64,000 nt of DNA from Candidatus Latescibacterota bacterium. GTDB lineage: Bacteria; Latescibacterota; UBA2968; UBA8231. Location of the stretch: the NCBI GenBank assembly GCA_965248355.1, contig OZ252098.1, forward strand, positions 960,001-1,024,000. Reading direction: 5' to 3'. Positions 1-64,000 of this stretch are shown in pieces (the stretch's first letter is position 1; every line of letters begins with the position of its first letter). The notes beneath the pieces were generated by a model, which worked only from the letters and a program-made list of their open reading frames with translations, ran no database searches and was not told the DNA's origin. The position numbers were made by a program, and so were the translations under genes.

Positions 1-1544
1 TCAGCCGTTGTCCCGGACAGATGAACATCATGGGCATGCACATCGACTACGGCGGCATGCCCAGCCTGCGGCTGGCCGTGCGCGGCCACGACACGGTCAC
101 CGTGGCGGCGGCGCGCGACGACGACCGGGTGTGCCTCCACAGCATCTACCAGGGCGACCGGGGCGCCGCCCAGGTCTTCGAGCCCGTGGACTTCCGCCTG
201 TCGGACATGGCCTCCGCCGAGCCGCTGGCCTCGCGGCAGGACCTGATGGACTACGCAGGGACGGTGTGCACCCGCCGGGAGCGGGAGACGGGAAACACCA
301 TGGACGACCACTGGGGCATCCTGCCCCGGGGCCAGCTCGTCTACCTCGACAGCTGGCTGCGGCTGCACGGCCGCCGGCCGCGGGGCATGGACGCTCTCCT
401 GTTCAGCAACGTCTCGCCCTCGGGAGGCATGTCCTCCTCGTCGGCCCTGGTCATCTCCACCGCCTTCGCCGTCCTCGGGCTCCACGGCCTGCGGCCGGGC
501 CGCGACATCTCCTGGGAGGACGTCATCGACGGCGTCGGCACCTCCGAGTGGATCCGGGGCACGCGGGGCGGCACGGCCGACCACGGCGGCATGGTCCTGG
601 GCCGCGCCGGGCGGCTGGTGAGCGTCGGCGTCTTTCCCGCCCGGGACTGCGGCTCGGCGCCGCTTCCGGAGGAGTACGTGGCCGTCCTCCTCGACAGCGG
701 GGTGCCCCGCGTCTACGACGAGGCCGGGAAGGAGGAGACCGTCCTCGCCTACCCGTTGGGCACCTACCTGCTTCGGGACATGCTGCTGCCGGGGCGCTTC
801 GGCACCCCCGGGTGGGAGGGCTTGGTCCCGGGGTTTCGCGAGCGGGTCGAGATGATCCGCGACCTGACGCCGGAGAACCTGGGCCTCACCACGGCCCAGC
901 TGTGCGAGCTGCTGGCCATGGTGCCGGAGCGCACCAGCCTGGCGGAGCTCGAAGCCGGCGCCCGCCGCTCCGGCGGGGGGGAGGCGTACGCTGAGATGCA
1001 TCGGCGTGACGTGGGGGAGCGCTTTCCCCATACCCGGCCCGACTCCCCGATCCTGCTGCGGCGGCGGTTCGTCTTCGGCCTCGCCGAGCAGGACCGGGTG
1101 GCGGCCGCCGCCGACCTCCTGGCCGCCGGTGACGTGGGCACCGCTTTCGAGCTGGTTCGCCTGTCCCACGCGGGAGACCGGGATGCCGAGGTGCCCCGGG
1201 AAGAGCTGGCGTCGCTGGCCGAGACCTCGCTCCGAGGTGGTCCAAGGGCCCGCCTCGCCTTCGTGGCCGGCGGGTATGGACGCATGACGGAGGCCTACGA
1301 CCGCGTGGTGACGACCCTGAACGACTTCCTCGAGGGGTATGGGAAGGACGCCGGGGCGGTGCAGCGGCTGGGGGCCGGATGGGGCGGCAACCTGGGCGGG
1401 CTGATCTCGCGCCGGTTCCTCGCCGGCCCGGAGCGCGACGCCCTGGAGGGTGTCATCGCCGGTCTCGGTCTTCCGGCGGCCGATCTCGACCGCTCCGTGG
1501 CCACCCCGGGAGACGGCGCGTGCCTGCTGACCCTTCCCTCCTAG
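1..1544 (+). CDS. GHMP-family (galactokinase-like) sugar kinase, 5'-partial
   Basis: Frame open from position 3: CPGQMNIMGMHIDY resembles the GalK signature PGRVNLIGEHTDY; PSGGMSSSSA ATP motif; GTRGGTADH; C-terminal RLGAGWGG. Confidence 0.8.
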   Translation, partial: SRCPGQMNIMGMHIDYGGMPSLRLAVRGHDTVTVAAARDDDRVCLHSIYQGDRGAAQVFEPVDFRLSDMASAEPLASRQDLMDYAGTVCTRRERETGNTMDDHWGILPRGQLVYLDSWLRLHGRRPRGMDALLFSNVSPSGGMSSSSALVISTAFAVLGLHGLRPGRDISWEDVIDGVGTSEWIRGTRGGTADHGGMVLGRAGRLVSVGVFPARDCGSAPLPEEYVAVLLDSGVPRVYDEAGKEETVLAYPLGTYLLRDMLLPGRFGTPGWEGLVPGFRERVEMIRDLTPENLGLTTAQLCELLAMVPERTSLAELEAGARRSGGGEAYAEMHRRDVGERFPHTRPDSPILLRRRFVFGLAEQDRVAAAADLLAAGDVGTAFELVRLSHAGDRDAEVPREELASLAETSLRGGPRARLAFVAGGYGRMTEAYDRVVTTLNDFLEGYGKDAGAVQRLGAGWGGNLGGLISRRFLAGPERDALEGVIAGLGLPAADLDRSVATPGDGACLLTLPS

Positions 1545-2734
1545 AGGCCCCGTCCCTGCTGGAGGGCGTCCGGGTCCTCGATTTCACCCGCGTCCTGGCC
1601 GGTCCGTACGCGACCATGGTGCTGGCGGATCTCGGCGCCGAGGTGATCAAGATCGAGCTGCCCGGCGGCGGTGACGAATCGAGGAGCTTCGGTCCCTTCG
1701 TCGCCGGGGTCAGCGCCTACTATCTGAGCGTCAACCGCGGGAAGAAATCGGTCACCCTGGACCTGCGCACGCCCCGCGGCGCCCAGCTGGCCATGGACCT
1801 CGTGGAGCGGGCCGACGTTCTGGTCGAGAACTTCCGCCCCGGCACCATGGCCCGCTTCGGCCTCGACTACAAGCGGGTCTCGGCGCGCAATCCGCGCCTG
1901 GTGTACGCATCGATCTCCGGTTTCGGCCAGAGCGGACCGTACTCCCACCGGCCGGCGTACGACGTGATCGTGCAGGCCATGAGCGGCCTGGCCTCGATCA
2001 CGGGCCTGCCGGGTCAACCGCCGGTCCGCGTCGGCTCGTCGACGGCGGATCTCAGCGCGGCCCTGTTCGCCTGTGTCGGACTACTGGCGGCCCTGGGGCG
2101 GGCCCGGGAAAGCGGGCGGGGCCGGCATCTGGACGTGTCCATGCTCGATTGCCAGGTGGCCCTTCTGGAGAACGCCGTCGCCCGCTACGACGTGACCGGG
2201 CAGGTCCCGGGTCCTCTTGGATCTCGCCATCCGGCGATCACACCCTTCCAGTTCTTCGCCGCCGCCGACGGATGGGTGGTGGTGGCGGCCGGCAACGACC
2301 GCCTCTTCGCCCGACTCTGTCAAGTGCTGCAGCGGCCGGAGCTGGCCGCTGACGCTCGCTTTGCAGGCAACGCCGGGCGCACCGAGCACCACGGCGCCCT
2401 CGAGTCGGAGCTCGCGGCCATCTTCGCCAAGGGTTCGGTGGCCGAGTGGCTCGACCGCCTGGAGGAGGCCGGGGTCCCCTGCGGTCCCGTCAACGACGTG
2501 GCCGACCTGGTGCAGGATCCACAGGTCCGCTCGCGCGGGATGATCCGGCGGCAGCCCTGCGATGGGGAGACGGTGGCCGTTCCGGCCTCCCCTCTGCGGT
2601 TTGCGGGTGAGACGCCGGAGGTGGACCCGAGGCCGGCGCCGGACCTCGGTGAGCACACGGAGTCCGTCTTGCAGGAGCTGCTCGGCCTCGACGCCGGCGA
2701 GCTGGGCTCGATGCGGCAGGACGGCGTCATCTGA
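1520..2734 (+). CDS. CoA-transferase family III (CaiB/BaiF)
   Basis: LEGVRVLDFTRVLAGPYATMVLADLGAEVIKIE, NRGKKS, ENFRPG, APDLGEHT; GTG start at 1520 with GGAGA upstream. Confidence 0.92.
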   Translation: MPADPSLLEAPSLLEGVRVLDFTRVLAGPYATMVLADLGAEVIKIELPGGGDESRSFGPFVAGVSAYYLSVNRGKKSVTLDLRTPRGAQLAMDLVERADVLVENFRPGTMARFGLDYKRVSARNPRLVYASISGFGQSGPYSHRPAYDVIVQAMSGLASITGLPGQPPVRVGSSTADLSAALFACVGLLAALGRARESGRGRHLDVSMLDCQVALLENAVARYDVTGQVPGPLGSRHPAITPFQFFAAADGWVVVAAGNDRLFARLCQVLQRPELAADARFAGNAGRTEHHGALESELAAIFAKGSVAEWLDRLEEAGVPCGPVNDVADLVQDPQVRSRGMIRRQPCDGETVAVPASPLRFAGETPEVDPRPAPDLGEHTESVLQELLGLDAGELGSMRQDGVI

Positions 2735-2757
2735 CCCTCCATCGAGAAAGGCATGGG

Positions 2758-3657
2758 ATGATCCCCCTGATCAGCAGTCTGTGCTGCGGCCCCATGGAGA
2801 TCTGTCAGCTCCCCCGGCTGTGGTGGAAGGCCTCGTTGAAGGCCGCCGGCCGTCTGGCCGAGGACTATCCGGAGTGCACTCACGTCCTGGACAGCATGGT
2901 CCTCGAGCGGCTCGGCCTCGATCGCCAAGCAACCCTCGAGCATATCCACTCGGCCCGGCCCGACTATCTGGCCTTCGAGGCCTGGGTCCGCGAGCAGACA
3001 GGGGGTGAACCCTCCCGGGAACTGGGCGAGGAGTGGAACGGCTTGATCCGCTCCCGGGTGCACGAGCAGTGGAAGATCGACGACATCTACTCGACACTGG
3101 GCTTCGACGGATCTGAGGGCATCACTTCAGCCGTGGTCCTCAACCACTTGGAGGACTGGCACTTCTGGCATTCCCGCGATCTGGGAGATCCGGGGCTGGC
3201 CGCCTGGGCCGGACGCACCGTGCCCCTGGTGGCAACACTCGACTACGGTCCTCTGGGTGTCTGCCAGCTGCCGCGCACCTGGCACAAGATCCTGCTGCAG
3301 GCGGCGGGCCTTCTGCACGCCGAATACCCGGGGCTGGGCGGCGGCCTCGACCGGAGGGTCGTGGTGGACGTGCTCGGTCTCGACGCCGGCCGGGTCGTCG
3401 AGCACCTGACCTTGGAAAGACCCCGCTATCTAGAATTCGAAGGCTGGGTGCGGGAACAGCTGGGAGGGCGCGACGTGAGCGGTCCGGTGGGGGAGTGGAA
3501 CGAGTTCGTGAGCAACCGGGTCCACCAGGCCGACAAGCGGGCCGACATCCACGACAACCTCGGACGTCCCGACGACGGCTCGCTCCCGGCTTCGGCCGCA
3601 GTCCTCAACCACTTGGAGGACTGGCACCTGGCCCACGGCATCTTGTGGGCTGGTTGA
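2758..3657 (+). CDS. Hypothetical protein made of two homologous halves (DUF5069-like)
   Basis: GP-x3-CQLPR-x-W-x-K...FE-x-WVREQ...VLNHLEDWH occurs twice. Confidence 0.7.
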   Translation: MIPLISSLCCGPMEICQLPRLWWKASLKAAGRLAEDYPECTHVLDSMVLERLGLDRQATLEHIHSARPDYLAFEAWVREQTGGEPSRELGEEWNGLIRSRVHEQWKIDDIYSTLGFDGSEGITSAVVLNHLEDWHFWHSRDLGDPGLAAWAGRTVPLVATLDYGPLGVCQLPRTWHKILLQAAGLLHAEYPGLGGGLDRRVVVDVLGLDAGRVVEHLTLERPRYLEFEGWVREQLGGRDVSGPVGEWNEFVSNRVHQADKRADIHDNLGRPDDGSLPASAAVLNHLEDWHLAHGILWAG

Positions 3658-3680
3658 TACGGCTGGCGCCCGGAGGACGA

Positions 3681-5243
3681 TCAGGGCTGGAAGACGAGGG
3701 CCCGCCCGGGCAGGGGCTCGCCCAGATCGGAGACCGCCACCCCGGCGTCGATGACGGGCGTGCCGTTGACGAGGACGTAGTCGATGCCCGCGGGCAGCTG
3801 TCGGGGGTCGTCGTAGGTGGCCCGGTCGGCCACCTCATCGGCGTCGAACACGACCAGATCGGCGAACCAGCCCTCCCGGACCTGCCCGCGCTCGGCACAC
3901 CCGAAACGCCGGGCCGGCCGGTCGCTGAGCTTGGCCACCGCCTCCTCGAGGCTGAACAGGCCCTGGTCGCGCACGCAGGGTCCGAGCACGCGAGGCGCCG
4001 ACCCGTACATCCTCGGGTGCACCTGGCCGTCGGGGAAGTAGATGCCGTCGGTGCCCATGACGTAGCAGTCGTGGGCGAGGAAGGGCGCGATCAGCTCGTC
4101 CTCGCCGTGGTGGAAGACCAGGAGCACGGCCAGGTTCTCCTCGATCAGCAGGTCGCACAGGGCGTCCTCGGGGGACTTGCCCACGTCGGCCACGTACTCG
4201 GACAGCAGCCGGCCGATGTAGCGCTGGTTGTCCCGTGAGGGGAGCCAGGCGATGTGCATGTTCTCCAGCCGGGTCCGGGACAGGTCCCGGGCGAACTCGC
4301 GGCGCAGCCTGCGGTGGCTCAGCTTGCCCAGCACCTGAAGGGAGCCCTCCTCCCACACCTCGTGGGGCAGGAGGAAGTTGAGCATCGTCGACCCGGGCAG
4401 GTAGGGGTAGACGTCGAAGGAGAAGCTCACCTCCTGGCGGGCGGTGCCGTCGACATACTCCAGCAGTTCCTCGATCTGCTCGGGCGTCGTGGCCTTCAGG
4501 TGGGAGATGTGGACGGGCACCCCGGCGCGGCGCCCGATCTCCACCGCCTCGGCCACCCCCTCCAGGGTCCCCTTCCGGTAGCGCACGTGGCTCACGTAGA
4601 GCCCGTGGGGAGCCATGGGCTCGCAGACTTCGGCGAGCTCGTCCACGGTGGCAAACCACTGGGGCATGTATTCGATACCCGTGGACAGGCCCACCGCTCC
4701 CTCCGCCATGCCCCGCTCCACAGCGGCCCGGATGCGCGTCATCTGGAAGTCGTCCGGCACCGCCCGGCTCCATCCGGCGGCCATGGCGCGCACGTTGCCG
4801 TACGGCAGGTGGGCGATGGCGTTCTGCGCGGTGCGCCGGTGCAGGCCGGCCATGTAGTCGCCCAGGGAGCGCCAGCCGTCGTACTCCTCGAAGAGCAGCC
4901 CGTTCAGGGCGCGCAGGTAGTGGATCCACTCCGGCGCCGTGTCCTCGTCGACGGGCGCGTAGGAGATCCCGTCGGCCATGATGACCTCGGTGGTGAAGCC
5001 CTGGGCGGTCTTCGGGACCAGGTGGGGGATCTTGCGCAGCCAGGCGTCCGAGTGGTTGTGGACGTCGACGAATCCGGGGGTCACGATGCGGTTCGAGGCA
5101 TCGATCCGCCGGCCCGCCTCGGCGCTGGAGAGATCCTCGGCGACCGCCTCCACCCGCTCTCCGCGCAGGCCCACGTCGGCGCGCTTCCGCGGCGCCCCGG
5201 TGCCGTCGATGACGGTGCCGCCGGCGATGACGATATCGAACAT
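3681..5243 (-). CDS. N-acyl-D-amino-acid deacylase (D-aminoacylase) family amidohydrolase
   Basis: MFDIVIAGGTVIDGTG, PGFVDVHNHSD, HISHLK, HPRMYG, ADLVVFD; start overlaps the upstream gene stop (TGATG). Confidence 0.92.
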   Translation of the reverse strand: MFDIVIAGGTVIDGTGAPRKRADVGLRGERVEAVAEDLSSAEAGRRIDASNRIVTPGFVDVHNHSDAWLRKIPHLVPKTAQGFTTEVIMADGISYAPVDEDTAPEWIHYLRALNGLLFEEYDGWRSLGDYMAGLHRRTAQNAIAHLPYGNVRAMAAGWSRAVPDDFQMTRIRAAVERGMAEGAVGLSTGIEYMPQWFATVDELAEVCEPMAPHGLYVSHVRYRKGTLEGVAEAVEIGRRAGVPVHISHLKATTPEQIEELLEYVDGTARQEVSFSFDVYPYLPGSTMLNFLLPHEVWEEGSLQVLGKLSHRRLRREFARDLSRTRLENMHIAWLPSRDNQRYIGRLLSEYVADVGKSPEDALCDLLIEENLAVLLVFHHGEDELIAPFLAHDCYVMGTDGIYFPDGQVHPRMYGSAPRVLGPCVRDQGLFSLEEAVAKLSDRPARRFGCAERGQVREGWFADLVVFDADEVADRATYDDPRQLPAGIDYVLVNGTPVIDAGVAVSDLGEPLPGRALVFQP

Positions 5244-6643
5244 CAGATCACCTCCACTTCCAGGTCGTCGAACCAGGAGGTGCCGGCGCCGTCCTGGCGC
5301 AGGACGATCTCCACGGCGCTGACCTCCGGCGGGGAAGGTCCCCGGATCTCGACGGCCAGGCGGGTCCAGTCCCGGGTTCCCGTGAGACGCTCGGAGCAGA
5401 CCAGGGGATAGCGCTCCGGGTGGTTGTAGATGATCCAGCGCAGGGCCAGGCAGGAGCCCCGGCCGGAGACGGATTCGGTGCGAACCCAGAGGGCGACCCG
5501 GAAGCCGGTGTTCTCCCGCCAGCGCTGGGTGAAGGCGCCCTCGCCCTCGCGGTCCATCGACCATTCGGTGACCCCGTCGGCCTCGCGGTGGATCTTCAGC
5601 GAGCAGTCGTCGCTGCGGCCGTGGTCCCGGCACCACTCGGCGCCGTCGCCGGCGGGCAGCCACGGCCAGGGATCGAGCTCGCCGGCGGGCCGGTCGAGTC
5701 GCAGGGGCTTCTCGAAGCTCGACCGGCGCTCGTACCGCGGCAGCTCGCGGAAGCCGGCGAACTCCACGGGGGGCACGGGCTCGGCTCGGCGGCGAAGCTC
5801 CGCCCCCTTGTCGTCCGGGCACAGGCGGATGCGGAAGCGCTCGCAGATCGGCTCGTACAGCTCCTCGGCCCGATAGCGGGAGCTCAGGTGGATGTCGTAG
5901 CCCCAGTTGCACACAGAGGCCGAGGTTCTCCCCGCGGTATCCCCGAGGAACTCGAAGGCCGGGTTGTGGCCGGGGTCCGCGGCCAGCACGAAGAGGCCGC
6001 CATCGCGGAAGGACCGTGGGCCGGGAATGCCGGTAGCCATGTGGTTGAGGGGCATCTGCCATACCGTGCCGTCGGCGGGCTCGGCGAGCAGGTGGGTATA
6101 GCCGTGCGGGGTCCAGGCCCCCTCGAAGGCGACGGTGGGAGCGGGCACGTCGCAATACCAGGGGTCGCTGTACTCGAAGGAGACCCGCTCCACGCCGGGC
6201 CGGTGAAAGACCTCCGGGCTGTGCAGCTCCAGGTGGCAGGCGAAATCGTACACGTAGGAGCCCAGATCCTCGTCCCAGGTGATGGTGAGGACGCGGCGGG
6301 ACGTGGCGACGCCGCCGGGGTCGGCGGTGGTCACGGCCAGGGTGAGGCGGTCGCTGCCGCGCCCGCCGACGGTGACCTCCTTCAGCTCGGTGGTGATGAT
6401 GTGGCCATCGAAGTTCCAGAACAGCTGCGTCCCGGCCACCAGGGCACGCCCGCCGGGAGAGAGAGTGAGATCGCGGAGCACGACGGGTCGGAGGTTGCGG
6501 TCGAAATAGCGCAGGTTCTGCTCCGGCTGCTCGACGACGGCCCGCTCGAGCCGGGCGATCGGTTCCCCACCGTCGCAGATCCATTCCTCCCCGGCCGTCA
6601 CGCCGCCGCGGGTCACAAGGTCGAAGCGGCTCCGGTGGGCCAT
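5243..6643 (-). CDS. Hypothetical protein; C-terminal ~140 aa resemble a carbohydrate-binding jelly-roll domain
   Basis: 466-aa protein-like ORF coupled to the deacylase; C-terminal LWVRTE...GTRDWTRL...G-x-SWFDDLEV pattern. Confidence 0.7.
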   Translation of the reverse strand: MAHRSRFDLVTRGGVTAGEEWICDGGEPIARLERAVVEQPEQNLRYFDRNLRPVVLRDLTLSPGGRALVAGTQLFWNFDGHIITTELKEVTVGGRGSDRLTLAVTTADPGGVATSRRVLTITWDEDLGSYVYDFACHLELHSPEVFHRPGVERVSFEYSDPWYCDVPAPTVAFEGAWTPHGYTHLLAEPADGTVWQMPLNHMATGIPGPRSFRDGGLFVLAADPGHNPAFEFLGDTAGRTSASVCNWGYDIHLSSRYRAEELYEPICERFRIRLCPDDKGAELRRRAEPVPPVEFAGFRELPRYERRSSFEKPLRLDRPAGELDPWPWLPAGDGAEWCRDHGRSDDCSLKIHREADGVTEWSMDREGEGAFTQRWRENTGFRVALWVRTESVSGRGSCLALRWIIYNHPERYPLVCSERLTGTRDWTRLAVEIRGPSPPEVSAVEIVLRQDGAGTSWFDDLEVEVI

Positions 6644-6801
6644 GGAAGATCCCTTTGAGTTCGGGTGGATGGCAGGCGTACGCGAACAAGGCCGGTCCCG
6701 TCGGGGCCGGTCTTTTGGGGAGGCCGCAAGATATCCTCGACTCAGCGGAGCGGCAACCGACTCGATTGACAGGACCGGCGCACCGGGTCTTCGTATACGC
6801 C

Positions 6802-7632
6802 ATGACGATCATCGATCCCCATACCCACGTCTGGGTCAATGACCCGCGCTTTCCCTGGCCCGCCGAGAACCCCGCTCCGCCCGCCGAGGACCGGACGGCC
6901 GAGATGCTCCTCGAGGAGATGGCCGCCCACGGGGTGGAGAAGACGGTGCTGGTGCAGGTGATCCACTACCGGTGGGACAACCGCTACGTCGTCGATGTCA
7001 TCGGGCGCTACCCGGACAGGTTCATGGCCGTGGGCCGGATCAACCCCGAGGACCCGGCGGCGGCGGACCATCTCAGCGAGTGGACGGAGCAGGGCCTCCA
7101 CGGCGTGCGCCTGAGTCCGTCCGTCGACCCTTCGGGGGACTGGTTCGCCGACCCTGCGAAGATGAACCCCGTCTTCGCGCGGGCCGAGTCCCTCGGAGTG
7201 CCCCTGCTGCTGTTGACGCGGCCGCCGCGGCTGCGCGATCTGGTGCCCCTCCTCGACCGCCACCCGGATCTCGACCTCGTCATCGACCACATGGCCGATG
7301 TCCATCCCGACGACGCCGAGGGACGCCGGCTCCTGACCGATCTCGCGAGATACCAACGGGTCTACGTGAAGATCAGCCACACCTGGTCGATCTCCGGAGA
7401 AGGCTTCCCGTGGGTCGACACCCACGGCCTGGTGGAGCAGGTCTACCAGAGCTTCGGGGCCCGGCGCATCATGTGGGGCACGGACTGGCCGGTCTGCCTG
7501 AGCAAGGCGGAGTACGGCCAGACCCTGTCCGTGGTCCGCGACCACATGAGCGCCTTCATCGCCCCCGAAGACATGGAGTGGGTCCTGGGCCGGACCGTCC
7601 TTCGGCTCTGGCCCTTCAAAGAAGGGGAGTGA
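6802..7632 (+). CDS. Amidohydrolase family 2 (lactonase-like) protein
   Basis: IIDPHTHVW, VIDHM, VYVKIS, IMWGTDWP. Confidence 0.9.
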   Translation: MTIIDPHTHVWVNDPRFPWPAENPAPPAEDRTAEMLLEEMAAHGVEKTVLVQVIHYRWDNRYVVDVIGRYPDRFMAVGRINPEDPAAADHLSEWTEQGLHGVRLSPSVDPSGDWFADPAKMNPVFARAESLGVPLLLLTRPPRLRDLVPLLDRHPDLDLVIDHMADVHPDDAEGRRLLTDLARYQRVYVKISHTWSISGEGFPWVDTHGLVEQVYQSFGARRIMWGTDWPVCLSKAEYGQTLSVVRDHMSAFIAPEDMEWVLGRTVLRLWPFKEGE

Positions 7633-7635
7633 CCC

Positions 7636-8505
7636 ATGCTGAAGATCGGCATGGTGGGCGCCGAGAACAGCCACACCCTGGCCATCGCCAAGGTGCTCAA
7701 CGTCGACAAGCGGCTTCGGGGCGTGCGCGCCACCCACGTGTGGGGGGAGACGCGCCGCTACGCCCGGGAAGCGGCGGAGGCCGGCCAGATCCCGTGCATC
7801 GTCACCCGTCCGGAGGAGATGATCGGCGAGGTCGACGCCATCGTGGTGGACCACCGCCACGGCAAGTTCCACCTGCTGGCGGCCCAACCCTTCCTCGAGA
7901 CCCGGGTGCCCATGTTCATCGACAAGCCGTTCTGCTGCCGGCGGGCCGAAGGGCGGCGGTTCCTGGCCCGGGCTCGTGAGCTGGAAGTGCCGGTCTGCTC
8001 GTTCTCGACGCTGCCGAAGCAGCAGGCCTTCCGCGACCTGAAGCGGATCTCCGCCAAGCTGGGGCCGATTCACACCGTGGTCTCCACCGGCCCCTGCGAC
8101 ATACGCTCGAAGTGGGGCGGAATCTTCTTCTACGGCATCCACCAGGTCGACTTGATCCTCCGGCTCGTGGGCTACGACTTCTACCGGGTGCAGATGGTCA
8201 AGGGGGCGGGCGCCAACCACAGCGCCAGCATTCTCTTCCGATCCGGTACGGTGGCGACCATGAACCTCATCGGCGAAGGCACCCCCGGTTTCCACCTCTC
8301 CGTGATCGGGGAGGGCGGGAGGGTGGATCAGCCGATCCCCATGGACGAGAGTCCGTACCTGACGGGAGTCCGCGACTTCGTGCGCATGTTCAAGACGGGG
8401 GAGACGGAGGAGACGGAGCAGACCATGCTCGGGCCCGTGGCCGCGCTCGAGTCGCTGGAGAAGTCGGTGGCCAAGCCCTTCGCACGCGTGGGGGCCGGGA
8501 TCTGA
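7636..8505 (+). CDS. Gfo/Idh/MocA family oxidoreductase
   Basis: N-terminal Rossmann fold, FIDKP, FYGIH. Confidence 0.85.
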   Translation: MLKIGMVGAENSHTLAIAKVLNVDKRLRGVRATHVWGETRRYAREAAEAGQIPCIVTRPEEMIGEVDAIVVDHRHGKFHLLAAQPFLETRVPMFIDKPFCCRRAEGRRFLARARELEVPVCSFSTLPKQQAFRDLKRISAKLGPIHTVVSTGPCDIRSKWGGIFFYGIHQVDLILRLVGYDFYRVQMVKGAGANHSASILFRSGTVATMNLIGEGTPGFHLSVIGEGGRVDQPIPMDESPYLTGVRDFVRMFKTGETEETEQTMLGPVAALESLEKSVAKPFARVGAGI

Positions 8506-8518
8506 ACGGGAGCAAGGG

Positions 8519-9652
8519 ATGACGGACTGGCAGTTGAAATCCGAGCGGGAGACGCGCTACGACGCCGTCTCTCTCGGCGAGATCCTGATGCGCATCGATC
8601 CCGGTGACGTGCCCACGGCGCGGGCCCGGACGGCGCGCATCTGGCACGGCGGGGGAGAGACCAACGTCACCGAGGGCCTGAGCTATTGCTTCGGTCTGCG
8701 CACCGCCGTGATCACCGCCCTCGTGGACGACGGCATCGGCCGCAACATCGAGAACCAGCTGCGCGAGGCGGGCATCGACACGGGCCACATCATCTGGTTC
8801 AGCACCTCGGGCAAGGGGGAGCACGCCACCGACGGCAAGGGCACGCTGCACAACGGCATCAACTTCACCTGGTCCGGCAAGGGGGTGCTGCCGTCGATCA
8901 CCGAATACTACCGGGCCCACACCCCGGTCCGCGAGATCGGCCCCGGCCACGTGGACTGGGACCATCTCTTCGGCGAGCTGGGCACGCGCTGGTTCAGCAC
9001 GGGCGGCATCTACACCCTGTTGTCGAAGAACACGGCCGCCCTGGCCCTGGAGGCGATGACCAGGGCGGGGGAGCACGGCGCCGGACGCTCCTTCGACCTC
9101 AACTACCGGTCGAAGGTGGAGCCGGACAAGGACCGGGCCCGCGAGATCAATCGCGGCATCGTGCCCCATGTCGACTTCCTCGTGGGCAACCAGGACGACT
9201 TCGACGACGCCCTGGGGTACGAGACCGAGTCCGTCGACAAGCAGGCCCCCTTCGACGAATGGCTCGAGATCTATGCGGGGATGCTCCGGCGGGTATCGAC
9301 GGACTACCCGAATCTGAGGTTCATCGGCACCCAGTTGCGCGGAGCCCTGTCGGCGGACCGCATCCACTGGGGGGCCGTGCTCTACGAGGTCGCCACCGAC
9401 ACCGTGCACCAGGCGGCGGTGCGGACGGACGTGGAGATCGCCGACCGTACCGGCGGGGGGGACTCCTTTGCCTCGGGTGTCATCGCGGCGCTGCTGAAGG
9501 GACGGGACCCGGCCGAGGCCGTGCAGTGGGGGGCCGCCCACGGCATCCTGGTGCAGGAGACGGTGGGCGACACCTCCATGGTCACTCAGTCGGACGTGGA
9601 GAAGGAGGTGGACCGGGCGCTGAAGGGCGGAGGCGTATCCGCTCTGCGCTGA
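8519..9652 (+). CDS. PfkB-family sugar kinase (2-keto-3-deoxygluconate kinase-like)
   Basis: GGGETNV, SFDLNYR, DRTGGGDSFASG. Confidence 0.9.
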   Translation: MTDWQLKSERETRYDAVSLGEILMRIDPGDVPTARARTARIWHGGGETNVTEGLSYCFGLRTAVITALVDDGIGRNIENQLREAGIDTGHIIWFSTSGKGEHATDGKGTLHNGINFTWSGKGVLPSITEYYRAHTPVREIGPGHVDWDHLFGELGTRWFSTGGIYTLLSKNTAALALEAMTRAGEHGAGRSFDLNYRSKVEPDKDRAREINRGIVPHVDFLVGNQDDFDDALGYETESVDKQAPFDEWLEIYAGMLRRVSTDYPNLRFIGTQLRGALSADRIHWGAVLYEVATDTVHQAAVRTDVEIADRTGGGDSFASGVIAALLKGRDPAEAVQWGAAHGILVQETVGDTSMVTQSDVEKEVDRALKGGGVSALR

Positions 9653-9695
9653 CCGCTGCCTGGCGCACTCACGGCCCGGACGGCCGCCGGGATCG

Positions 9696-10919
9696 ATGAC
9701 CGACCGGGGTTACGAAGGCTGGCGGCGCAACTTCTACACCCTCTGGGCGGCGGAGCTGACGGCCATCATCGGCTTTCAGGCGATGCAGCCCTTTCTGCCC
9801 TACTACATCCAGGAATTCGAAGTCGGCGACTTGTCCGAGGCCCTGGTCTGGGCGGGTCGCATGGGCACGTCGGCCGGCTTGGCCATGGCGGTTTCCGCGC
9901 CCGTCTGGGGTACCCTCGCCGATCGCTACGGGCGCAAGCCCATGGTCGTGCGCTCCATGCTTGGCGGCGGTCTCAGCGTCGTGCTCATGGCCTACGTGGC
10001 CAGCGTCGAGCTGCTCCTGCTGGCCCGGGTTCTCCAGGGGATCCTCGCCGGCACGGTCACGGCCTGCCTGACCCTGGTCTCCACTTCGACCCCCCGGGCC
10101 CATCTCGGCTTCGCCCTCGGCCTGATGCAGGGCGCCTTCATGCTCGGCGCCTCCGTGGGGCCCCTGGTCGGAGGGCCCATGATCCAGGTCTTCGGCTACC
10201 GGTACTGCTTCCTCGTCTCGGGCGGCCTCGTCGTGCTGGCCGGGCTCTGCGTCCAACTCCAGGTGCGCGAGGACTTCCAACGTTCCCGGTCCGTAGAGAG
10301 TTCCTCGCGCTACCGCCTGCCCGGACGCGACATGGCGCGGCTTCTTTCCATACGTCCCTTCCTGGTGCTCGTGGCGACGGTCACCTCCATGTCCTTCGCC
10401 TTCGGCTTCATCATGCCCGTGGTGCCCCTCTTCCTGCAGAAACTGGCGGGCGGCCGGGACATCCTGTCCCTTGCCGGCCTGATCTTCGGCCTGGGTGGGC
10501 TGGTGGGGGCCTTGTCCTCGGCGGTCATGGGCCGATTCTCCGATCGTCTCGGCCCGCGCCGGGTGCTGGTGGGCGGTCTCTGGGCGGCGGGCGCCATCTA
10601 CTTTGCCCAGGGATTCTCGACCACCGTATGGATGCTCGGGACGCTGGTCATCCTCAATGGCGTGGCCACCGGGTCGGTGCGGCCCGTGGCGAACTCGGTG
10701 CTGACGCGGATCATCGATGAACAGGACCGCGGCAAGGCCTTCGGGGTCATGTCCAGCCTGGCCGCCCTGGGCTGGGCCCTCGGCCCCCTGGCCGGCAGCC
10801 ACCTGGGAGCGGAACTCGGGTTCCGGTCGGTCTTCTACGCGACCTCCGTGCTCTTTCTCATCGTCGGCGGCTGGGCCTGGTTGGCCATGGGCCGTGACCG
10901 GAAAGGATGGAACCGATGA
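9696..10919 (+). CDS. MFS transporter (DHA1/MdtG-like)
   Basis: About 12 hydrophobic segments; WGTLADRYGRKP and GRFSDRLGPRR motif A. Confidence 0.9.
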   Translation: MTDRGYEGWRRNFYTLWAAELTAIIGFQAMQPFLPYYIQEFEVGDLSEALVWAGRMGTSAGLAMAVSAPVWGTLADRYGRKPMVVRSMLGGGLSVVLMAYVASVELLLLARVLQGILAGTVTACLTLVSTSTPRAHLGFALGLMQGAFMLGASVGPLVGGPMIQVFGYRYCFLVSGGLVVLAGLCVQLQVREDFQRSRSVESSSRYRLPGRDMARLLSIRPFLVLVATVTSMSFAFGFIMPVVPLFLQKLAGGRDILSLAGLIFGLGGLVGALSSAVMGRFSDRLGPRRVLVGGLWAAGAIYFAQGFSTTVWMLGTLVILNGVATGSVRPVANSVLTRIIDEQDRGKAFGVMSSLAALGWALGPLAGSHLGAELGFRSVFYATSVLFLIVGGWAWLAMGRDRKGWNR

Positions 10920-11926
10920 GTCGTCCCAGGGTGCTGGTGGATCCCGGACCGTATGCGACCGAGGAGGACTGGAAGCGGCTGGAGGAGGTGGCCGAGGTGG
11001 TGCGCGTCACCGAGGAGCGGGACGAAGCCGGCCTGATCGATGATCTGGATGGATGCGCCGGCCTGATCGCGCAGGGGGGGAGACTTCCGCCGCTCACCGA
11101 GACGGTCTTCCGCGCCCGTGCCGGACTGCGGATCGTCGGTGTACGGGGGGATCGTTTCGGCACCGGGGTCGATCTGCCGGCGGCTCACGAGCAGGGCGTG
11201 CGCGTCATCGATACCGACAATATCTCCTCCGCGCCTCCCGTGGCCGAATGGGACCTGGCCATGATGCTGATCTGCCTGCGAAACGCCGGCGCCGTGTACC
11301 GGCAGATGATGGCCGGCACCGAGACCTGGGCCGTGGCCGGCAACCAGGGGTTCGTCCACGGCGAGTTGACCGGGAAGCGCGTGGGCCTCGTAGGCTGCGG
11401 GCACGTCGGGCAGCGCCTGATCGAGTTGCTGGCGCCCTTCCGCGTCGACCTGCTGGTCAGCGATCCCTATCTGGAGGAGGAGGTCGCCGGGCGGCTGCGG
11501 ATCCGCCGGGGCCGCCTGGAGGAGGTCCTCGACCACGCCGAGATCCTCGTGGTGCAGGTGCCGCACACACCGAGGACGGAGGGACTCATCGGCGCCGCCG
11601 AGCTGGAGCGGCTGGGCGACGGCAGGATCCTCGTCAACTGCAGCCGGGGCAAGGTGATCGACCAGCAGGCGTTGATCGCGCGGCTGCAGACGGGGCGGCT
11701 CATCGCCGGACTGGACGTCTTCGACCCCGAGCCCCTGCCCGCCGACAGCGTCCTGCGCCGCCTGCCCAACGTGTTCTGCACCCCGCATATCGCCTGGTAC
11801 GCGCCCCACGTCTTCTACCGCTACTTCGGCAGTCTCGTGGACGAGTTCGTTCGCTTCTTCATCGGGGGCGAGCTGCGCTGCGAGTTGACCCAACGGATGG
11901 TGGACATCCGGCACGGCCGGCTGTAG
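10916..11926 (+). CDS. D-isomer-specific 2-hydroxyacid dehydrogenase
   Basis: GLVGCGHVG, NCSRG, LDVFDPEP, TPHIA; ATGA overlap with the MFS stop. Confidence 0.9.
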   Translation: MSRPRVLVDPGPYATEEDWKRLEEVAEVVRVTEERDEAGLIDDLDGCAGLIAQGGRLPPLTETVFRARAGLRIVGVRGDRFGTGVDLPAAHEQGVRVIDTDNISSAPPVAEWDLAMMLICLRNAGAVYRQMMAGTETWAVAGNQGFVHGELTGKRVGLVGCGHVGQRLIELLAPFRVDLLVSDPYLEEEVAGRLRIRRGRLEEVLDHAEILVVQVPHTPRTEGLIGAAELERLGDGRILVNCSRGKVIDQQALIARLQTGRLIAGLDVFDPEPLPADSVLRRLPNVFCTPHIAWYAPHVFYRYFGSLVDEFVRFFIGGELRCELTQRMVDIRHGRL

Positions 11927-12003
11927 CTCCGCGGAGTACACGAAGAAGGGGAGGCGCTCCCGGGCTTCCGGGAACGCCTCCCCTGTGATGAAAGGCCGCG
12001 GAC

Positions 12004-12987
12004 TCAGCGCTTCCTGGCCTTCGCCTTGCCCTTCGCCTTTGCGGCCTTCCGCCCTTTGGCTGACTTCTTCGCCGCCTTGGATCTGGCCCAGGCGCGGCCG
12101 GGGAAGGTGAGCTCGGCAACGCCGGACTTGTCGAGCTCGCCCTTGCCCAGGGCGATCATGCGGTCGAACTGGGCCTTCGTCCGGCGCGCCAGGGGCAGGT
12201 CCAGGCCTTTCTGCCGGGCCAGGCCCAGGGCGATGCCGGAGTCCTTGGCCGCGTGAGCGGCGGAGAAGTAGCACTCGTGGTCGCGGGCGACCATGTCCTC
12301 GCCGTCCGTCTCCAGGACGCGGGAGTTGGCGCCGGTCTGGGAGAACACCTCCATCAGGATCCCCAGATCGAGGCCCAGTGCCTTGCCGAGCCCCAACCCT
12401 TCGGCGAGTCCGGCGGTGTTGATGTTCATCACCATGTTGACCAAGGCCTTCACCTGGGCCGCCTGGCCGGTGGAGCCGATGTAGCGCAGATTGACGCTCA
12501 TGCTGTCGAGGAGCGGGTGGCAGCGGTCGAAGACGCTCTGCTGGCCGCCGCACATCAGGTACAGGGTCCCGTCGCGCGCCTGGGTGATGGAGCTGGCCAT
12601 GCAGCCTTCGAGGGTGCTGGCTCCCGCCTTGGCCGCCCGTTTCTCCACCAGCACGTGCGTGTCGGGTGAGATGGTGGCGCAGTTGATGAAGGTCTTGCCC
12701 GCGGCGCCCTGCAGGAGGCTGTCGCCGCGCTCCGCGAAGATCGACTTCATGGCGCGGTCGTCGGTGACCACGGTGATGATGTAGTCCGCGGAGGCTGCGA
12801 CGTCGGCCAGCTTCGAGGCGGCCCTGGCTTCCAGCTCTCTCGCGACGGAGGCCGCCAGCCGCGCGTGGACGTCGTAGACGACGGTGACGGGGAAGCCGTC
12901 GTCCTTCAGGTGGCGGGCGATGTTGGCGCCCATGCGGCCCACTCCGACGACTCCCACGGAGTAGTCGGCCTTGTTCAGGCTTGGCAT
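12004..12987 (-). CDS. NAD(P)-dependent beta-hydroxyacid dehydrogenase (3-hydroxyisobutyrate dehydrogenase family)
   Basis: VGVVGVGRMG, GTLYLMCGG, KALVN, AAKD; Lys/Ala-rich tail. Confidence 0.88.
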   Translation of the reverse strand: MPSLNKADYSVGVVGVGRMGANIARHLKDDGFPVTVVYDVHARLAASVARELEARAASKLADVAASADYIITVVTDDRAMKSIFAERGDSLLQGAAGKTFINCATISPDTHVLVEKRAAKAGASTLEGCMASSITQARDGTLYLMCGGQQSVFDRCHPLLDSMSVNLRYIGSTGQAAQVKALVNMVMNINTAGLAEGLGLGKALGLDLGILMEVFSQTGANSRVLETDGEDMVARDHECYFSAAHAAKDSGIALGLARQKGLDLPLARRTKAQFDRMIALGKGELDKSGVAELTFPGRAWARSKAAKKSAKGRKAAKAKGKAKARKR

Positions 12988-13162
12988 CTTTCTCGTGGCT
13001 CCTGGCTCACAGGTGCGGTGGGAGGGGGGGGGATCCGGGGGCCGGGAAGATAACTTTCCCCTGTACGGGGCACAACGAGACGAAGCCCTGCGGCTCGAGT
13101 CCCGCCGACCGCCGCCCAGATCCATCTGGACACTCGGAAAGGTCCCGGTTACCTTAGCCGCC

Positions 13163-13966
13163 ATGAAGATCGGACCCACACAGATCATCCTGCCGGACAT
13201 GAGCCTGGAGGGCACCCTCTCCCTGTGCGCCGAGGCCGGGTACGACGCGGTGGAGCTCACCTTTACGGCGTCGGGCAAGGACCTGAACGTCGAGATGAGC
13301 GACGACGAGCTCGCCGCCGTGGCCAGCCGCTGTGCCGAGGCCGGGGTCACCATCGCCGCCTCGATCGCGCACTACGCGGACCGCGGCAACCTGATGAGCC
13401 GCGACCCGGCCGAGCGCCGGGCCTGCAGCCGATGCCTGGCCCGCTCCGTCGAGATCGCCGGCCGGATCGGCACCGACGCCGTCCTCCTGCATCCGGGGCA
13501 GCTTCAGGTGGAGGGGACCTATTCGGAGGCCTGGGACGATCTCGTGGGGGCCCTGCGGGACCTGGCGCCGCTGGCCGAGCGCCACCGGGCGGCGATCGCC
13601 GTGGAGAACGTGTGGAACAAGCTCATGCTCAGCCCCCGGGAGGCGGTTCAGCTGACCGACGAGGTCGGCAGTGACTGGGTCGGAATCTATCTCGATACGG
13701 CGAACATGATGGCCTACGGATACCCCGAGCACTGGATCCGGGATCTCGGGGGCCGCATCAAGAAGGTGCACCTGAAGGACTTCGACCGGGGCAGCGGGAG
13801 GTTCGTCGACCTGATGGACGGAGATACCGACTGGCCGACGGTGATCGCCGGGCTGCGGGCCATAGGCTACGACGGCACCCTGATCCACGAGGTCGGCGGT
13901 GATCGGTCCAAGCAGTTCGAGATGGCCCGGCGCATGCGCCGCATCCTGACCGGTGAGAGGACGTGA
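13163..13966 (+). CDS. Sugar phosphate isomerase/epimerase (xylose-isomerase-like TIM barrel)
   Basis: GYDAVE, AVENVWN, YLDTAN, VHLKDF, GYDG-x3-HE. Confidence 0.88.
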   Translation: MKIGPTQIILPDMSLEGTLSLCAEAGYDAVELTFTASGKDLNVEMSDDELAAVASRCAEAGVTIAASIAHYADRGNLMSRDPAERRACSRCLARSVEIAGRIGTDAVLLHPGQLQVEGTYSEAWDDLVGALRDLAPLAERHRAAIAVENVWNKLMLSPREAVQLTDEVGSDWVGIYLDTANMMAYGYPEHWIRDLGGRIKKVHLKDFDRGSGRFVDLMDGDTDWPTVIAGLRAIGYDGTLIHEVGGDRSKQFEMARRMRRILTGERT

Positions 13967-14691
13967 GCGGGATCTATCTGAGGAACTGGCGCGACTTCCA
14001 GCCGAAGATCGCCCATCTGAGCGCCGTCCACTGGGGCGGGCTCAGGTCCGCGGAGAGGGACTCCGAGGACGACCGCGACCGGCTCGAGCGGCTGGGTGGC
14101 TTCGCCCGGCACGCGCTCCAGGGCCGGAAGACCTCCGATCATCACAAGCACCAGAACCAGGAGCAGGTCTACTACGTGCTGTCAGGGGCGGGAGAGGTGC
14201 TCTACGACCGACGCCGGTACGCGGTGGAGGCCGGCGACGCCATCTACCTGCCCTCCGGCGTCCACCACCAGATGTTCAACGACGCCAGCGACGACTGGCT
14301 CGAGCATCACGTGATCTCGCAGCCGGTGGACGGCAACGGTGGACGCTTCTGCGTCCGCCACTGGCGGCAGGCGGCTCCCGCCGGCGATGGGAGCGGCGCC
14401 GTGCGCTGGCGGCAGCTGGGCCCGGAAGACGGCCAGGGCCCGGGGGCCTGTCTGCGCGGCATGGCCTCCATCGACCGCTGGGCGGTACAACCGCGCAGCG
14501 CCAGCGCCGAGCACGTCGAGGAGGAACTGGAACTGGTCTGCTATGTGCTCGGCGGCCGTGGCATGTTGCACGCGGCCGGATCGGAGCACGAGGTCACCGA
14601 GGGCGATATGATCCACCTGCCGCCGGGCACCCGGCATGGCGTGCGCAATCCCCACGATGAGTGGGTGGCCTACCTCGTGATGGCCGCCTGA
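13963..14691 (+). CDS. Bicupin protein
   Basis: Two cupin halves: HKHQNQEQVYYVLSG...GDAIYLP-x3-HH and ELELVCYVLGG...GDMIHLPPG-x2-H. Confidence 0.8.
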   Translation: MSGIYLRNWRDFQPKIAHLSAVHWGGLRSAERDSEDDRDRLERLGGFARHALQGRKTSDHHKHQNQEQVYYVLSGAGEVLYDRRRYAVEAGDAIYLPSGVHHQMFNDASDDWLEHHVISQPVDGNGGRFCVRHWRQAAPAGDGSGAVRWRQLGPEDGQGPGACLRGMASIDRWAVQPRSASAEHVEEELELVCYVLGGRGMLHAAGSEHEVTEGDMIHLPPGTRHGVRNPHDEWVAYLVMAA

Positions 14692-14692
14692 G

Positions 14693-14923
14693 ATGCCCCC
14701 GGAAACGGCTGAGTTGCATCGAGCCCTCAAGGGGTTGATGGCCGCCATCTCCAGCGGCGACGGAGAGGCCCTGCGCAGAGGCCTCGCGGAAGTCGACCGC
14801 CGACGCGACGCTCTGGGCGAGGACGCCCCGTCGATGCTACGGCACTACCTCGAGAGGCGCAGTTACGAGAAGGCCATCGCCTTTCTCGAGGGTCGTGACG
14901 GGAGCGTCGGGGCCGAGGGCTGA
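14693..14923 (+). CDS. Small hypothetical protein
   Basis: 76-aa helical-looking ORF 1 nt after the cupin stop; LRHYLERRSYEKAIAFLE. Confidence 0.65.
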   Translation: MPPETAELHRALKGLMAAISSGDGEALRRGLAEVDRRRDALGEDAPSMLRHYLERRSYEKAIAFLEGRDGSVGAEG

Positions 14924-15281
14924 GCAACAGTCCCGAGGGCGACCGGCCCTGTCCTCCCACCGAACCGCCACCACATCGCGCTGGCAGGAGTTCTACGCGG
15001 TCATCGCCCGCATTCCCCCGGGTCGGGTGGCCACCTACGGCCAGATCGCCAGCCTGGCGGGCTACCGGGGCCATGCGCGCCAGGTCGGTTATGCCCTGGC
15101 GGCCGATCCGGCCGACCCGTCCGACCTCCCCTGGCATCGAGTCCTCAACGCCCGCGGGGAGGTCTCGCCGAGGGCCCGCTCCCGGGCTCATGAGCACCAG
15201 CAGGCGCTGCTCCAGGAGGAAGGGGTCGAGTTCGTGAATGGCCGGGTCGACCTGGGGCGCTTCGGCTGGGAGGGCTGGTGA
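14895..15281 (+). CDS. Alkyltransferase-like (ATL/YbaZ, MGMT family) protein
   Basis: IPPGRVATYGQIA, ARQVG, PWHRV (Trp at the Cys acceptor position); start uncertain. Confidence 0.88.
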   Translation: MTGASGPRAEQQSRGRPALSSHRTATTSRWQEFYAVIARIPPGRVATYGQIASLAGYRGHARQVGYALAADPADPSDLPWHRVLNARGEVSPRARSRAHEHQQALLQEEGVEFVNGRVDLGRFGWEGW

Positions 15282-16645
15282 AAGACCGGGCCCCGGGGCG
15301 GACTCTCGACCGGCCGATCCTGCGCCTGGCGATTCCCGGTCTGCTGGCATCCGTATCCGTGCCCCTCATCGGGATCGCGGATACGGCCATGATCGGCCAT
15401 CTCCCCGAGGTGGCTCTGCTCGGTGCGGTGGCCACTGCCAGCGTGCTCTTCGACTTCATGTTCTGGAGCGCCGGCTTCCTGCGCATGGGGACGACGTCGA
15501 TCGTCTCCCAGCATCAGGGCGCCGGGGACCCTTCCGGCAGCGCCGCCGCTCTCTACCGCTCCCTGCTGCTCGCCGCCGCCCTCGGCCTGGTCGCCCTGTC
15601 GATGCGAGGTCCGATTTCCGAGGTCGGTTTCACTCTGGTGGGGGGGTCGGAACAGGTACAGCTCTGGGGGCGGGCCTACTTCGATGTGCGCGTGCTCAGC
15701 GTGCCCCTGGTCCTGGCAACCATGGTCCTCAACGGGTTCTTCCTCGGCTCGGCCAATGCCTGGGCCCCACTTGTGGTGACCGTGGTGACCAATGTCGTCA
15801 ACATCGGCGCCGACTACGCCCTGATCTTCGGTCACTGGGGAGCGCCCGAGCTCGGTGTCATCGGTGCGGCCTGGGCCTCGGTGCTGGCCAGCGCCACCGG
15901 GCTCGCCGTGGGTGGGGCCGTTCTCCTCTTCCTCTATCGAGGGACGATCTTCGGCTCCAGACCCCAGGCCCTGTTCGACACGGAGAGGCTGAGGCACATG
16001 CTCTCCACGAACCTCAATCTCTGCGGCCGCACCCTGTGCCTGTTGTTCGCCCAGTTCCTCATGATAGGGCTGGTGTCACGAATGGGGGAGGTGCCGCTGG
16101 CGGCGCACGCCGTCGTCTGGCAGCTGTGGTCCCTGGTCAGCTACGGAGTGGACGGCTTCGCCCACGCCGCCGAGGCCCTGGTGGGCAACCGGCTCGGGGC
16201 CGGCGATCCGCTGCTGGCCCGGCGGTACGCACGGCGGATCCTCACTTGGGGCGGGGGGATCGGACTGATGTTCAGCGGCATCTACGCCGTCGGCCTCGGG
16301 CGGATCGCCGGCTGGTTCACCCCGCACACCGAGGTTGTCGCCGCCGCCGCGTCCCTCAGCGTCGTGATCGCCCTCGTGCAGCCCCTGAATGCGTTGGTCT
16401 TCGTGCTCGACGGGATCTTCATCGGGGCCAACGACACGGCCTTTTTGTTCCGGGCCATGGCGCTGGCCGCCTTCGCCGGGTTCGTCCCCGCGGCGATCGT
16501 GCTCGTGGTCTTTCTCGAGGGCGGGCTGCTCTCCGCCTGGGGCGCCTACGTCCTCCTCATGGTCGGGCGTTTTCTGCCGCTCGCCCGGAGATACCGCAGC
16601 CAGGATTGGCTGCGCACCTTTCTGCCCACTTCCGCGGGAGACTGA
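15278..16645 (+). CDS. MATE family efflux transporter (DinF-like)
   Basis: ILRLAIP, DTAMIGHL, GFLRMGTT, LGVIGAAWAS, DGFAHAAEALVG. Confidence 0.92.
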   Translation: MKDRAPGRTLDRPILRLAIPGLLASVSVPLIGIADTAMIGHLPEVALLGAVATASVLFDFMFWSAGFLRMGTTSIVSQHQGAGDPSGSAAALYRSLLLAAALGLVALSMRGPISEVGFTLVGGSEQVQLWGRAYFDVRVLSVPLVLATMVLNGFFLGSANAWAPLVVTVVTNVVNIGADYALIFGHWGAPELGVIGAAWASVLASATGLAVGGAVLLFLYRGTIFGSRPQALFDTERLRHMLSTNLNLCGRTLCLLFAQFLMIGLVSRMGEVPLAAHAVVWQLWSLVSYGVDGFAHAAEALVGNRLGAGDPLLARRYARRILTWGGGIGLMFSGIYAVGLGRIAGWFTPHTEVVAAAASLSVVIALVQPLNALVFVLDGIFIGANDTAFLFRAMALAAFAGFVPAAIVLVVFLEGGLLSAWGAYVLLMVGRFLPLARRYRSQDWLRTFLPTSAGD

Positions 16646-16646
16646 C

Positions 16647-17021
16647 ATGTCCTTCATCCGAGCCGATGACCTGCCCCGGCTTGAGCTGTTCCCAAAGGCC
16701 CTGAGCGGCATCGTTCAGGGCGAGCAGCTGATGCTCTCCTTTCTCGAGCTGGCCCCCGGATGCCGGATCCCGGAACACAGCCATCCCCACGAGCAGGCTG
16801 GACTGGTGCTGTCGGGCCGGCTGCGGTTCCGGATCGGGGATGAGGAGAGGCTGGTCGGTGCCGGGGACGCCTTCCTGATTCCGCCGAACGTCGTCCACGA
16901 AGGAGAGGTGACCGGCTCCGAGGACTGCCGGATCCTCGATATCTTCAGCCCGCCCCGGGAGGACTACGCGGAGCGCTACAACCGCTACACCGAGACCTCC
17001 GGGGAGACCCGCTGGCGGTGA
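16647..17021 (+). CDS. Cupin domain protein
   Basis: PEHSHPHEQAG...IPPNVVH...DIFSPPREDY. Confidence 0.88.
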   Translation: MSFIRADDLPRLELFPKALSGIVQGEQLMLSFLELAPGCRIPEHSHPHEQAGLVLSGRLRFRIGDEERLVGAGDAFLIPPNVVHEGEVTGSEDCRILDIFSPPREDYAERYNRYTETSGETRWR

Positions 17022-17097
17022 GCGGGGGCATCTTGTGCCGCCACACTCGAATGCAGAGGATTGACGGGGACCGCAACCGCAACCGAGGAGACCCGCC

Positions 17098-18045
17098 TTG
17101 AGCAGCCGAGAACTGACTCCCGCAGACTGCCACGATGTCCTCGTAGTGGCCATCACGCCCCGTAGACCCGACGGCTCCGTCGACCTGGATGGCGTGCACG
17201 GCAACGTGACCCACCTGATCGACGGCGGAGCCCGCTTCCTCATGCCCATGTGCGGCACCGGCCTGGTCTACGACGCCACTCTGGACGAGTTCGAAACGGT
17301 GACCGGCGCCTTCGTCGACGCCGCCGCCGGCCGGGCCCTGGTGGTGCCCGGCATCGGGCCCGGATACGGCCGGGCCCTGGAGATGGCCGCCATCGGTCGC
17401 GGCCTGGGCGTGGCCGGCGCCATGATCATGCCCATCGTGGGCCCGGCCTCCCCGGCAGGGGTATCGGAAGGCCTCGGCCGCATCGCAGAGCGCGCCGGCT
17501 TCCCCGTCGTGCTCTACCAGCGCCGGCTCGACATCATGCCCGTGGACCGCGTCGTCGACCTGTGCCATCGAGACGACGTGGCAGGGTTGAAGTACGCCGT
17601 CGACGATGTCCTGGCCTTTCGCCGGATCGTCGATCGGGCTGGGTCGGCCTGCGCAATGGTCTGCGGCATGGCCGAGGATCCCAGCGTCGAGTACCTGCGC
17701 GCAGGGGCCGTCGGCTTCAGCTCGGGCATGGCGAATTTCGTGCCTCGCCTGGGCCTGAACCTGCTCGCTGCCTATCGCCGGGGGGACGTGGACGAGGCGG
17801 AGAGGCTGCGGCGGATGATGGTTCCCTTCGAGGATCTGCGCGGGGAGAGCGGCGCCCGATACTCCGGCTCGGCCCTGCATGCGGCCATGGACTACACGGG
17901 GCTCGCCGGGGGGCCCGTGATTCCCTTCGCCGAGGACGTGGAGGCCGCGGATCTGCCGCGCCTCCACGAGCTGATGGATCTCCTGCTGACCGAAGAGGCC
18001 CGCCTGCGGGGTGATTCGGCCGCCGGCGGCGGTGGCGCCGGGTGA
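17098..18045 (+). CDS. Dihydrodipicolinate synthase family lyase/dehydratase
   Basis: CGTG, VVLY, Schiff-base GLKYA, GFSSG; TTG start after GAGGAG. Confidence 0.85.
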   Translation: MSSRELTPADCHDVLVVAITPRRPDGSVDLDGVHGNVTHLIDGGARFLMPMCGTGLVYDATLDEFETVTGAFVDAAAGRALVVPGIGPGYGRALEMAAIGRGLGVAGAMIMPIVGPASPAGVSEGLGRIAERAGFPVVLYQRRLDIMPVDRVVDLCHRDDVAGLKYAVDDVLAFRRIVDRAGSACAMVCGMAEDPSVEYLRAGAVGFSSGMANFVPRLGLNLLAAYRRGDVDEAERLRRMMVPFEDLRGESGARYSGSALHAAMDYTGLAGGPVIPFAEDVEAADLPRLHELMDLLLTEEARLRGDSAAGGGGAG

Positions 18046-19160
18046 GCGGGGAGGGCTCTCCGGTACGGGTCGGCCTGGTCGGCCTCGGCGGCGTCTGCGA
18101 GAGGGTCCACTACCCGGGACTGTCCCGCATCCAGGACGTGGAGATCACCGCCCTGTGCGATGTGGACGAGGAGCGGCTCGCCCGCAGAGCGCGGGAGTGG
18201 GGAGTCGAGACCTGCCACGCCGTCCTGGATGACTTCGCGCGCGGCTCCCAGGTCGACGCCGTGGTCATCGCCACCCCCAATCACCAGCACCGGCAGTTGA
18301 TCGAGGCTGCCCTCGATGCCGGTCTGCACGTGCTGTGCGAGAAGCCCTTGGGAATGGACCTGCCCGAGGCCGTGGCGATCTACCGCGCCGCCGCCGACTC
18401 CGGGCGGCGGCACATGACGGCCTTCACCTACCGCTTCGTTCCGGCCATGGCCTACCTGAAGTGGTTGGTGGAGGCGGGGCACCTCGGCCAGATCCGCCAC
18501 GCCCGGATCCAGCGGCTTCAGGATTGGGGTGAGGCAGCCATCGGCTGGCGCCAGTACCGACGTCTGGCCGGACTCGGCGAACTGGGGGACATGGGCATCC
18601 ATCGCATCGATTACGCCGAGGATCTGATGGGGCCGATCCGCTCGGTGTGCGCCTCCATGAAGCAGCTGGCGTCCCGGGATCGGACCCCCGACGGAGAGGT
18701 CTGCCCACCCCAGGACGTGGAGGACTGGGTCGCCTGGATCGCCGACTTCGAGAGCGGTGCCACCTGCGTCTTCGAGATGGGCAAGCTGTCCAAGGGGCGC
18801 GGTCCCCGCGGCGATCACGATCTGGCGGAGATCAACGGTACGGAGGCGTCCGCGGTCTACCAGCTCGACCGACCCCACGAGATCCTCTTCGCACCGAGAG
18901 GAGAACCTTACCAGGTCCGTCCGGTGCCTCCGTCCTTTCTGACCAGGCCGGGATCGCCTCGGGATCCAGCCCAGGGAGATCCGGACATCGCCTTCCGCTA
19001 CGACCAGGCCTGGGAGTTCATCACCGCCATCCGCGAGTCCCGGGACTGCGTGCCTTCCTTCTACCACGGCATGCGTGCCCAGGCCGTGGCCGAGGCGGTC
19101 GTGGAAGCCGCACGGGAGCGCCGGTGGATCGATGTTCCGGAGGTGCCCGCACAGGCCTGA
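18042..19160 (+). CDS. Gfo/Idh/MocA family oxidoreductase
   Basis: VGLVGLG, HVLCEKP, GDMGIHRID. Confidence 0.92.
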   Translation: MSGEGSPVRVGLVGLGGVCERVHYPGLSRIQDVEITALCDVDEERLARRAREWGVETCHAVLDDFARGSQVDAVVIATPNHQHRQLIEAALDAGLHVLCEKPLGMDLPEAVAIYRAAADSGRRHMTAFTYRFVPAMAYLKWLVEAGHLGQIRHARIQRLQDWGEAAIGWRQYRRLAGLGELGDMGIHRIDYAEDLMGPIRSVCASMKQLASRDRTPDGEVCPPQDVEDWVAWIADFESGATCVFEMGKLSKGRGPRGDHDLAEINGTEASAVYQLDRPHEILFAPRGEPYQVRPVPPSFLTRPGSPRDPAQGDPDIAFRYDQAWEFITAIRESRDCVPSFYHGMRAQAVAEAVVEAARERRWIDVPEVPAQA

Positions 19161-19216
19161 CTGACACGGGGCCCGCCGGGCCGAGCCGCCGTGCGGTCCC
19201 GGACCCCAGCCTGCCC

Positions 19217-20767
19217 CTATGGCCGGCGACGGAAGCAGCGACGGCTCAGCAGGACCCAGGCCCCCAGAGCAACACCGCTGAGCAGGAACACCCAATCGCC
19301 CCGACGGGTGTAGGGGGTGGTTTCCCCTCGCGGATACACGCTCGCGACGATGGTATCCGTCTCGAGCAGCCGTGTCCTCTCCCGGATTCGACCGCTGGCT
19401 TCCACGACACATGAGATCCCGGTGTTGGCCGCTCGCAGGACCGGGCGGCCTGTCTCCACGGCGCGCAGCACGGCCATGGCCAGATGCTGCCTCGGGGCCG
19501 CGGAGGTCCCGAACCAGGCGTCGTTCGTGGTGTTCACCAAGAGCGTGGCCCCCCGCACCGCGAGAGTACGGGGGATCGACGGGAAGATCGATTCATAGCA
19601 GATGAAGACGCCCAGCCGGGCCTCCGCTCCCGGTATCTGCAGGACCTGGTGGTCTTCTCCCGGGTCGAACCGTCCACTGTGGACGGTCAGCGCTTCGAGG
19701 TAGCCGAACAGCCATGGAAGAGGCAGGAACTCGCCGAAGGGCACCAAGTGGACCTTGTCCGCCGAACCGACCACGGTCCCGCTCCGGTCGGTGAGGAAGG
19801 ACCGGTTGTAGAGTCCGGGCCGTCCCGAAGGGGAGATGGATCCGAGGCTGCCCACCAGCAAGGGAGTGTCGGTCTCGCGGGCGAGCTGCTGGATCTGCAG
19901 GCGGTGGTCCCGGTGGCCCTCCGCGTCAAGGCGGAAGGGGAGGGCCGTCTCCGGCCAGAGGATGAGATCCAGGGGGCCCTCCTCCTGCACCAACCCCCGG
20001 GTCAGCCCGCTGTAGTGGTCGGTCGCCGAGCGGACCCCCGGCCCCAGCCACTTCTCGCCCTGGGGGATGTTTCCCTGCACGATGCCGATCCGCAGGGCCT
20101 CTGCGCGCGTCTCGGACTGGAGGCGATCGAGCCGGTCGAGTCCAAAGATCAGCGAGATCAGCAGAAGGCCTCCCGCCATGGCGGGAGAGCGGACCCTGGC
20201 GGAGGGCTGGACGATCGCCTGGGAGGCCACCGCGTTGACGAGGACGATGAGGAAGGTGATTCCGTGGACGCCAGTCACCGCCGCCAGCTGGGTCAAAGCC
20301 GGGTAGCGATACTGGGTGTAGCCCAGTAGCTCCCAGGGGAACCCGCTGAGCATCCACGTCTGCACCCAATCCAGAAGCGTCCACAGGCAGGCGGTCAGCC
20401 ATGGCCAGCCGTGCGAGGACCTCGGCAGGTGCCGGCACAGCAGCAGGAAGAGCGTGGGATACGCCGCCAGGTACAGGATGAGGAACGCCGCCGTCAACCA
20501 GGCGAGAGGAGGACCGAGACCGCCGTAGAGCTGCAGGGTCTCGGCGACCCAGTAGACGCGTCCAGCGCCGGAGACCAGACCGAAGGAAAGGCCGGCCAGA
20601 GCAGCCTGCCGGGTGGGAAGCGGAAGACCCCGCCTGCCTCGGAGCACGAGGAGGAGGCAGGGGATCAGGCACCCCCATGCGACCCACCCCTGATCGGCCT
20701 TGGGCAGAGCCAGGCAGTACAGCAGGCCGCTGCCGGCGCCAACGAGGACGCTGACGCCGGAGGACAC
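19217..20767 (-). CDS. lnt: Apolipoprotein N-acyltransferase
   Basis: GFPWELLGYTQ, VQGNIP, WPE, KVHLVPFGE, ICYE, TNDAWFG (E-K-C triad). Confidence 0.95.
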   Translation of the reverse strand: MSSGVSVLVGAGSGLLYCLALPKADQGWVAWGCLIPCLLLVLRGRRGLPLPTRQAALAGLSFGLVSGAGRVYWVAETLQLYGGLGPPLAWLTAAFLILYLAAYPTLFLLLCRHLPRSSHGWPWLTACLWTLLDWVQTWMLSGFPWELLGYTQYRYPALTQLAAVTGVHGITFLIVLVNAVASQAIVQPSARVRSPAMAGGLLLISLIFGLDRLDRLQSETRAEALRIGIVQGNIPQGEKWLGPGVRSATDHYSGLTRGLVQEEGPLDLILWPETALPFRLDAEGHRDHRLQIQQLARETDTPLLVGSLGSISPSGRPGLYNRSFLTDRSGTVVGSADKVHLVPFGEFLPLPWLFGYLEALTVHSGRFDPGEDHQVLQIPGAEARLGVFICYESIFPSIPRTLAVRGATLLVNTTNDAWFGTSAAPRQHLAMAVLRAVETGRPVLRAANTGISCVVEASGRIRERTRLLETDTIVASVYPRGETTPYTRRGDWVFLLSGVALGAWVLLSRRCFRRRP

Positions 20768-21096
20768 TACAACTCCAGATAGTCGACCAGAGGCTGGCGC
20801 AGCTTTTCCAGGGCGCCGCCCTCGAGATCCCGGACCTCCTGGCGGGACAGGCGCAGACGGGAAGCGACGGCGCCGGGAGAGCGTTTCTGCTGGTAGCGCA
20901 GCTTCACCACCGTGAGTTCCTGAGGGGTGAGCCTCTCCAGAGCGCCTGAGACGATCCGGCGCAGCTCCTGGCTCTCCACTCGATCGAGGGGTGATTCGGG
21001 CAGAAGAAGGGCGATGAACCGTTCGTCGAGGGGCACCCGGCCGGTGAGCTCGGCACCCGTAGGCGGATCCTGGGAGATGCGGTCAAATCTCGACAT
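20767..21096 (-). CDS. Small protein consisting mainly of a sigma-70 region 4 HTH
   Basis: ALERLTPQELTVVKLRY...VASRLRLSRQEVRDLEGGALEKLR; AGGAG RBS; stop overlaps the lnt start. Confidence 0.75.
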   Translation of the reverse strand: MSRFDRISQDPPTGAELTGRVPLDERFIALLLPESPLDRVESQELRRIVSGALERLTPQELTVVKLRYQQKRSPGAVASRLRLSRQEVRDLEGGALEKLRQPLVDYLEL

Positions 21097-21112
21097 GTCT
21101 CTCCTGCAGGCA

Positions 21113-21147
21113 ATAAAAAATCAGGGAGCTGAAGCCGGCTCCCTGAT
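21113..21147 (-). terminator. Intrinsic terminator
   Basis: Minus strand ATCAGGGAGCC-ggcttc-AGCTCCCTGAT followed by TTTTTAT. Confidence 0.75.
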
Positions 21148-21414
21148 CGATTTGGCAGGCCGACCGCAACCCTCTTCATAACCACTCACCGGCAGGCCCT
21201 GGAGAATCAACTCCTTGTATTTTAAGGACTTATGAAAATCCGGGCCGTTGCGCGGAGGAGGAAGCGGGGTTGAGGCCAATTTCCCTTTCCCCTCAAAGTC
21301 GGCAAAAGCGGAAGCGGGGTCAAGACGACTTCCGCTCTTCGGGGGTCGATCAGCAGCTGTTTGGGTGGACGTGGGATCTCCCAGTAACGTGAATTCCTGT
21401 TGATGGTCAGCCCG

Positions 21415-21590
21415 GGCAGGGCCATGTCCCATGGATCATCTAATCCTGTGATCAGGACTTCGGGACTCGAGTCCGACCAGTAGACTCTATCGTGGGTCTC
21501 GTCCGGTTCCTGAGCGTAACTGATACCCATAAAGCCAAAGGCCCATGTCAATACCAAAAAAATGACGTTTCGACAGGCACTATATCGTCC
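21415..21590 (-). pseudogene. Fragment of a secreted YWTD/LDL-receptor-class-B-like repeat protein
   Basis: Signal-peptide-like VIFLVLTWAFGFMGISYA-QE then DRVYWSD...VLITGLDDPWDMAL; no credible start or continuation. Confidence 0.35.
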
Positions 21591-21883
21591 CTAAGAGGGC
21601 GTCCGGCGAGGGCCTCCCAGGGGCGTGCACCCGGTTTGCCCGGGTATCTGCTACGGGTTGAAGCGCCTGACGAAGCGTTCACTCTCTATGGCGAAATTTG
21701 GATGAAGGGGGGGGATCGGTCGGAGACAGACGGGAGTCCAGAAGTAAGCTAAAGCGTGAAAAACACTCAGTTGCGCAGACTAGGCGTGGGGGAAACTTTT
21801 TTCGAAATTTCTTCCAGAGGCCCAGCGAAAATTCGCTGAGAGGGGTCAGGAGGGACCGCTTGGCTCGCGGGCCGGGCGGGGCA

Positions 21884-21925
<42 letters not shown>

Positions 21926-22267
21926 TTCAGAATCGAGACCCCGTGGGGCGATGGGGAGGACATCCCTCGCTCCGGGAGCGGGGAACGGCAAGGCGGTCCT
22001 GGACGCACCCGCGCTGCCTGTGCTGACCCCGGTGGGTCCCGCTCAACCGGTCCTGAAAGGGCCAAAGCGGACGCTTGGGGGCGTTGTATAAGGTGGGAAC
22101 AGCTTTGCCTTTGACGATTTCCGTTAGACCGGCCTGCGAATCGACCGCCGGGTACGGAAGGCCGTAGCTGGTGCTACGATGACCTCTCAAGCAAGAAGTG
22201 GTAGGGTTGGACGCCCATCTGAGAGCCAGTGGGACACGGGCTTCCGGGCGCCACGCCACTCGTCGAT

Positions 22268-22296
22268 TTGACAAGAGTTATCTGTTGGCCTATATT
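22268..22296 (+). promoter_or_regulatory. Sigma-70-type promoter of the protease gene
   Basis: TTGACA-17 nt-TATATT. Confidence 0.75.
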
Positions 22297-22344
22297 CATA
22301 TCACTTTTTCACTTTTTGCAATCCCTAAACAAAGAGAGCCCCCA

Positions 22345-22470
22345 AATCGTCGGCATATCTACAGTAAATGGCCGGCGCAAGCCCCAGGGGCCCAAGCTCG
22401 CGGGGCAAGGGTAGCTCGGCCGTTAGTTGGGACCCTAATCATTTTCATGCGTGGGCTTTAGGTTTTATTT
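22345..22470 (+). promoter_or_regulatory. Candidate degenerate c-di-GMP-I (GEMM) riboswitch with a terminator-like expression platform
   Basis: GGCATA...GGCGCAAGCCCCAGGGGCCCAAG...CAAGGGTAGCTCGGCCG resembles the GEMM-I pattern; CCTAA...TTAGG-TTTTATTT downstream. Confidence 0.4.
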
Positions 22471-22504
22471 CACAAGGCCGAACCGAGGCTAAACGGGAGG
22501 TAGT

Positions 22505-23890
22505 ATGGAGATGAGATATCGAAATTCGAGCATAGTGTGGGTATGGACGATTTGCCTACCCTTACTGGTTGCATCTGGGTTGTGGGCGAGTATTCGTCGT
22601 CCGCCGCCGCCCGAAGAGATTGTGGCTCAATCAGAGCGAACCGTGTTAGCCAAGGTATTGGGCAAGGAGACGGTTGATGATGGAGCGAATGTCTATACCC
22701 GTACCCACTTACGAGTTCTCTGGGATATGACTCACGCCGCGGGGAGGGGTGGAGAGCAGGATTTGGCGGACACCGAAATCTCTGTCGTGGCTGGACTGGG
22801 GTCGTAAACGGTTGGATTACGGGTTTAAGTCCTGCGATATTCTGGAAGAACGAAGTAGTGGTTGTCTCTCTTGAGCTATTGGGAGATGACGACGAGGTGG
22901 AGATGTATCACAACGGGGTCGACATATTTGAAGACTTTTTTTGGGGAATGGCACGTTGTGCATGGAAGGGGAGGTAAGATTGGGTTCAATAGGCATGCAA
23001 GAGATCCACGAGAAGAAGCAAAGCCGATGCGCGATGTAGACTGGCAGCGTCTGGTGGATCACTCGGCCCGAGTGCTGACTTGGTTGGGTGTTGAATCGGA
23101 CGCGGCGATTTCAACGGCGAAACAACACCTTCGGACTTTGCGTCCGCAGCTACCACCGTCAGGGAAGATTCTACAAAGTGGCCCACAAATAACGGGCATG
23201 TCGCCAACCACCATTCCTGCTGGGACGGATTCAGTAGTGACCTTGACCGGTAGTAATTTCGGCACAAGTGAGGGTACGGTTCAGCTTTTTGCCCTGCCCA
23301 ACCCGGATGAATGGGCTGAACTTTTTGACGACGAAGTCCTATCTTGGACCGATACCCTGATAACCTTCGCACCCCCCTCTGATTTGTACGGCTCTAGTGC
23401 ATCTGGATACTCCCCATTCCCGAGTAGTGGAAGAGTTGTTATCGAGACGACTTCATCCCAGACGGACACAAGCAGCCAAGTACTAAATATCAAGTATAAC
23501 TACGTTACTCGCATCTGGGCGGACAGTTCAATCCCAATGGTATATCGTATGAACAGCAATGGGACTGCGGACTGTACAGGAGAATTTGCTGCGGTGGAGG
23601 CAGCGTTTGACACTTGGCAAGATATCGGTAGGTCCTATATGACCTATGAGCGCGGTCCGGACACCACCCTCACAACGCAAGCGGCGGACGGGGTAAACCT
23701 GGTCGTCTGGGAGGATTTAGGTTCGGATGGGCCCATTGCACGTCTCCGGCCTTGGAATTATCCTATTACCGAGGTGGATATTACATTTAATGATTATTTC
23801 AATTGGACGACCTCTGGACAAACGGGTCGGTTTGATGTCCAAAATGTGGCTACGCATGAGATAGGTCATACTCTTCTTCTTGGGGATCTC
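22505..23890 (+). pseudogene. Secreted metalloprotease (prodomain + IPT/TIG + matrixin/M10-like), two frameshifts and truncated by IS256
   Basis: Signal peptide; PQITGMSPTT...VTLTGSNFG IPT; EVDITFN...FDVQNVATHEIGHTLLLGD; middle segment 22801-22940 reads in another frame. Confidence 0.8.
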
Positions 23891-25316
23891 GGGCAAGTCC
23901 CATTTTCAGTTGAAACGTAGCCCAGGCTCGAGTGGATGAGTCAGCCCGTCATCGCGAGCTGTTTGAGGCCGAGTTCGGCTTGGAGCGCTTGTCGGAGCAT
24001 CGGCAGGTGGTGGTAACCGTTGATCCGGCGCAGGCGAGGTTCGATGTCGAGCAACGCCGTGGCGACCCAGCGGTGACGCTGCGACGAGTTGGTCCAGCGC
24101 CGCACGTTGTGCGTCAACTGCTCCAGGAGACTGTTGACGTTCTCGATACAGTTGGTGGTACGGAAGGAGGCCTTCAGCATCGGCATCAGGCCCAGGCGGT
24201 GGAGCGTGAGGGTTTCTTGCTGGCCTTCCTCCAAGCTGCGCAGGGCCGACTGGTTCATCAACTGCAACCCCGGTTTCAGCGCCTCCAGGGCGGCTTGGGC
24301 CTCCTCGTACGTCGAGTGCCCATACGCCGCTTCCAGCTTTCGACGAACGCCGCCCTGCTCGCTCTTGGGCAGGTACGAGACCACGTTCTGGCGCTTGTGA
24401 TACTGGCATCGCTGCACGCAGGCATGGCCCTGGAGCACCGACCGCACTGCCTTGTACAGGCCCTTGCCTCCATCGATCACCACGAGCAGCCCGGCCTCGT
24501 ATTGCAGGCCCCGCTCGACCAGCTCCGCCAGGAAGCGACGACAGACGCGCTCGTTCTCGGTCGCCGCCTGCACGAAACCCAGAGGGATCTTGTGTCCTTC
24601 CACAGTGACGCCCAGGGCGATGAGGATTTCCTCGTCGGCAAAGCTCTTGCCGTCCAGAAACAGCGCCACCAGGTCGTAGCCTTCCAGGGATCGCTGCTGG
24701 AATTCGGCCAGCTTGCGCGCCGTGCCTTTCACATACCGGCGAGAGACCGAGGAACGGGACAGACCGAAGGCTTGCGGGACGGTCTCGGCGCAGGCCTCGT
24801 AGTTGCGCGTGGCCAGGCCCTTCAGCACCCGCAACAACAGCCCCTGATCCATCTGCCTCGGCGTCTGCAGGGCCTGGTAGGCCTCCAGCGGGACCTCGGT
24901 GCCGCGGACCACATCGCGCACGCGCGGCACCTCGACCGGCAGTTTCTGATCGCCCAGGTACACCGACCCGGCCTGCGCCCCCCAGCGGCGCAACGGCTGA
25001 TCCGGCCCCTTGCGCTGATACCGAGGTCCGGCCAGGGCCTCCACGCCCCGTCGCAGCTCCTCCCCAACCGCCTGCAGCCCCAGGGGGATCAGCAGCTGGA
25101 TGATCTCGATGCGAGTCTCCAGATCGTCCATCGACGCGGTGGCTTGGCGGTTCACGGGGCCGATGGTCACGGTCCGTTTGACGCCCCTTTTCCGTGCTTG
25201 TAGCTTGCTCATGGCAGGCTCCTTGGGTTACCGAATACGAGGCTTCTTGGCGATTTCTCGTATCAAACGTAACGATGGGAGCCTGTGTTATTTCAACTAA
25301 GATCGGGACAATGCCC
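23891..25316 (-). mobile_element. IS256-family insertion sequence
   Basis: Imperfect terminal inverted repeats GGGCAAGTCCCATTTTCAGTTGAAA / revcomp GGGCATTGTCCCGATCTTAGTTGAAA flanking a single transposase. Confidence 0.9.
23941..25212 (-). CDS. IS256/Mutator-family transposase
   Basis: LFLDG, VVIDGGKGL, VQRCQYHK, RTTNCIENVN. Confidence 0.93.
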   Translation of the reverse strand: MSKLQARKRGVKRTVTIGPVNRQATASMDDLETRIEIIQLLIPLGLQAVGEELRRGVEALAGPRYQRKGPDQPLRRWGAQAGSVYLGDQKLPVEVPRVRDVVRGTEVPLEAYQALQTPRQMDQGLLLRVLKGLATRNYEACAETVPQAFGLSRSSVSRRYVKGTARKLAEFQQRSLEGYDLVALFLDGKSFADEEILIALGVTVEGHKIPLGFVQAATENERVCRRFLAELVERGLQYEAGLLVVIDGGKGLYKAVRSVLQGHACVQRCQYHKRQNVVSYLPKSEQGGVRRKLEAAYGHSTYEEAQAALEALKPGLQLMNQSALRSLEEGQQETLTLHRLGLMPMLKASFRTTNCIENVNSLLEQLTHNVRRWTNSSQRHRWVATALLDIEPRLRRINGYHHLPMLRQALQAELGLKQLAMTG

Positions 25317-26197
25317 GCTTTTCCCGCTTGCGGGTGTAGGTGTGCGCCATGCCGGTCTCGCAGGGCGTGCAGTAGAGCAGGCCGTTGAGCAGCGCCCCGT
25401 ACTTGTTGCGCACCTCTTGTCCGCCCGCCAGGCCGTTTCTTCGCAGGGTCTGCTGCACCTGCTGCCACAGATCGGGATCGACGATGGCGTCGTGTTCGCC
25501 CTCGTAGAGCGCGCCTTCGAACCGCACCTTGCCGGTGTAGAGCGCGTTGGTGAGGAGCCGGTACAACCCGTTCTTGGTGAAGGGCTTGCCGCCACACTCG
25601 TGGCCGTCCCTGGTGATCCAGCGCTTGGTGCCCCAGCCACGGCGGTCGAGCTCTCGGATCACGGGGATGGCGGCCTGGTATTCCAGATAAAGCTGGTAGA
25701 TCGTGTGCACCTGCGCCGCCTCCTCCGGGTTGACGAAACCGACGGCCTTCCGGAGCCACGTCGTAGCCCAGCACGGGCCGGCCTCCGATCCACTTTCCTT
25801 TACGCCGCGCCGCCGACACCTTGTCCTTGATGCGCTCGGAGATGATCTCGCGCTCGAACTGGGCGAACGAAAGGAGGCGATCCACCTTGTAGACCACCAC
25901 GCAGTCGACCTGGCCGGCTTCGATGTCGGCGCACAGGCGCTCGAGGGCGGGGCGCTGCATGTTGCCGCCGGTGAAGCCGCCGTCGTCGTAGCGGTCGGGC
26001 AGGCAGATCCAGCCCTCGGAGCGTTGACTGGCGATGTAGGCTTCGGCCGATTCCCGCTGGGCGTCGAGGCTGTTGAACTCCTGGTCGAGCTCCTCGTCGG
26101 TGGACTTGCGCGTGTAGATGGCGCAGCGGAGGGCGCCGTTTAGAATCGAGGCCGGCGCCGCTTGGGTCGCCCGGGCTGGGTGGAGGGTTCCGTTCAT
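25317..26197 (-). pseudogene. Large serine recombinase remnant
   Basis: RCAIYTRKST, NSLDAQRE, RPAL, VVYKVDRL joined directly to LSFAQFERE; frameshift near 25737; cut by IS256 in the zinc-ribbon region (CTPC). Confidence 0.88.
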
Positions 26198-26724
26198 GCG
26201 CTCACCTCCTCGTGCGTGCGCCGGCTCGCCGGGGAGTCGCCACCGGTCAGCCTGAAGAACAGGAACCCGTTCCATTTGCTGCCGGTGACTTCCCTGGCGA
26301 TGGCGGACAGAGACGGGTAGCGCCGGTTTTCGAACTCGAAGCCCTCGTCGAGGACTTTGACCGCGATGTCGAGGCCCCGAAACGTCCGAGCCAGCAGCGT
26401 GCCGGGCAGCGGCAGCCGGGGGTCTCGCGAGGGCGGGATGCGTCTCTTCGCGGTTCGTGCCCTGACCTGGGCCGAGCCCGGCTTGATCGGGTCACGCGGG
26501 GGGCGCTGCCGCAGATCGGCGTCGTTGGCCAGTTCCTTGGCCCGCCGCCGGGCGCGCTCGGACAGGTCGCCCTCGGCCACCGCCTGCAGGCGCCAGGCGA
26601 TGCGCTTTGCGCAGAAACGCCTTGTGGTTGGAGCGGGTTTCCTCGCCGAACACGTCGAGGTATTCCTCCCGGAGCTGGCCCAACGTCATGCGGGACAGCG
26701 CCTGACGAAGTCCTCCGGATTCAT
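26194..26724 (-). pseudogene. DUF2924-family protein, frameshifted
   Basis: LREEYLDVFGEE...RIAWRLQA...GTLLAR...YPSLSAIAREVTGSKWNGFLFF; frame changes near 26705 and 26606; ATGA overlap with the recombinase. Confidence 0.82.
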
Positions 26725-27452
26725 GGGGCCCCGGGCGGGCGGTCTATCCGCCGCGCCCTCTCGGGGCGTTAACCGTGTTCATGAATGAGGCCCTTCGATC
26801 TCCCGAACAGTCAAGGCAATTCTCCCGTAACCGCCTGATAATATTCGGCTTTTTCGGTATTCTCCCCGGATTCTGGCGCCATCTGGGGGCTTCTCTGCAG
26901 GCGCAGGTATCGGGGATGGGCGCGAGGGTGGGCATCCGCTCCTCCTTTGCGGCCGGTGTGCCGCTGCTGGCAGAAAACCAGGGGAGGGGGACGTCGCGGA
27001 TGCCGGGGGACGGAACGGTCGCGGGGAGCCCGTTGGAGCCCCGCTCGACATCGCAAGCGCGATGCCGCCGGCACCCACAGCGGGCTCCGTGCTCCTGGCC
27101 GCTGCCGCTGTCTGGTGATCAGCCGAACCCCAGTGGTCCGGCTTCGCGTAGATACTACCGGAGCGGGTTAGGAAACGTCGACATCGGTCGACCGAGTGCC
27201 ACGAGAGCGTTAAACAAGGCGGAGTGATGAACGGAGAATGGGAGAATCAGGAAGTGAGATTTCGGACATCCGAGCGCAACCCCCACGGTTGCACTCGGAT
27301 ACCGAGCGGCTCGTTTCAAAACGGAGAATCGGGGAGGATGTGCCCAGCGGCGCAAGTGCTTGAAAGAGCGCCAGATACGACAAGCCCCCGAGGGGGTGAT
27401 CCTCCGGGGCTCGCGTTAACCAACAAACCGCCAAAGTTAGCGGTTGGAAATT

Positions 27453-27529
<77 letters not shown>

Positions 27530-27539
27530 ACACGTATGG

Positions 27540-27567
27540 AATATACGCTCTCCAGGGGCGAATGCAA
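27540..27567 (-). promoter_or_regulatory. Promoter of tRNA-fMet
   Basis: TTGCAT-16 nt-TATATT ending 10 nt before the tRNA. Confidence 0.6.
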
Positions 27568-27576
27568 CCCCCAGGT

Positions 27577-28917
27577 TTACCCCTGCGATGCCGTAGAGGC
27601 CTCGGTCCGGGCGCTCCCCCCGTTCGGGCGCCGCTTCATCTGCACCTGCGAGATTCGCTGCCCATCGACAGCCAGGATCGTAATCTCGAAGCCGGGGACG
27701 AGGATGGACTGCCCCGGGTCGGGCACATGGCCCAGGTGGTCATAGATGAAGCCGCCCAAGGTGTCGAAACCGTCGCTCGGAAGATCGGAGGCCAGGAGCT
27801 CGTTCAGTTCCTCGATGTTGATGCGCGGGTTGACCACCAGCACCTCGTCCGGCTGCCAGTGGTACAGGGTCTCCTCGGCATCGTACTCGTCCTGCAGCTC
27901 GCCGACGATCTCCTCCACCAGGTCCTCCGTGGTCACCAGGCCGGCCGTGCCGCCGTATTCATCCACGACGATGGCCAGCCGGGTTCGGGCCTGGCGGAGG
28001 TCGCGAAGCAACTGGTCGATTTTCCTGGTCTCGGGCACGTAGAAGGGTTCGTGCAACAGCTGAAGCCCCTTGCCGTCGCTGGTAGGGATCTCGTCCAGGA
28101 GGAGACGCATGGGAGAGTCCCCGTTGACGGGGCTCGGCATCCCCAGAAGCTGCAAGAGATCCTTGGCGTAGAGGATGCCCCGGATCGAGTCGAGGGACTC
28201 CTGGTAGACGGGGACCCGGGAGTGGCCCTGGTCACGGATCGTGTTCAGCAGGTCCGCCACGGTTCCGTTCATCTCCACGGCGGTGATATCGACCCTTGGG
28301 ACCATCACCTCGCGAACCACGCGGTCGTGGAAGCCGAAGACGCCCTGGATCATGTCTCGCTCCCCCTCGTCCAACACCCCGGTCTCGCCTTCCGAATCGA
28401 CCAGGCTGCGCAACTCCTCTTCCTTTTCCGCCTTGAACTCCTCGTCGGAATAGTCGGCGGCGGCGAGGCGTTGCACGACAGCGGCCAAAGGGCCGAGAAG
28501 GAGATGCATGGGGACGTACAGAAGGGTCAGAGCCGGGATCCTGGGATCCTCGCCTTCGACCTCGAAACGGACGCGGCGCGCAGTGGAGGCGGCGAGAAGG
28601 CAGAGCGAGACGACGGCGATGGCTGTTACCCCCAGGGCCGACCATTCGACGTCGAGCTGGGAGCGAAGCAGGAAGTACAGGGACAGGGTCAGGACGGCGG
28701 CGCAGAACCCCTGACCGAGGCGGGAGATCAGCAGCAGCCGGTGGCGCGGCTCGTGGACACGCAGCATCAGGGGGGCGCGAGGCACCCCGGCGTCTCTCAT
28801 CTTCTCCAAGGAGGACCGTGAAAGGACGCCGAAGGTCGCCTCGTAGCTGGCGAGGACAAAGAGCGCCGCAGAAGAGAGGATGGTCAGCGCGAGTTCAGCG
28901 ATTTGGGGAGGTTCCAA
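27577..28917 (-). CDS. Hemolysin/CNNM-CBS-CorC family protein
   Basis: N-terminal TM region, VREVMVPR, HSRVPVY, AIVVDEYGGTAGLVTTEDLVEEIVGE, DTLGG; TTG start (28917 or 28932). Confidence 0.9.
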   Translation of the reverse strand: MEPPQIAELALTILSSAALFVLASYEATFGVLSRSSLEKMRDAGVPRAPLMLRVHEPRHRLLLISRLGQGFCAAVLTLSLYFLLRSQLDVEWSALGVTAIAVVSLCLLAASTARRVRFEVEGEDPRIPALTLLYVPMHLLLGPLAAVVQRLAAADYSDEEFKAEKEEELRSLVDSEGETGVLDEGERDMIQGVFGFHDRVVREVMVPRVDITAVEMNGTVADLLNTIRDQGHSRVPVYQESLDSIRGILYAKDLLQLLGMPSPVNGDSPMRLLLDEIPTSDGKGLQLLHEPFYVPETRKIDQLLRDLRQARTRLAIVVDEYGGTAGLVTTEDLVEEIVGELQDEYDAEETLYHWQPDEVLVVNPRINIEELNELLASDLPSDGFDTLGGFIYDHLGHVPDPGQSILVPGFEITILAVDGQRISQVQMKRRPNGGSARTEASTASQG

Positions 28918-28975
28918 GAATGGGCTCTCCAACTCCTTTCTGAAAAACAACCTGCCAGGGCTGTCGAGGAAGTCA

Positions 28976-29440
28976 TCACCGTGGTTGGACGAAGCGCTCC
29001 GTCTCCCTTTCCATGACGCCCAGTTCCGCAGCCGTCCGGTGGTCGAATCCCGCCAGATGCAGGAGACCGTGGACGAGAAGCCGGGCCAGTTCCTCCTCAA
29101 CGGTCACCCCCCGCTCCTCGGCCTGCGCAGCGGCCCGCTGCAACGAGATGTAGAGTTCGCCCGCCGGGGCCTCCAAGGTCGGAGGGGGAAGGACATTACC
29201 ACCTCCCGGGCGCCCGGCAGGGTCCCCGAGGAAAGAGAAGGAAAGGACATCGGTGTTCCGGTCCCGGCCGCGGTAGGCCGAGTTCAGGCGGCGGACCTCG
29301 CTGTCGTCGGTGAGCACGGCCTCCACGGGGCCGCCCGCGACATGCACGGAGAGAACCCTCCGGGCTACCGCCGTCAGGCGGCGGCGCGTCTCGGCCGCAA
29401 CGGCCTCAGGCAGGTTCGGGCTGCAGTGCAGTCGAAACAT
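28976..29440 (-). CDS. ybeY: rRNA maturation endoribonuclease YbeY
   Basis: LNSAYRG-x4-TDVLSF, HGLLHLAGFDH. Confidence 0.95.
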   Translation of the reverse strand: MFRLHCSPNLPEAVAAETRRRLTAVARRVLSVHVAGGPVEAVLTDDSEVRRLNSAYRGRDRNTDVLSFSFLGDPAGRPGGGNVLPPPTLEAPAGELYISLQRAAAQAEERGVTVEEELARLLVHGLLHLAGFDHRTAAELGVMERETERFVQPR

Positions 29441-31682
29441 CGGCCTGGCTCCGCTGGGTCTGCCATGGATATTCGAGCCGCCCGTGCAGGGTGCCCATCA
29501 GTACGGGGAGGAAGGATTCCTCCACGCCGTGCAGGTCCCGCAGTGTCAGCGGGCATTCGTCGAGCTCGCCGGCGGTGAATTTCTGCTGAATGATGCGGCG
29601 CACGAGCTGACGAACGCGATTCGGCGTGTGCTCGGGGAGGGTTCGGGCCGCCGACTCGACCGAGTCGGCCAACATCAGGACGCCGGCTTCCTTCGTCTGC
29701 GGCTTGGGGCCGTCGTAGCGGAAGTCGTCGCGGCGCACGTTCTTGATGCCCTGCTCGACGGCGCGGTTGTAGAAGTACTCGATTACCGTCGTTCCGTGGT
29801 GCTGCGGGATCAGATCGATCAGCGCTTTCGGGAGCCCGTTCTCCTCGGCGAGTTCCACGCCGTCCTTGACGTGGGAATCGACGATCAGGGCGCTCATGTT
29901 CGGCGTCAGCTGATCGTGCGGATTGCGTCCGCCGCGGAGGCCCTGGTTCTCGGTGAAATACTCGGGCTTGAGCATCTTGCCGATGTCGTGGTAGTAGCAC
30001 CCGACCCGGGCCAGCAGGGGATTGGCGTCGATCCGCTGGGCGGCCGCCTCCGACAGGTTGGCCATGATCAGGGAGTGCGTGTAGGTGCCGGGTGCCCGGA
30101 TCGCCAGCTCGCGCAGCAGGGGCCGGTTCAGGTCGGACAACTCCAGGAGCGTGATATCGGTGGTGACGCTGAACAGACTCTCGAAGATCGGCAACAGTCC
30201 CTGGATGACGATGGGGGCCGCCACCCCGATGAAGATGCCGGGCAGCACGTGCTCGGGGATATCGTCGATGCTGACATATCGCAGCAGGTCGGCAGCGGCG
30301 ATCAACACGGCGTACGAGGCGGTGAGAAGGACCATTGGCCGGTAGAACTGGTTTCGGTGACGCACATGGCGCAGCGAGAACACGGCGACGGCGGAGGTGA
30401 GAGCGCAGATGAGGGCCACGTAGAAGTCGCCGAACAGGCTGCCGATGAACAGGGCGAGAAGAAAGGAGACGATCAGTGCGAGTTGTGGGCTCAGCAGGAT
30501 CGTCAGCAGCATGGCCGCCAGGGGAGTGGGCACGAAGAAGGTCGGAATACCGTTGGCCCGAATGTAGGAGGCGATGGCCGCCGTCGACAGGGTGATGATG
30601 GCGAGAAGCAAAAGCAGGTTGGGGCTGTCGAAGACCGCCCGCTCTCGGGCGCCGAGGTAGAAGCCGAGGACCAGGACGATGAAGCCGGCAATCACGGCGG
30701 CGCTCAGGATCTGATACAGGCTCGTTGCGAAGTCTTTCTCCGCCACCTCCGTGAGGTGCTCGGCGAGAGCATCGAGGGCCTCCACGTGGTGGGGCTCGAC
30801 CTTGGCGTTCTTGTCGACGATCATCTCGTCCTGCAAATAGCGACGCTTGATCCGAGCTACGCTTCTCCGGGCCTCCTCCCGCTGCTGCCTGGTAAGCGCC
30901 GCATCCACGACGACGTTCTCGGTGACGAACAGGCCGAGCAGCTCGTGCAAGGCCTCGGCTGCCCCGCTTGAAGCCAGCGAGGGATAGTTCTCGATCAGGG
31001 AGAGGAGTTCCCCCCGTCTCAGGGAGCCGGCGTCGTAGAGGCCGTCGATCAGGATGTCCTGTCCGTCGAGGCGTGCCTGGTGGGTAAGCGTCGTGAGGGT
31101 GTCGGCACGAGACGCCAGGATGCCGGTGGAGTAGGCATCGCCGAGTACCTGCTGAGCGGCCTGCCGAAAGGCCGCGATCGTGTCGGGCGGGGCCGTGGAC
31201 AGCGTCGCGATCAGCTTCCGCAACGCGTTTTCGGACAGGGAGCCAATGACGTCGGGAAGCGCTCGCTGCAGGCGTCTGTGCTTTACGGACGCGGGCATCT
31301 CCATCCGTATGTTCGGCAACAGCACGGCAAAGACCGAGTCGAGGCGAGAGAGCTGGCGGTCCTTTACTTGGTGGTGCAGCGACAACTGGGTCGGCACGGC
31401 GCGCTCGGCTTCATGCCGCTCCCGCTCCAGCTCCTCGGGTCCCTTGCGCACGAAAAAGGCCTGGCTGGCGTTGATGCGTTCTGGAGCGATGCTGCCGACG
31501 CGCAGCTTGGTGACGTGATACGGGCGCTGAAAGGGGGAGAGGTAGGTCAGCAGAGCAAGCGCGGCCAGGGCCAGCCCCAGCCGGTACAGGCGAATGCCGG
31601 CGACCCCGGGCCGGCCCTTCCTCTGACGGCCCTGAGGCGACGCCAACGAGGTCCATGAGCGTCTGAGGGAGGGCGTCTTCAC
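29406..31682 (-). CDS. 7TM-HD membrane phosphohydrolase (PgpH-like)
   Basis: Extracellular domain, multiple TMs, APGTYTHS, YYHDIGK, QHHGT, MLADSVE. Confidence 0.92.
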   Translation of the reverse strand: MKTPSLRRSWTSLASPQGRQRKGRPGVAGIRLYRLGLALAALALLTYLSPFQRPYHVTKLRVGSIAPERINASQAFFVRKGPEELERERHEAERAVPTQLSLHHQVKDRQLSRLDSVFAVLLPNIRMEMPASVKHRRLQRALPDVIGSLSENALRKLIATLSTAPPDTIAAFRQAAQQVLGDAYSTGILASRADTLTTLTHQARLDGQDILIDGLYDAGSLRRGELLSLIENYPSLASSGAAEALHELLGLFVTENVVVDAALTRQQREEARRSVARIKRRYLQDEMIVDKNAKVEPHHVEALDALAEHLTEVAEKDFATSLYQILSAAVIAGFIVLVLGFYLGARERAVFDSPNLLLLLAIITLSTAAIASYIRANGIPTFFVPTPLAAMLLTILLSPQLALIVSFLLALFIGSLFGDFYVALICALTSAVAVFSLRHVRHRNQFYRPMVLLTASYAVLIAAADLLRYVSIDDIPEHVLPGIFIGVAAPIVIQGLLPIFESLFSVTTDITLLELSDLNRPLLRELAIRAPGTYTHSLIMANLSEAAAQRIDANPLLARVGCYYHDIGKMLKPEYFTENQGLRGGRNPHDQLTPNMSALIVDSHVKDGVELAEENGLPKALIDLIPQHHGTTVIEYFYNRAVEQGIKNVRRDDFRYDGPKPQTKEAGVLMLADSVESAARTLPEHTPNRVRQLVRRIIQQKFTAGELDECPLTLRDLHGVEESFLPVLMGTLHGRLEYPWQTQRSQADVSTALQPEPA

Positions 31683-32746
31683 GTCGAAGACACGGGCTGG
31701 GTCCCGTGCCCGTGCCTGTCCCTTGCCTCGGTCGTTGTCCGCCGACTCTCGCCCTGATGCTCATAGGCTTGTACGATCCGCTGTACGAGGGGGTTGCGCA
31801 TGACATCACGCTCGGTCAGGTGAATGAAGTCGAGACCATCGATGTCGCGCAGTACACTGCGCACGTCGACCAAGCCGGATACCTGCCCTTCGGGCAGGTC
31901 GGTCTGGGTGATGTCACCCGTCACGACCGCCTTGGACCCTGCGCCCAGGCGGGTGAGGAACATCTTCATCTGCGCGGGGGTCGTGTTCTGCGCCTCGTCG
32001 AGAATGACGAAGGAGTCGTTCAGCGTGCGACCGCGCATGAAGGCAAGGGGAGCGACCTCAACCACTTTCATGCTCTGCAGGCGAGCCAGTCGCTCGGACT
32101 CGAGCAGTTCCTGCAGCGCGTCGTAGAGCGGTCGCAGATAGGGATCCACCTTCTCCTCCAGGGCTCCTGGAAGAAAGCCCAGGCTTTCGCCGGCCTCCAC
32201 GGCGGGTCGGGCGAGGATGATCCGGGAGACCTTTTTCTGCTTCAGGGAGGACACCGCCGCGGCGACGGCGAGATAGGTCTTTCCCGTACCGGCCGGGCCA
32301 ATGACGAAGATGATGTCGCTGCGGCGAAGAGCCTCGAGATAGGCGAGCTGGCCGCCGCTACGAGCACGCACCGTCGTCCGGTAAGTGCGAAAGCCACGCC
32401 CGCCGAGAGATTCCCCATCGGTCTTGGAGGTCTGACCAGAGACGCCCTGCAGATCCCTCTGGAGCAGGGCTTGGACTTCCTCCTCGCTGAGGCTGGGGTC
32501 TCGGCGCAGGCTCTCGATCGCGGTCTGAAGCAGGCCGCTGGCCTCCCGGATCGACTTCTCTGGACCCTCGACCAGAAGTCGTTCTCCCCGGGCCACGAGA
32601 GACACGCCACAGCTGTTCTCGAGGGCATGCAGGTTCCGGTCGTTGTGGCCGAATAGGACGACCGGATCCACCTCGGCGATTGAGATGGTCTTCTTCAGAT
32701 CTATCGTAGGGGGGGTGATCAGGAGTCGATCAGGGTGAGAAGCCAA
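31679..32746 (-). CDS. phoH: PhoH family ATPase
   Basis: [20 protein letters not shown]; start uncertain. Confidence 0.93.
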
Positions 32747-32753
32747 AAGGCGA

Positions 32754-32797
32754 AAAGGGATTCGGGTTCCGGAAGTTCTCCGGTCCGAATCCCCTTT
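32754..32797 (-). terminator. Possible intrinsic terminator downstream of the LysM gene
   Basis: Minus strand GGGATTCGG...CCGAATCCC stem followed by TTTT. Confidence 0.5.
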
Positions 32798-32897
32798 GAC
32801 GCTACCGTCCGCTTTTCCCTGTAGCTGGCAAGTAGGTTGGACGACCTCAGGTATCTTTCACACGCTCCTACACAAGCCTCCGAGTAAGGGCACCAAC

Positions 32898-33731
32898 CTA
32901 CTTGGAGGGGATATCGAGCACTTGAGCCGGAAAGACAAGATTCGGTTCCATGATCTGTTGCTTGTTCGCCTTGTAGATCTTGTGCCACATCGTCGGGTCG
33001 TTGTAGACCTCCTCGGCGATCTTCGTAAGGAAATCGCCTGAGGTCACCAGATACTGATCCTCTCCGACCGCGATCGGCACGTGGAGCTTTTGCTTCGGGT
33101 ATATCAGATCGGGATCGCTGATCTGCTCCTTGTTGGCACGGTAGATACGAGGCCACATGTACGGGTCGTCGTAGACCACGGGCTTGGAGGCGATGCCCCA
33201 CAGGTGGTCGCCCTTCATCACCTCGTAGGTGATCTCCTTCGGAGCGCGCATCATCAACTCGGCAAGCAGGTTGCCGGCACGATCGATCTTCGCCTTCATC
33301 TCGGGAAGGGCGGCGATCTTCGACATCCGCATCTCCGCCAAGTCTTCAGCCGCGACCGTCAACTCTCCCTGGCGCCACTGCAACTCCTCGGGAGCCAGCG
33401 CTGCCAAACCCTCCAACTGCTGCAGAAGCGCGTCCAGGCGGAGTCCGAAATCAGCCACCTCGGCTTCCGTCGCTCCCACGAGGGCGAGAATTTCCGCATT
33501 CCGTTGGGCTATCAACGCCTCCATGTCCTCGACTTGGGCCTGCAGCGCGGCGATCTCCTCGTCCAGCGTGACGATCTCGGCCTTGGCCCTGGCCTCCCCT
33601 GCCCTGTGAGAATGCAACTGCACGCGGAACTCCTCGCAGGTCATTTTCATGGTTTCAGCAGAGGAGTCGGTCACCAGACCGAAGGCAAGGGCAAGGAAGA
33701 CCACACCACCTAGAGGGCGATACCTTGGCAT
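32898..33731 (-). CDS. Secreted coiled-coil protein with two LysM domains
   Basis: Signal peptide, heptad region, YEVMKGDHLWGIA...LIYP and YLVTSGDFLTKIA...LVFP. Confidence 0.9.
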   Translation of the reverse strand: MPRYRPLGGVVFLALAFGLVTDSSAETMKMTCEEFRVQLHSHRAGEARAKAEIVTLDEEIAALQAQVEDMEALIAQRNAEILALVGATEAEVADFGLRLDALLQQLEGLAALAPEELQWRQGELTVAAEDLAEMRMSKIAALPEMKAKIDRAGNLLAELMMRAPKEITYEVMKGDHLWGIASKPVVYDDPYMWPRIYRANKEQISDPDLIYPKQKLHVPIAVGEDQYLVTSGDFLTKIAEEVYNDPTMWHKIYKANKQQIMEPNLVFPAQVLDIPSK

Positions 33732-33757
33732 TTCAGCGCCTTTCTCGTAAAAGAATG

Positions 33758-34051
33758 TCACTCCGGCATCCGGCTTGACAGATTCACTTCCGTTGCGGCC
33801 TTTTTCTCGTCGAGCGCCTTCAACTCGGCCTTGTCATCGGCCAGCTTGCGCTCAAGCCGGGCCTTCTCCGCCTTCTTATTGGCGACCTGATCCTCCGCCG
33901 CCTCCATCGCCTGCCGCTGCTCGTCCAGAAGAGAGAGTTCCTTCTGATTTGGAACGGCGGAACAGCCCGCGATCAGGCCAAGGGCCAAGGCGGCGGCCAC
34001 GGCGTGAAGGGGTCTCCTGATCGCACGGGCGCTGCAACGACGAATACCCAT
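33758..34051 (-). CDS. Small coiled-coil lipoprotein
   Basis: Lipobox LIAG-C followed by charged heptads; AAGGGAG RBS. Confidence 0.8.
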   Translation of the reverse strand: MGIRRCSARAIRRPLHAVAAALALGLIAGCSAVPNQKELSLLDEQRQAMEAAEDQVANKKAEKARLERKLADDKAELKALDEKKAATEVNLSSRMPE

Positions 34052-34155
34052 CGAGCTAACTCCCTTGTGTCTGCTTGTCGCTTGGGTGTGCTGGTCCCTG
34101 ATTACGGCCGGAGAACGGCTAGTCAGGTGCGGTCGAAAAGGCAAGATCAAGCAGG

Positions 34156-34184
34156 AAGGTAAGTGTGCCGAAGGGGGATGTCAA
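34156..34184 (-). promoter_or_regulatory. Promoter of the lipoprotein-LysM operon
   Basis: TTGACA-17 nt-TACCTT. Confidence 0.65.
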
Positions 34185-34233
34185 GTCAAAATCCCCTGTC
34201 CCTACAAGGGCTTACAACAAGGGCCTGAGGCGC

Positions 34234-36018
34234 CTACCGGAGCCGGATCCCGAGCTCCCGGAGTTGCAGATCGTCGACCGGCCCGGGCGAATTCTCCATC
34301 AGTCCGACCGCCTTGTTCGTCTTGGGGAATGCGATGACATCGCGAATCGATTCCTCCCCGGCAAGCATGGCCACCAAACGGTCGAAGCCGAAGGCGATCC
34401 CACCGTGAGGTGGGGCGCCGTATCCGAGGGCTTCGAGCAGGAAGCCGAACTTCTCCCTGGCTTCCTGCTTGGAAATGGATAATAATCGAAAGATGCGCGC
34501 CTGCATCCAGGGCTCGTGGATCCGGACGGATCCCCCGGCGATCTCCTCTCCGTTGATCACGAGATCGTACGCGCGTGCGCGCACGATCTCTGGATCGCCG
34601 CTCAGGGCCTCGACATCCTCCGGCAGGGGGGCGGTGAAGGGGTGATGCACGGCCTGGTACGCCCCCGTCTCCGGATCCCGTTCCAGCAGGGGAAAGCGAT
34701 CGACCCACAGAGGGTGCCAGGAATCGTCGGCGAGCTGGAACCGGGCCGCCAGTTCGAGACGGAGGGCGCCCAGCACCCGGGCCGTGGCCGCCGGCTCGTC
34801 CGCAACCAGCAGGAGCAGGTCGCCGGGCTCCGAGCCGAGCGCCTCGATCAGCAGACGCTGCGAGGGTTCTGGAAAGTACTTGACGATCGACGACTCCAGC
34901 CCGCGCTGGGTGTGTCGCATCCAACTTAGACCTCTGGCTCCCTGCTCCTGCGCAAAGCCGATCAACCCGTCGATTCGACTTCTAGGTAACTGGCTGTATC
35001 CCTTTGCGTTGAGGCCCTTTACCTGCCCTCCAGAGTTAATTGAGGATCTGAAGATCCCATAGTCCGATGCACGAGCTGCTTCCATGAGTTCGACCAGCTC
35101 CAGGCCGAAGCGCAGGTCCGGTCGATCGCTGCCGAAACGCTGCATCGCTTCCCGATAGGACAGCCGGGGAAACGGATCGGGCAGCGAGATGCCGGCGATC
35201 TCGGAAAAGAGGGCTCGGGTGAGGCGTTCCGCCAGGTCCGTCACTCGGCCTTCGTCAACAAAGGACATCTCGATGTCGATCTGGGTGAACTCGGGTTGCC
35301 GGTCGGCTCGCAGATCCTCGTCCCGGAAGCACTTGACGATCTGGAAATAGCGGTCAAGACCGGAGACCATGAGCAACTGCTTGTAGGTCTGGGGCGATTG
35401 GGGCAGGGCGTAGAACTGACCTTCCTGGACGCGGCTGGGCACCAGGAAATCCCGAGCTCCCTCCGGGGTGCTGCGGATCAGAAAGGGTGTCTCCACCTCG
35501 AGAAAACCCTCGCTATCGAGGAACCGCCGTGTGATCTGGTAGCAGCGGTGCCGCAATGCGAGATTGGATTGCATTCGCTGCCTGCGAAGGTCGAGGTAGC
35601 GGTGCTTCAAACGCGTCTCCTCTCCGAGCCCGACGCTGTCGTCGAGCTGGAAGGGGACCGGTCGGGACTCGTTCAGGAGCCTCATCTCATCACAGTTGAC
35701 CTCGATCTCGCCCGTTGGCAATCTCGGGTTCACCATCCCGTCGGGACGGCGCTCGACAATGCCTTGGACGGCGATGACGAACTCGTTGCGCAAGCGATCC
35801 GCCCGGCCATGGGCGGCGGCGCCGTGCTGAGGATTGAAGACGACCTGGGTGAGCCCGCCGCGATCCCGCAAATCGATGAAGATGACGCCGCCGTGGTCCC
35901 GACGGGTCGATACCCATCCCATCAGGACCACGCGCTCACCGAGATGCTCCCCGGTCAGAGTGCCGCAATCGTGGGTGCGCTGCCAGTCGCCGAGGGGGTC
36001 CAGTTGGCTCGTAGACAT
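34234..36018 (-). CDS. aspS: Aspartate-tRNA ligase (probably non-discriminating)
   Basis: RTHDCG, RRDHGG, YALPQSPQ, FRDEDLRADRQPEFTQ, PPHGGIAFGFDR, IAFPK. Confidence 0.97.
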   Translation of the reverse strand: MSTSQLDPLGDWQRTHDCGTLTGEHLGERVVLMGWVSTRRDHGGVIFIDLRDRGGLTQVVFNPQHGAAAHGRADRLRNEFVIAVQGIVERRPDGMVNPRLPTGEIEVNCDEMRLLNESRPVPFQLDDSVGLGEETRLKHRYLDLRRQRMQSNLALRHRCYQITRRFLDSEGFLEVETPFLIRSTPEGARDFLVPSRVQEGQFYALPQSPQTYKQLLMVSGLDRYFQIVKCFRDEDLRADRQPEFTQIDIEMSFVDEGRVTDLAERLTRALFSEIAGISLPDPFPRLSYREAMQRFGSDRPDLRFGLELVELMEAARASDYGIFRSSINSGGQVKGLNAKGYSQLPRSRIDGLIGFAQEQGARGLSWMRHTQRGLESSIVKYFPEPSQRLLIEALGSEPGDLLLLVADEPAATARVLGALRLELAARFQLADDSWHPLWVDRFPLLERDPETGAYQAVHHPFTAPLPEDVEALSGDPEIVRARAYDLVINGEEIAGGSVRIHEPWMQARIFRLLSISKQEAREKFGFLLEALGYGAPPHGGIAFGFDRLVAMLAGEESIRDVIAFPKTNKAVGLMENSPGPVDDLQLRELGIRLR

Positions 36019-36061
36019 GCTTCTTCCGCTGTCGAATCCTGACTTCAGGCCGAAGCAACTA

Positions 36062-36090
36062 AGTTTATGTAAGGCATGCAATTGTGTCAA
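36062..36090 (-). promoter_or_regulatory. aspS promoter
   Basis: TTGACA-17 nt-TAAACT. Confidence 0.7.
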
Positions 36091-36126
36091 AGCAGGGCGA
36101 CTTTGGCCGGGCTCCCCGCCCTTCCG

Positions 36127-36154
36127 TTGACAGTCTGAACCCGGTAGCTATATT
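36127..36154 (+). promoter_or_regulatory. Promoter of the cysteine synthase operon
   Basis: TTGACA-16 nt-TATATT, divergent from the aspS promoter. Confidence 0.7.
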
Positions 36155-36301
36155 CGCCCGCCCGGCCTGGGCCCGGGCTTGCGGTCGCCCCTAACGGAGG
36201 CCGCGAGATCCGGCGGGTTTCGGCCCCCGGGCGCCACAGGTCTCCGAGGGCAGGAAGCCCCTGGGACGAGAAAGCCTACTTCGAGCGGAGGATGTGGCTA
36301 G

Positions 36302-37255
36302 GTGACCGCCGCCCGCGGCGATCGCGGCATCGTCGATCAGATCGGCAACACACCTCTGTTGCGGCTGCCAGGCGTCGACCTGCCTGCCGATGTTTCCCTG
36401 TATGCCAAGCTGGAGTTCTTCAACCCCGGGGGCTCGGTCAAGGATCGACCTGCACGACGGATGATCCTCGAGGGGATCGCCTCCGGGCTGCTCACGCCGG
36501 ATCGGGTGATCCTCGATTCGACCTCGGGCAATACCGGCATCGCCTATGCCATGATCGGTGCTGCCCTCGGGTATCCCGTCCGGCTGGCCATGCCCGCCAA
36601 TGTGACCCGTGAACGCATGTCGATCCTCGCCGCCTACGGCGCCGATGTGGTGCTGACCGACCCGGCGGAAGGATCCGATGGGGCGATCCTGGAGGCCCGC
36701 CGGATCCAGGCGGAAGATAAGGACCGCTACTTCAAGCCCGATCAGTACAACAACCCCGCCAACTGGTGGGCTCACCGCGACTCGACCGCCCCGGAGATCT
36801 GGAGGCAGACCCGGGGCGGCGTCACCCACCTCGTAGCGACCATGGGGACCAGCGGCACCGTGATGGGAGCGGGCCGCGGACTGAAGGCACTCAATTCGGA
36901 GGTCGTCGTTGTGGGAGTCGAGCCGTCAGATGCATTCCATGGGATCGAGGGTCTGAAGCACATGGACAGCTCGATCGTCCCCGGAATCTACGACGCCGCC
37001 TTCCTGGACTCGGTAGTCGGTGTCGACACGGACGACGCTTACGAGGCTACACTGCGCCTCTCCCGGGAGCTGGGGATCCTCGTCGGCCAGTCCTCCGGGG
37101 CCGCGTACGTGGCCGCTTGCCGGGTGGCCAGGGAGCTGACGAGGGGAGCGGTTGTAACCGTCTTCTGCGACGGAGGGGACAAGTACATGACCACCCCCAT
37201 GTGGAGCGAACTTCTGAAGGAGCAGGGGGTCGCAGGAGGGAGGGGTCGATGCTGA
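36302..37255 (+). CDS. cysM: PLP-dependent cysteine synthase (CysM-like)
   Basis: IGNTPL, KLEFFNPGGSVKDR, TSGNTG, GTSGT, GQSSGA. Confidence 0.9.
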   Translation: MTAARGDRGIVDQIGNTPLLRLPGVDLPADVSLYAKLEFFNPGGSVKDRPARRMILEGIASGLLTPDRVILDSTSGNTGIAYAMIGAALGYPVRLAMPANVTRERMSILAAYGADVVLTDPAEGSDGAILEARRIQAEDKDRYFKPDQYNNPANWWAHRDSTAPEIWRQTRGGVTHLVATMGTSGTVMGAGRGLKALNSEVVVVGVEPSDAFHGIEGLKHMDSSIVPGIYDAAFLDSVVGVDTDDAYEATLRLSRELGILVGQSSGAAYVAACRVARELTRGAVVTVFCDGGDKYMTTPMWSELLKEQGVAGGRGRC

Positions 37256-37716
37256 GGATTGCAGAAGCACAGATGCAGAGGATCTGCCGTCAGGCGATCG
37301 AGGAGTACCCCGGGGAATGTTGCGGCATCCTCACGGCCGGGCCCGAGGGAGGAGAAATAGAGGTTCATCCCTGCCGCAACATCCAGGACGAGCTCCACGA
37401 ACGGGATCCGACGCAGTATCCCCGAAACTCGAGGATCGCCTACTTCATCGATCCCGGAGAGCTCTTCAGCATCGTCAACGGGGCGGAGAGAGAGGGGCGG
37501 AGGATCGCCGGCTTCTACCACTCCCACATCGACTGCGACGCCTACTTCTCGGAAGAAGACAAGGCTCGGGCCATGGTCTGGGACGAGCCGGCCTACCCGG
37601 AAGCGGTGTACCTGGTGGTCTCGGTCTATGACGGGGAAGTGCGCGGCCACAAGGGGTTTTCCTGGGACCCGAGGCATTCCGACTTCCCGGAGGCGGAGAT
37701 CCAGGTCCTGGCGTGA
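37249..37716 (+). CDS. JAMM/M67 metallopeptidase (Mec-like, sulfur-carrier processing)
   Basis: YPGECCG and YHSHIDCDAYFSEED (E...HxH-x7-S-x2-D). Confidence 0.92.
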   Translation: MLRIAEAQMQRICRQAIEEYPGECCGILTAGPEGGEIEVHPCRNIQDELHERDPTQYPRNSRIAYFIDPGELFSIVNGAEREGRRIAGFYHSHIDCDAYFSEEDKARAMVWDEPAYPEAVYLVVSVYDGEVRGHKGFSWDPRHSDFPEAEIQVLA

Positions 37717-38045
37717 TCCTCGGGAGTCCTCAGGCCCAACCCGCTCCCTACGCTGCCTTGGCCTTGGCGAGCCTGTAGCCAAGGTGTCCCGGTGCGACTA
37801 TACTAGCGCCGGCCTTTTCGAAAGCCGGTTCCCGAGGGTCGTGGGGCTTGCTGTGATCCAGCCGAATTCCCAGGAGCGGATGGTGCACAACCGGTCCGCA
37901 GGCGCGCCCCGAACACAGCCGCTGCAGCAACTGCGGGTACCGAGGTCGCCCTCCGGATCGGATCGTGCCTTGGCTGCTTGGCTGGGCTCAGCCCGGGAGC
38001 CCACTTCGCAAATCTCAGCGCAGCTCGCCATGGAGGAGTCTGACG

Positions 38046-38345
38046 ATGCCCGTAACCGTTCACGTACCAACCCCTCTCCGCAAGCTCACCGAGAACCAAG
38101 CCGAAGTGCAGGTCGAGGCTGGTTCGGTGTCGGAACTCGTCGACAACCTGGAGAAGTCCCACTCGGGGATCAAGGAGAGACTGGTCGACGAGGAGGGCGA
38201 GATTCGCCGATACGTCAATATCTACGTGAACGAAGAGGATATCCGTTTCCTGGACGGACGGGAAACGGTTCTGGAGGACGGGGACAGCGTATCGATCGTG
38301 CCCGCAATCGCCGGCGGCCGGCCTTGCGCCGCTCGATGGGGGTGA
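38046..38345 (+). CDS. MoaD/ThiS-family ubiquitin-like sulfur carrier (CysO-like) with C-terminal extension
   Basis: VPTPLR, VNIYVNEEDIRFL, SIVPAIAGG-RPCAARWG; GGAGGAG RBS. Confidence 0.92.
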   Translation: MPVTVHVPTPLRKLTENQAEVQVEAGSVSELVDNLEKSHSGIKERLVDEEGEIRRYVNIYVNEEDIRFLDGRETVLEDGDSVSIVPAIAGGRPCAARWG

Positions 38346-38353
38346 TTGTCGGT

Positions 38354-38608
38354 CTATATCAGGGTGTTGACGTGCCGGTTGAGGCGCGACTTGTGGCGAG
38401 CACCGGTGTTGGCTGGCAGCACCCCCTTGCGGACGGTGCGGTCGATGACCGAGATGGCGGTGGTGAGAGCCGCCTGCCCGGCCTGAGCATCGGGTGCTTG
38501 GCGAACCCGCTTTATGGCGGTTCGCATGGTTGACAGAACGCGACGGTTCCGAAGGCGCCGCTGGAGGGACTTTCGCAGACTCTTCTTCGCTGACCTGAGG
38601 GTTGGCAA
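38354..38608 (-). CDS. rpsT: 30S ribosomal protein S20
   Basis: SAKK...RRLRN...MRTAIK...IDRTVRKGVL-x2-N...KSRL. Confidence 0.95.
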   Translation of the reverse strand: MPTLRSAKKSLRKSLQRRLRNRRVLSTMRTAIKRVRQAPDAQAGQAALTTAISVIDRTVRKGVLPANTGARHKSRLNRHVNTLI

Positions 38609-38889
38609 GGGATGTCCTCCTCTCCGCTGTTGGAAGGGCTACAGCCACGCCACGCAGATCCGATTGCAGGAGCGCAACTTGGCACCCCGGGCACCGGGCT
38701 GCGCCGGGAGCCGCACCCGCCCGGTGCCGCAGGGCATAAACCTGATCAAGATAGCTGTCGTCGGCTCTCCCCGCAACTCCGCTCCAATCGGCTGGTCCGC
38801 GGCAAGGAGGGTTGCTATCATCGGGAGTGAGACATGCCGCCCGTCCGGCGATTTCGCCACCATGCCCGGAGTTTGAAGTAGGGACACCC

Positions 38890-39540
38890 TTGACGACGCC
38901 GACCACCCCGGCTGGGCGACTCCAGGAAAAGTCCCCCAGCGGCCACCGGGGCCGTGTGGCCGCTATCGTTCTCGCCGCCGGCCGTTCCCGCCGCATGGGG
39001 CGGCCCAAGCAGTTGCTGCCGTTGAAAGGCCTGACCATGATCGAGGTCGTCGCCAGGCGCGTCCGACCCCACGTGGACTGTCTGGTGGCGGTCATCGGTC
39101 ACGCCGGCGAGCAGGTAGCCGCTGTTCTGCGCCCTCTCGGGGTGATTCTGACGGTCAACGACGACGTCGACCGGGGCATGCTGAGCTCCGTGAAGTGCGG
39201 GCTGAGAGCCGCGGGGCCCGGATGGCAGGGCTATCTCTTCTGTCTGGGAGACCAGCCCGGGCTGACCGACTCCGTGGTCGGGGCTGTCCTCGCCGGCGCG
39301 GCCTCTGCGGAGAGGGGGATCGTCATACCCGCATTCTCGGGACGACGGGGGCACCCGGTCTACGTGTCCCGGCGATACTACGACGAGATCCTCGGGCTCG
39401 ATGAGAGCCTGGGGCTCAACGCCGTGACGGGTTCTCATCCGGCTGACACTCTGGAGATTCCGGTAGACGAACCCGCGGTGCTGGAGGACATGGACACCCC
39501 CGCCGACTATGCTCGCCTGCTGGGTCGAACGGCCTCCTGA
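38890..39540 (+). CDS. Molybdenum cofactor cytidylyltransferase-like nucleotidyltransferase (MocA/YgfJ)
   Basis: IVLAAGRSRRMGRPKQLL, GMLSS, LGDQP, GHPV, DMDTPADY; start uncertain. Confidence 0.88.
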   Translation: MTTPTTPAGRLQEKSPSGHRGRVAAIVLAAGRSRRMGRPKQLLPLKGLTMIEVVARRVRPHVDCLVAVIGHAGEQVAAVLRPLGVILTVNDDVDRGMLSSVKCGLRAAGPGWQGYLFCLGDQPGLTDSVVGAVLAGAASAERGIVIPAFSGRRGHPVYVSRRYYDEILGLDESLGLNAVTGSHPADTLEIPVDEPAVLEDMDTPADYARLLGRTAS

Positions 39541-39543
39541 CCG

Positions 39544-40614
39544 ATGGACGATCCGATTCTCGCGCTGCAGGGCCTGCTCTCCGCCGGAGAACCGGTGGCG
39601 CTCTCGTCGCTGATCGGCAGCAGTGGCTCCATCCCGATGAGTGAGCGTGCCAAGATGATCGTCGATGCCGGAGGCCGCGCCCTCGGCACGATCGGGGGTG
39701 GCTGCCTGGAGGCCGAGATCCACACCGTGGCGCGGGATGTCCTGGCTTCGGGACGGCCTCAGTCGACGGACTACACCATGACCGAGAAGCAGGCCGGAGA
39801 GCACGGCCTCAACTGTGGCGGCACGGTGCGCATCTATACCGAGCGGATCGAGCCGGACTCAGGCGACATCTTTGCCGAGGTGGCCGCCGCCAGGGCCGAC
39901 CGCTCGGCCTGTGTCCTCGTGACTCGTCTCGGGGGAGCGGGGCGGGCCCTCCTGCACGCCGATGGCCGCAGGCGGGGGGAACTGGACGCGGTGCCGGCCG
40001 CCCGGCTGTCTTCCTGGGCCCGGACGGCCCTGGAGCGGGAGCGTCCGAGCCTGGAGAACGCCGAGGCGGGGGAGTTCTTCGTCGAGCCCTTCACGCCGCC
40101 TCCGATGCTCTACGTCTTTGGAGGAGGGCACGTGGGCGGCCAGATCGCCCGCCTCGCCAGGAACGTCGGTTTCCGCGTCATCGTCGTCGACGACCGTCCC
40201 TATTTCGCCAACCCCGAGCGCCACCCCGAGGTGGACGAGTGCGTGGCCGACGAAGTCGATGCCGTGTTCTCGCGAGTCCCGGCGGATGACCAGATCTACA
40301 TCGTTGCCGCCACCCGCGGCCACCAGCACGACGAGATCGTGGTGGAGCACGCCATCGCCCGGAAGGCGCGCTACATCGGCATGCTCGGGAGCGAGCGCAA
40401 GAAGGTGATTCTCTGGCAACGGATCGAGGCGCGCGGAGGGGACCGCCGTCGACTGGAGGAGGTCTATGCTCCGGTCGGCCTGGACATCGGTGCCGATACG
40501 CCCGAGGAGATCGCTGTCAGCGTGGTGGCGGAGCTGATCCAGGTACGCAGGAGCGACCGGCGAAAGCGGTGGAAGACCAAGCGCACCGCCGCACGGGCCG
40601 CCCCACGTGGCTGA
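39544..40614 (+). CDS. XdhC/CoxI family molybdoenzyme maturation factor
   Basis: GTIGGGCLE, GLNCGG, FGGGHV, YIGMLGS, PVGLDIGADTPEEIAVS. Confidence 0.92.
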   Translation: MDDPILALQGLLSAGEPVALSSLIGSSGSIPMSERAKMIVDAGGRALGTIGGGCLEAEIHTVARDVLASGRPQSTDYTMTEKQAGEHGLNCGGTVRIYTERIEPDSGDIFAEVAAARADRSACVLVTRLGGAGRALLHADGRRRGELDAVPAARLSSWARTALERERPSLENAEAGEFFVEPFTPPPMLYVFGGGHVGGQIARLARNVGFRVIVVDDRPYFANPERHPEVDECVADEVDAVFSRVPADDQIYIVAATRGHQHDEIVVEHAIARKARYIGMLGSERKKVILWQRIEARGGDRRRLEEVYAPVGLDIGADTPEEIAVSVVAELIQVRRSDRRKRWKTKRTAARAAPRG

Positions 40615-41674
40615 CCACGTCGCGTCTCCTGGCCTCCCACGGGCCGGAGAGTCGGCGCTGCGCTACGCCGCCGCCGCCTGCCAAGTCGATCAGCCCAACC
40701 CGACGGACCGCGCCGGCATCGCCGCCAACACCGCCCGCATGCTCGAGATGGTCGACATGGCCGTGGAGGGGTACAGCCCCTTCTGGGATATACGGCTCCT
40801 CGCCTTCCCCGAGTTCGCACACGCCGCGCCGATCTATCCCACGGCCCGCGCCCTGCACCGCCAACTCGCCTTGCCCATCCCCAACGAGCACACCGAGCGC
40901 TACCTCGCCAAGGCGCGGGAACTCGGAGTCTACATCCAGACCGGATCCTTCCTCGAACAGGACGACCGCTGGCCGGGAAAGGTCTTCAACACCACCTGCC
41001 TCGTGGGGCCGGAGGGGATCCTGCTGAAGTACCGCAAGGTGAACCCGTGGCTCCCCTGGGAAGTACACACCAGTCCCCACGACCTGGAGGGTTACGAAGA
41101 GGAGCTCTTCCCGGTTGCGCGCACGCCCATCGGCAACATCGGAGTCGCCATCTGCTACGATTGGCTGTTCCCCGAACCTCTCCGGCAACTCACCGCCAAC
41201 GGGGCCGAAGTCCTGATCCGCGTCTCCGCCTACATGGATCCCTGGGGCGCTACCCAGCCCATGGACTGGTGGACCACCGTCAACCGCTGCCGGGCCCTGG
41301 AGAACACGGCCTGTGTGGTCGCTGCCAACCAGGGCGCCTCGTTGTCCCACTACCCCCCCTTTTCATGGCCCGGGGGCAGCATGGTCGTCGACTACGATGG
41401 CCGGATCCTGGCTCAGGCCGACCCCGGCCCCGGGGAGAAGATCGTGGTTGCATCCCTCGACATAGGTACCCTGCGCCACGAGCGAGACCGGCGGCGCGGC
41501 CATGACATGCTCGCCCACTTGCGCACCGAGGCCTACCCGTTGTATCGAGACTCGGTCTATCCCCCGGGCCGCGGGAATGGGTGGCGGAATCACACCTCGG
41601 CGGACAACGAAGAGGGAATCGACCAGGCGAGACACCGCCTGGCGGTTCTCGGGGCCCGTTCCCCTGGCGAATAG
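40607..41674 (+). CDS. Nitrilase-superfamily carbon-nitrogen hydrolase
   Basis: FPEF, KYRK, ICYD catalytic triad. Confidence 0.9.
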   Translation: MADHVASPGLPRAGESALRYAAAACQVDQPNPTDRAGIAANTARMLEMVDMAVEGYSPFWDIRLLAFPEFAHAAPIYPTARALHRQLALPIPNEHTERYLAKARELGVYIQTGSFLEQDDRWPGKVFNTTCLVGPEGILLKYRKVNPWLPWEVHTSPHDLEGYEEELFPVARTPIGNIGVAICYDWLFPEPLRQLTANGAEVLIRVSAYMDPWGATQPMDWWTTVNRCRALENTACVVAANQGASLSHYPPFSWPGGSMVVDYDGRILAQADPGPGEKIVVASLDIGTLRHERDRRRGHDMLAHLRTEAYPLYRDSVYPPGRGNGWRNHTSADNEEGIDQARHRLAVLGARSPGE

Positions 41675-41736
41675 GCGCGTGATGGGAGCGTCCGCCCTGA
41701 GGTCGCGCCATTCCTGAGCGGACCCGCCGCCGGGCG

Positions 41737-42450
41737 GTGAAGCGGTATTCTCACAAGCAGATCGCCCGGACCCTGGCCAAGTACGATATCGTGGAGGAGG
41801 AGGTCCTCCTCGGCCCGGGTCCGCGGTTGCGGATGGTGCAGACCGCCGACGCCTACGTCCTCCTGGACGACCTGATCGACCGTGACGCGGCGGACTTGCC
41901 CTCGACCCGGTTCCCCTATTGGGCGGAAATCTGGCCGTCCGCCGTCGGGTTGGCGCGCTGGTTCTCGGGGCCGGATGCGCCCATGGCGGATCTGGCCTGT
42001 GAGCTGGGTTGCGGAACCGGGTTGGTAGGCGTCGCCCTGGCTCGCATGGGGTGGAGGGTGCACGCCACCGACTACGTGGAGGACGCCCTCGTTTTCGCCA
42101 CCCACAACGCCCGTCGAAACGGGGCCTGCAGCCGCCACCGGGTCGGCTACCTCGACTGGAGACACCCCGTCGGTTCTGCCTACCCGGTCCTGGTGGGCTC
42201 GGATGTGGCCTACGAGAAGAGCCTGCACCCTTCTCTCGAGCGAACGATCCATGCCCTGCTCGAGCCGGGCGGACGGCTCGTCCTCAGCGATCCCGGTCGT
42301 CCGGCGGCTCAGCCTTTCTTCGCAGCGCTGGAGGGCGCCGGGTTCCGGCATCGGCAGCACTCGACGAGCATAGCCTGGAAGGCCCGGCCGCACTCCATCG
42401 ATATCCACATCTTCCTTCGGCCGGAAACGGGTCAGCCGCAAAGAACCTGA
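41737..42450 (+). CDS. Class I SAM-dependent methyltransferase (protein-lysine methyltransferase-like)
   Basis: PYWAEIWPSA, ELGCGTG, ATDY, GSDVAYE. Confidence 0.88.
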   Translation: MKRYSHKQIARTLAKYDIVEEEVLLGPGPRLRMVQTADAYVLLDDLIDRDAADLPSTRFPYWAEIWPSAVGLARWFSGPDAPMADLACELGCGTGLVGVALARMGWRVHATDYVEDALVFATHNARRNGACSRHRVGYLDWRHPVGSAYPVLVGSDVAYEKSLHPSLERTIHALLEPGGRLVLSDPGRPAAQPFFAALEGAGFRHRQHSTSIAWKARPHSIDIHIFLRPETGQPQRT

Positions 42451-43367
42451 AGATGGGCCGCCACCGAGGAGGCCGTGGCCTCCAGGTCGTAGCCGCCTTC
42501 CAGGAGGCTCGCGAGCCGGCCCTGGCACAGGTCCCGGGCCAGGGCCGTGCACTCCTCGGTGAGTCCTGCGAAGCCCTCCGCGGTCAGGAGCATCCCCCCC
42601 AGCGGGTCGGCGGCATGGGCGTCGAAACCGGCTGACAGAAGCAGGAATCCCGGTTCGAAGCGCTCCAGGGCCGGGCGCAACTGCTGCTGGAAGATCTGAC
42701 GGTACTCCTCGTCTCCGGCGCCGGGCGGCAGCGGCACGTTCAGCGTGGTGCCCTCTCCCTCGGCCGCGCCGGTCTCCCCCGGATGTCCCGTGAAGGGGTA
42801 GTGATGCTGCTGGTGGACGCTGAAATAGAACACGGCGCCGTCTTCGTAGAAGCTGTTCTGCGAGCCGTTGCCGTGATGGACGTCCCAGTCGACGATGGCG
42901 ACGCGCTCGATGCTGTGCCGGGATCGCAGGTGGCGCGCGGCCACGGCGACGTGGTTGAAGAAGCAGAAGCCCATAGCCTGGTCGCGCTCCGCGTGGTGTC
43001 CGGGGGGGCGATGCAGGCTGAAGGCGTTGGTGGCGGCGCCCGACATGACCGCATCTGCCGCGGCCAGGCTGGCGCCGCTGGCCAGCAGGGCGGCGTCGAA
43101 GGTCTCGGGACCGATGACGGTGTCGGGGGTCGTGGCCAGGGAGCGTCCCGACCCCGAGGCCCGGCGGATGAATTCCACGTAGTCCGCCGAGTGATTGGCG
43201 ACCACGGCCTCTACCGGGGCCGGCCCCGGTCGGGAGCGAGTCAATCCGGGCAGCTCGACCGTCCCCAGTCTCTCCAGAACTGTTTCCAGCCGCTCCGGCC
43301 GCTCCGGGTGGCCGGTCCCCATCTCGTGCCGGAGACAGCCCTCGTGAGTGAGCAGGAGGGTGGCCAC
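42432..43367 (-). CDS. Histone deacetylase family protein
   Basis: HPERPERL, RPPGHHA, GFCFFN, DWDVHHGNG, SAGFDAH, LEGGY. Confidence 0.95.
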   Translation of the reverse strand: MATLLLTHEGCLRHEMGTGHPERPERLETVLERLGTVELPGLTRSRPGPAPVEAVVANHSADYVEFIRRASGSGRSLATTPDTVIGPETFDAALLASGASLAAADAVMSGAATNAFSLHRPPGHHAERDQAMGFCFFNHVAVAARHLRSRHSIERVAIVDWDVHHGNGSQNSFYEDGAVFYFSVHQQHHYPFTGHPGETGAAEGEGTTLNVPLPPGAGDEEYRQIFQQQLRPALERFEPGFLLLSAGFDAHAADPLGGMLLTAEGFAGLTEECTALARDLCQGRLASLLEGGYDLEATASSVAAHLQVLCG

Positions 43368-43370
43368 AAC

Positions 43371-43844
43371 TCAACCGGCGTTGGCGAGGTGGATCGCCCC
43401 GGATCCGAGGACCCGGATGTCCTCGGCGATGTCCGGCCTCTGCAGGTCCGAGATGGTGCACCAGCGGTATCGGCCCGCTTCGCGCGGGTCGATGCGGGGT
43501 TCGGCGTCATCCAGGGTCCGGGCGATGTAGATCAGGTCGATGTGCTGGTGCCCCGGTTCGATGTCCTCCAGAAGCACGCACCAGGGTGAGTGCAGCACGC
43601 GGACCGTCCCCAGATGCCCGGCCGCGCGGCCCGTGTTGACCAACTCGACGGCCAATCCACATTCCTCGAGGACTTCGCGAAGGGCGGCCTCCTCGGGCAA
43701 CTCCCCGGAATCGATATGGCCACCGGGCGGAAGCCATGCTTTTATTTTATTGTGCCACAACAGAATAGTGCGATGACCACGAACCACGAAAGTAGTGGCC
43801 GTAAAGTCCCTCGTGAGCTCGTCCGCCAAGATGGAAGGTGGCAA
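43371..43844 (-). CDS. NUDIX hydrolase
   Basis: PGGHIDSGELPEEAALREVLEECG Nudix box; HQHIDLIY. Confidence 0.9.
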   Translation of the reverse strand: MPPSILADELTRDFTATTFVVRGHRTILLWHNKIKAWLPPGGHIDSGELPEEAALREVLEECGLAVELVNTGRAAGHLGTVRVLHSPWCVLLEDIEPGHQHIDLIYIARTLDDAEPRIDPREAGRYRWCTISDLQRPDIAEDIRVLGSGAIHLANAG

Positions 43845-44051
43845 TGCAATTCCGTGAGGGTGGGATGCCGGCCTGGAATCTACTTCCGTCCATCACGGTC
43901 GCAAGCGTCGAGTCCGCCCCCGGGAGGATGTCCGGGATCCGGACCACCTTACGGAGGACGGGCGGCTCCACTATTTTCAACGCAGCGAGGGACCGGGCGG
44001 GGTGTCCGGCCATCTCCGGAATCCACGGCAAGAGAGGCGTCACGGCAGCCT

Positions 44052-45257
44052 ATGGCAACGGAAGTGATCATGCCCAAGCTGGGCCTGACGATGGAGCGCG
44101 GCACCATCGGCAGCTGGCTCAAGGGGGTCGGGGACCGAGTGGAACGTGGAGAGCCGCTCCTCGAAGTCGTCACCGACAAGGTGACGATGGAGGTCGAGGC
44201 GCAGGCCTCCGGCGTGCTCCGGAGGATCCTCGTGGCCGAGGGAGAGGAGGTGGAGGTGGCGACCCCGATCGCCGTGATCGCGGGACCCGAGGAAGACCTC
44301 TCCGCCTTCGAGGCCGCACCGGAGTCCGTGGGCCAATCCAGACCGGATCCAGATCACGAGCCCCTCCCGGCGCGGGACTCGGGGAGCCCTACACCGGTGC
44401 CGGCGCAAATGACCCCGGTTGAGGGCGGCCGCCGACATCGATCCTCGCCCAAGGCCCGCAGACTGGCTGCCGAGAAGGGAATCGACGTGACGGCGATCAC
44501 CGGCAGCGGCCCTGGTGGACGCGTTGTCAGCGCCGATGTGGAGGCCCATCGGCCCGGGGCGCCGGCAGCGTCCCCGAGCCCCCAGGCAGGGGAGCCGGTG
44601 GAGCTGACCCACGCGCAGAGGGTGGCCGCCGAGCGTCTCACCGCCAGCTACCAGCAGGCCCCCCACATCTTTCTGGAGACTCAGGTTTCCGCCCTCTGGC
44701 TGGAGAGGTTGCGGAGCGGCTATCAGGCGGAGGGCAAGAGAATCTCCTACAACGATCTGATCCTCAAGGCGGCGGCCTCCGCCCTGGTCGAGCATCCCCG
44801 TCTCAACGCCCACTTCGTGGAGGGGCGGGTGCAGCAGCACGGCAGCGTCGATCTCGGCATCGCCACCGACACCGGGTCCGGGTTGCTGGTCCCGGTGCTG
44901 CGCGGCGCCCAGGATCTCGGCCTCCTGGAGATCGCCGCTGAGACCCGGCGCCTCACCGACGCCGCCCGGCGGGGGGGAATCGGCGTCGACGACCTGCAGG
45001 GCGGGACCTTCACCGTGTCCAATCTGGGGATGTTCGGTCTCTCCCGGTTCACGGCCATCATCAACCCGCCCCAGGTGGCCATTCTGGCCGTCGGCGCCAT
45101 CGAGCCGCGCGTCGTCGCCCTGGACGGCGAGGCCATGGCCGTTCGACCGGCCATGACCCTGACCCTGTCGGCCGATCACCGAGCCGTGGACGGCGCCATG
45201 GGTGCCCGCTTCCTCCGGCGCCTCCGGGAGCTCATCGAGTCCCCCGGCTCACCTTGA
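44052..45257 (+). CDS. 2-oxoacid dehydrogenase E2 (dihydrolipoamide acyltransferase)
   Basis: Lipoyl domain VTDKVT, E3-binding SPKARRLA...GSGPGGR, GTFTVSNLG, DHRAVDG. Confidence 0.95.
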   Translation: MATEVIMPKLGLTMERGTIGSWLKGVGDRVERGEPLLEVVTDKVTMEVEAQASGVLRRILVAEGEEVEVATPIAVIAGPEEDLSAFEAAPESVGQSRPDPDHEPLPARDSGSPTPVPAQMTPVEGGRRHRSSPKARRLAAEKGIDVTAITGSGPGGRVVSADVEAHRPGAPAASPSPQAGEPVELTHAQRVAAERLTASYQQAPHIFLETQVSALWLERLRSGYQAEGKRISYNDLILKAAASALVEHPRLNAHFVEGRVQQHGSVDLGIATDTGSGLLVPVLRGAQDLGLLEIAAETRRLTDAARRGGIGVDDLQGGTFTVSNLGMFGLSRFTAIINPPQVAILAVGAIEPRVVALDGEAMAVRPAMTLTLSADHRAVDGAMGARFLRRLRELIESPGSP

Positions 45258-45362
45258 CCCGGATGGGGGCGGCCCGTTATCTTCGCCCTGGTCTTCATCT
45301 GAAATCTCTAACCGTTGCTTTTCCAATAGCTTAGCCACAATCCAGGGCACGCCGACAGACCC

Positions 45363-47303
45363 ATGCGACTCGACCGAAAGACCCAGCTGACCATCGCCTA
45401 CGCGATCCTCACCGTCCTTCTGCTGCTGGTGATGCAGTCCTACCTGAAGGGTCAGGTGGACACTGTGAAATACAGCGAGTTCCGCCAGTGGCTGGTGGAC
45501 GGTCGCATCGTGGAGTGTTCCATCGGAAGCGACGAGATCAGCGGCAGGTACTACTCCGGAACCGGGGACGAGATCCGCGGATTCACGGTGGCCAAGGTCG
45601 AAGACCCCGAGCTGGTGAAGCTGCTGCAGGAGCATGTGCCGGAGTATACGGGCAAGCGCGAGTCGGCCCTGATCAGCTCGCTCCTCGGCTGGGTCCTGCC
45701 GCTGTTGTTCTTCGTCGCCATCTGGATGTTCATGGCCCGGCGCCTTTCGGGCGGCTCCGGCGGATTGATGTCGATCGGCAAGAGCAAGGCCAAGGTCTAC
45801 ATGGAGAAGGGGACCGGGATCACCTTCGCCGATGTGGCCGGCATCGACGAGGCCAAGGAGGAGCTTCAGGAAGTCGTCGAGTTCCTCAGGACGCCGGAGC
45901 GCTTCCAGGCGCTGGGCGGAAAGATCCCCAGAGGGGTGTTGCTCGTGGGCTCGCCCGGGACCGGCAAGACCCTGCTGGCCAAGGCGGTCGCCGGAGAGGC
46001 CGGCGTGCCCTTCTTCTCCATCAGCGGCTCCAATTTCGTGGAGATGTTCGTCGGCGTCGGCGCCGCCCGGGTCCGGGACCTGTTCGAGCAGGCCAGCCGC
46101 CACGCCCCTGCGATCATTTTCATCGACGAGCTCGATGCCCTCGGCAAGGCCCGCGGCATAGGCTCCCTGGGCGGCCACGACGAGCGGGAGCAGACTCTCA
46201 ACCAGTTGCTCACCGAGCTCGACGGGTTCGATACGAATGCCGGCATCATCCTCATGGCGGCGACCAACCGCCCCGAGATTCTGGACCCGGCCCTGCTGCG
46301 TCCCGGCCGCTTCGACCGCACCGTCACCGTCGACCGTCCCGACGTCCGTGGCCGGGAGGCGATCCTGAGGATCCACGCCAGGGATGTGAAGCTGGCGGGG
46401 GATGTCGACCTGCATCAGATGGCCGTGCGCACGCCTGGATTCGCCGGCGCCGATCTGGCCAACGTGATCAACGAAGGCGCTCTGCTGGCGGCGCGGCGCA
46501 ACAAGGAATCGATCACCATGGAGGAGCTGTCGGAGGCCGTGGAGCGGGCCATTGCGGGGCTGGAGAGGAAGAGTCGCGTCCTCAACGAGAAGGAACGTCG
46601 AATCGTCGCCTACCACGAGGCCGGACACGCCATCGTGGGCGAGCTCGTCGACGAAGCGAATCCCGTTCAGAAGATCTCCATCATCCCGCGGGGGGTGGCC
46701 GCCCTCGGATACACACTCAACTCACCGGCCGAGGATCGCTATCTGGCCACGAAGGAGGAACTGCTGGCCCAGATCTGCGGACTGCTGGGAGGGCGCGCTG
46801 CCGAGGAAATCGTCTTTCGCGAGATCTCCACCGGGGCCTCCGGGGATCTGGCCCGAGCCACCCAGGTGGCCGAAAGCATGGTCAAGGAATACGGCATGAG
46901 CCGGTCCCTCGGCCTGGTGGCCCACCGGGAGCCGCGGAATCCGAATCAGGTCCTCGGCATGCCCAGCAGCGATCGCAACTACAGCGAGGAGACGGCGCGG
47001 CGGATCGACGAGGAGGTCGCGGCCATCATCGATGACGGCTATGGACGCGCCAAGGACCTTCTTGAGGACCACCGGGAGACGCTGGAGCGGGTCGTGCAAG
47101 TGCTCTTCGAGCGGGAGACCATGGAGGGTACCGAGCTGCGGCAGATACTTGGCAAGCCGCGGGACGTCCCGGAGGAGGAATCTGCCATGGCCGGGGACTC
47201 TCCGGCTCCCAATGGAGGACCTCTGCCTGCCCCCTCCCAGGCACCGTCCACCAAGGGGCCTCCACCGGGCCCGGTATCTCCCGCGGGCGGGGACCCCACC
47301 TGA
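45363..47303 (+). CDS. ftsH: ATP-dependent zinc metalloprotease FtsH
   Basis: Two TMs, [33 protein letters not shown]. Confidence 0.96.
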
Positions 47304-47347
47304 GCCTGTTCTGGGGAGGGCTCGGTCCGGCGGCTTCGTCCGGTCCT

Positions 47348-47809
47348 TCAACTCTCGGCAGCGATCACCTCGAGCTCTACCGGGGCACCCAGGGGCAGCG
47401 CGCCGACGCCGACGGCCACCCGGGCGTGGACCCCCGCTTCGCCCAGCACGGAGGCCATGAACTCGGAGGCCCCGTCGACGACCTGCGCCTGCCCCACGAA
47501 CCCGGCGGCGCTGGCCACGTACCCTGTCATCCGCACGATGCGGATCCGGTCGAGATCACAACCCTCGGCGGCGAACACGCCCAGGGCGTTCAGGGCACAC
47601 TGCCGGGCGGCCTCGCGGCCGGCCTCCACCGAGAGCCCCCCATCCCCGATCGCACCCTGGCAGATCAGGCGGCCCCCGCCGATCGGCAACTGACCGGAGA
47701 CGAAGATCAGACCCGCAGCCTGCACGGCCCGCCTGTAAGCCCCTGCGGGCGCCGGGGGCTCCGGCAGGACGAGCTCCATTTGTTCCAGTCGTCGACGGGC
47801 GTGGGGCAT
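47348..47809 (-). CDS. RidA/YjgF family protein
   Basis: FVSGQLP, DGASE, HARVAVGV-x2-LP-x3-PVELE. Confidence 0.9.
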   Translation of the reverse strand: MPHARRRLEQMELVLPEPPAPAGAYRRAVQAAGLIFVSGQLPIGGGRLICQGAIGDGGLSVEAGREAARQCALNALGVFAAEGCDLDRIRIVRMTGYVASAAGFVGQAQVVDGASEFMASVLGEAGVHARVAVGVGALPLGAPVELEVIAAES

Positions 47810-47949
47810 TCGATCCATACCTCTCTCTTCGGGATGAACTCCGGGCAATATAGCGCCGAAGGGCGATCCCGTACCGGCCCAACCTCTGTGCGTTGACCAC
47901 CGTGGGCGCCATGGCTTAGGCTATGCGCCGGATACGGAAGGAGAAGGGC

Positions 47950-48714
47950 ATGTGCGCATCCCAAATCGGGGCTCAGCTCTACACCGTGCGCGACTTCCTG
48001 AAGACGCCGGACGGCATCCGGGACAGCTTCGGGCGAGTGGCGGAGATGGGGTACGAGGCCGTGCAGTGCTCGGGCCTCGGCCCGATCGATGCGGCGGAGC
48101 TGAGAGCCCTCGCCGACGAAGCCGGTCTGAAGATCGCGGCCACCCACATCGACTTCGACCGCATCCGCCGGGAGCCCCAGGCGGTGATCGAGGAGCACCA
48201 GCTCTGGGGTTGCCGCCACGTGGCCATCGGCGGCCTGCCCGGGGAGTACCGCCACGCCGAAGGATTTGCGCGTTTCGCCCGGGAGGCTTCAATCCTGGTG
48301 CGGCCGCTGATCGACGCCGGCCTGACCTTCAGCTACCACAACCACAGCTTCGAGCTCGAGCGTTTCGGGGAGCGGACGGGCCTGCAGATCCTGGCCGAGG
48401 AGAGCGACCCGGACACGTTTTCCTTCGAGGTCGACACCTACTGGATCCAGCACGGAGGCGGCAACCCGGTCACCTGGATCGAGCGCCTGAGGGACCGCAT
48501 GCACGTCGTTCACCTGAAGGATCTGGCCATGAAGGGCGGCGACCAGCGTTTCGCTGAAGTGGGAGAGGGCAATCTGGAATGGCCCGCCATCCTCGCCGCC
48601 TGCCGCGCCACCGCGATCCAGTGGTACCTGATCGAGCAGGACCGGTGCGACGGCAATCCCTTCGACAGCCTGAAGGTCAGCCTCGACAACCTGCGGGCCA
48701 TGGGCCTGCACTAG
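47950..48714 (+). CDS. Sugar phosphate isomerase/epimerase (TIM barrel)
   Basis: GAQLYTVRD, YHNHSFE, EVDTYW, HLKD, IEQD. Confidence 0.9.
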   Translation: MCASQIGAQLYTVRDFLKTPDGIRDSFGRVAEMGYEAVQCSGLGPIDAAELRALADEAGLKIAATHIDFDRIRREPQAVIEEHQLWGCRHVAIGGLPGEYRHAEGFARFAREASILVRPLIDAGLTFSYHNHSFELERFGERTGLQILAEESDPDTFSFEVDTYWIQHGGGNPVTWIERLRDRMHVVHLKDLAMKGGDQRFAEVGEGNLEWPAILAACRATAIQWYLIEQDRCDGNPFDSLKVSLDNLRAMGLH

Positions 48715-49945
48715 TGGTCAATCCACTTAGAATTGCGGAACAAGAGTGGCAGCCGTATCCTTTTTCCCCATCCCCTTTGTTGGAAAAGGAGTACGGCGTT
48801 GCCCAAGAAGAGATACATCGTCACTCTCACAGCCGAGGAGCGCACCGGGTTGCGCGATCTGATCTCCAAGGGGAAAGCGGCGGCTTTCAAGCAGCGGCAT
48901 GCGCGCCTTCTCCTGAAGACGGATCAAGGACCGCAGGGAGAGGGCTGGACCGACGAACGGATCGGGCAGGCGCTCGAGGTCCATCCCAGCACGGTCGAGC
49001 GTCTGCGCAGGCGATTCGTCGAAGAAGGCCTGGAGGCCGCCCTGCAGCGCAAGGAGCAGAAGAATCGCCGGGCCAAGAAGATCGACGGGGAAGGCGAGGC
49101 TCGTCTCGTCGCGCTGGCCTGCAGTCCGCCGCCGGAGGGGAGAAAGGGCTGGACCCTCCGATTGCTGGCCGACCGCCTGGTGGCCTTGGAAGTGGTCGAC
49201 CGGGTCAGCCCGGAAACCGTCCGAAAGACACTAAAAAAAACGACTTGAAGCCCTGGCGGCAGGAAATGTGGTGCCTGCCGGGCGCCCCCAATGCCGCCTT
49301 CGTCTGTGCCATGGAGGATGTGCTGGATGTTTATACCCGGCCCTACGATCCCCAACATCCCACGGTCTGCCTGGACGAGACCAGCAAACAACTGGTGGGC
49401 GAGGTGCAGGCCCCTCGGCCGGCGATTCCGGGCCATCCGGCCCGGTATGATCATCATTATGTCCGCCAGGGCGTGGCCAACGTCTTCATGATGCTGGAAC
49501 CGCTCACCGGCCGCTGCCACGTCCAGGTCACGCAGCAGCGCACCAAGAAAGATTGGGCTCGGGTGATGAAAGACCTGGTCGACCGCTACTACCCGGAGGC
49601 CGAGCGCCTGACCTTGGTCATGGACAACCTGAGTTCGCACCAGAAGGCGGCGTTGTACGATGTCTTTGCGCCGGCCGAGGCCAAACGCATCGCCGACAAG
49701 ATCGACATTCATTTCACCCCGAAACGGGGCAGTTGGCTCAACATGGCCGAAATCGGGTTGAAGATGCTGTCCCGGCAGTGTCTGGACCGACGCATCGCAA
49801 CGATTCAGCAACTGAGCCAACAGGTCCAGGCTTGGCTGTCGCAACGCGAGAACAGCCAGGCCCCGGTCAAATGGCGATTCACCACCGAGAAGGCGCGCAT
49901 CAAGCTGCACCGCCTCTATCCAGCATTGTTACCTGGATGAACCAC
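48714..49945 (+). mobile_element. IS630-family insertion sequence
   Basis: Flanked by CTAG/CTAG (TA duplication); ends GTGGTCAATCCA and revcomp GTGGTTCATCCA. Confidence 0.92.
48799..49940 (+). CDS. IS630 transposase, two ORFs joined by a -1 frameshift at the A8 run (49233-49240)
   Basis: ORF A HTH (CSPPPEGRKGWTLRLLA...TLKK), ORF B DDE (CLDE, VMDNL, SWLNMAE). Confidence 0.92.
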
Positions 49946-49949
49946 TAGA

Positions 49950-51155
49950 ATGCAATCGACGGCCGGGAAGCCGGTTTCCGAGCTGCAGGTCCCCTGGGCC
50001 GCCTGGTACCGCAAGGAGCCGCTGACTCTGAGCTTCCCGGAGGGCTGGGAGGTGACGGTACGCCGGATGCGAGGCGGCATGGACATCGGCGACGCCGGCA
50101 TCCGCGAGGCCCTGGCCGAGCCGATCGGGGCTCCCCCTCTGCGGGAGCACGCCAGGGGCCGGACCAGCGCCGCCATCCTGGTGGACGACCTCTCCCGTCC
50201 GACGCCCGCCTTTCGGGTGCTGCCCTACATCCTCGAAGAGCTGCACGCCGCGGGCCTCGAGGACGACGGCATCACCATCATCTGCGCCCTGGCCGCCCAC
50301 CGGCCCATGACCCGGGACGACTTCGTCAAGAAGCTCGGCGCCGAGATCGTCGAGCGCTATCGCGTGATCAACCACAACGCCTACGAGAACCTGGAGTTCC
50401 TGGGGTACACGAGTCTCGGCGTGCCGGTTTTCGTCAACCGCGATCTGATGGGCTGTCAGGTGCGCATCGCGTCGGGCATGATCACGCCCCGGGGGGGCAT
50501 GTTCGGCGGCGGCGCCAAGCTGCTGATCCCCGGCGCCTGCGGTCAGCAGACCATCCTTCTCAACCACCGGTACGTTCACGGCGAGGCCTTCAGGCCCCAT
50601 CTGGACGAGGTCGCGGCGATGGCCGGCCTCGACTATATCGTCAACCCGCTGCTGAACGAGCGCCTCGAGATCATGGGGCTCGTGGCCGGCGACGTGACCG
50701 CCGCTTTCGAGCGCGGCTGCCAGTTGGGTGCCGAGATGTACGGCACGCCCATGCCGGCGGCCGGCTCGGTGGACGTGGGCATCTTCAACGCCTTCCCGAA
50801 GGACACGGAGCTGTGTCAGGCAGGTCTGGCCCTGGTGCCCCTCGGCAGCTGCCCTCACGACCCGATGGCCGAGGGCGGCACCATCGTCATCGCCAGCGCC
50901 TGCCCCGAGGGGCTCGGCTGGCACTCCGTCCTCGGCCCGGGGACCGCACTGCGCGCCAGTCCGCAGCCTCCGCAGCACCGCACCTTGATGTTCTCCCCGG
51001 GGGTGAACCGGTACGACTGCCAGGCCCTGTACGGGGAGCACGTGAAGCTGTTCCGGAATTGGGAGGATCTCGTCGGCCAGCTGCAGGCGGTCCACGGCAA
51101 CAGCGCCCGGGTCTCGGTCTTCCCTTCCGGCGCCCTGCAGATGGCCGCCCCCTGA
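49950..51155 (+). CDS. Lactate racemase (LarA)-superfamily protein
   Basis: AL-x2-PIG-x2-PL, ILVDDLSRPTP, ALAAHRPM, GGGAKLLIPG, LNH. Confidence 0.8.
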   Translation: MQSTAGKPVSELQVPWAAWYRKEPLTLSFPEGWEVTVRRMRGGMDIGDAGIREALAEPIGAPPLREHARGRTSAAILVDDLSRPTPAFRVLPYILEELHAAGLEDDGITIICALAAHRPMTRDDFVKKLGAEIVERYRVINHNAYENLEFLGYTSLGVPVFVNRDLMGCQVRIASGMITPRGGMFGGGAKLLIPGACGQQTILLNHRYVHGEAFRPHLDEVAAMAGLDYIVNPLLNERLEIMGLVAGDVTAAFERGCQLGAEMYGTPMPAAGSVDVGIFNAFPKDTELCQAGLALVPLGSCPHDPMAEGGTIVIASACPEGLGWHSVLGPGTALRASPQPPQHRTLMFSPGVNRYDCQALYGEHVKLFRNWEDLVGQLQAVHGNSARVSVFPSGALQMAAP

Positions 51156-51187
51156 ACCACACCACAAGAAGGTCAGGAGCGTGTCGA

Positions 51188-51958
51188 ATTCTGAAGTCTT
51201 TCGACCTGGACGGCCGGATCGTGGCCGTCACCGGCGCCGGCCGGGGGATCGGCCGCACCATCGCCCTGGACGCGGTGCGTGCCGGCGCCCGCGTCGCCGT
51301 GGGCAGTCGGACGGTCAGCGAGTTGGAGAGCCTCAAAGGACGCATCGAGGCCATGGGAGGGGAGTGCTTCGTCCAGGTTCTCGACGTGACCGACGTCGCC
51401 TCTATCGAGGCCTTCTTCGAGGCCGTGGACGACCACTACGAGGGCCTCCATGTCCTGGTCAACAACGCCGGGTACAACAAGCTGGGGAAGATCCTGGACT
51501 ACGACGAGGCTCTCTACGACCTGATCGTCGACACGAATCTGAAGAACGTGTTCTTCTGCAGCCAGGCGGCCGCGAAGCGGATGATCGCCAGGAACATCCG
51601 CGGCAGCATCGTCAACATCTCGTCCCAGGCGGGCGTGGTGGGGGCACCGGAGCGCGGGCCCTATTCGGGAGCCAAAGGCGGGGTCAACAACCTGACCCGG
51701 ACGGCGGCCGCCGAGTGGGCGGAGCACGGAATCCGGGTCAACGCCGTGGCCCCCACGGTGACCCGGTCGCCTCTGGCTCAGAGGGCCATGGAAGACAGCC
51801 AGGCCTTTGCCGACGCCGTGAAGACCAAGAACCTGCTGCGCGGCGACCTGGCCGAGCCGGAGGAGATCTCGGCTCCCGTGATCTTCCTGGCCTCCGATGC
51901 TGCCAGCATGATCACCGGCCACGTCCTCGTGGTCGACGGGGGGTGGACCATCGTCTGA
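51188..51958 (+). CDS. Short-chain dehydrogenase/reductase
   Basis: VTGAGRGIG, LVNNAG, YSGAK, RVNAVAP, VDGG; start codon unresolved. Confidence 0.9.
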   Translation: MLKSFDLDGRIVAVTGAGRGIGRTIALDAVRAGARVAVGSRTVSELESLKGRIEAMGGECFVQVLDVTDVASIEAFFEAVDDHYEGLHVLVNNAGYNKLGKILDYDEALYDLIVDTNLKNVFFCSQAAAKRMIARNIRGSIVNISSQAGVVGAPERGPYSGAKGGVNNLTRTAAAEWAEHGIRVNAVAPTVTRSPLAQRAMEDSQAFADAVKTKNLLRGDLAEPEEISAPVIFLASDAASMITGHVLVVDGGWTIV

Positions 51959-51999
51959 GGCAGGGTCCAGGCGACGTCGAGCCTGCTCTCCGCCGGACG

Positions 52000-53145
52000 T
52001 CACGGCCGCTCTACTCTCCCAGGTGCGGTCCTCCGCAATCCCTCGCTCTGCCAGCCGCGGCGGTCGTCCAGCATCCCGTCCAGGTCGCGAAGGGCGGAGG
52101 CTACGGCGGCCCGGGGTTCTCGGGCCAAGTCGGCCAGGAGTTCCACGAGTCCGGCCGCGTCCGCCACGGAAATCGCCTCCGGCCGCAGCCCATCCCCGCC
52201 GTGGTTGTGGTAGTTCTCGAGAGGCAGGGCTACCGCTCCCGCGGTGATACCGGCGCGGCACAAGGCCGTCGCTTCGCAGGTCCCACCGTCCATCAGCCGC
52301 CTCTGGTACCGGAATCCGGGCCGCTTCCTCCGCAGTCCTTCGGCCGCCGCGGCCAGGGCTGCGGTGACGGAAGCGTCGAAGACCCAGCGCCGGTCACCGA
52401 CGCGGATGACGGGGCCTTGGCCGAGGGGAGCGCCGGCGCGGCAGGAGGAGCATTCGATGTTGACGTAGAGGGCGCCGGGGTCGAGATGCCCGCCGTCCGC
52501 GGCGGCGAGCATCCCGCCGAAGCCGGTCTCCTCGGCCCGGGTCAGCAGAACGCCGATCCCGTTCCCGTCGGTGTCGTCGGCGCGCAGGAGTTCGAGGACC
52601 GAAAGAGCCACGGCCGCACCGGCCAGATCATCGCAGGCGCGGCCCCGAAGCCTCCGTCCGGACACCTCGAAGCCGGGCAGGTCCCAGGTGGCGAAGGTCC
52701 CTCCTGCCTCGGCCGCGGGAGCCGGGCCGTCCAGGCGCACCCGAAAGGCGGGCCGTGTTCCGGCGTCGCCCGGGACTCCGTCCTCCAGAAAGGCCATGAC
52801 CCGGCCGCTGGCGATCGGCTCGCGGGACTCGTGGCCGTAAGCGAGCACGCGGGCCCCCCGGGTCAACTCGGTTGGAATGCCGCCCAGGGAATGAAAGAAC
52901 CAGTCGCCGCCGTCCCGAGCTGCCAGGGACAGCCCGGGATGGTCGAGGTGAGCGGTGAGGACGATCCCTGGCGGCTCCTTGCCAAGGCGCAGATGGAGGT
53001 TTCCGAAAGGGTCGGCCAGGCAGATCAGGTCGGGCCGCTCTTCGACGAATCGCCGAATCTCCGAGAGGACCAGGTGCTCGTGAAAGGGCGCGGTGGGAAT
53101 GGGGAGGAACCGCCGCGCCATGTGCAGATAGAGATCGGTGTTCAA
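52000..53145 (-). CDS. M42/M20-family metallopeptidase
   Basis: DPFGNL, TAHLDHPG, RACDDLAG, TRAEETG, GGTCEA, NYHN. Confidence 0.82.
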   Translation of the reverse strand: MNTDLYLHMARRFLPIPTAPFHEHLVLSEIRRFVEERPDLICLADPFGNLHLRLGKEPPGIVLTAHLDHPGLSLAARDGGDWFFHSLGGIPTELTRGARVLAYGHESREPIASGRVMAFLEDGVPGDAGTRPAFRVRLDGPAPAAEAGGTFATWDLPGFEVSGRRLRGRACDDLAGAAVALSVLELLRADDTDGNGIGVLLTRAEETGFGGMLAAADGGHLDPGALYVNIECSSCRAGAPLGQGPVIRVGDRRWVFDASVTAALAAAAEGLRRKRPGFRYQRRLMDGGTCEATALCRAGITAGAVALPLENYHNHGGDGLRPEAISVADAAGLVELLADLAREPRAAVASALRDLDGMLDDRRGWQSEGLRRTAPGRVERP

Positions 53146-53213
53146 GGGGCTCGCCTTCCGCGGAGGAGAACTGGTTCGAAAGGGTATCCGGCGGCGGTCC
53201 GGGGTCAAGCGGA

Positions 53214-53243
53214 TTGCTCCCGGGGAATCGCGTCGACTACCTT
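53214..53243 (+). promoter_or_regulatory. Putative promoter of paralog 1
   Basis: TTGCTC-18 nt-TACCTT; same layout before paralog 2. Confidence 0.55.
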
Positions 53244-53278
53244 GAGACGCTCCTGGCGGTCAGGAGGCCCGAGGCCGA

Positions 53279-55435
53279 GTGAGAAGAGGGATTCCACAGG
53301 AGTACAGCGACCATCTGGCCACGCGCCGGGAGCGCGTGCTGGGAGGGAGCGGCGAGCGCCTCTCCTTCCGCGCCTTCTGGGTCGGCGGCTTCCTGGCGTT
53401 CTTCCTGGCCGTGGGCGCCCCCTACGGCAACATGATCATCCGCGGGTCCTACATGGCCCTCGACTTCAGCACCCCCGGGGCCATCTTCCTGTTCCTCTTC
53501 CTGATCGGTCTTCTCAACTGCGCTTTCAAGCTCGCCCGTCAACCTTCCGTGGCCATCGGCCTCGCCGGCTCGGCCACGGCGGCGTGGCTGGTGGTCTACG
53601 GGCCGGCCATCACCGACCTCGACTTCTACTCTCCGGGTCTGATGCTGGCCACCTTCCTGGTGCTGACCACGTGGCTCAACCTGCCCGTGGTGCTCCGCGG
53701 CGGAAGCCTGGCCCTGAACCGCTCGGAGCTGGTGCTGGTCTACGCCATGCTGCTCATCGTCTCGGCCTTGTGCACCATGGGCCTGGGCGAGCAGATCCTG
53801 CCCGTCATCACGGCGATCTTCTACTTCGCCTCACCGGAGAACCAGTGGACGGAGAAGCTCTTTCCCCATCTGCCGTCGCGGGCCATGGTCGACGACGGCA
53901 CGGACAGCCGGCTGTTCTACGAGGGACTGTCCGGTCCGGAGGACGTGATACCGTACGCGTCCTGGGTGGAGCCCCTTCTGTGGTGGGGGATCTTTCTGCT
54001 GGCCCTGTACGTGATGATGGTCTCGGTGGCGGTGATTCTGCGCCGCCAGTGGATGGAGCGGGAGCGACTGGCCTACCCGATCGCGCAGGTGGGCCTGTCC
54101 ATGATCCGCTCAGAGCACCCCGACCAGGCGGTCAACGGGTTCTTCAAGCAGCCGGTCATGTGGATGGGGGCGGCCCTGCCCCTTGTCGTCGGCAGCCTGA
54201 AGGCCCTGAACCGCTACTACTCCGCAGTGCCGGTCCCGCCTACGACATGGTCCCTGCCCTTCCTGGGCTACCAGACCCTGCAGCTGACGATCAGCTTCGC
54301 CATGCTCGGGTTCTCCTACTTCATCAACGCCAACATCGCCGCCGGCATCTGGTTCTTCCACCTGTTCTCGAAGGTGGAGAAGCACGCGCTTCTGTTCACG
54401 GGGCTGCAGTCGACCCAAAAAATCACCTTCGGCGTCTCCGACTACCCCTTCCTCGGCTACCAGGGGGTGGGAGCGCTGTTGGCCATGGTGGTCGTCGGCC
54501 TGTGGGTGGGCCGCGAGCACTATTGGCGGGTGCTGCTCAAGGCCGTCGGCCGCGCCCCCGAGGTCAGGGACGACGACGAGATCCTCTCCTACCGGAGCGC
54601 CGTGGCCGGCGGCGCGGGCGGCACTGCCGTCATGGCGTGGTGGCTGTGGTTCATGGGGACTCCCCTGTGGGTGGCCCTGGTGTTCGTCGTCCTGGCCATT
54701 CTGATCTTCATCGGCATCACCCGGATCGTGACCGAGGCCGGCCTGGCGGCCATCCGCGCGCCGATGATCGCAAGCGAGCTGGTGGTCCAGGGGATGGGGT
54801 CCTCCCTGGTTGGCCCCGCGGGGGTGATGAACCTCTCGCTGACCTACATCTGGGCTGCCGACATCCGCGTCTTCGTCATGGCCACGTCCTCCAACGCGCT
54901 GAAGATGATCGAGGAGATGGAGCCCCGGAACCGCCGCATCGTGTTCTGGGCCATGATCGCCGCCATGTTCATCGGGGCCGCCGGGTCCTTGTGGATGATC
55001 TTCCACATGGCCTACCGCCACGGGGGCATCAACCTGGAGAGCTGGTTCTTCCAGGGGCTGCCCCGGACCGCGTACGACGCCGCCGTGCGCAACATCGAGC
55101 CCCAGGGGGCCTACTGGCCGGGGCTGGGCTTCTTCGGCGGAGGCATCGGCGCCATGGTGGCCATGATGTGGCTGCGCCAGCGCCTGCCCTGCTGGCCCGT
55201 CCACCCCATCGGCTTCCCCATAGGCGCCAACAGCATGATGAACTACGTCTGGTTCAACGTCTTCGTGGCGTGGATCGTCAAACGCACGGTGCTGCGCTAC
55301 GGGGGTGCCAGCGCCTACCACGGCAGCCAGCACTTCTTTCTGGGACTGATCGCCGGCCAGGTCCTGTGCAACGGCTTGTGGCTGGTGATCGACTACTTCA
55401 CCGGCAAGGTGGGCAACTCCATCTTCTGGGTATGA
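53279..55435 (+). CDS. Polytopic membrane protein, OPT-like (probably DUF6785/DUF6784 family), paralog 1
   Basis: 718 aa, many TM segments, LNRSELVLVY, RRQWMERERLAYPIAQ, WPVHPIG; GTG start after GGAGG. Confidence 0.85.
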   Translation: MRRGIPQEYSDHLATRRERVLGGSGERLSFRAFWVGGFLAFFLAVGAPYGNMIIRGSYMALDFSTPGAIFLFLFLIGLLNCAFKLARQPSVAIGLAGSATAAWLVVYGPAITDLDFYSPGLMLATFLVLTTWLNLPVVLRGGSLALNRSELVLVYAMLLIVSALCTMGLGEQILPVITAIFYFASPENQWTEKLFPHLPSRAMVDDGTDSRLFYEGLSGPEDVIPYASWVEPLLWWGIFLLALYVMMVSVAVILRRQWMERERLAYPIAQVGLSMIRSEHPDQAVNGFFKQPVMWMGAALPLVVGSLKALNRYYSAVPVPPTTWSLPFLGYQTLQLTISFAMLGFSYFINANIAAGIWFFHLFSKVEKHALLFTGLQSTQKITFGVSDYPFLGYQGVGALLAMVVVGLWVGREHYWRVLLKAVGRAPEVRDDDEILSYRSAVAGGAGGTAVMAWWLWFMGTPLWVALVFVVLAILIFIGITRIVTEAGLAAIRAPMIASELVVQGMGSSLVGPAGVMNLSLTYIWAADIRVFVMATSSNALKMIEEMEPRNRRIVFWAMIAAMFIGAAGSLWMIFHMAYRHGGINLESWFFQGLPRTAYDAAVRNIEPQGAYWPGLGFFGGGIGAMVAMMWLRQRLPCWPVHPIGFPIGANSMMNYVWFNVFVAWIVKRTVLRYGGASAYHGSQHFFLGLIAGQVLCNGLWLVIDYFTGKVGNSIFWV

Positions 55436-55590
55436 TGACCAGCCGCGGTCGAGCGCCATCGAGGTACGGCCGTCGGGGCCGGGCACCACCTGAGGGTTGC
55501 GGGACATGGCGCAATCCGGGTTCCGTCGGGCCCTCACGCGGGCACCGATGTCACCAGGGCTATCCGGTCGACGCCGCCGGGCCGGGTGAA

Positions 55591-55620
55591 TTGCACTGGG
55601 AGAACCGCGGCGACTACCTT
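55591..55620 (+). promoter_or_regulatory. Putative promoter of paralog 2
   Basis: TTGCAC-18 nt-TACCTT. Confidence 0.55.
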
Positions 55621-55658
55621 GAGCCGCTCTCCTGCGTGGTACGGAGGCCAGGGACGAG

Positions 55659-57815
55659 TTGAAGAGAGGGATACCCCAGCAGTACGAGGACCATCTCTCC
55701 GCGCGCCTCGAGCGCATGCTGGGCGGGAGCGGCGAGCGCCTCTCCTTCCGTGCCTTCTGGATCGGCGGCTTCCTCTCCTTCTTCCTGGCCGTGGGCGCCC
55801 CCTACGGCAACATGATCATCCGGGGCTCCTTCATGGCCCTCGACTTCAGCACCCCCGGGGCCATCTTCCTGTTCCTGTTCCTCATCGGTCTTCTCAACAG
55901 CGCCTTCAAGCTCGCCCGGCGGCCTCCCGTGGCCCTCGGTCTCGCCGCCTCGTCCACGGCGGCGTGGCTGGTGGTCTACAGGCCGGCCATCACCGACTTC
56001 GACCTCTACTCCCCCGGTCTGATGATGGCCACCTTCCTGGTGGTGACCACCTGGCTCAACCTGCCCGTGGTGCTCCGCGGCGGCAGCCTGGCCCTGAACC
56101 GCTCGGAGCTGGTCCTGGTCTACGCCATGCTGGTCATCGTCTCGGCCCTGTGCACCATGGGCCTGACCGAGCAGATCCTGCCCATCATCACGGCCATTTT
56201 CTACTTCGCCTCGCCGGGGAACCAGTGGGCCGAGAAGCTCTTCCCGCACCTGCCGGAGCGGGTGATGGTCGACGACGGCACGGACAGCCGCCAGTTCTAC
56301 GAGGGCCTCTCCGGTCCGGAGGAGACGGTTCCCTATGGGGCCTGGGTGGAGCCGCTCGTGTGGTGGGGGATCTTCCTGCTGGCCCTGTACGTGATGATGG
56401 TCTCGGTAGCGGTGATTCTGCGCCGCCAGTGGATGGAGCGGGAGCGCCTGGCCTACCCGATCGCGCAGGTGGGCCTGTCCATGATCCGCTCCGAGTACCC
56501 CGACCGGGCGGTCAACGGGTTCTTCAAGCAGCCGGTCATGTGGCTGGGGGCGGCCCTGCCCCTGGTCACCGGCAGCCTGAGGGGCCTGAGCTTCTATGAG
56601 GCGGTCGTGCCCACGACGCGTCTGGAGTGGCATCTCCCCTTCATCGGCCGCCAGACCCTGCATCTGAGCGTCAACTTCGCCGTCCTCGGGTTCTCCTACT
56701 TCATCAACGCCAACATCGCCGCCGGCATCTGGTTCTTCCATCTCCTCTCGACTGCGGAAAAGCAGTTGCTCATCCTCACCGGGCTGCAGTCGTCCCAGAA
56801 GATCGGTCTCGGCGTCTCCGACTACCCCTTCCTCGGGTACCAGGGGGTGGGGGCGCTGCTGGCCATGGTGGTGGTCGGCCTGTGGGTGGGCCGCGAGCAC
56901 TACTGGCGGGTCCTGCGCAAGGCCGTCGGCCGGGCCCCCGAAGTCCGCGACGACGACGAGATCCTCTCCTACCGGGGCGCCGTGGCCGGGGCCCTGGGAG
57001 GCACCGCCGTCATGACGGCCTGGCTGTGGTACATGGGGACCCCCTTGTGGGTAGCCCTGCTCTTTCTGCTCGTGGCGGTCCTGATCTTCATCGGAATCAC
57101 GCGGATCGTGACCGAGGCCGGCCTGTCGGTCGTCCGCGGGCCGATGATCGCCGGCGACCTCGTGGTCCAGGGAGTCGGTTCCTCCCTGATCGGCCCCGCG
57201 GGGGTGATGAACCTCGCCTTGGCCCACGTCTGGGCCGCCGACATCCGTGTCTTCGTCATGGGCACGGCCTCCAACGCCCTGAAGATGATCGAGGAGATGG
57301 AGCCCCGGAACCGCCGCACCGTGTTCTGGTCCATGATCGCCGCCCTCTTCATCGGCGCCGCTGGCTCCATGTGGATGATCTTCCACATGGCCTATCTCCA
57401 CGGGGCCATCAACCTGAACGGCTGGTTTTTCCAGGGGCTGCCTAGGTACGCCTACGATGCGGCCCTGCGCAACATGGAGCCCCAGGGGACGTACTGGCCC
57501 GGGCTGGGCTTCTTCGGCGGCGGGGCCGGCGCCATGGTCACCCTCATGTGGCTGCGCCAGCGCCTGCCCTGGTGGCCCGTCCATCCCATCGGTCTATCCA
57601 TCGCCGCCACGCCCATGATGAACCGCCTCTGGTTCAACGTCTTCCTGGCCTGGGCGGTCAAGCGAGCCGTCCTGCGGTACGGCGGCGCCACCGGCTACCA
57701 GAGGAGCCAGCCCTTTTTTCTCGGGCTGATCAGCGGCCAGGTCCTGTGCAGTGGAGGCTGGCTGGTGATCGACTACTTCACCGGCAGGGTGGGCAACTAC
57801 CTTTACGAGATATGA
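55659..57815 (+). CDS. Polytopic membrane protein, OPT-like (probably DUF6785/DUF6784 family), paralog 2
   Basis: 718 aa, colinear and highly similar to 53279-55435; TTG start after GGAGG. Confidence 0.85.
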   Translation: MKRGIPQQYEDHLSARLERMLGGSGERLSFRAFWIGGFLSFFLAVGAPYGNMIIRGSFMALDFSTPGAIFLFLFLIGLLNSAFKLARRPPVALGLAASSTAAWLVVYRPAITDFDLYSPGLMMATFLVVTTWLNLPVVLRGGSLALNRSELVLVYAMLVIVSALCTMGLTEQILPIITAIFYFASPGNQWAEKLFPHLPERVMVDDGTDSRQFYEGLSGPEETVPYGAWVEPLVWWGIFLLALYVMMVSVAVILRRQWMERERLAYPIAQVGLSMIRSEYPDRAVNGFFKQPVMWLGAALPLVTGSLRGLSFYEAVVPTTRLEWHLPFIGRQTLHLSVNFAVLGFSYFINANIAAGIWFFHLLSTAEKQLLILTGLQSSQKIGLGVSDYPFLGYQGVGALLAMVVVGLWVGREHYWRVLRKAVGRAPEVRDDDEILSYRGAVAGALGGTAVMTAWLWYMGTPLWVALLFLLVAVLIFIGITRIVTEAGLSVVRGPMIAGDLVVQGVGSSLIGPAGVMNLALAHVWAADIRVFVMGTASNALKMIEEMEPRNRRTVFWSMIAALFIGAAGSMWMIFHMAYLHGAINLNGWFFQGLPRYAYDAALRNMEPQGTYWPGLGFFGGGAGAMVTLMWLRQRLPWWPVHPIGLSIAATPMMNRLWFNVFLAWAVKRAVLRYGGATGYQRSQPFFLGLISGQVLCSGGWLVIDYFTGRVGNYLYEI

Positions 57816-60800
57816 CGGGACCCGGCTCCAGATTCCTTGTTGCGGCCATGGCCTGGCTGCTGCTGACAGCCCCGGCCTCTGCGGACGGCCCCGACTTGTG
57901 GGCTGTCGCCGATGAGGGGGAGCGTCTGCGGGCGAGCGTGGAGTACCTGTCCACGGTCGGCTCCCGCATCAGCGGACACGAGGGCGCCCAGCGGGCCTCG
58001 GACTGGATCGAGCGGCAGCTGTCGACGCTGGGGTTGGGCCCGGTGCACCGAGAGTCGTTCCAGATCACCGTGCCGGTGGAGTTGGGCGGGCGCAGCCGCC
58101 TGCAGGTCCTCGAGACCGGCGAGGAGCTCGACATCTACGGGCTGTGGCCGAACGGCCCGCGAACGACGACCACCCCGCCCGGAGGCACGGAAGGCCTGCT
58201 CACCTGGGCCGGGGGCGGCGAGTACGCCGACTTCGAGGGGCGGCCGCTGCAGGGCCGCGTGGTGCTGATGGAGTTCAACACCTGGGACCGCTGGGTCCGG
58301 CTGGCGGCCCTCGGGGCCCGGGCCGTGATCTTCATCGAGCCCGAAGAGACCTCCTACCCGCAGACCGAGGACAAGAGCCTCATGGTGCCGGTGGACGTGC
58401 CGCGGTTCTGGATCGACGCAGAGGCGGGCCGGCGGCTTCAGCGGAGATTGCAGGGCGGAGACGAGATCGGCGTCCGCCTGCACAGCCGGATGGACTGGCT
58501 CGAGCGGCCCTGCTCCAACCTCTGGGTCGAGATCAGCGGCGCCGATACGGACCTGGCCGGGCAGCGGATCGTCGTTCAGAGCTACTTCGACGGGACCTCC
58601 ATCGCGCCCTCCCTGGCGCCCTCGGCCGAGGTCTCCAGCGGCGCGGCTGCGATGCTGGAGCTGGCCCGGTACCTGCGGGACCATCCGCCCGCCCGGACGG
58701 TGGTTCTCCTGCTAACGGGCTCCCACTTCCAGGACCGGGCGGGGATCGTCGACTTCCTTGAGCGTCACACCCGCAAGTCCGACTACTACGCTCCTCTCAC
58801 AGACTCGATGGCCGTCGATCTCTTCCTCGGTCTCGACCTGTCCACCAAGACGGATCAGGTGGCCATCTGGAACAACACATCCAGCTTCGATCTCAAGCGG
58901 TTCTACGTCCCCTTCGGGCGGCGGTACACCAGGTACGCCGAGGAGGCGGCCGTCGAACTCGGACGGGCCGGCGAGCCATTGCTGTTGAACGGGATCAGTC
59001 CCATCCGCGGAATGGACTGGTCCACCTTCGTCCCCGACGGCGTCCGCGTCGACGCCCGCATGGCCCTGCGCGCCGGCCAGGTCGCCCTCTCCTTCGTCAC
59101 CGCTCACGACGCCCGCTTTCCCGTGGCCACCCCCCTCGACACGCCCGAGCGCATGAATCTGGACAACCTCCGGAGTCAGTCGCGCTTCCTCAACCGGGTA
59201 CTCTCCCGGTCCTTCGACGACCCGGACCTGTTCACCGGACTCGAGGACTTCGATCCCGTGCTCAAGGACGAGCTGCGCACGCACACCGTTCGGGTGCGGG
59301 GCTTTCCGCGCCGCAGCCAGATCCCCGACCGGCCGGTGGCCGACGCCCTGGTGATGGTGGGGCGGTGGACGCACAAGGGCGTGAACACGAGCCGCGCGTA
59401 CCTCACCGGCGAGCTGGGCGTCGCCACCGTGTCGGGACTGGTCGTCGGGGCCACCTCGGTGGTGGCCCATGTCCTCGACCGGGAGACGGGAGAAGTCGTC
59501 TACGCGCCGGACCTGAGCGAGCGCGCCCAGAAGCACCACGGCAAGCCGCTCGCGAGCGGCCGCATGAACTGGAGCATCCGCTGGAACAAGGACAGCAAGC
59601 CCATCGTCGTGTTCCCGAGCATCCAGAGGACCCTCTTCGGGCTGACCCATCCCAACCAGCTGATCGGGCTGGCCTCCCTGAAGATGATCGACAGCGGCGG
59701 CATCGCGCCTCGCCAGTTCGGGTACGCCTTCGGCCACACCATGAGCAGCAACCTCTGCGTCGTCTTCGCGCCCCAGGAGGCGGCCGCCGAGGATCCCCGC
59801 CTGAAGATGCTCTTCGGGGACATGCTGCTCATCAACAGCCCCGGGGGTACGTCGGAGAAGGAGGCCAAGGGCACCGGCTACGACCTGGCGGTGGACGACC
59901 TGCTGCCCTCCGAGCTCTTCGCCCTGCGGGACACCTGGAGGCTCAACGACGCCCGTCTGGCCACGATGCGCTCCCACGCCATTGAGAACCAGCGAATCAG
60001 CCGGTTGCACGAGGCGGGCCGGCGGTTCCTGGCCTCCGCCGAGAAAGCGCTCGAGGAGGGCCGCTGGCGCGACTACGTGGCCGAGGTCCGGTCGGGCCTC
60101 GGGGTGACCCTGCGCGCCTATCCCCAGGTGAAGGGAACCCTCAACGACGTGATCAAGGGCATCGTCTTCTTCCTGGCCCTGGTCATGCCCACGGCCTTCT
60201 TCGGCGAGCGCCTGCTCTTCGCGGCGGCCGACATCCGCTGGCAGCTCGGGGGCTTCGCCCTTCTGCTCCTGATCGTGTGGACGCTGATCTCCCAGGTCCA
60301 TCCGGCCTTCGACATCGCCCATCCCCTGATCATCCTGCTGGCCTTCTTCATCATGGTCATGGCCGTCTTCGTGATGGCCATGGTCTCGAGCCGGTTCAAC
60401 CGGTTCCTCAAGGAGTACCAGGCCGAGAAGGCGAAGGTCCACCAGACCGACATCAGCCGGGTCAGCGCCACCTACGCCGCTTTCATGCTCGGCATCTCGA
60501 ACATGCGCAGGCGCAGGCTGCGCACCGGACTGACCCTGCTCACCCTGACCTTGCTCACCTTCACGGTCCTGTCCTTCACCTCCTTCCGGCCGGAGATGTG
60601 GTATTTCGTCTTTCCCCTCCGCCACGAGGGATCGTACACGGGGGCCCTGATCCGGGACCGCGGCTGGAGCTCTCTGTCGGAGACCACCCTCGAGTACGCC
60701 CGCTCCCACTTCGAGGAGCATGGCCAGGTGGTCCCGCGGAACTGGTACATCACCTACGACGACGAGGAGAAGAAGTACACGGAGATCCGGCGGGACAGCC

Positions 60801-62263
60801 TCATCGTGCGGGCTACCGGCCTGCTCGGGGTGAGCTCCCGGGAGCAGCGGGTGACCGGGCTGGCCTCGGCCCTTACGGCGGGGAGATGGTTCCAGGACGA
60901 TCACGAATCCACCTGCCTGCTCTCGGACGGCATGGCCGAGGGGCTGGGAATCGGTCCCGGAGATGTGGGCCGGGCCCAGGTCCAGGTCTTCGGCCAGCGG
61001 CTGACCGTGGCCGGGGTCTTCTCGTCCGAGGCCTTCGACGAGGTTCGCGATCTCGACGACGAGCCCCTGAGTCCGGCGGACTTCCAGCTCTCGAGCATGC
61101 AGGCCCTGGGTCCGGTGGAGGGGCCGCAGATGCAGGTGCAGGAGGAGGAGGAGACCTACGAGGTCAGGCCCTTCGTCCACCTCGACCCGGCGAACGTGCT
61201 CATCCTGCCCTACGAGACCCTGAAGGTCTCCTTCGGCGACCTGCGCTCCGTGGCCATCCGGTTCGACGAGGGCGCCCCGGCCCGGGCCCTGATCGAGGAC
61301 TTCCTGCAGCGCATCTCGGGCACGATCTTCGCCGGCCTGCCGGACGAAGAGGGCCGCATCGACGTCGTGTCGTACACCTCTCTGGGCGGCACCTCGGTCG
61401 AGGGTCTGGCGGCCCTGACCGTGCCCATGCTGATCGCGGCCCTCATCGTCCTCAACACGATGATGGGCGCCGTGTACGAGCGCTTCCGGGAGATCGGCAT
61501 CTACTCCTCGGTGGGGCTGGCGCCCATGCACATCGCCCTGCTGTTCATCGCCGAGGCCTGCGTGTACGCGGTCATGGGGGTGACCCTGGGCTACCTGATC
61601 GGCCAGATCCTCGGAAGGTCGCTGGTGCAGTTCGACCTGCTGGGCGGCATGAACCTGAACTACTCCTCCTATGCCGCCATTCTCTCGGCCTGCATGGTCA
61701 TGGGCGTGGTGCTCCTGTCCACCATCTATCCGGCCCGCGTCGCCTCCCGGTCCGCCGTTCCCGACACGGTTCGGCGGTGGCGGCCGCCGCCGCCCGACGG
61801 CGATCGCTGGGCCTTCGACTTTCCCTTCATGGTGGGACAGAGCGAGGTAGTGGGGATCTGCGGGTTCCTGGCCAACTTCCTCAGCGCCTACAGCGAGGAG
61901 TCGATCGGCGACTTCTACGCCGACAAGGTGCGGATCACCACCGAGGAGACGCGCGCGGGCCGGGAGTACGCCGTGCAGCTGCTGCTGTGGCTGGCCCCCT
62001 TCGACATGGGCGTGAGCCAGTTCCTGCAGATCGAGCTGGCGCCCACCTCCACACCCGGCGTCTGCGACGTGCAGATCTACATCCACCGCCTGAGCGGCCA
62101 GGACACCTACTGGCAACGCGTCAACCGACGCTTCGTCAACCACCTGCGCAAGGAGTTCCTGATCTGGCATACCCTCGACACGGAGTCCAAGGCCTTCCAC
62201 GACCAGAGCGCGAGAGAGCGGATGGCGGCTGAGGCCACGACAGCAGCGGAGGCCACGACCTAA
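57812..62263 (+). CDS. Large membrane protein: signal peptide + PA/M28-like domain + MacB/FtsX-like permease
   Basis: ATGA overlap with paralog 2; APASA cleavage site; AMLELAR M28 helix; NMRRRRLRTGLTL; LNTMMGAVYERFREIGIYSSVGL FtsX motif; 1483 aa. Confidence 0.85.
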   Translation: MTGPGSRFLVAAMAWLLLTAPASADGPDLWAVADEGERLRASVEYLSTVGSRISGHEGAQRASDWIERQLSTLGLGPVHRESFQITVPVELGGRSRLQVLETGEELDIYGLWPNGPRTTTTPPGGTEGLLTWAGGGEYADFEGRPLQGRVVLMEFNTWDRWVRLAALGARAVIFIEPEETSYPQTEDKSLMVPVDVPRFWIDAEAGRRLQRRLQGGDEIGVRLHSRMDWLERPCSNLWVEISGADTDLAGQRIVVQSYFDGTSIAPSLAPSAEVSSGAAAMLELARYLRDHPPARTVVLLLTGSHFQDRAGIVDFLERHTRKSDYYAPLTDSMAVDLFLGLDLSTKTDQVAIWNNTSSFDLKRFYVPFGRRYTRYAEEAAVELGRAGEPLLLNGISPIRGMDWSTFVPDGVRVDARMALRAGQVALSFVTAHDARFPVATPLDTPERMNLDNLRSQSRFLNRVLSRSFDDPDLFTGLEDFDPVLKDELRTHTVRVRGFPRRSQIPDRPVADALVMVGRWTHKGVNTSRAYLTGELGVATVSGLVVGATSVVAHVLDRETGEVVYAPDLSERAQKHHGKPLASGRMNWSIRWNKDSKPIVVFPSIQRTLFGLTHPNQLIGLASLKMIDSGGIAPRQFGYAFGHTMSSNLCVVFAPQEAAAEDPRLKMLFGDMLLINSPGGTSEKEAKGTGYDLAVDDLLPSELFALRDTWRLNDARLATMRSHAIENQRISRLHEAGRRFLASAEKALEEGRWRDYVAEVRSGLGVTLRAYPQVKGTLNDVIKGIVFFLALVMPTAFFGERLLFAAADIRWQLGGFALLLLIVWTLISQVHPAFDIAHPLIILLAFFIMVMAVFVMAMVSSRFNRFLKEYQAEKAKVHQTDISRVSATYAAFMLGISNMRRRRLRTGLTLLTLTLLTFTVLSFTSFRPEMWYFVFPLRHEGSYTGALIRDRGWSSLSETTLEYARSHFEEHGQVVPRNWYITYDDEEKKYTEIRRDSLIVRATGLLGVSSREQRVTGLASALTAGRWFQDDHESTCLLSDGMAEGLGIGPGDVGRAQVQVFGQRLTVAGVFSSEAFDEVRDLDDEPLSPADFQLSSMQALGPVEGPQMQVQEEEETYEVRPFVHLDPANVLILPYETLKVSFGDLRSVAIRFDEGAPARALIEDFLQRISGTIFAGLPDEEGRIDVVSYTSLGGTSVEGLAALTVPMLIAALIVLNTMMGAVYERFREIGIYSSVGLAPMHIALLFIAEACVYAVMGVTLGYLIGQILGRSLVQFDLLGGMNLNYSSYAAILSACMVMGVVLLSTIYPARVASRSAVPDTVRRWRPPPPDGDRWAFDFPFMVGQSEVVGICGFLANFLSAYSEESIGDFYADKVRITTEETRAGREYAVQLLLWLAPFDMGVSQFLQIELAPTSTPGVCDVQIYIHRLSGQDTYWQRVNRRFVNHLRKEFLIWHTLDTESKAFHDQSARERMAAEATTAAEATT

Positions 62264-62267
62264 GGCC

Positions 62268-64000
62268 ATGGCCGAGAACGGAAAGCAGAGCCTGCGCCAG
62301 CGGCTGCGCAGGAGCCAGTGGCAGGAGGTGGAGGAGTACCGCGCCCTGCTGGAGCCCGCCGAGCAGTTCGAGAGCGGCTTCACCATGCGCACCATCATCG
62401 GCGTCATCTTCATCTCCCTGGTCATGACCCCGGGGGAGATGTACCTGGGCCTGGTCACCGGCGGGGGCATCGGCGCCGCGGCCCAGTGGGTGACGGTGAT
62501 CCTCTTCCTGGAGGTGGCCAAGCGGTCCTTCACCTCCCTGCGCCGCCAGGAGATCTACCTGCTGGTGTACGTGGCCTCGGCCCTGGTGGCCCGGGAGGAG
62601 GGGGCCTTCCTCGACCTGCTCTTCCGCCAGTACTTCGTGCGCTCCGCCGAGGCCGAGCAGTTCGGCATCTCCAAGCTGCTGCCGTACTGGTACGTGCCCC
62701 ATCCCGAGTCGCCCGCCCTGGCGGCGCGCACCTTCCTGCACCGCGACTGGCTGTGGCCCATCGCCCTGCTGATCATGGGAACCATCGTCGGCCGCATAAG
62801 CTGGTTCACCTCCGGGTACCTCCTCTTCCGCCTGACCTCGGACCGCGAGCGCCTGCCCTTTCCCACGGCCCCCATGTCGGCCCTCTCGGCCATGGCCCTG
62901 GCCGAGGAGAGCGGCGGGGAGAAGGAGACCTGGAAGTGGCCCGTGTTCTCCCTGGGAGGGGTCATGGGCGCCCTCTTCGGCATGATCTACGTGGGCATCC
63001 CTACCCTCACCGAGGTCCTGCAGGGAAAGAAGATCACCCTCATCCCGATCCCCTTCTGGGACCTCACGCCGTACTTCGGCAACCTGCTGCCAGCCGCGCC
63101 CATAGGGATCACCCTCCACCTCGGGATCATCTTCGGCGGCCTCCTGGCCCCGTTCTGGGGGATCGTCGGGTCCAGCGCCGGCGTGATCATGCACACCGCG
63201 GTGAGCCCCATCCTGCACGCCCACGGCCTGCTGCCGAGCTGGTCCCTGGGCATGGACCTGATCGGCACGTCCATCGTCACCGGGATCGACTTCTGGAGAG
63301 CCTTCTCCATCGGCATCACCATCGCCGTCACTATCATCAGCTTCTACCAGCTCTTCGCTACCGCCCGTCAGCGGCGGCTGTCAACGCGCGACGAGTTCCT
63401 CGGGGAGCGGCGCGAGTACCCGCGGACCTGCGTCCACGACGGCTGCAACGCCCCCTCCCAGGTGCGCGGCTACTGCCTCAAGCACCTCGGCCGGGGGGAC
63501 TTCAACCTCTGGGTCTGCGTCGTCCTCTTCGCCATGGCCGCCCTCTACCCCATCGTGCTCGCCAAAACCCTCTTCCCGGCCCTGGTGACGACCGGCCTGC
63601 TCGTCGTGTTCTTCGGCATCGCCTTCGTGTACGCGCCCATCATGTCCTTCGTCTCGGCCCGTCTCGACGGCCTCATCGGCCGCGAGGTGTCGATCCCGTA
63701 CATCAACGAGGCCATCATCTTCCTCACCGGGTACCGGGGCGTCGACATCTGGTTCGTGCCCTTCCCGACCCGCAACTACGGAGGCCACGCCGAGGGCTTC
63801 CGCGTCGTCGAGCTGACGGGCATGCGCTTCACCAGCCTGCTGCAGGCGGAGCTGTTCATGCTGCCCATCGTCTTCGGCGTGAGCCTCATGTACTGGAGCT
63901 TCCTGTGGCGCCTCGGCCCGATACCGTCCGAGAGCTATCCCTACGCGCAGCTCATGTGGCCGCTGCAGGCCTTCAACCAGGCCTTCTACTACTCCAGCAC
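62268..64000 (+). CDS. OPT/YSL-family oligopeptide transporter-like protein, 3'-partial
   Basis: Open frame from ATG 62268 to the window end (absent from ORF track): GFTMRTIIG, MYLGLVTG, LRRQEIY, DRERLPFP, many TMs. Confidence 0.85.
   Translation, partial: MAENGKQSLRQRLRRSQWQEVEEYRALLEPAEQFESGFTMRTIIGVIFISLVMTPGEMYLGLVTGGGIGAAAQWVTVILFLEVAKRSFTSLRRQEIYLLVYVASALVAREEGAFLDLLFRQYFVRSAEAEQFGISKLLPYWYVPHPESPALAARTFLHRDWLWPIALLIMGTIVGRISWFTSGYLLFRLTSDRERLPFPTAPMSALSAMALAEESGGEKETWKWPVFSLGGVMGALFGMIYVGIPTLTEVLQGKKITLIPIPFWDLTPYFGNLLPAAPIGITLHLGIIFGGLLAPFWGIVGSSAGVIMHTAVSPILHAHGLLPSWSLGMDLIGTSIVTGIDFWRAFSIGITIAVTIISFYQLFATARQRRLSTRDEFLGERREYPRTCVHDGCNAPSQVRGYCLKHLGRGDFNLWVCVVLFAMAALYPIVLAKTLFPALVTTGLLVVFFGIAFVYAPIMSFVSARLDGLIGREVSIPYINEAIIFLTGYRGVDIWFVPFPTRNYGGHAEGFRVVELTGMRFTSLLQAELFMLPIVFGVSLMYWSFLWRLGPIPSESYPYAQLMWPLQAFNQAFYYSS

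Follow-up and report, generated by a model that had tools for sequence, protein, structure and literature searches.

What could be the role of a tightly packed cluster of four membrane genes in an uncultured Latescibacterota bacterium, in which permease-like proteins accompany a giant protein that combines a peptidase fold with a MacB/FtsX-type unit? A sequence-only reading of the window (the whole 64,000-nucleotide stretch of DNA that was analysed) had described a system of three OPT-like proteins around an M28-MacB/FtsX fusion. The cluster (g1 to g4) and its neighbours are as follows:

52000-53208, minus strand: M42/M20-like cytoplasmic aminopeptidase (Pfam Peptidase_M42 E 9e-16, M20 E 8.5e-6)
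53279-55435, plus strand: g1, a 718-aa DUF6785+DUF6784 membrane protein
55436-55658, plus strand: g1-g2 spacer of 223 nt, carrying the second copy of a leader
55659-57815, plus strand: g2, 718 aa, the tandem paralog of g1
57812-62263, plus strand: g3, a giant membrane protein of 1483 aa counted from its ATG
62268-64000 in the window, with its end at 64964, plus strand: g4, 898 aa
64972-66078, strand opposite to g4: LPG_synthase_TM gene, the next gene after g4

All four are real genes lying on the plus strand in the order g1-g2-g3-g4, and their tight coupling, noted earlier, was confirmed in the sequence: the TGA of g2 is overlapped by the ATG of g3 (ATGA, 57812-57815), and the TAA of g3 is followed by a 4-nt gap (ggcc, 62264-62267) and the g4 start at 62268. 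The operon had also been expected to continue past 64000. It is g4 alone that runs on, for 964 bases beyond the window; because the next gene lies on the opposite strand, the cluster terminates with g4 and there is no operon gene beyond it. The downstream sequence brought neither an ATPase gene nor an accessory gene. The M42/M20-like aminopeptidase gene is a conserved divergent neighbour outside the operon. A 1493-aa ORF in another frame (51181-55662) was rejected, being mostly an artefact of high GC content. RNA-library contigs from four runs of one study span g2-g4, bridging both the g2/g3 and g3/g4 junctions; these contigs, which may include DNA, hint at expression and do not by themselves prove a single transcript.

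The g1 and g2 proteins share 81% identity over 716 residues, and both matched the Pfam models DUF6785 (E 2.1e-109 for g1 and 6.1e-110 for g2) and DUF6784 (E 2.2e-27 and 7.4e-29, respectively). The g1/g2 duplication is common to three close relatives (L034-L036), and residues 89-142 of g1 form a 54-residue hydrophobic insertion restricted to the module-associated clade. A leader of about 110 nt precedes g1 and recurs in the g1-g2 spacer; the two copies align with 79% mean column identity, share a CGACTACCTTGAG core and both contain a Shine-Dalgarno-like GGAGGCC box, while no Rfam family matched the leader. The genome holds 22 further DUF6785 paralogs, which mostly adjoin glycan or sugar-acid catabolic genes, with few adjoining peptidase-like genes; therefore, the family overall is not peptide-specific.

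Are these two proteins and g4 related to oligopeptide (OPT) transporters? Plain BLASTP of g1 against g4 found nothing (best E 5.9), and thus the motif pairs pointed out earlier in the 718-aa paralogs and g4 (LNRSELVLVY/LRRQEIYLLVY and RERLAYP/RERLPFP) are alone no proof of kinship. The pairs are real and stand in register in the profile-profile alignment. None of g1, g2 and g4 reached the Pfam OPT model directly or matched a solved structure by sequence, and g4 itself had no Pfam or NCBIfam match. The Pfam OPT cut-off was passed by 5 of 15 sampled g4 relatives, and 17 of the 23 members of alignment A4, which comprises g4's remote relatives, matched OPT at E<=1e-3. Furthermore, hhalign placed DUF6785/DUF6784 with the g4 family at 98.2% probability (E 3.7e-14, 576 columns) and with the OPT-rich A4 at 98.3% (E 1.4e-14, 573 columns), and each of the three alignments shows E-x-L-x-[FY]-P as an invariant or almost invariant motif. 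On the strength of this transitive and profile-profile homology, g1, g2 and g4 are best regarded as highly diverged OPT-superfamily proteins, in agreement with the three OPT-like proteins of the sequence-only reading. The characterised members of this superfamily are importers coupled to cations.

A phmmer search found 898 relatives of g4 among 1.84 billion representatives. Residues 388-406 of g4 (window 63429-63485) form a Cys/His zinc-ribbon-like insert, the motif of which is kept in 120/120 close homologs, and residues ~580-790 form a loop insert of roughly 210 residues with twin DxDGDG acidic motifs, present in 114/120 close homologs. Many orthologs carry a PDZ domain within this loop.

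The g3 protein is ordered as a signal peptide, a PA/M28-like head, three extra helices, a MacB module and an inner domain of unassigned fold, and its orthologs, which are 48-92% identical, come from Latescibacterota as well as from MAGs that carry the label Gemmatimonadota. Its parts are:

57812-57883, plus strand: signal peptide, residues 1-24, with ASA before DG (cleavage site suggested by the A-x-A rule)
57899-59101, plus strand: M28-like domain, residues 30-430, into which a PA domain is inserted and whose metal site is remodelled
59102-60181, plus strand: second ectodomain part, residues 431-790, ending in a predicted helical stalk
60140-60400, plus strand: three extra hydrophobic helices upstream of the MacB unit, residues about 777-863
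60524-61750, plus strand: MacB-type unit, residues 905-1313, with TM1, periplasmic core domain and FtsX TM2-4
61754-62260, plus strand: C-terminal domain, residues 1315-1483, the most conserved portion of g3

A profile of the head (A5) matched the PDB entries 2ek8 (E 3.2e-14) and YwaD 6hc6 (E 1.4e-10), and more weakly transferrin receptor (about 2e-3) and nicalin (0.03). Of 49 homologs compared at the ligand columns of the M28 site, 47 have Tyr instead of a His, all 49 have Glu instead of the bridging Asp, and the catalytic Glu-Glu pair reads His (all 49) and Phe (47); Trp stands in for the last His in 48, and one Asp is retained in all 49. The di-zinc catalytic site has thus been replaced by a different, strictly conserved residue set. 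With four of the six canonical catalytic residues missing and an Asp-to-Glu change at a fifth position, the head should not be named a peptidase; what stands of the proposed giant fusion is a PA/M28-fold ectodomain joined to MacB_PCD and FtsX. Glu273, His305, Asp342 and Asp260 are invariant, and the first three may bind a metal, so that catalysis could occur. The second ectodomain part has 57% mean column identity across 27 orthologs; a PDB sequence search gave nothing at E<0.3 and the Atlas just unnamed clusters below 0.9. Hydropathy segments at 777-805, 804-836 and 829-863 suggest the count and topology of the extra helices. For the C-terminal domain, presumably cytoplasmic, mean column identity is 69% among 30 orthologs, with no PDB match at E<0.1 and no Atlas match.

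The MacB-type unit raises the question of whether g3 is a true type VII ABC mechanotransducer whose ATPase is encoded elsewhere, with the OPT-like proteins as a conduit or as partners of the substrates. ATP-driven movement of the g3 periplasmic domains would then extract, present or expel a substrate. The unit is intact and above the Pfam cut-offs, with MacB_PCD at residues 905-1073 scoring 30.9 bits (cut-off 27) and FtsX at 1202-1313 scoring 45.2 bits (cut-off 25.5), and its PDB matches were MacB 5nik (E 3.1e-6) and YtrF (1.1e-5), followed by LolC, FtsX and LolF. In the TM2-TM3 loop, the ERFREIG sequence typical of the family is kept; we take this loop to be the FtsX coupling helix that touches the ATPase in known systems. 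With it retained, a trans-encoded ATPase would fit equally, and donors exist in the genome, where about 60 ABC_tran matches exceed the cut-off. YbbAP-TesA, as described in PMC12646458, shows a type VII system working with a periplasmic hydrolase partner. Nevertheless, g3 has no Walker A or LSGGQ, i.e. no nucleotide-binding motif, and the lack of an ATPase in the window, reported earlier, extends to the surroundings of the cluster. ABC_tran was found within 19 kb at 0/4 g3-type loci of this genome, in contrast to 8/9 of its other FtsX loci, which have a match within about 4 kb. An ABC ATPase-like match within <=10 kb per side was likewise absent at 34/36 genome and 74/80 metagenome loci, and in these sets none adjoins g3 or g4. 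At the distant locus L146, a pair of ABC ATPase genes does lie 2.4 kb downstream, but these and an adjacent small FtsX gene best match the FtsEX locus of this genome (65, 59 and 45% identity), and they therefore look like housekeeping neighbours. The conserved C-terminal domain also sits at the inferred ATPase docking position. Taken together, we consider a type VII transducer of this kind unlikely.

Do the four genes belong together at all? The g1/g3/g4-type gene set is conserved across the phylum Latescibacterota: the g3 head was found in 155/168, g4 in 162/168 and DUF6785 in 33/41 of its genomes, whereas family f10 gave 0/13 for the g3 head, 0/8 for DUF6785 and weak g4 matches in 8/13 (E about 1e-4 to 1e-5). 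Where upstream DNA is available, g3 lies directly upstream of g4 at 32/32 genome loci, as well as at 68/71 metagenome loci down to about 30% identity, and a g1-type gene is adjacent at 26/29 genome and 30/39 metagenome loci. The homologs thus strongly co-occur and cluster. Among the matches listed, DUF6785 is fused on 8/120 g3 homologs, and in the three fused homologs scanned it comes after the g3 C-terminal domain. From this synteny and these fusions, we infer that the g1/g2, g3 and g4 protein types form one complex.

It is also conceivable that there is no machine, g3 being a solo membrane-anchored periplasmic exopeptidase or binding protein and the OPT-like proteins independent, co-regulated importers. 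A degradative enzyme is commonly co-regulated with its importers, g1-type adjacency is not obligatory (L065-L067 have no adjacent g1-type gene, and the g1-type partner of this genome's second module is about 470 kb distant), and the four invariant residues of the head could form a mononuclear metal site. We nevertheless judge such an arrangement improbable, given that several lineages have g3 joined covalently to a DUF6785 permease, that g3-g4 adjacency persists down to about 30% identity with just 4 nt between the two genes here, and that a plain anchor needs neither a complete conserved MacB unit nor a conserved cytoplasmic domain.

Our preferred reading, with a probability of about 45%, is that the cluster is a conserved inner-membrane module that captures and imports peptides or similar nitrogen-rich oligomers. 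In this model, the g3 head in the periplasm would bind peptide ends, aided by the g4 loop domain, and would pass the substrate to the OPT-type permeases for import by proton-motive force; the neighbouring cytoplasmic M42/M20 aminopeptidase would then degrade it. The MacB-type membrane part of g3 would be a scaffold that may also link the head and the permeases conformationally, rather than an ATP-driven pump. A peptide role is favoured by the PA/M28 fold, the PDZ inserts in g4 orthologs and the M42/M20 peptidase neighbours, and also by the fungal OPT-protease fusions and prokaryotic OPT genome context recorded in PMC3061005. Peptide specificity is weakened by the DUF6785 paralogs near glycan and sugar-acid genes and by the absence of a peptidase neighbour at many loci: an M42-like ortholog occupies the same divergent position at 19/36 related genome loci (absent at 17/36) and at 12/39 metagenome loci with enough upstream DNA (absent at 27/39). 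Beside the second module copy of this genome lies an M20 peptidase.

With its degenerate peptidase-fold domain, the FtsX-type protein g3 resembles FtsEX-EnvC, a system also named in PMC12646458, in which FtsEX controls hydrolases via the catalytically dead EnvC. The module might accordingly serve the envelope and not nutrition, e.g. by regulating a periplasmic hydrolase or recycling cell-wall or lipoprotein peptides. Many relatives have a PspA/DUF4178/DUF350 membrane-stress block after g4, and a lysyl-phosphatidylglycerol-synthase-like gene is a constant downstream neighbour. However, the PspA block is missing from this genome and its closest relatives, the latter gene lies on the opposite strand, and the 2 to 4 or more diverged module copies per genome (four g3 copies here) suit nutrient systems better than housekeeping. 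An envelope role is thus very unlikely.

Literature searches found no description of this gene set, in line with the earlier statement that no characterised system has such a layout, and several known systems resemble parts of it. As regards OPT/Yellow-Stripe-like transporters (TC 2.A.67, PF03169; barley HvYS1 has a solved structure, PMC9691689), alignments composed largely of Pfam OPT members match g1, g2 and g4 across about 575 columns and have E-x-L-x-[FY]-P in common with them. According to PMC3061005, the OPTs that have been characterised work as cation:solute symporters, and the genome context of prokaryotic members often points to peptide transport. The differences are that Pfam files g1 and g2 as DUF6785+DUF6784, with no direct OPT model match for any of the three, and that g4 carries its zinc-ribbon-like and loop inserts. 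To our knowledge, no characterised OPT has a MacB-type protein as its partner or as a fused part.

The g3 protein shares the TM1/core/FtsX TM2-4 unit with type VII ABC systems (MacB, LolCDE, FtsEX, YtrEF and YbbAP-TesA; PMC12646458), and its combination with a periplasmic hydrolase-fold component with YbbAP-TesA and FtsEX-EnvC. Unlike these, it has no cis ATPase gene or nucleotide-binding motif, and its hydrolase-fold portion belongs to the same chain instead of being a separate partner. It also has three additional helices and the conserved domain at its C-terminus, and as its obligatory neighbour it has an OPT-type permease in place of an adaptor or ATPase. Its head has PA inserted at the same place as in the M28 aminopeptidases of Aneurinibacillus (2ek8) and B. 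subtilis (YwaD 6hc6), but its substituted metal site brings it closer to the non-catalytic transferrin receptor 1 (TfR1) and nicalin, which are inactive M28 relatives. ADOP proteins are many-copy FtsX-type permeases that are described as lacking adjacent ATPase genes, and we know of none with an M28-like head or OPT partner. They have two FtsX units, whereas g3 has one and matches their family (NCBIfam TIGR03434) weakly (E 6e-4, 18 bits; cut-off 622 bits).

An OPT permease linked to a protease-fold domain has a precedent in fungi, where OPT proteins with an S41 protease domain fused to them are on record (Gomolplitinant and Saier 2011, PMC3061005). PDZ, the domain type of S41 proteases, occurs in many g4 orthologs, one of which gave a weak S41-N-like match (E 0.0073). 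In the fungal proteins, the protease domain belongs to another family and is N-terminal on the OPT itself, whereas here the peptidase-fold domain sits on the separate MacB-type protein g3.

The region lies in a host genome of 5.5 Mb with 67% G+C and consists of four co-directional genes:

g1: 53279–55435, plus strand; DUF6785/DUF6784 protein of 718 residues
g2: 55659–57815, plus strand; tandem paralog of 718 residues, 81% identical to g1
g3: 57812–62263, plus strand; MacB/FtsX-type protein of 1483 residues, its start ATG overlapping the g2 stop TGA as ATGA, its own stop being TAA
g4: 62268–64964, plus strand; OPT-like protein of 898 residues, beginning four bases after g3 and ending beyond the window

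An earlier sequence-only reading had the coordinates, the ATGA overlap, the 4-nt gap and the motif pairs shared by the permease-like proteins all right. It also let the operon continue past 64000; what continues is the remainder of g4 only, as the next gene, encoding a lysyl-phosphatidylglycerol-synthase-like membrane protein, lies 3′ of g4 on the opposite strand. Because of this gene and a divergent M42/M20-like aminopeptidase gene 5′ of g1, the cluster comprises exactly four genes. An operon running on to an ATPase is ruled out by the convergent gene that follows g4, and the ABC ATPases and accessory genes envisaged in the downstream DNA were not found there. A promoter and terminator scan gave counts no better than those of shuffled sequence, with no terminators found between the genes, and an Rfam search of 52800–64000 returned no family.

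Some further elements were seen around the cluster. A leader of about 110 nt is duplicated upstream of g1 (53130–53290) and g2 (55510–55670) with 79% identity; both copies share a CGACTACCTTGAG core and a GGAGGCC box, without an Rfam match, and the 5′ end of the divergent peptidase gene falls inside the g1 copy. Possibly the leader is a 5′ UTR or promoter element that was copied together with the gene in the tandem duplication. At 48579–49940, 3 kb upstream of the cluster, lies the DDE_3 transposase gene of an IS element. A 1493-aa open frame (51181–55662) overlaps an SDR gene, the opposite-strand peptidase gene and, in another frame, g1; for most of its extent it is an artefact of high GC, and 51181–53280 gave no Pfam hit.

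RNA-library contigs from four runs of one study contained 37–45% of the sampled words of the region, and those over the window covered g2, g3 and g4. Single contigs spanned the g1–g2 spacer (55355–55870), the g2/g3 junction (57554–58418 and 57320–58052) and the g3/g4 junction (61851–62506, 62224–62742 and 62043–62466). These bridges are compatible with co-transcription, bearing in mind that RNA libraries can contain DNA and that a two-gene contig does not equal a single transcript. One contig of run X3 (depth 2.9), joining 54349 in g1 to 59861 in g3 with 15 foreign letters between, was discarded as most likely a chimeric assembly.

The relationship of g1, g2 and g4 to OPT transporters emerged from remote homologs. 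None of the three proteins directly matched Pfam OPT (PF03169, TC 2.A.67) at E≤0.1. For DUF6785 and DUF6784, respectively, g1 scored 366.8 and 95.6 bits and g2 368.5 and 100.3 bits, above the curated cut-offs of 25 and 26.4 bits (E-values about 1e-109 and 1e-27); g4 had neither a Pfam nor an NCBIfam match, NCBIfam giving no usable family. Pairwise BLASTP of g1 against g4 returned nothing significant, so profile methods were required. A phmmer search with g4 against 1.84 billion representative proteins yielded 898 relatives at E≤1e-3. Among 15 relatives scanned, five, which g4 reached with E-values from 1e-39 to 1e-56, exceeded the Pfam OPT cut-off of 25.8 bits (64.2, 55.1, 42, 38.3 and 29 bits); the OPT matches of two others fell short of it. 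Similarly, 17 of the 23 sequences in an OPT-rich alignment of remote g4 relatives (about 630 residues) matched OPT at E≤1e-3. Profile–profile comparison of a 40-sequence DUF6785/DUF6784 alignment with the g4-family alignment gave 98.2% with E 3.7e-14 over 576 columns, and hhalign of the former with the OPT-rich alignment gave 98.3% with E 1.4e-14 over 573 columns, both partners being covered at nearly full length in each case.

The OPT superfamily is known for cation-coupled uptake of peptides or metal chelates. The OPT/YSL fold has 16–17 transmembrane helices, and an E-x-L-x-[FY]-P motif downstream of one of the first transmembrane segments is typical of it. In the g4-family alignment, L196 and P199 of this motif are invariant and E194 and F198 conserved to at least 90%; the corresponding residues are E262 and L264 (invariant) and P267 (at least 90%) in the DUF6785/DUF6784 alignment, and L176 and P179 (invariant) and E174 (at least 90%) in the OPT-rich one. 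These positions are mutually aligned in both profile comparisons, and the motif pairs of the earlier sequence-only reading share columns in the profile–profile alignment. A g4 ortholog is already labelled 'uncharacterized oligopeptide transporter (OPT) family protein' in one source; in the PDB, neither sequence nor profile searches found a match for g1 or g4 or for the families of g4 and DUF6785. In view of the remote relatives passing OPT, the profile alignments and the shared motif, g1, g2 and g4 can be accepted, on sequence grounds, as very divergent OPT-superfamily members. The OPT-like assignment of the three proteins is thus borne out by homology to OPT members, not by a direct Pfam match.

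Both permease types carry inserted segments. A Cys-x-His-x2-Cys-x9-Gly-x-Cys-x2-His insert at residues 388–406 of g4 was present in 120/120 close homologs and in only one of 57 remote relatives of at least 600 residues. A second g4 insert, about 210 residues long and placed ahead of the last helices, contains twin acidic DxDGDG motifs (114/120 homologs) and, in many orthologs, a PDZ domain at about residue 750–790; a PDB search with this loop gave nothing below E 0.1. We infer that the zinc-ribbon-like piece would be cytoplasmic and the acidic/PDZ loop periplasmic. In g1 and g2, a hydrophobic insertion of 54 residues (89–142) was found, which recurs in all 14 orthologs of the DUF6785/DUF6784 alignment and in two more paralogs from this genome, and has 0 residues in the other 22 DUF6785 paralogs.

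The giant protein g3 starts with a putative signal peptide ending in ASA, and its residues 30–430 form a PA/M28-like head. A single-sequence search reached the aminopeptidase 2ek8 at only E 0.025, and the Pfam M28 match was sub-threshold (16.4 bits against a cut-off of 21.3). A profile of 25 g3 orthologs matched 2ek8 at E 3.2e-14 and Bacillus subtilis YwaD (6hc6) at 1.4e-10, with weaker matches to transferrin receptor 1 (E about 2e-3) and nicalin (E 0.03); the three g3 paralogs of this genome all pass Pfam M28 (23.1, 27.3 and 42.9 bits). Catalytic positions were read off the alignments to 2ek8 and 6hc6 and tallied in 49 homologs, taking the M28 site to consist of five zinc ligands (His, Asp, Glu, Asp, His) plus a catalytic Glu, with roles as in the Aeromonas aminopeptidase. 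The second Asp was retained in 49/49 homologs; the bridging Asp was Glu and the catalytic Glu was His in all 49, the first His ligand was Tyr in 47 (His in two), the Glu ligand was Phe in 47, and the last His was Trp in 48. The peptidase-fold domain proposed for g3 therefore stands as an M28 fold by profile, but the canonical zinc ligands and catalytic Glu are mostly replaced. By fold and homology the head belongs with M28; it is not a canonical di-zinc peptidase, and we do not class it among the M28 peptidases. Because the replacement residues are invariant, the pocket is under selection for binding or a different chemistry.

The head is followed by a conserved ectodomain (residues 431–790), for which nothing was found in the PDB below E 0.1 and only unnamed clusters below 0.9 in the ESM Atlas, and then by three hydrophobic helices. 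The membrane unit has the order TM1, PCD, TM2–4, with MacB_PCD at 905–1073 (30.9 bits, cut-off 27) and FtsX at 1202–1313 (45.2 bits, cut-off 25.5), and its PDB matches are MacB, YtrF, LolC, FtsX and LolF. The C-terminal domain of 169 residues (1315–1483) is the best-conserved portion (69% mean column identity); it had no PDB match below E 0.1, no ESM Atlas match and no nucleotide-binding motif. A g3 paralog in the second module of the genome (L031:8860–14586; G000:C1:1441791–1447517 in the genome's own coordinates, minus strand) occupies an open frame of 1908 aa with a putative start codon, its N-terminal part exceeding that of the other copies by about 400 residues.

MacB/FtsX-type units are understood as ATP-driven force transmitters. 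The genome contains 26 FtsX matches and about 60 ABC_tran matches above cut-off, and the FtsX matches group into 13 loci, nine ordinary and four g3-type. An ABC_tran match occurs within about 4 kb of eight of the nine ordinary loci (the exception being 3185733) and within 19 kb of 0/4 g3-type loci, the nearest to the window copy being about 184 kb away. Neither a Walker A nor an LSGGQ motif was found in g1–g4, and tblastn with four MacB/LolD-type ATPases taken from this genome detected none within 20 kb of any g3 copy. The lack of an ATPase first noted for the window thus extends to the surroundings of all four g3 copies. g3 has the domains that define a type VII ABC permease and lacks the cognate ATPase in cis; an ATPase encoded in trans may serve it.

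Among related genomes, the same tblastn gave matches in only two of 36 loci (L043 and L061), where a minus-strand fucosidase gene stands between the ATPases and g3; their membership in the module is unsupported. Any ABC-like match was seen in six of 80 metagenome loci, none adjoining. In a distant metagenome relative (L146:12798–16191), downstream of a g4-like gene come a 215-aa ORF, genes for a PqqD-like (peptide-recognition) protein and a 268-aa FtsX, and a tandem pair of FtsE-like ATPase genes, with an M24 aminopeptidase gene further on. The small FtsX and the two ATPases best match this genome's FtsEX locus (45, 65 and 59% identity), so these genes are read as housekeeping neighbours and the inclusion of the ATPases in the module is likewise unsupported.

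The association of the genes is retained widely. This genome has four g3+g4 pairs, one with a DUF6785 gene between the two. Across 36 species-representative genome loci, g3 was directly upstream of g4 in 32/32 with upstream DNA, and a g1-type gene was adjacent in 26 of the 29 with room (23 upstream of g3, three downstream of g4), being absent at L065–L067. Scanning metagenomes with the C-terminal domain of g3 as seed gave 80 loci, down to about 30% identity, 78 of them with a g3 match; g4 was found within 3 kb on the same strand in 68 of the 71 that have at least 1.5 kb downstream, and a g1-like gene in 30 of the 39 with room upstream. Homologs thus co-occur and adjoin in other genomes, and the possibility raised by the sequence-only reading that they might not cluster elsewhere did not materialize. 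Within the phylum (168 genomes), the g3 head was present in 155 (E≤1e-10), g4 in 162, and DUF6785 in 33 of the 41 genomes at least 90% complete; in family f10, the counts were 0/13 for the g3 head and 0/8 for DUF6785, with weak g4 matches only (8/13, E about 1e-4 to 1e-5). Furthermore, eight of the 120 g3 homologs listed were proteins of 1900–2140 residues also bearing DUF6785, and in the three fusions scanned DUF6785+DUF6784 came immediately after the g3 C-terminal domain; open frames of 2100–2300 residues recur among the phylum genomes. Gene fusion, together with adjacency retained over deep divergence, is our main argument that proteins of the g1, g3 and g4 types would act together physically.

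A quick IQ-TREE maximum-likelihood tree of 61 DUF6785 proteins placed the g3-adjacent 718-residue type in one clade (100% SH-aLRT, 33 rows), into which two of this genome's unlinked paralogs also fall. The one at genome position 1916566 clusters with g1-type genes from loci bearing a g4 similar to that of the second module, and the g1-type partner of that module is probably merely unlinked in this genome. The fused forms make up a separate clade beside ordinary 650-residue paralogs, and the DUF6785 gene within the fourth module sits on a long branch; from these placements, the g3 association has arisen or persisted in several DUF6785 lineages. The g1/g2 duplication is common to the three closest genomes. 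The fourth module itself (L033) is flanked by Mutator-family and rve-type transposases. Many relatives (L042, L044, L047–L051, L053, L055, L057, L059 and L062–L067) have an eight-gene block directly after g4 and before the LPG-synthase-like gene (e.g. L048:13273–20179), comprising DnaJ-like, YbjN/CesT-like, PspA, amine oxidase, spermidine-synthase-like, DUF4178 and DUF350 genes and one without assignment. This block was set aside as a system part, since the window's genome lacks it at the corresponding position.

What the module transports was considered from its surroundings. The genome has 26 DUF6785/DUF6784 genes (e.g. G000:C1:143419–145482 and 2806462–2808426; loci L010–L030), and relatives have at least as many copies (at least 28 matches). 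For 23 of the 26 genes, the two flanking genes on either side were scanned (87 ORFs in total). They were mainly genes of glycan and sugar-acid catabolism, among them DUF4838, GlcNAc 2-epimerase, BNR sialidase-like proteins, enolase-superfamily dehydratases, lactonases, PcRGLX-like lyases, a nucleoside hydrolase and xylose-isomerase-like barrels. Secreted proteins bearing type IX sorting tails also occurred, as did a few peptidase-like proteins (C25, S9 and transglutaminase-like). DUF6785 looks like a general nutrient-importer family, major and unstudied. The substrate of the g3-linked clade cannot be drawn from the family name.

Next to the module, a gene for a cytoplasmic M42-like aminopeptidase holds the same divergent position in 19/36 genome and 12/39 metagenome loci, and an M20 peptidase gene adjoins the second module of this genome. 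PDZ domains bind peptide C-termini. According to the survey of Gomolplitinant and Saier (PMC3061005), characterised OPTs are cation symporters and prokaryotic ones had no biochemical characterisation, with a genome context often of peptides and, in one subcluster, of oligosaccharides. The head with its fold of N-terminal exopeptidases, the PDZ domain in g4 orthologs, the M42/M20 neighbours and the OPT literature favour peptides, and the module may be a system for peptide capture and import, a reading that we hold tentatively at a probability of roughly 0.45. We consider it unlikely that the OPT-fold permeases stand in for the ABC ATPase as the motor, with a proton-driven cycle coupled mechanically to motion of the g3 head. 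Such coupling would run through the MacB-type membrane unit and the conserved cytoplasmic domain, with the clade-specific extra hairpin of the g1-type proteins as a docking element, and would make the module a pmf-powered mechanotransmission machine, a hybrid of secondary transporter and type VII ABC scaffold.

Peptide capture and import remains our preferred reading, its mechanism being one that we infer. The feature itself is real and conserved, and no description of it was found in the literature covered: open-access PMC and bioRxiv yielded no paper on DUF6785, DUF6784 or an FtsX/MacB–M28–OPT combination. With the present assignments, DUF6785 and DUF6784, domains of unknown function, would join the OPT superfamily and, if true, would be a principal family for nutrient uptake in a phylum that is widespread and uncultured. 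A MacB-type unit is conserved here without a cis ATPase gene, tied to secondary transporters and, in some lineages, fused to one. The unit may draw on an ATPase recruited in trans, it may have turned scaffold, or the energy may come from the permease; each answer would broaden the known roles of type VII ABC modules and OPT transporters.

Judged by homology, the parts are of known kinds and their combination is new: OPT-type permeases, a MacB-type unit without an ATPase in cis and a remodelled peptidase head. The nearest functional analogies are FtsEX, whose partner EnvC is a dead peptidase, and YbbAP–TesA, described as a type VII transporter by which a periplasmic hydrolase is presented with substrates (PMC12646458). 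Others are the non-catalytic M28-like receptors (transferrin receptor and nicalin) and the fungal protease–OPT fusions, of which OPTs with a fused S41 protease domain are on record in Gomolplitinant and Saier (PMC3061005).
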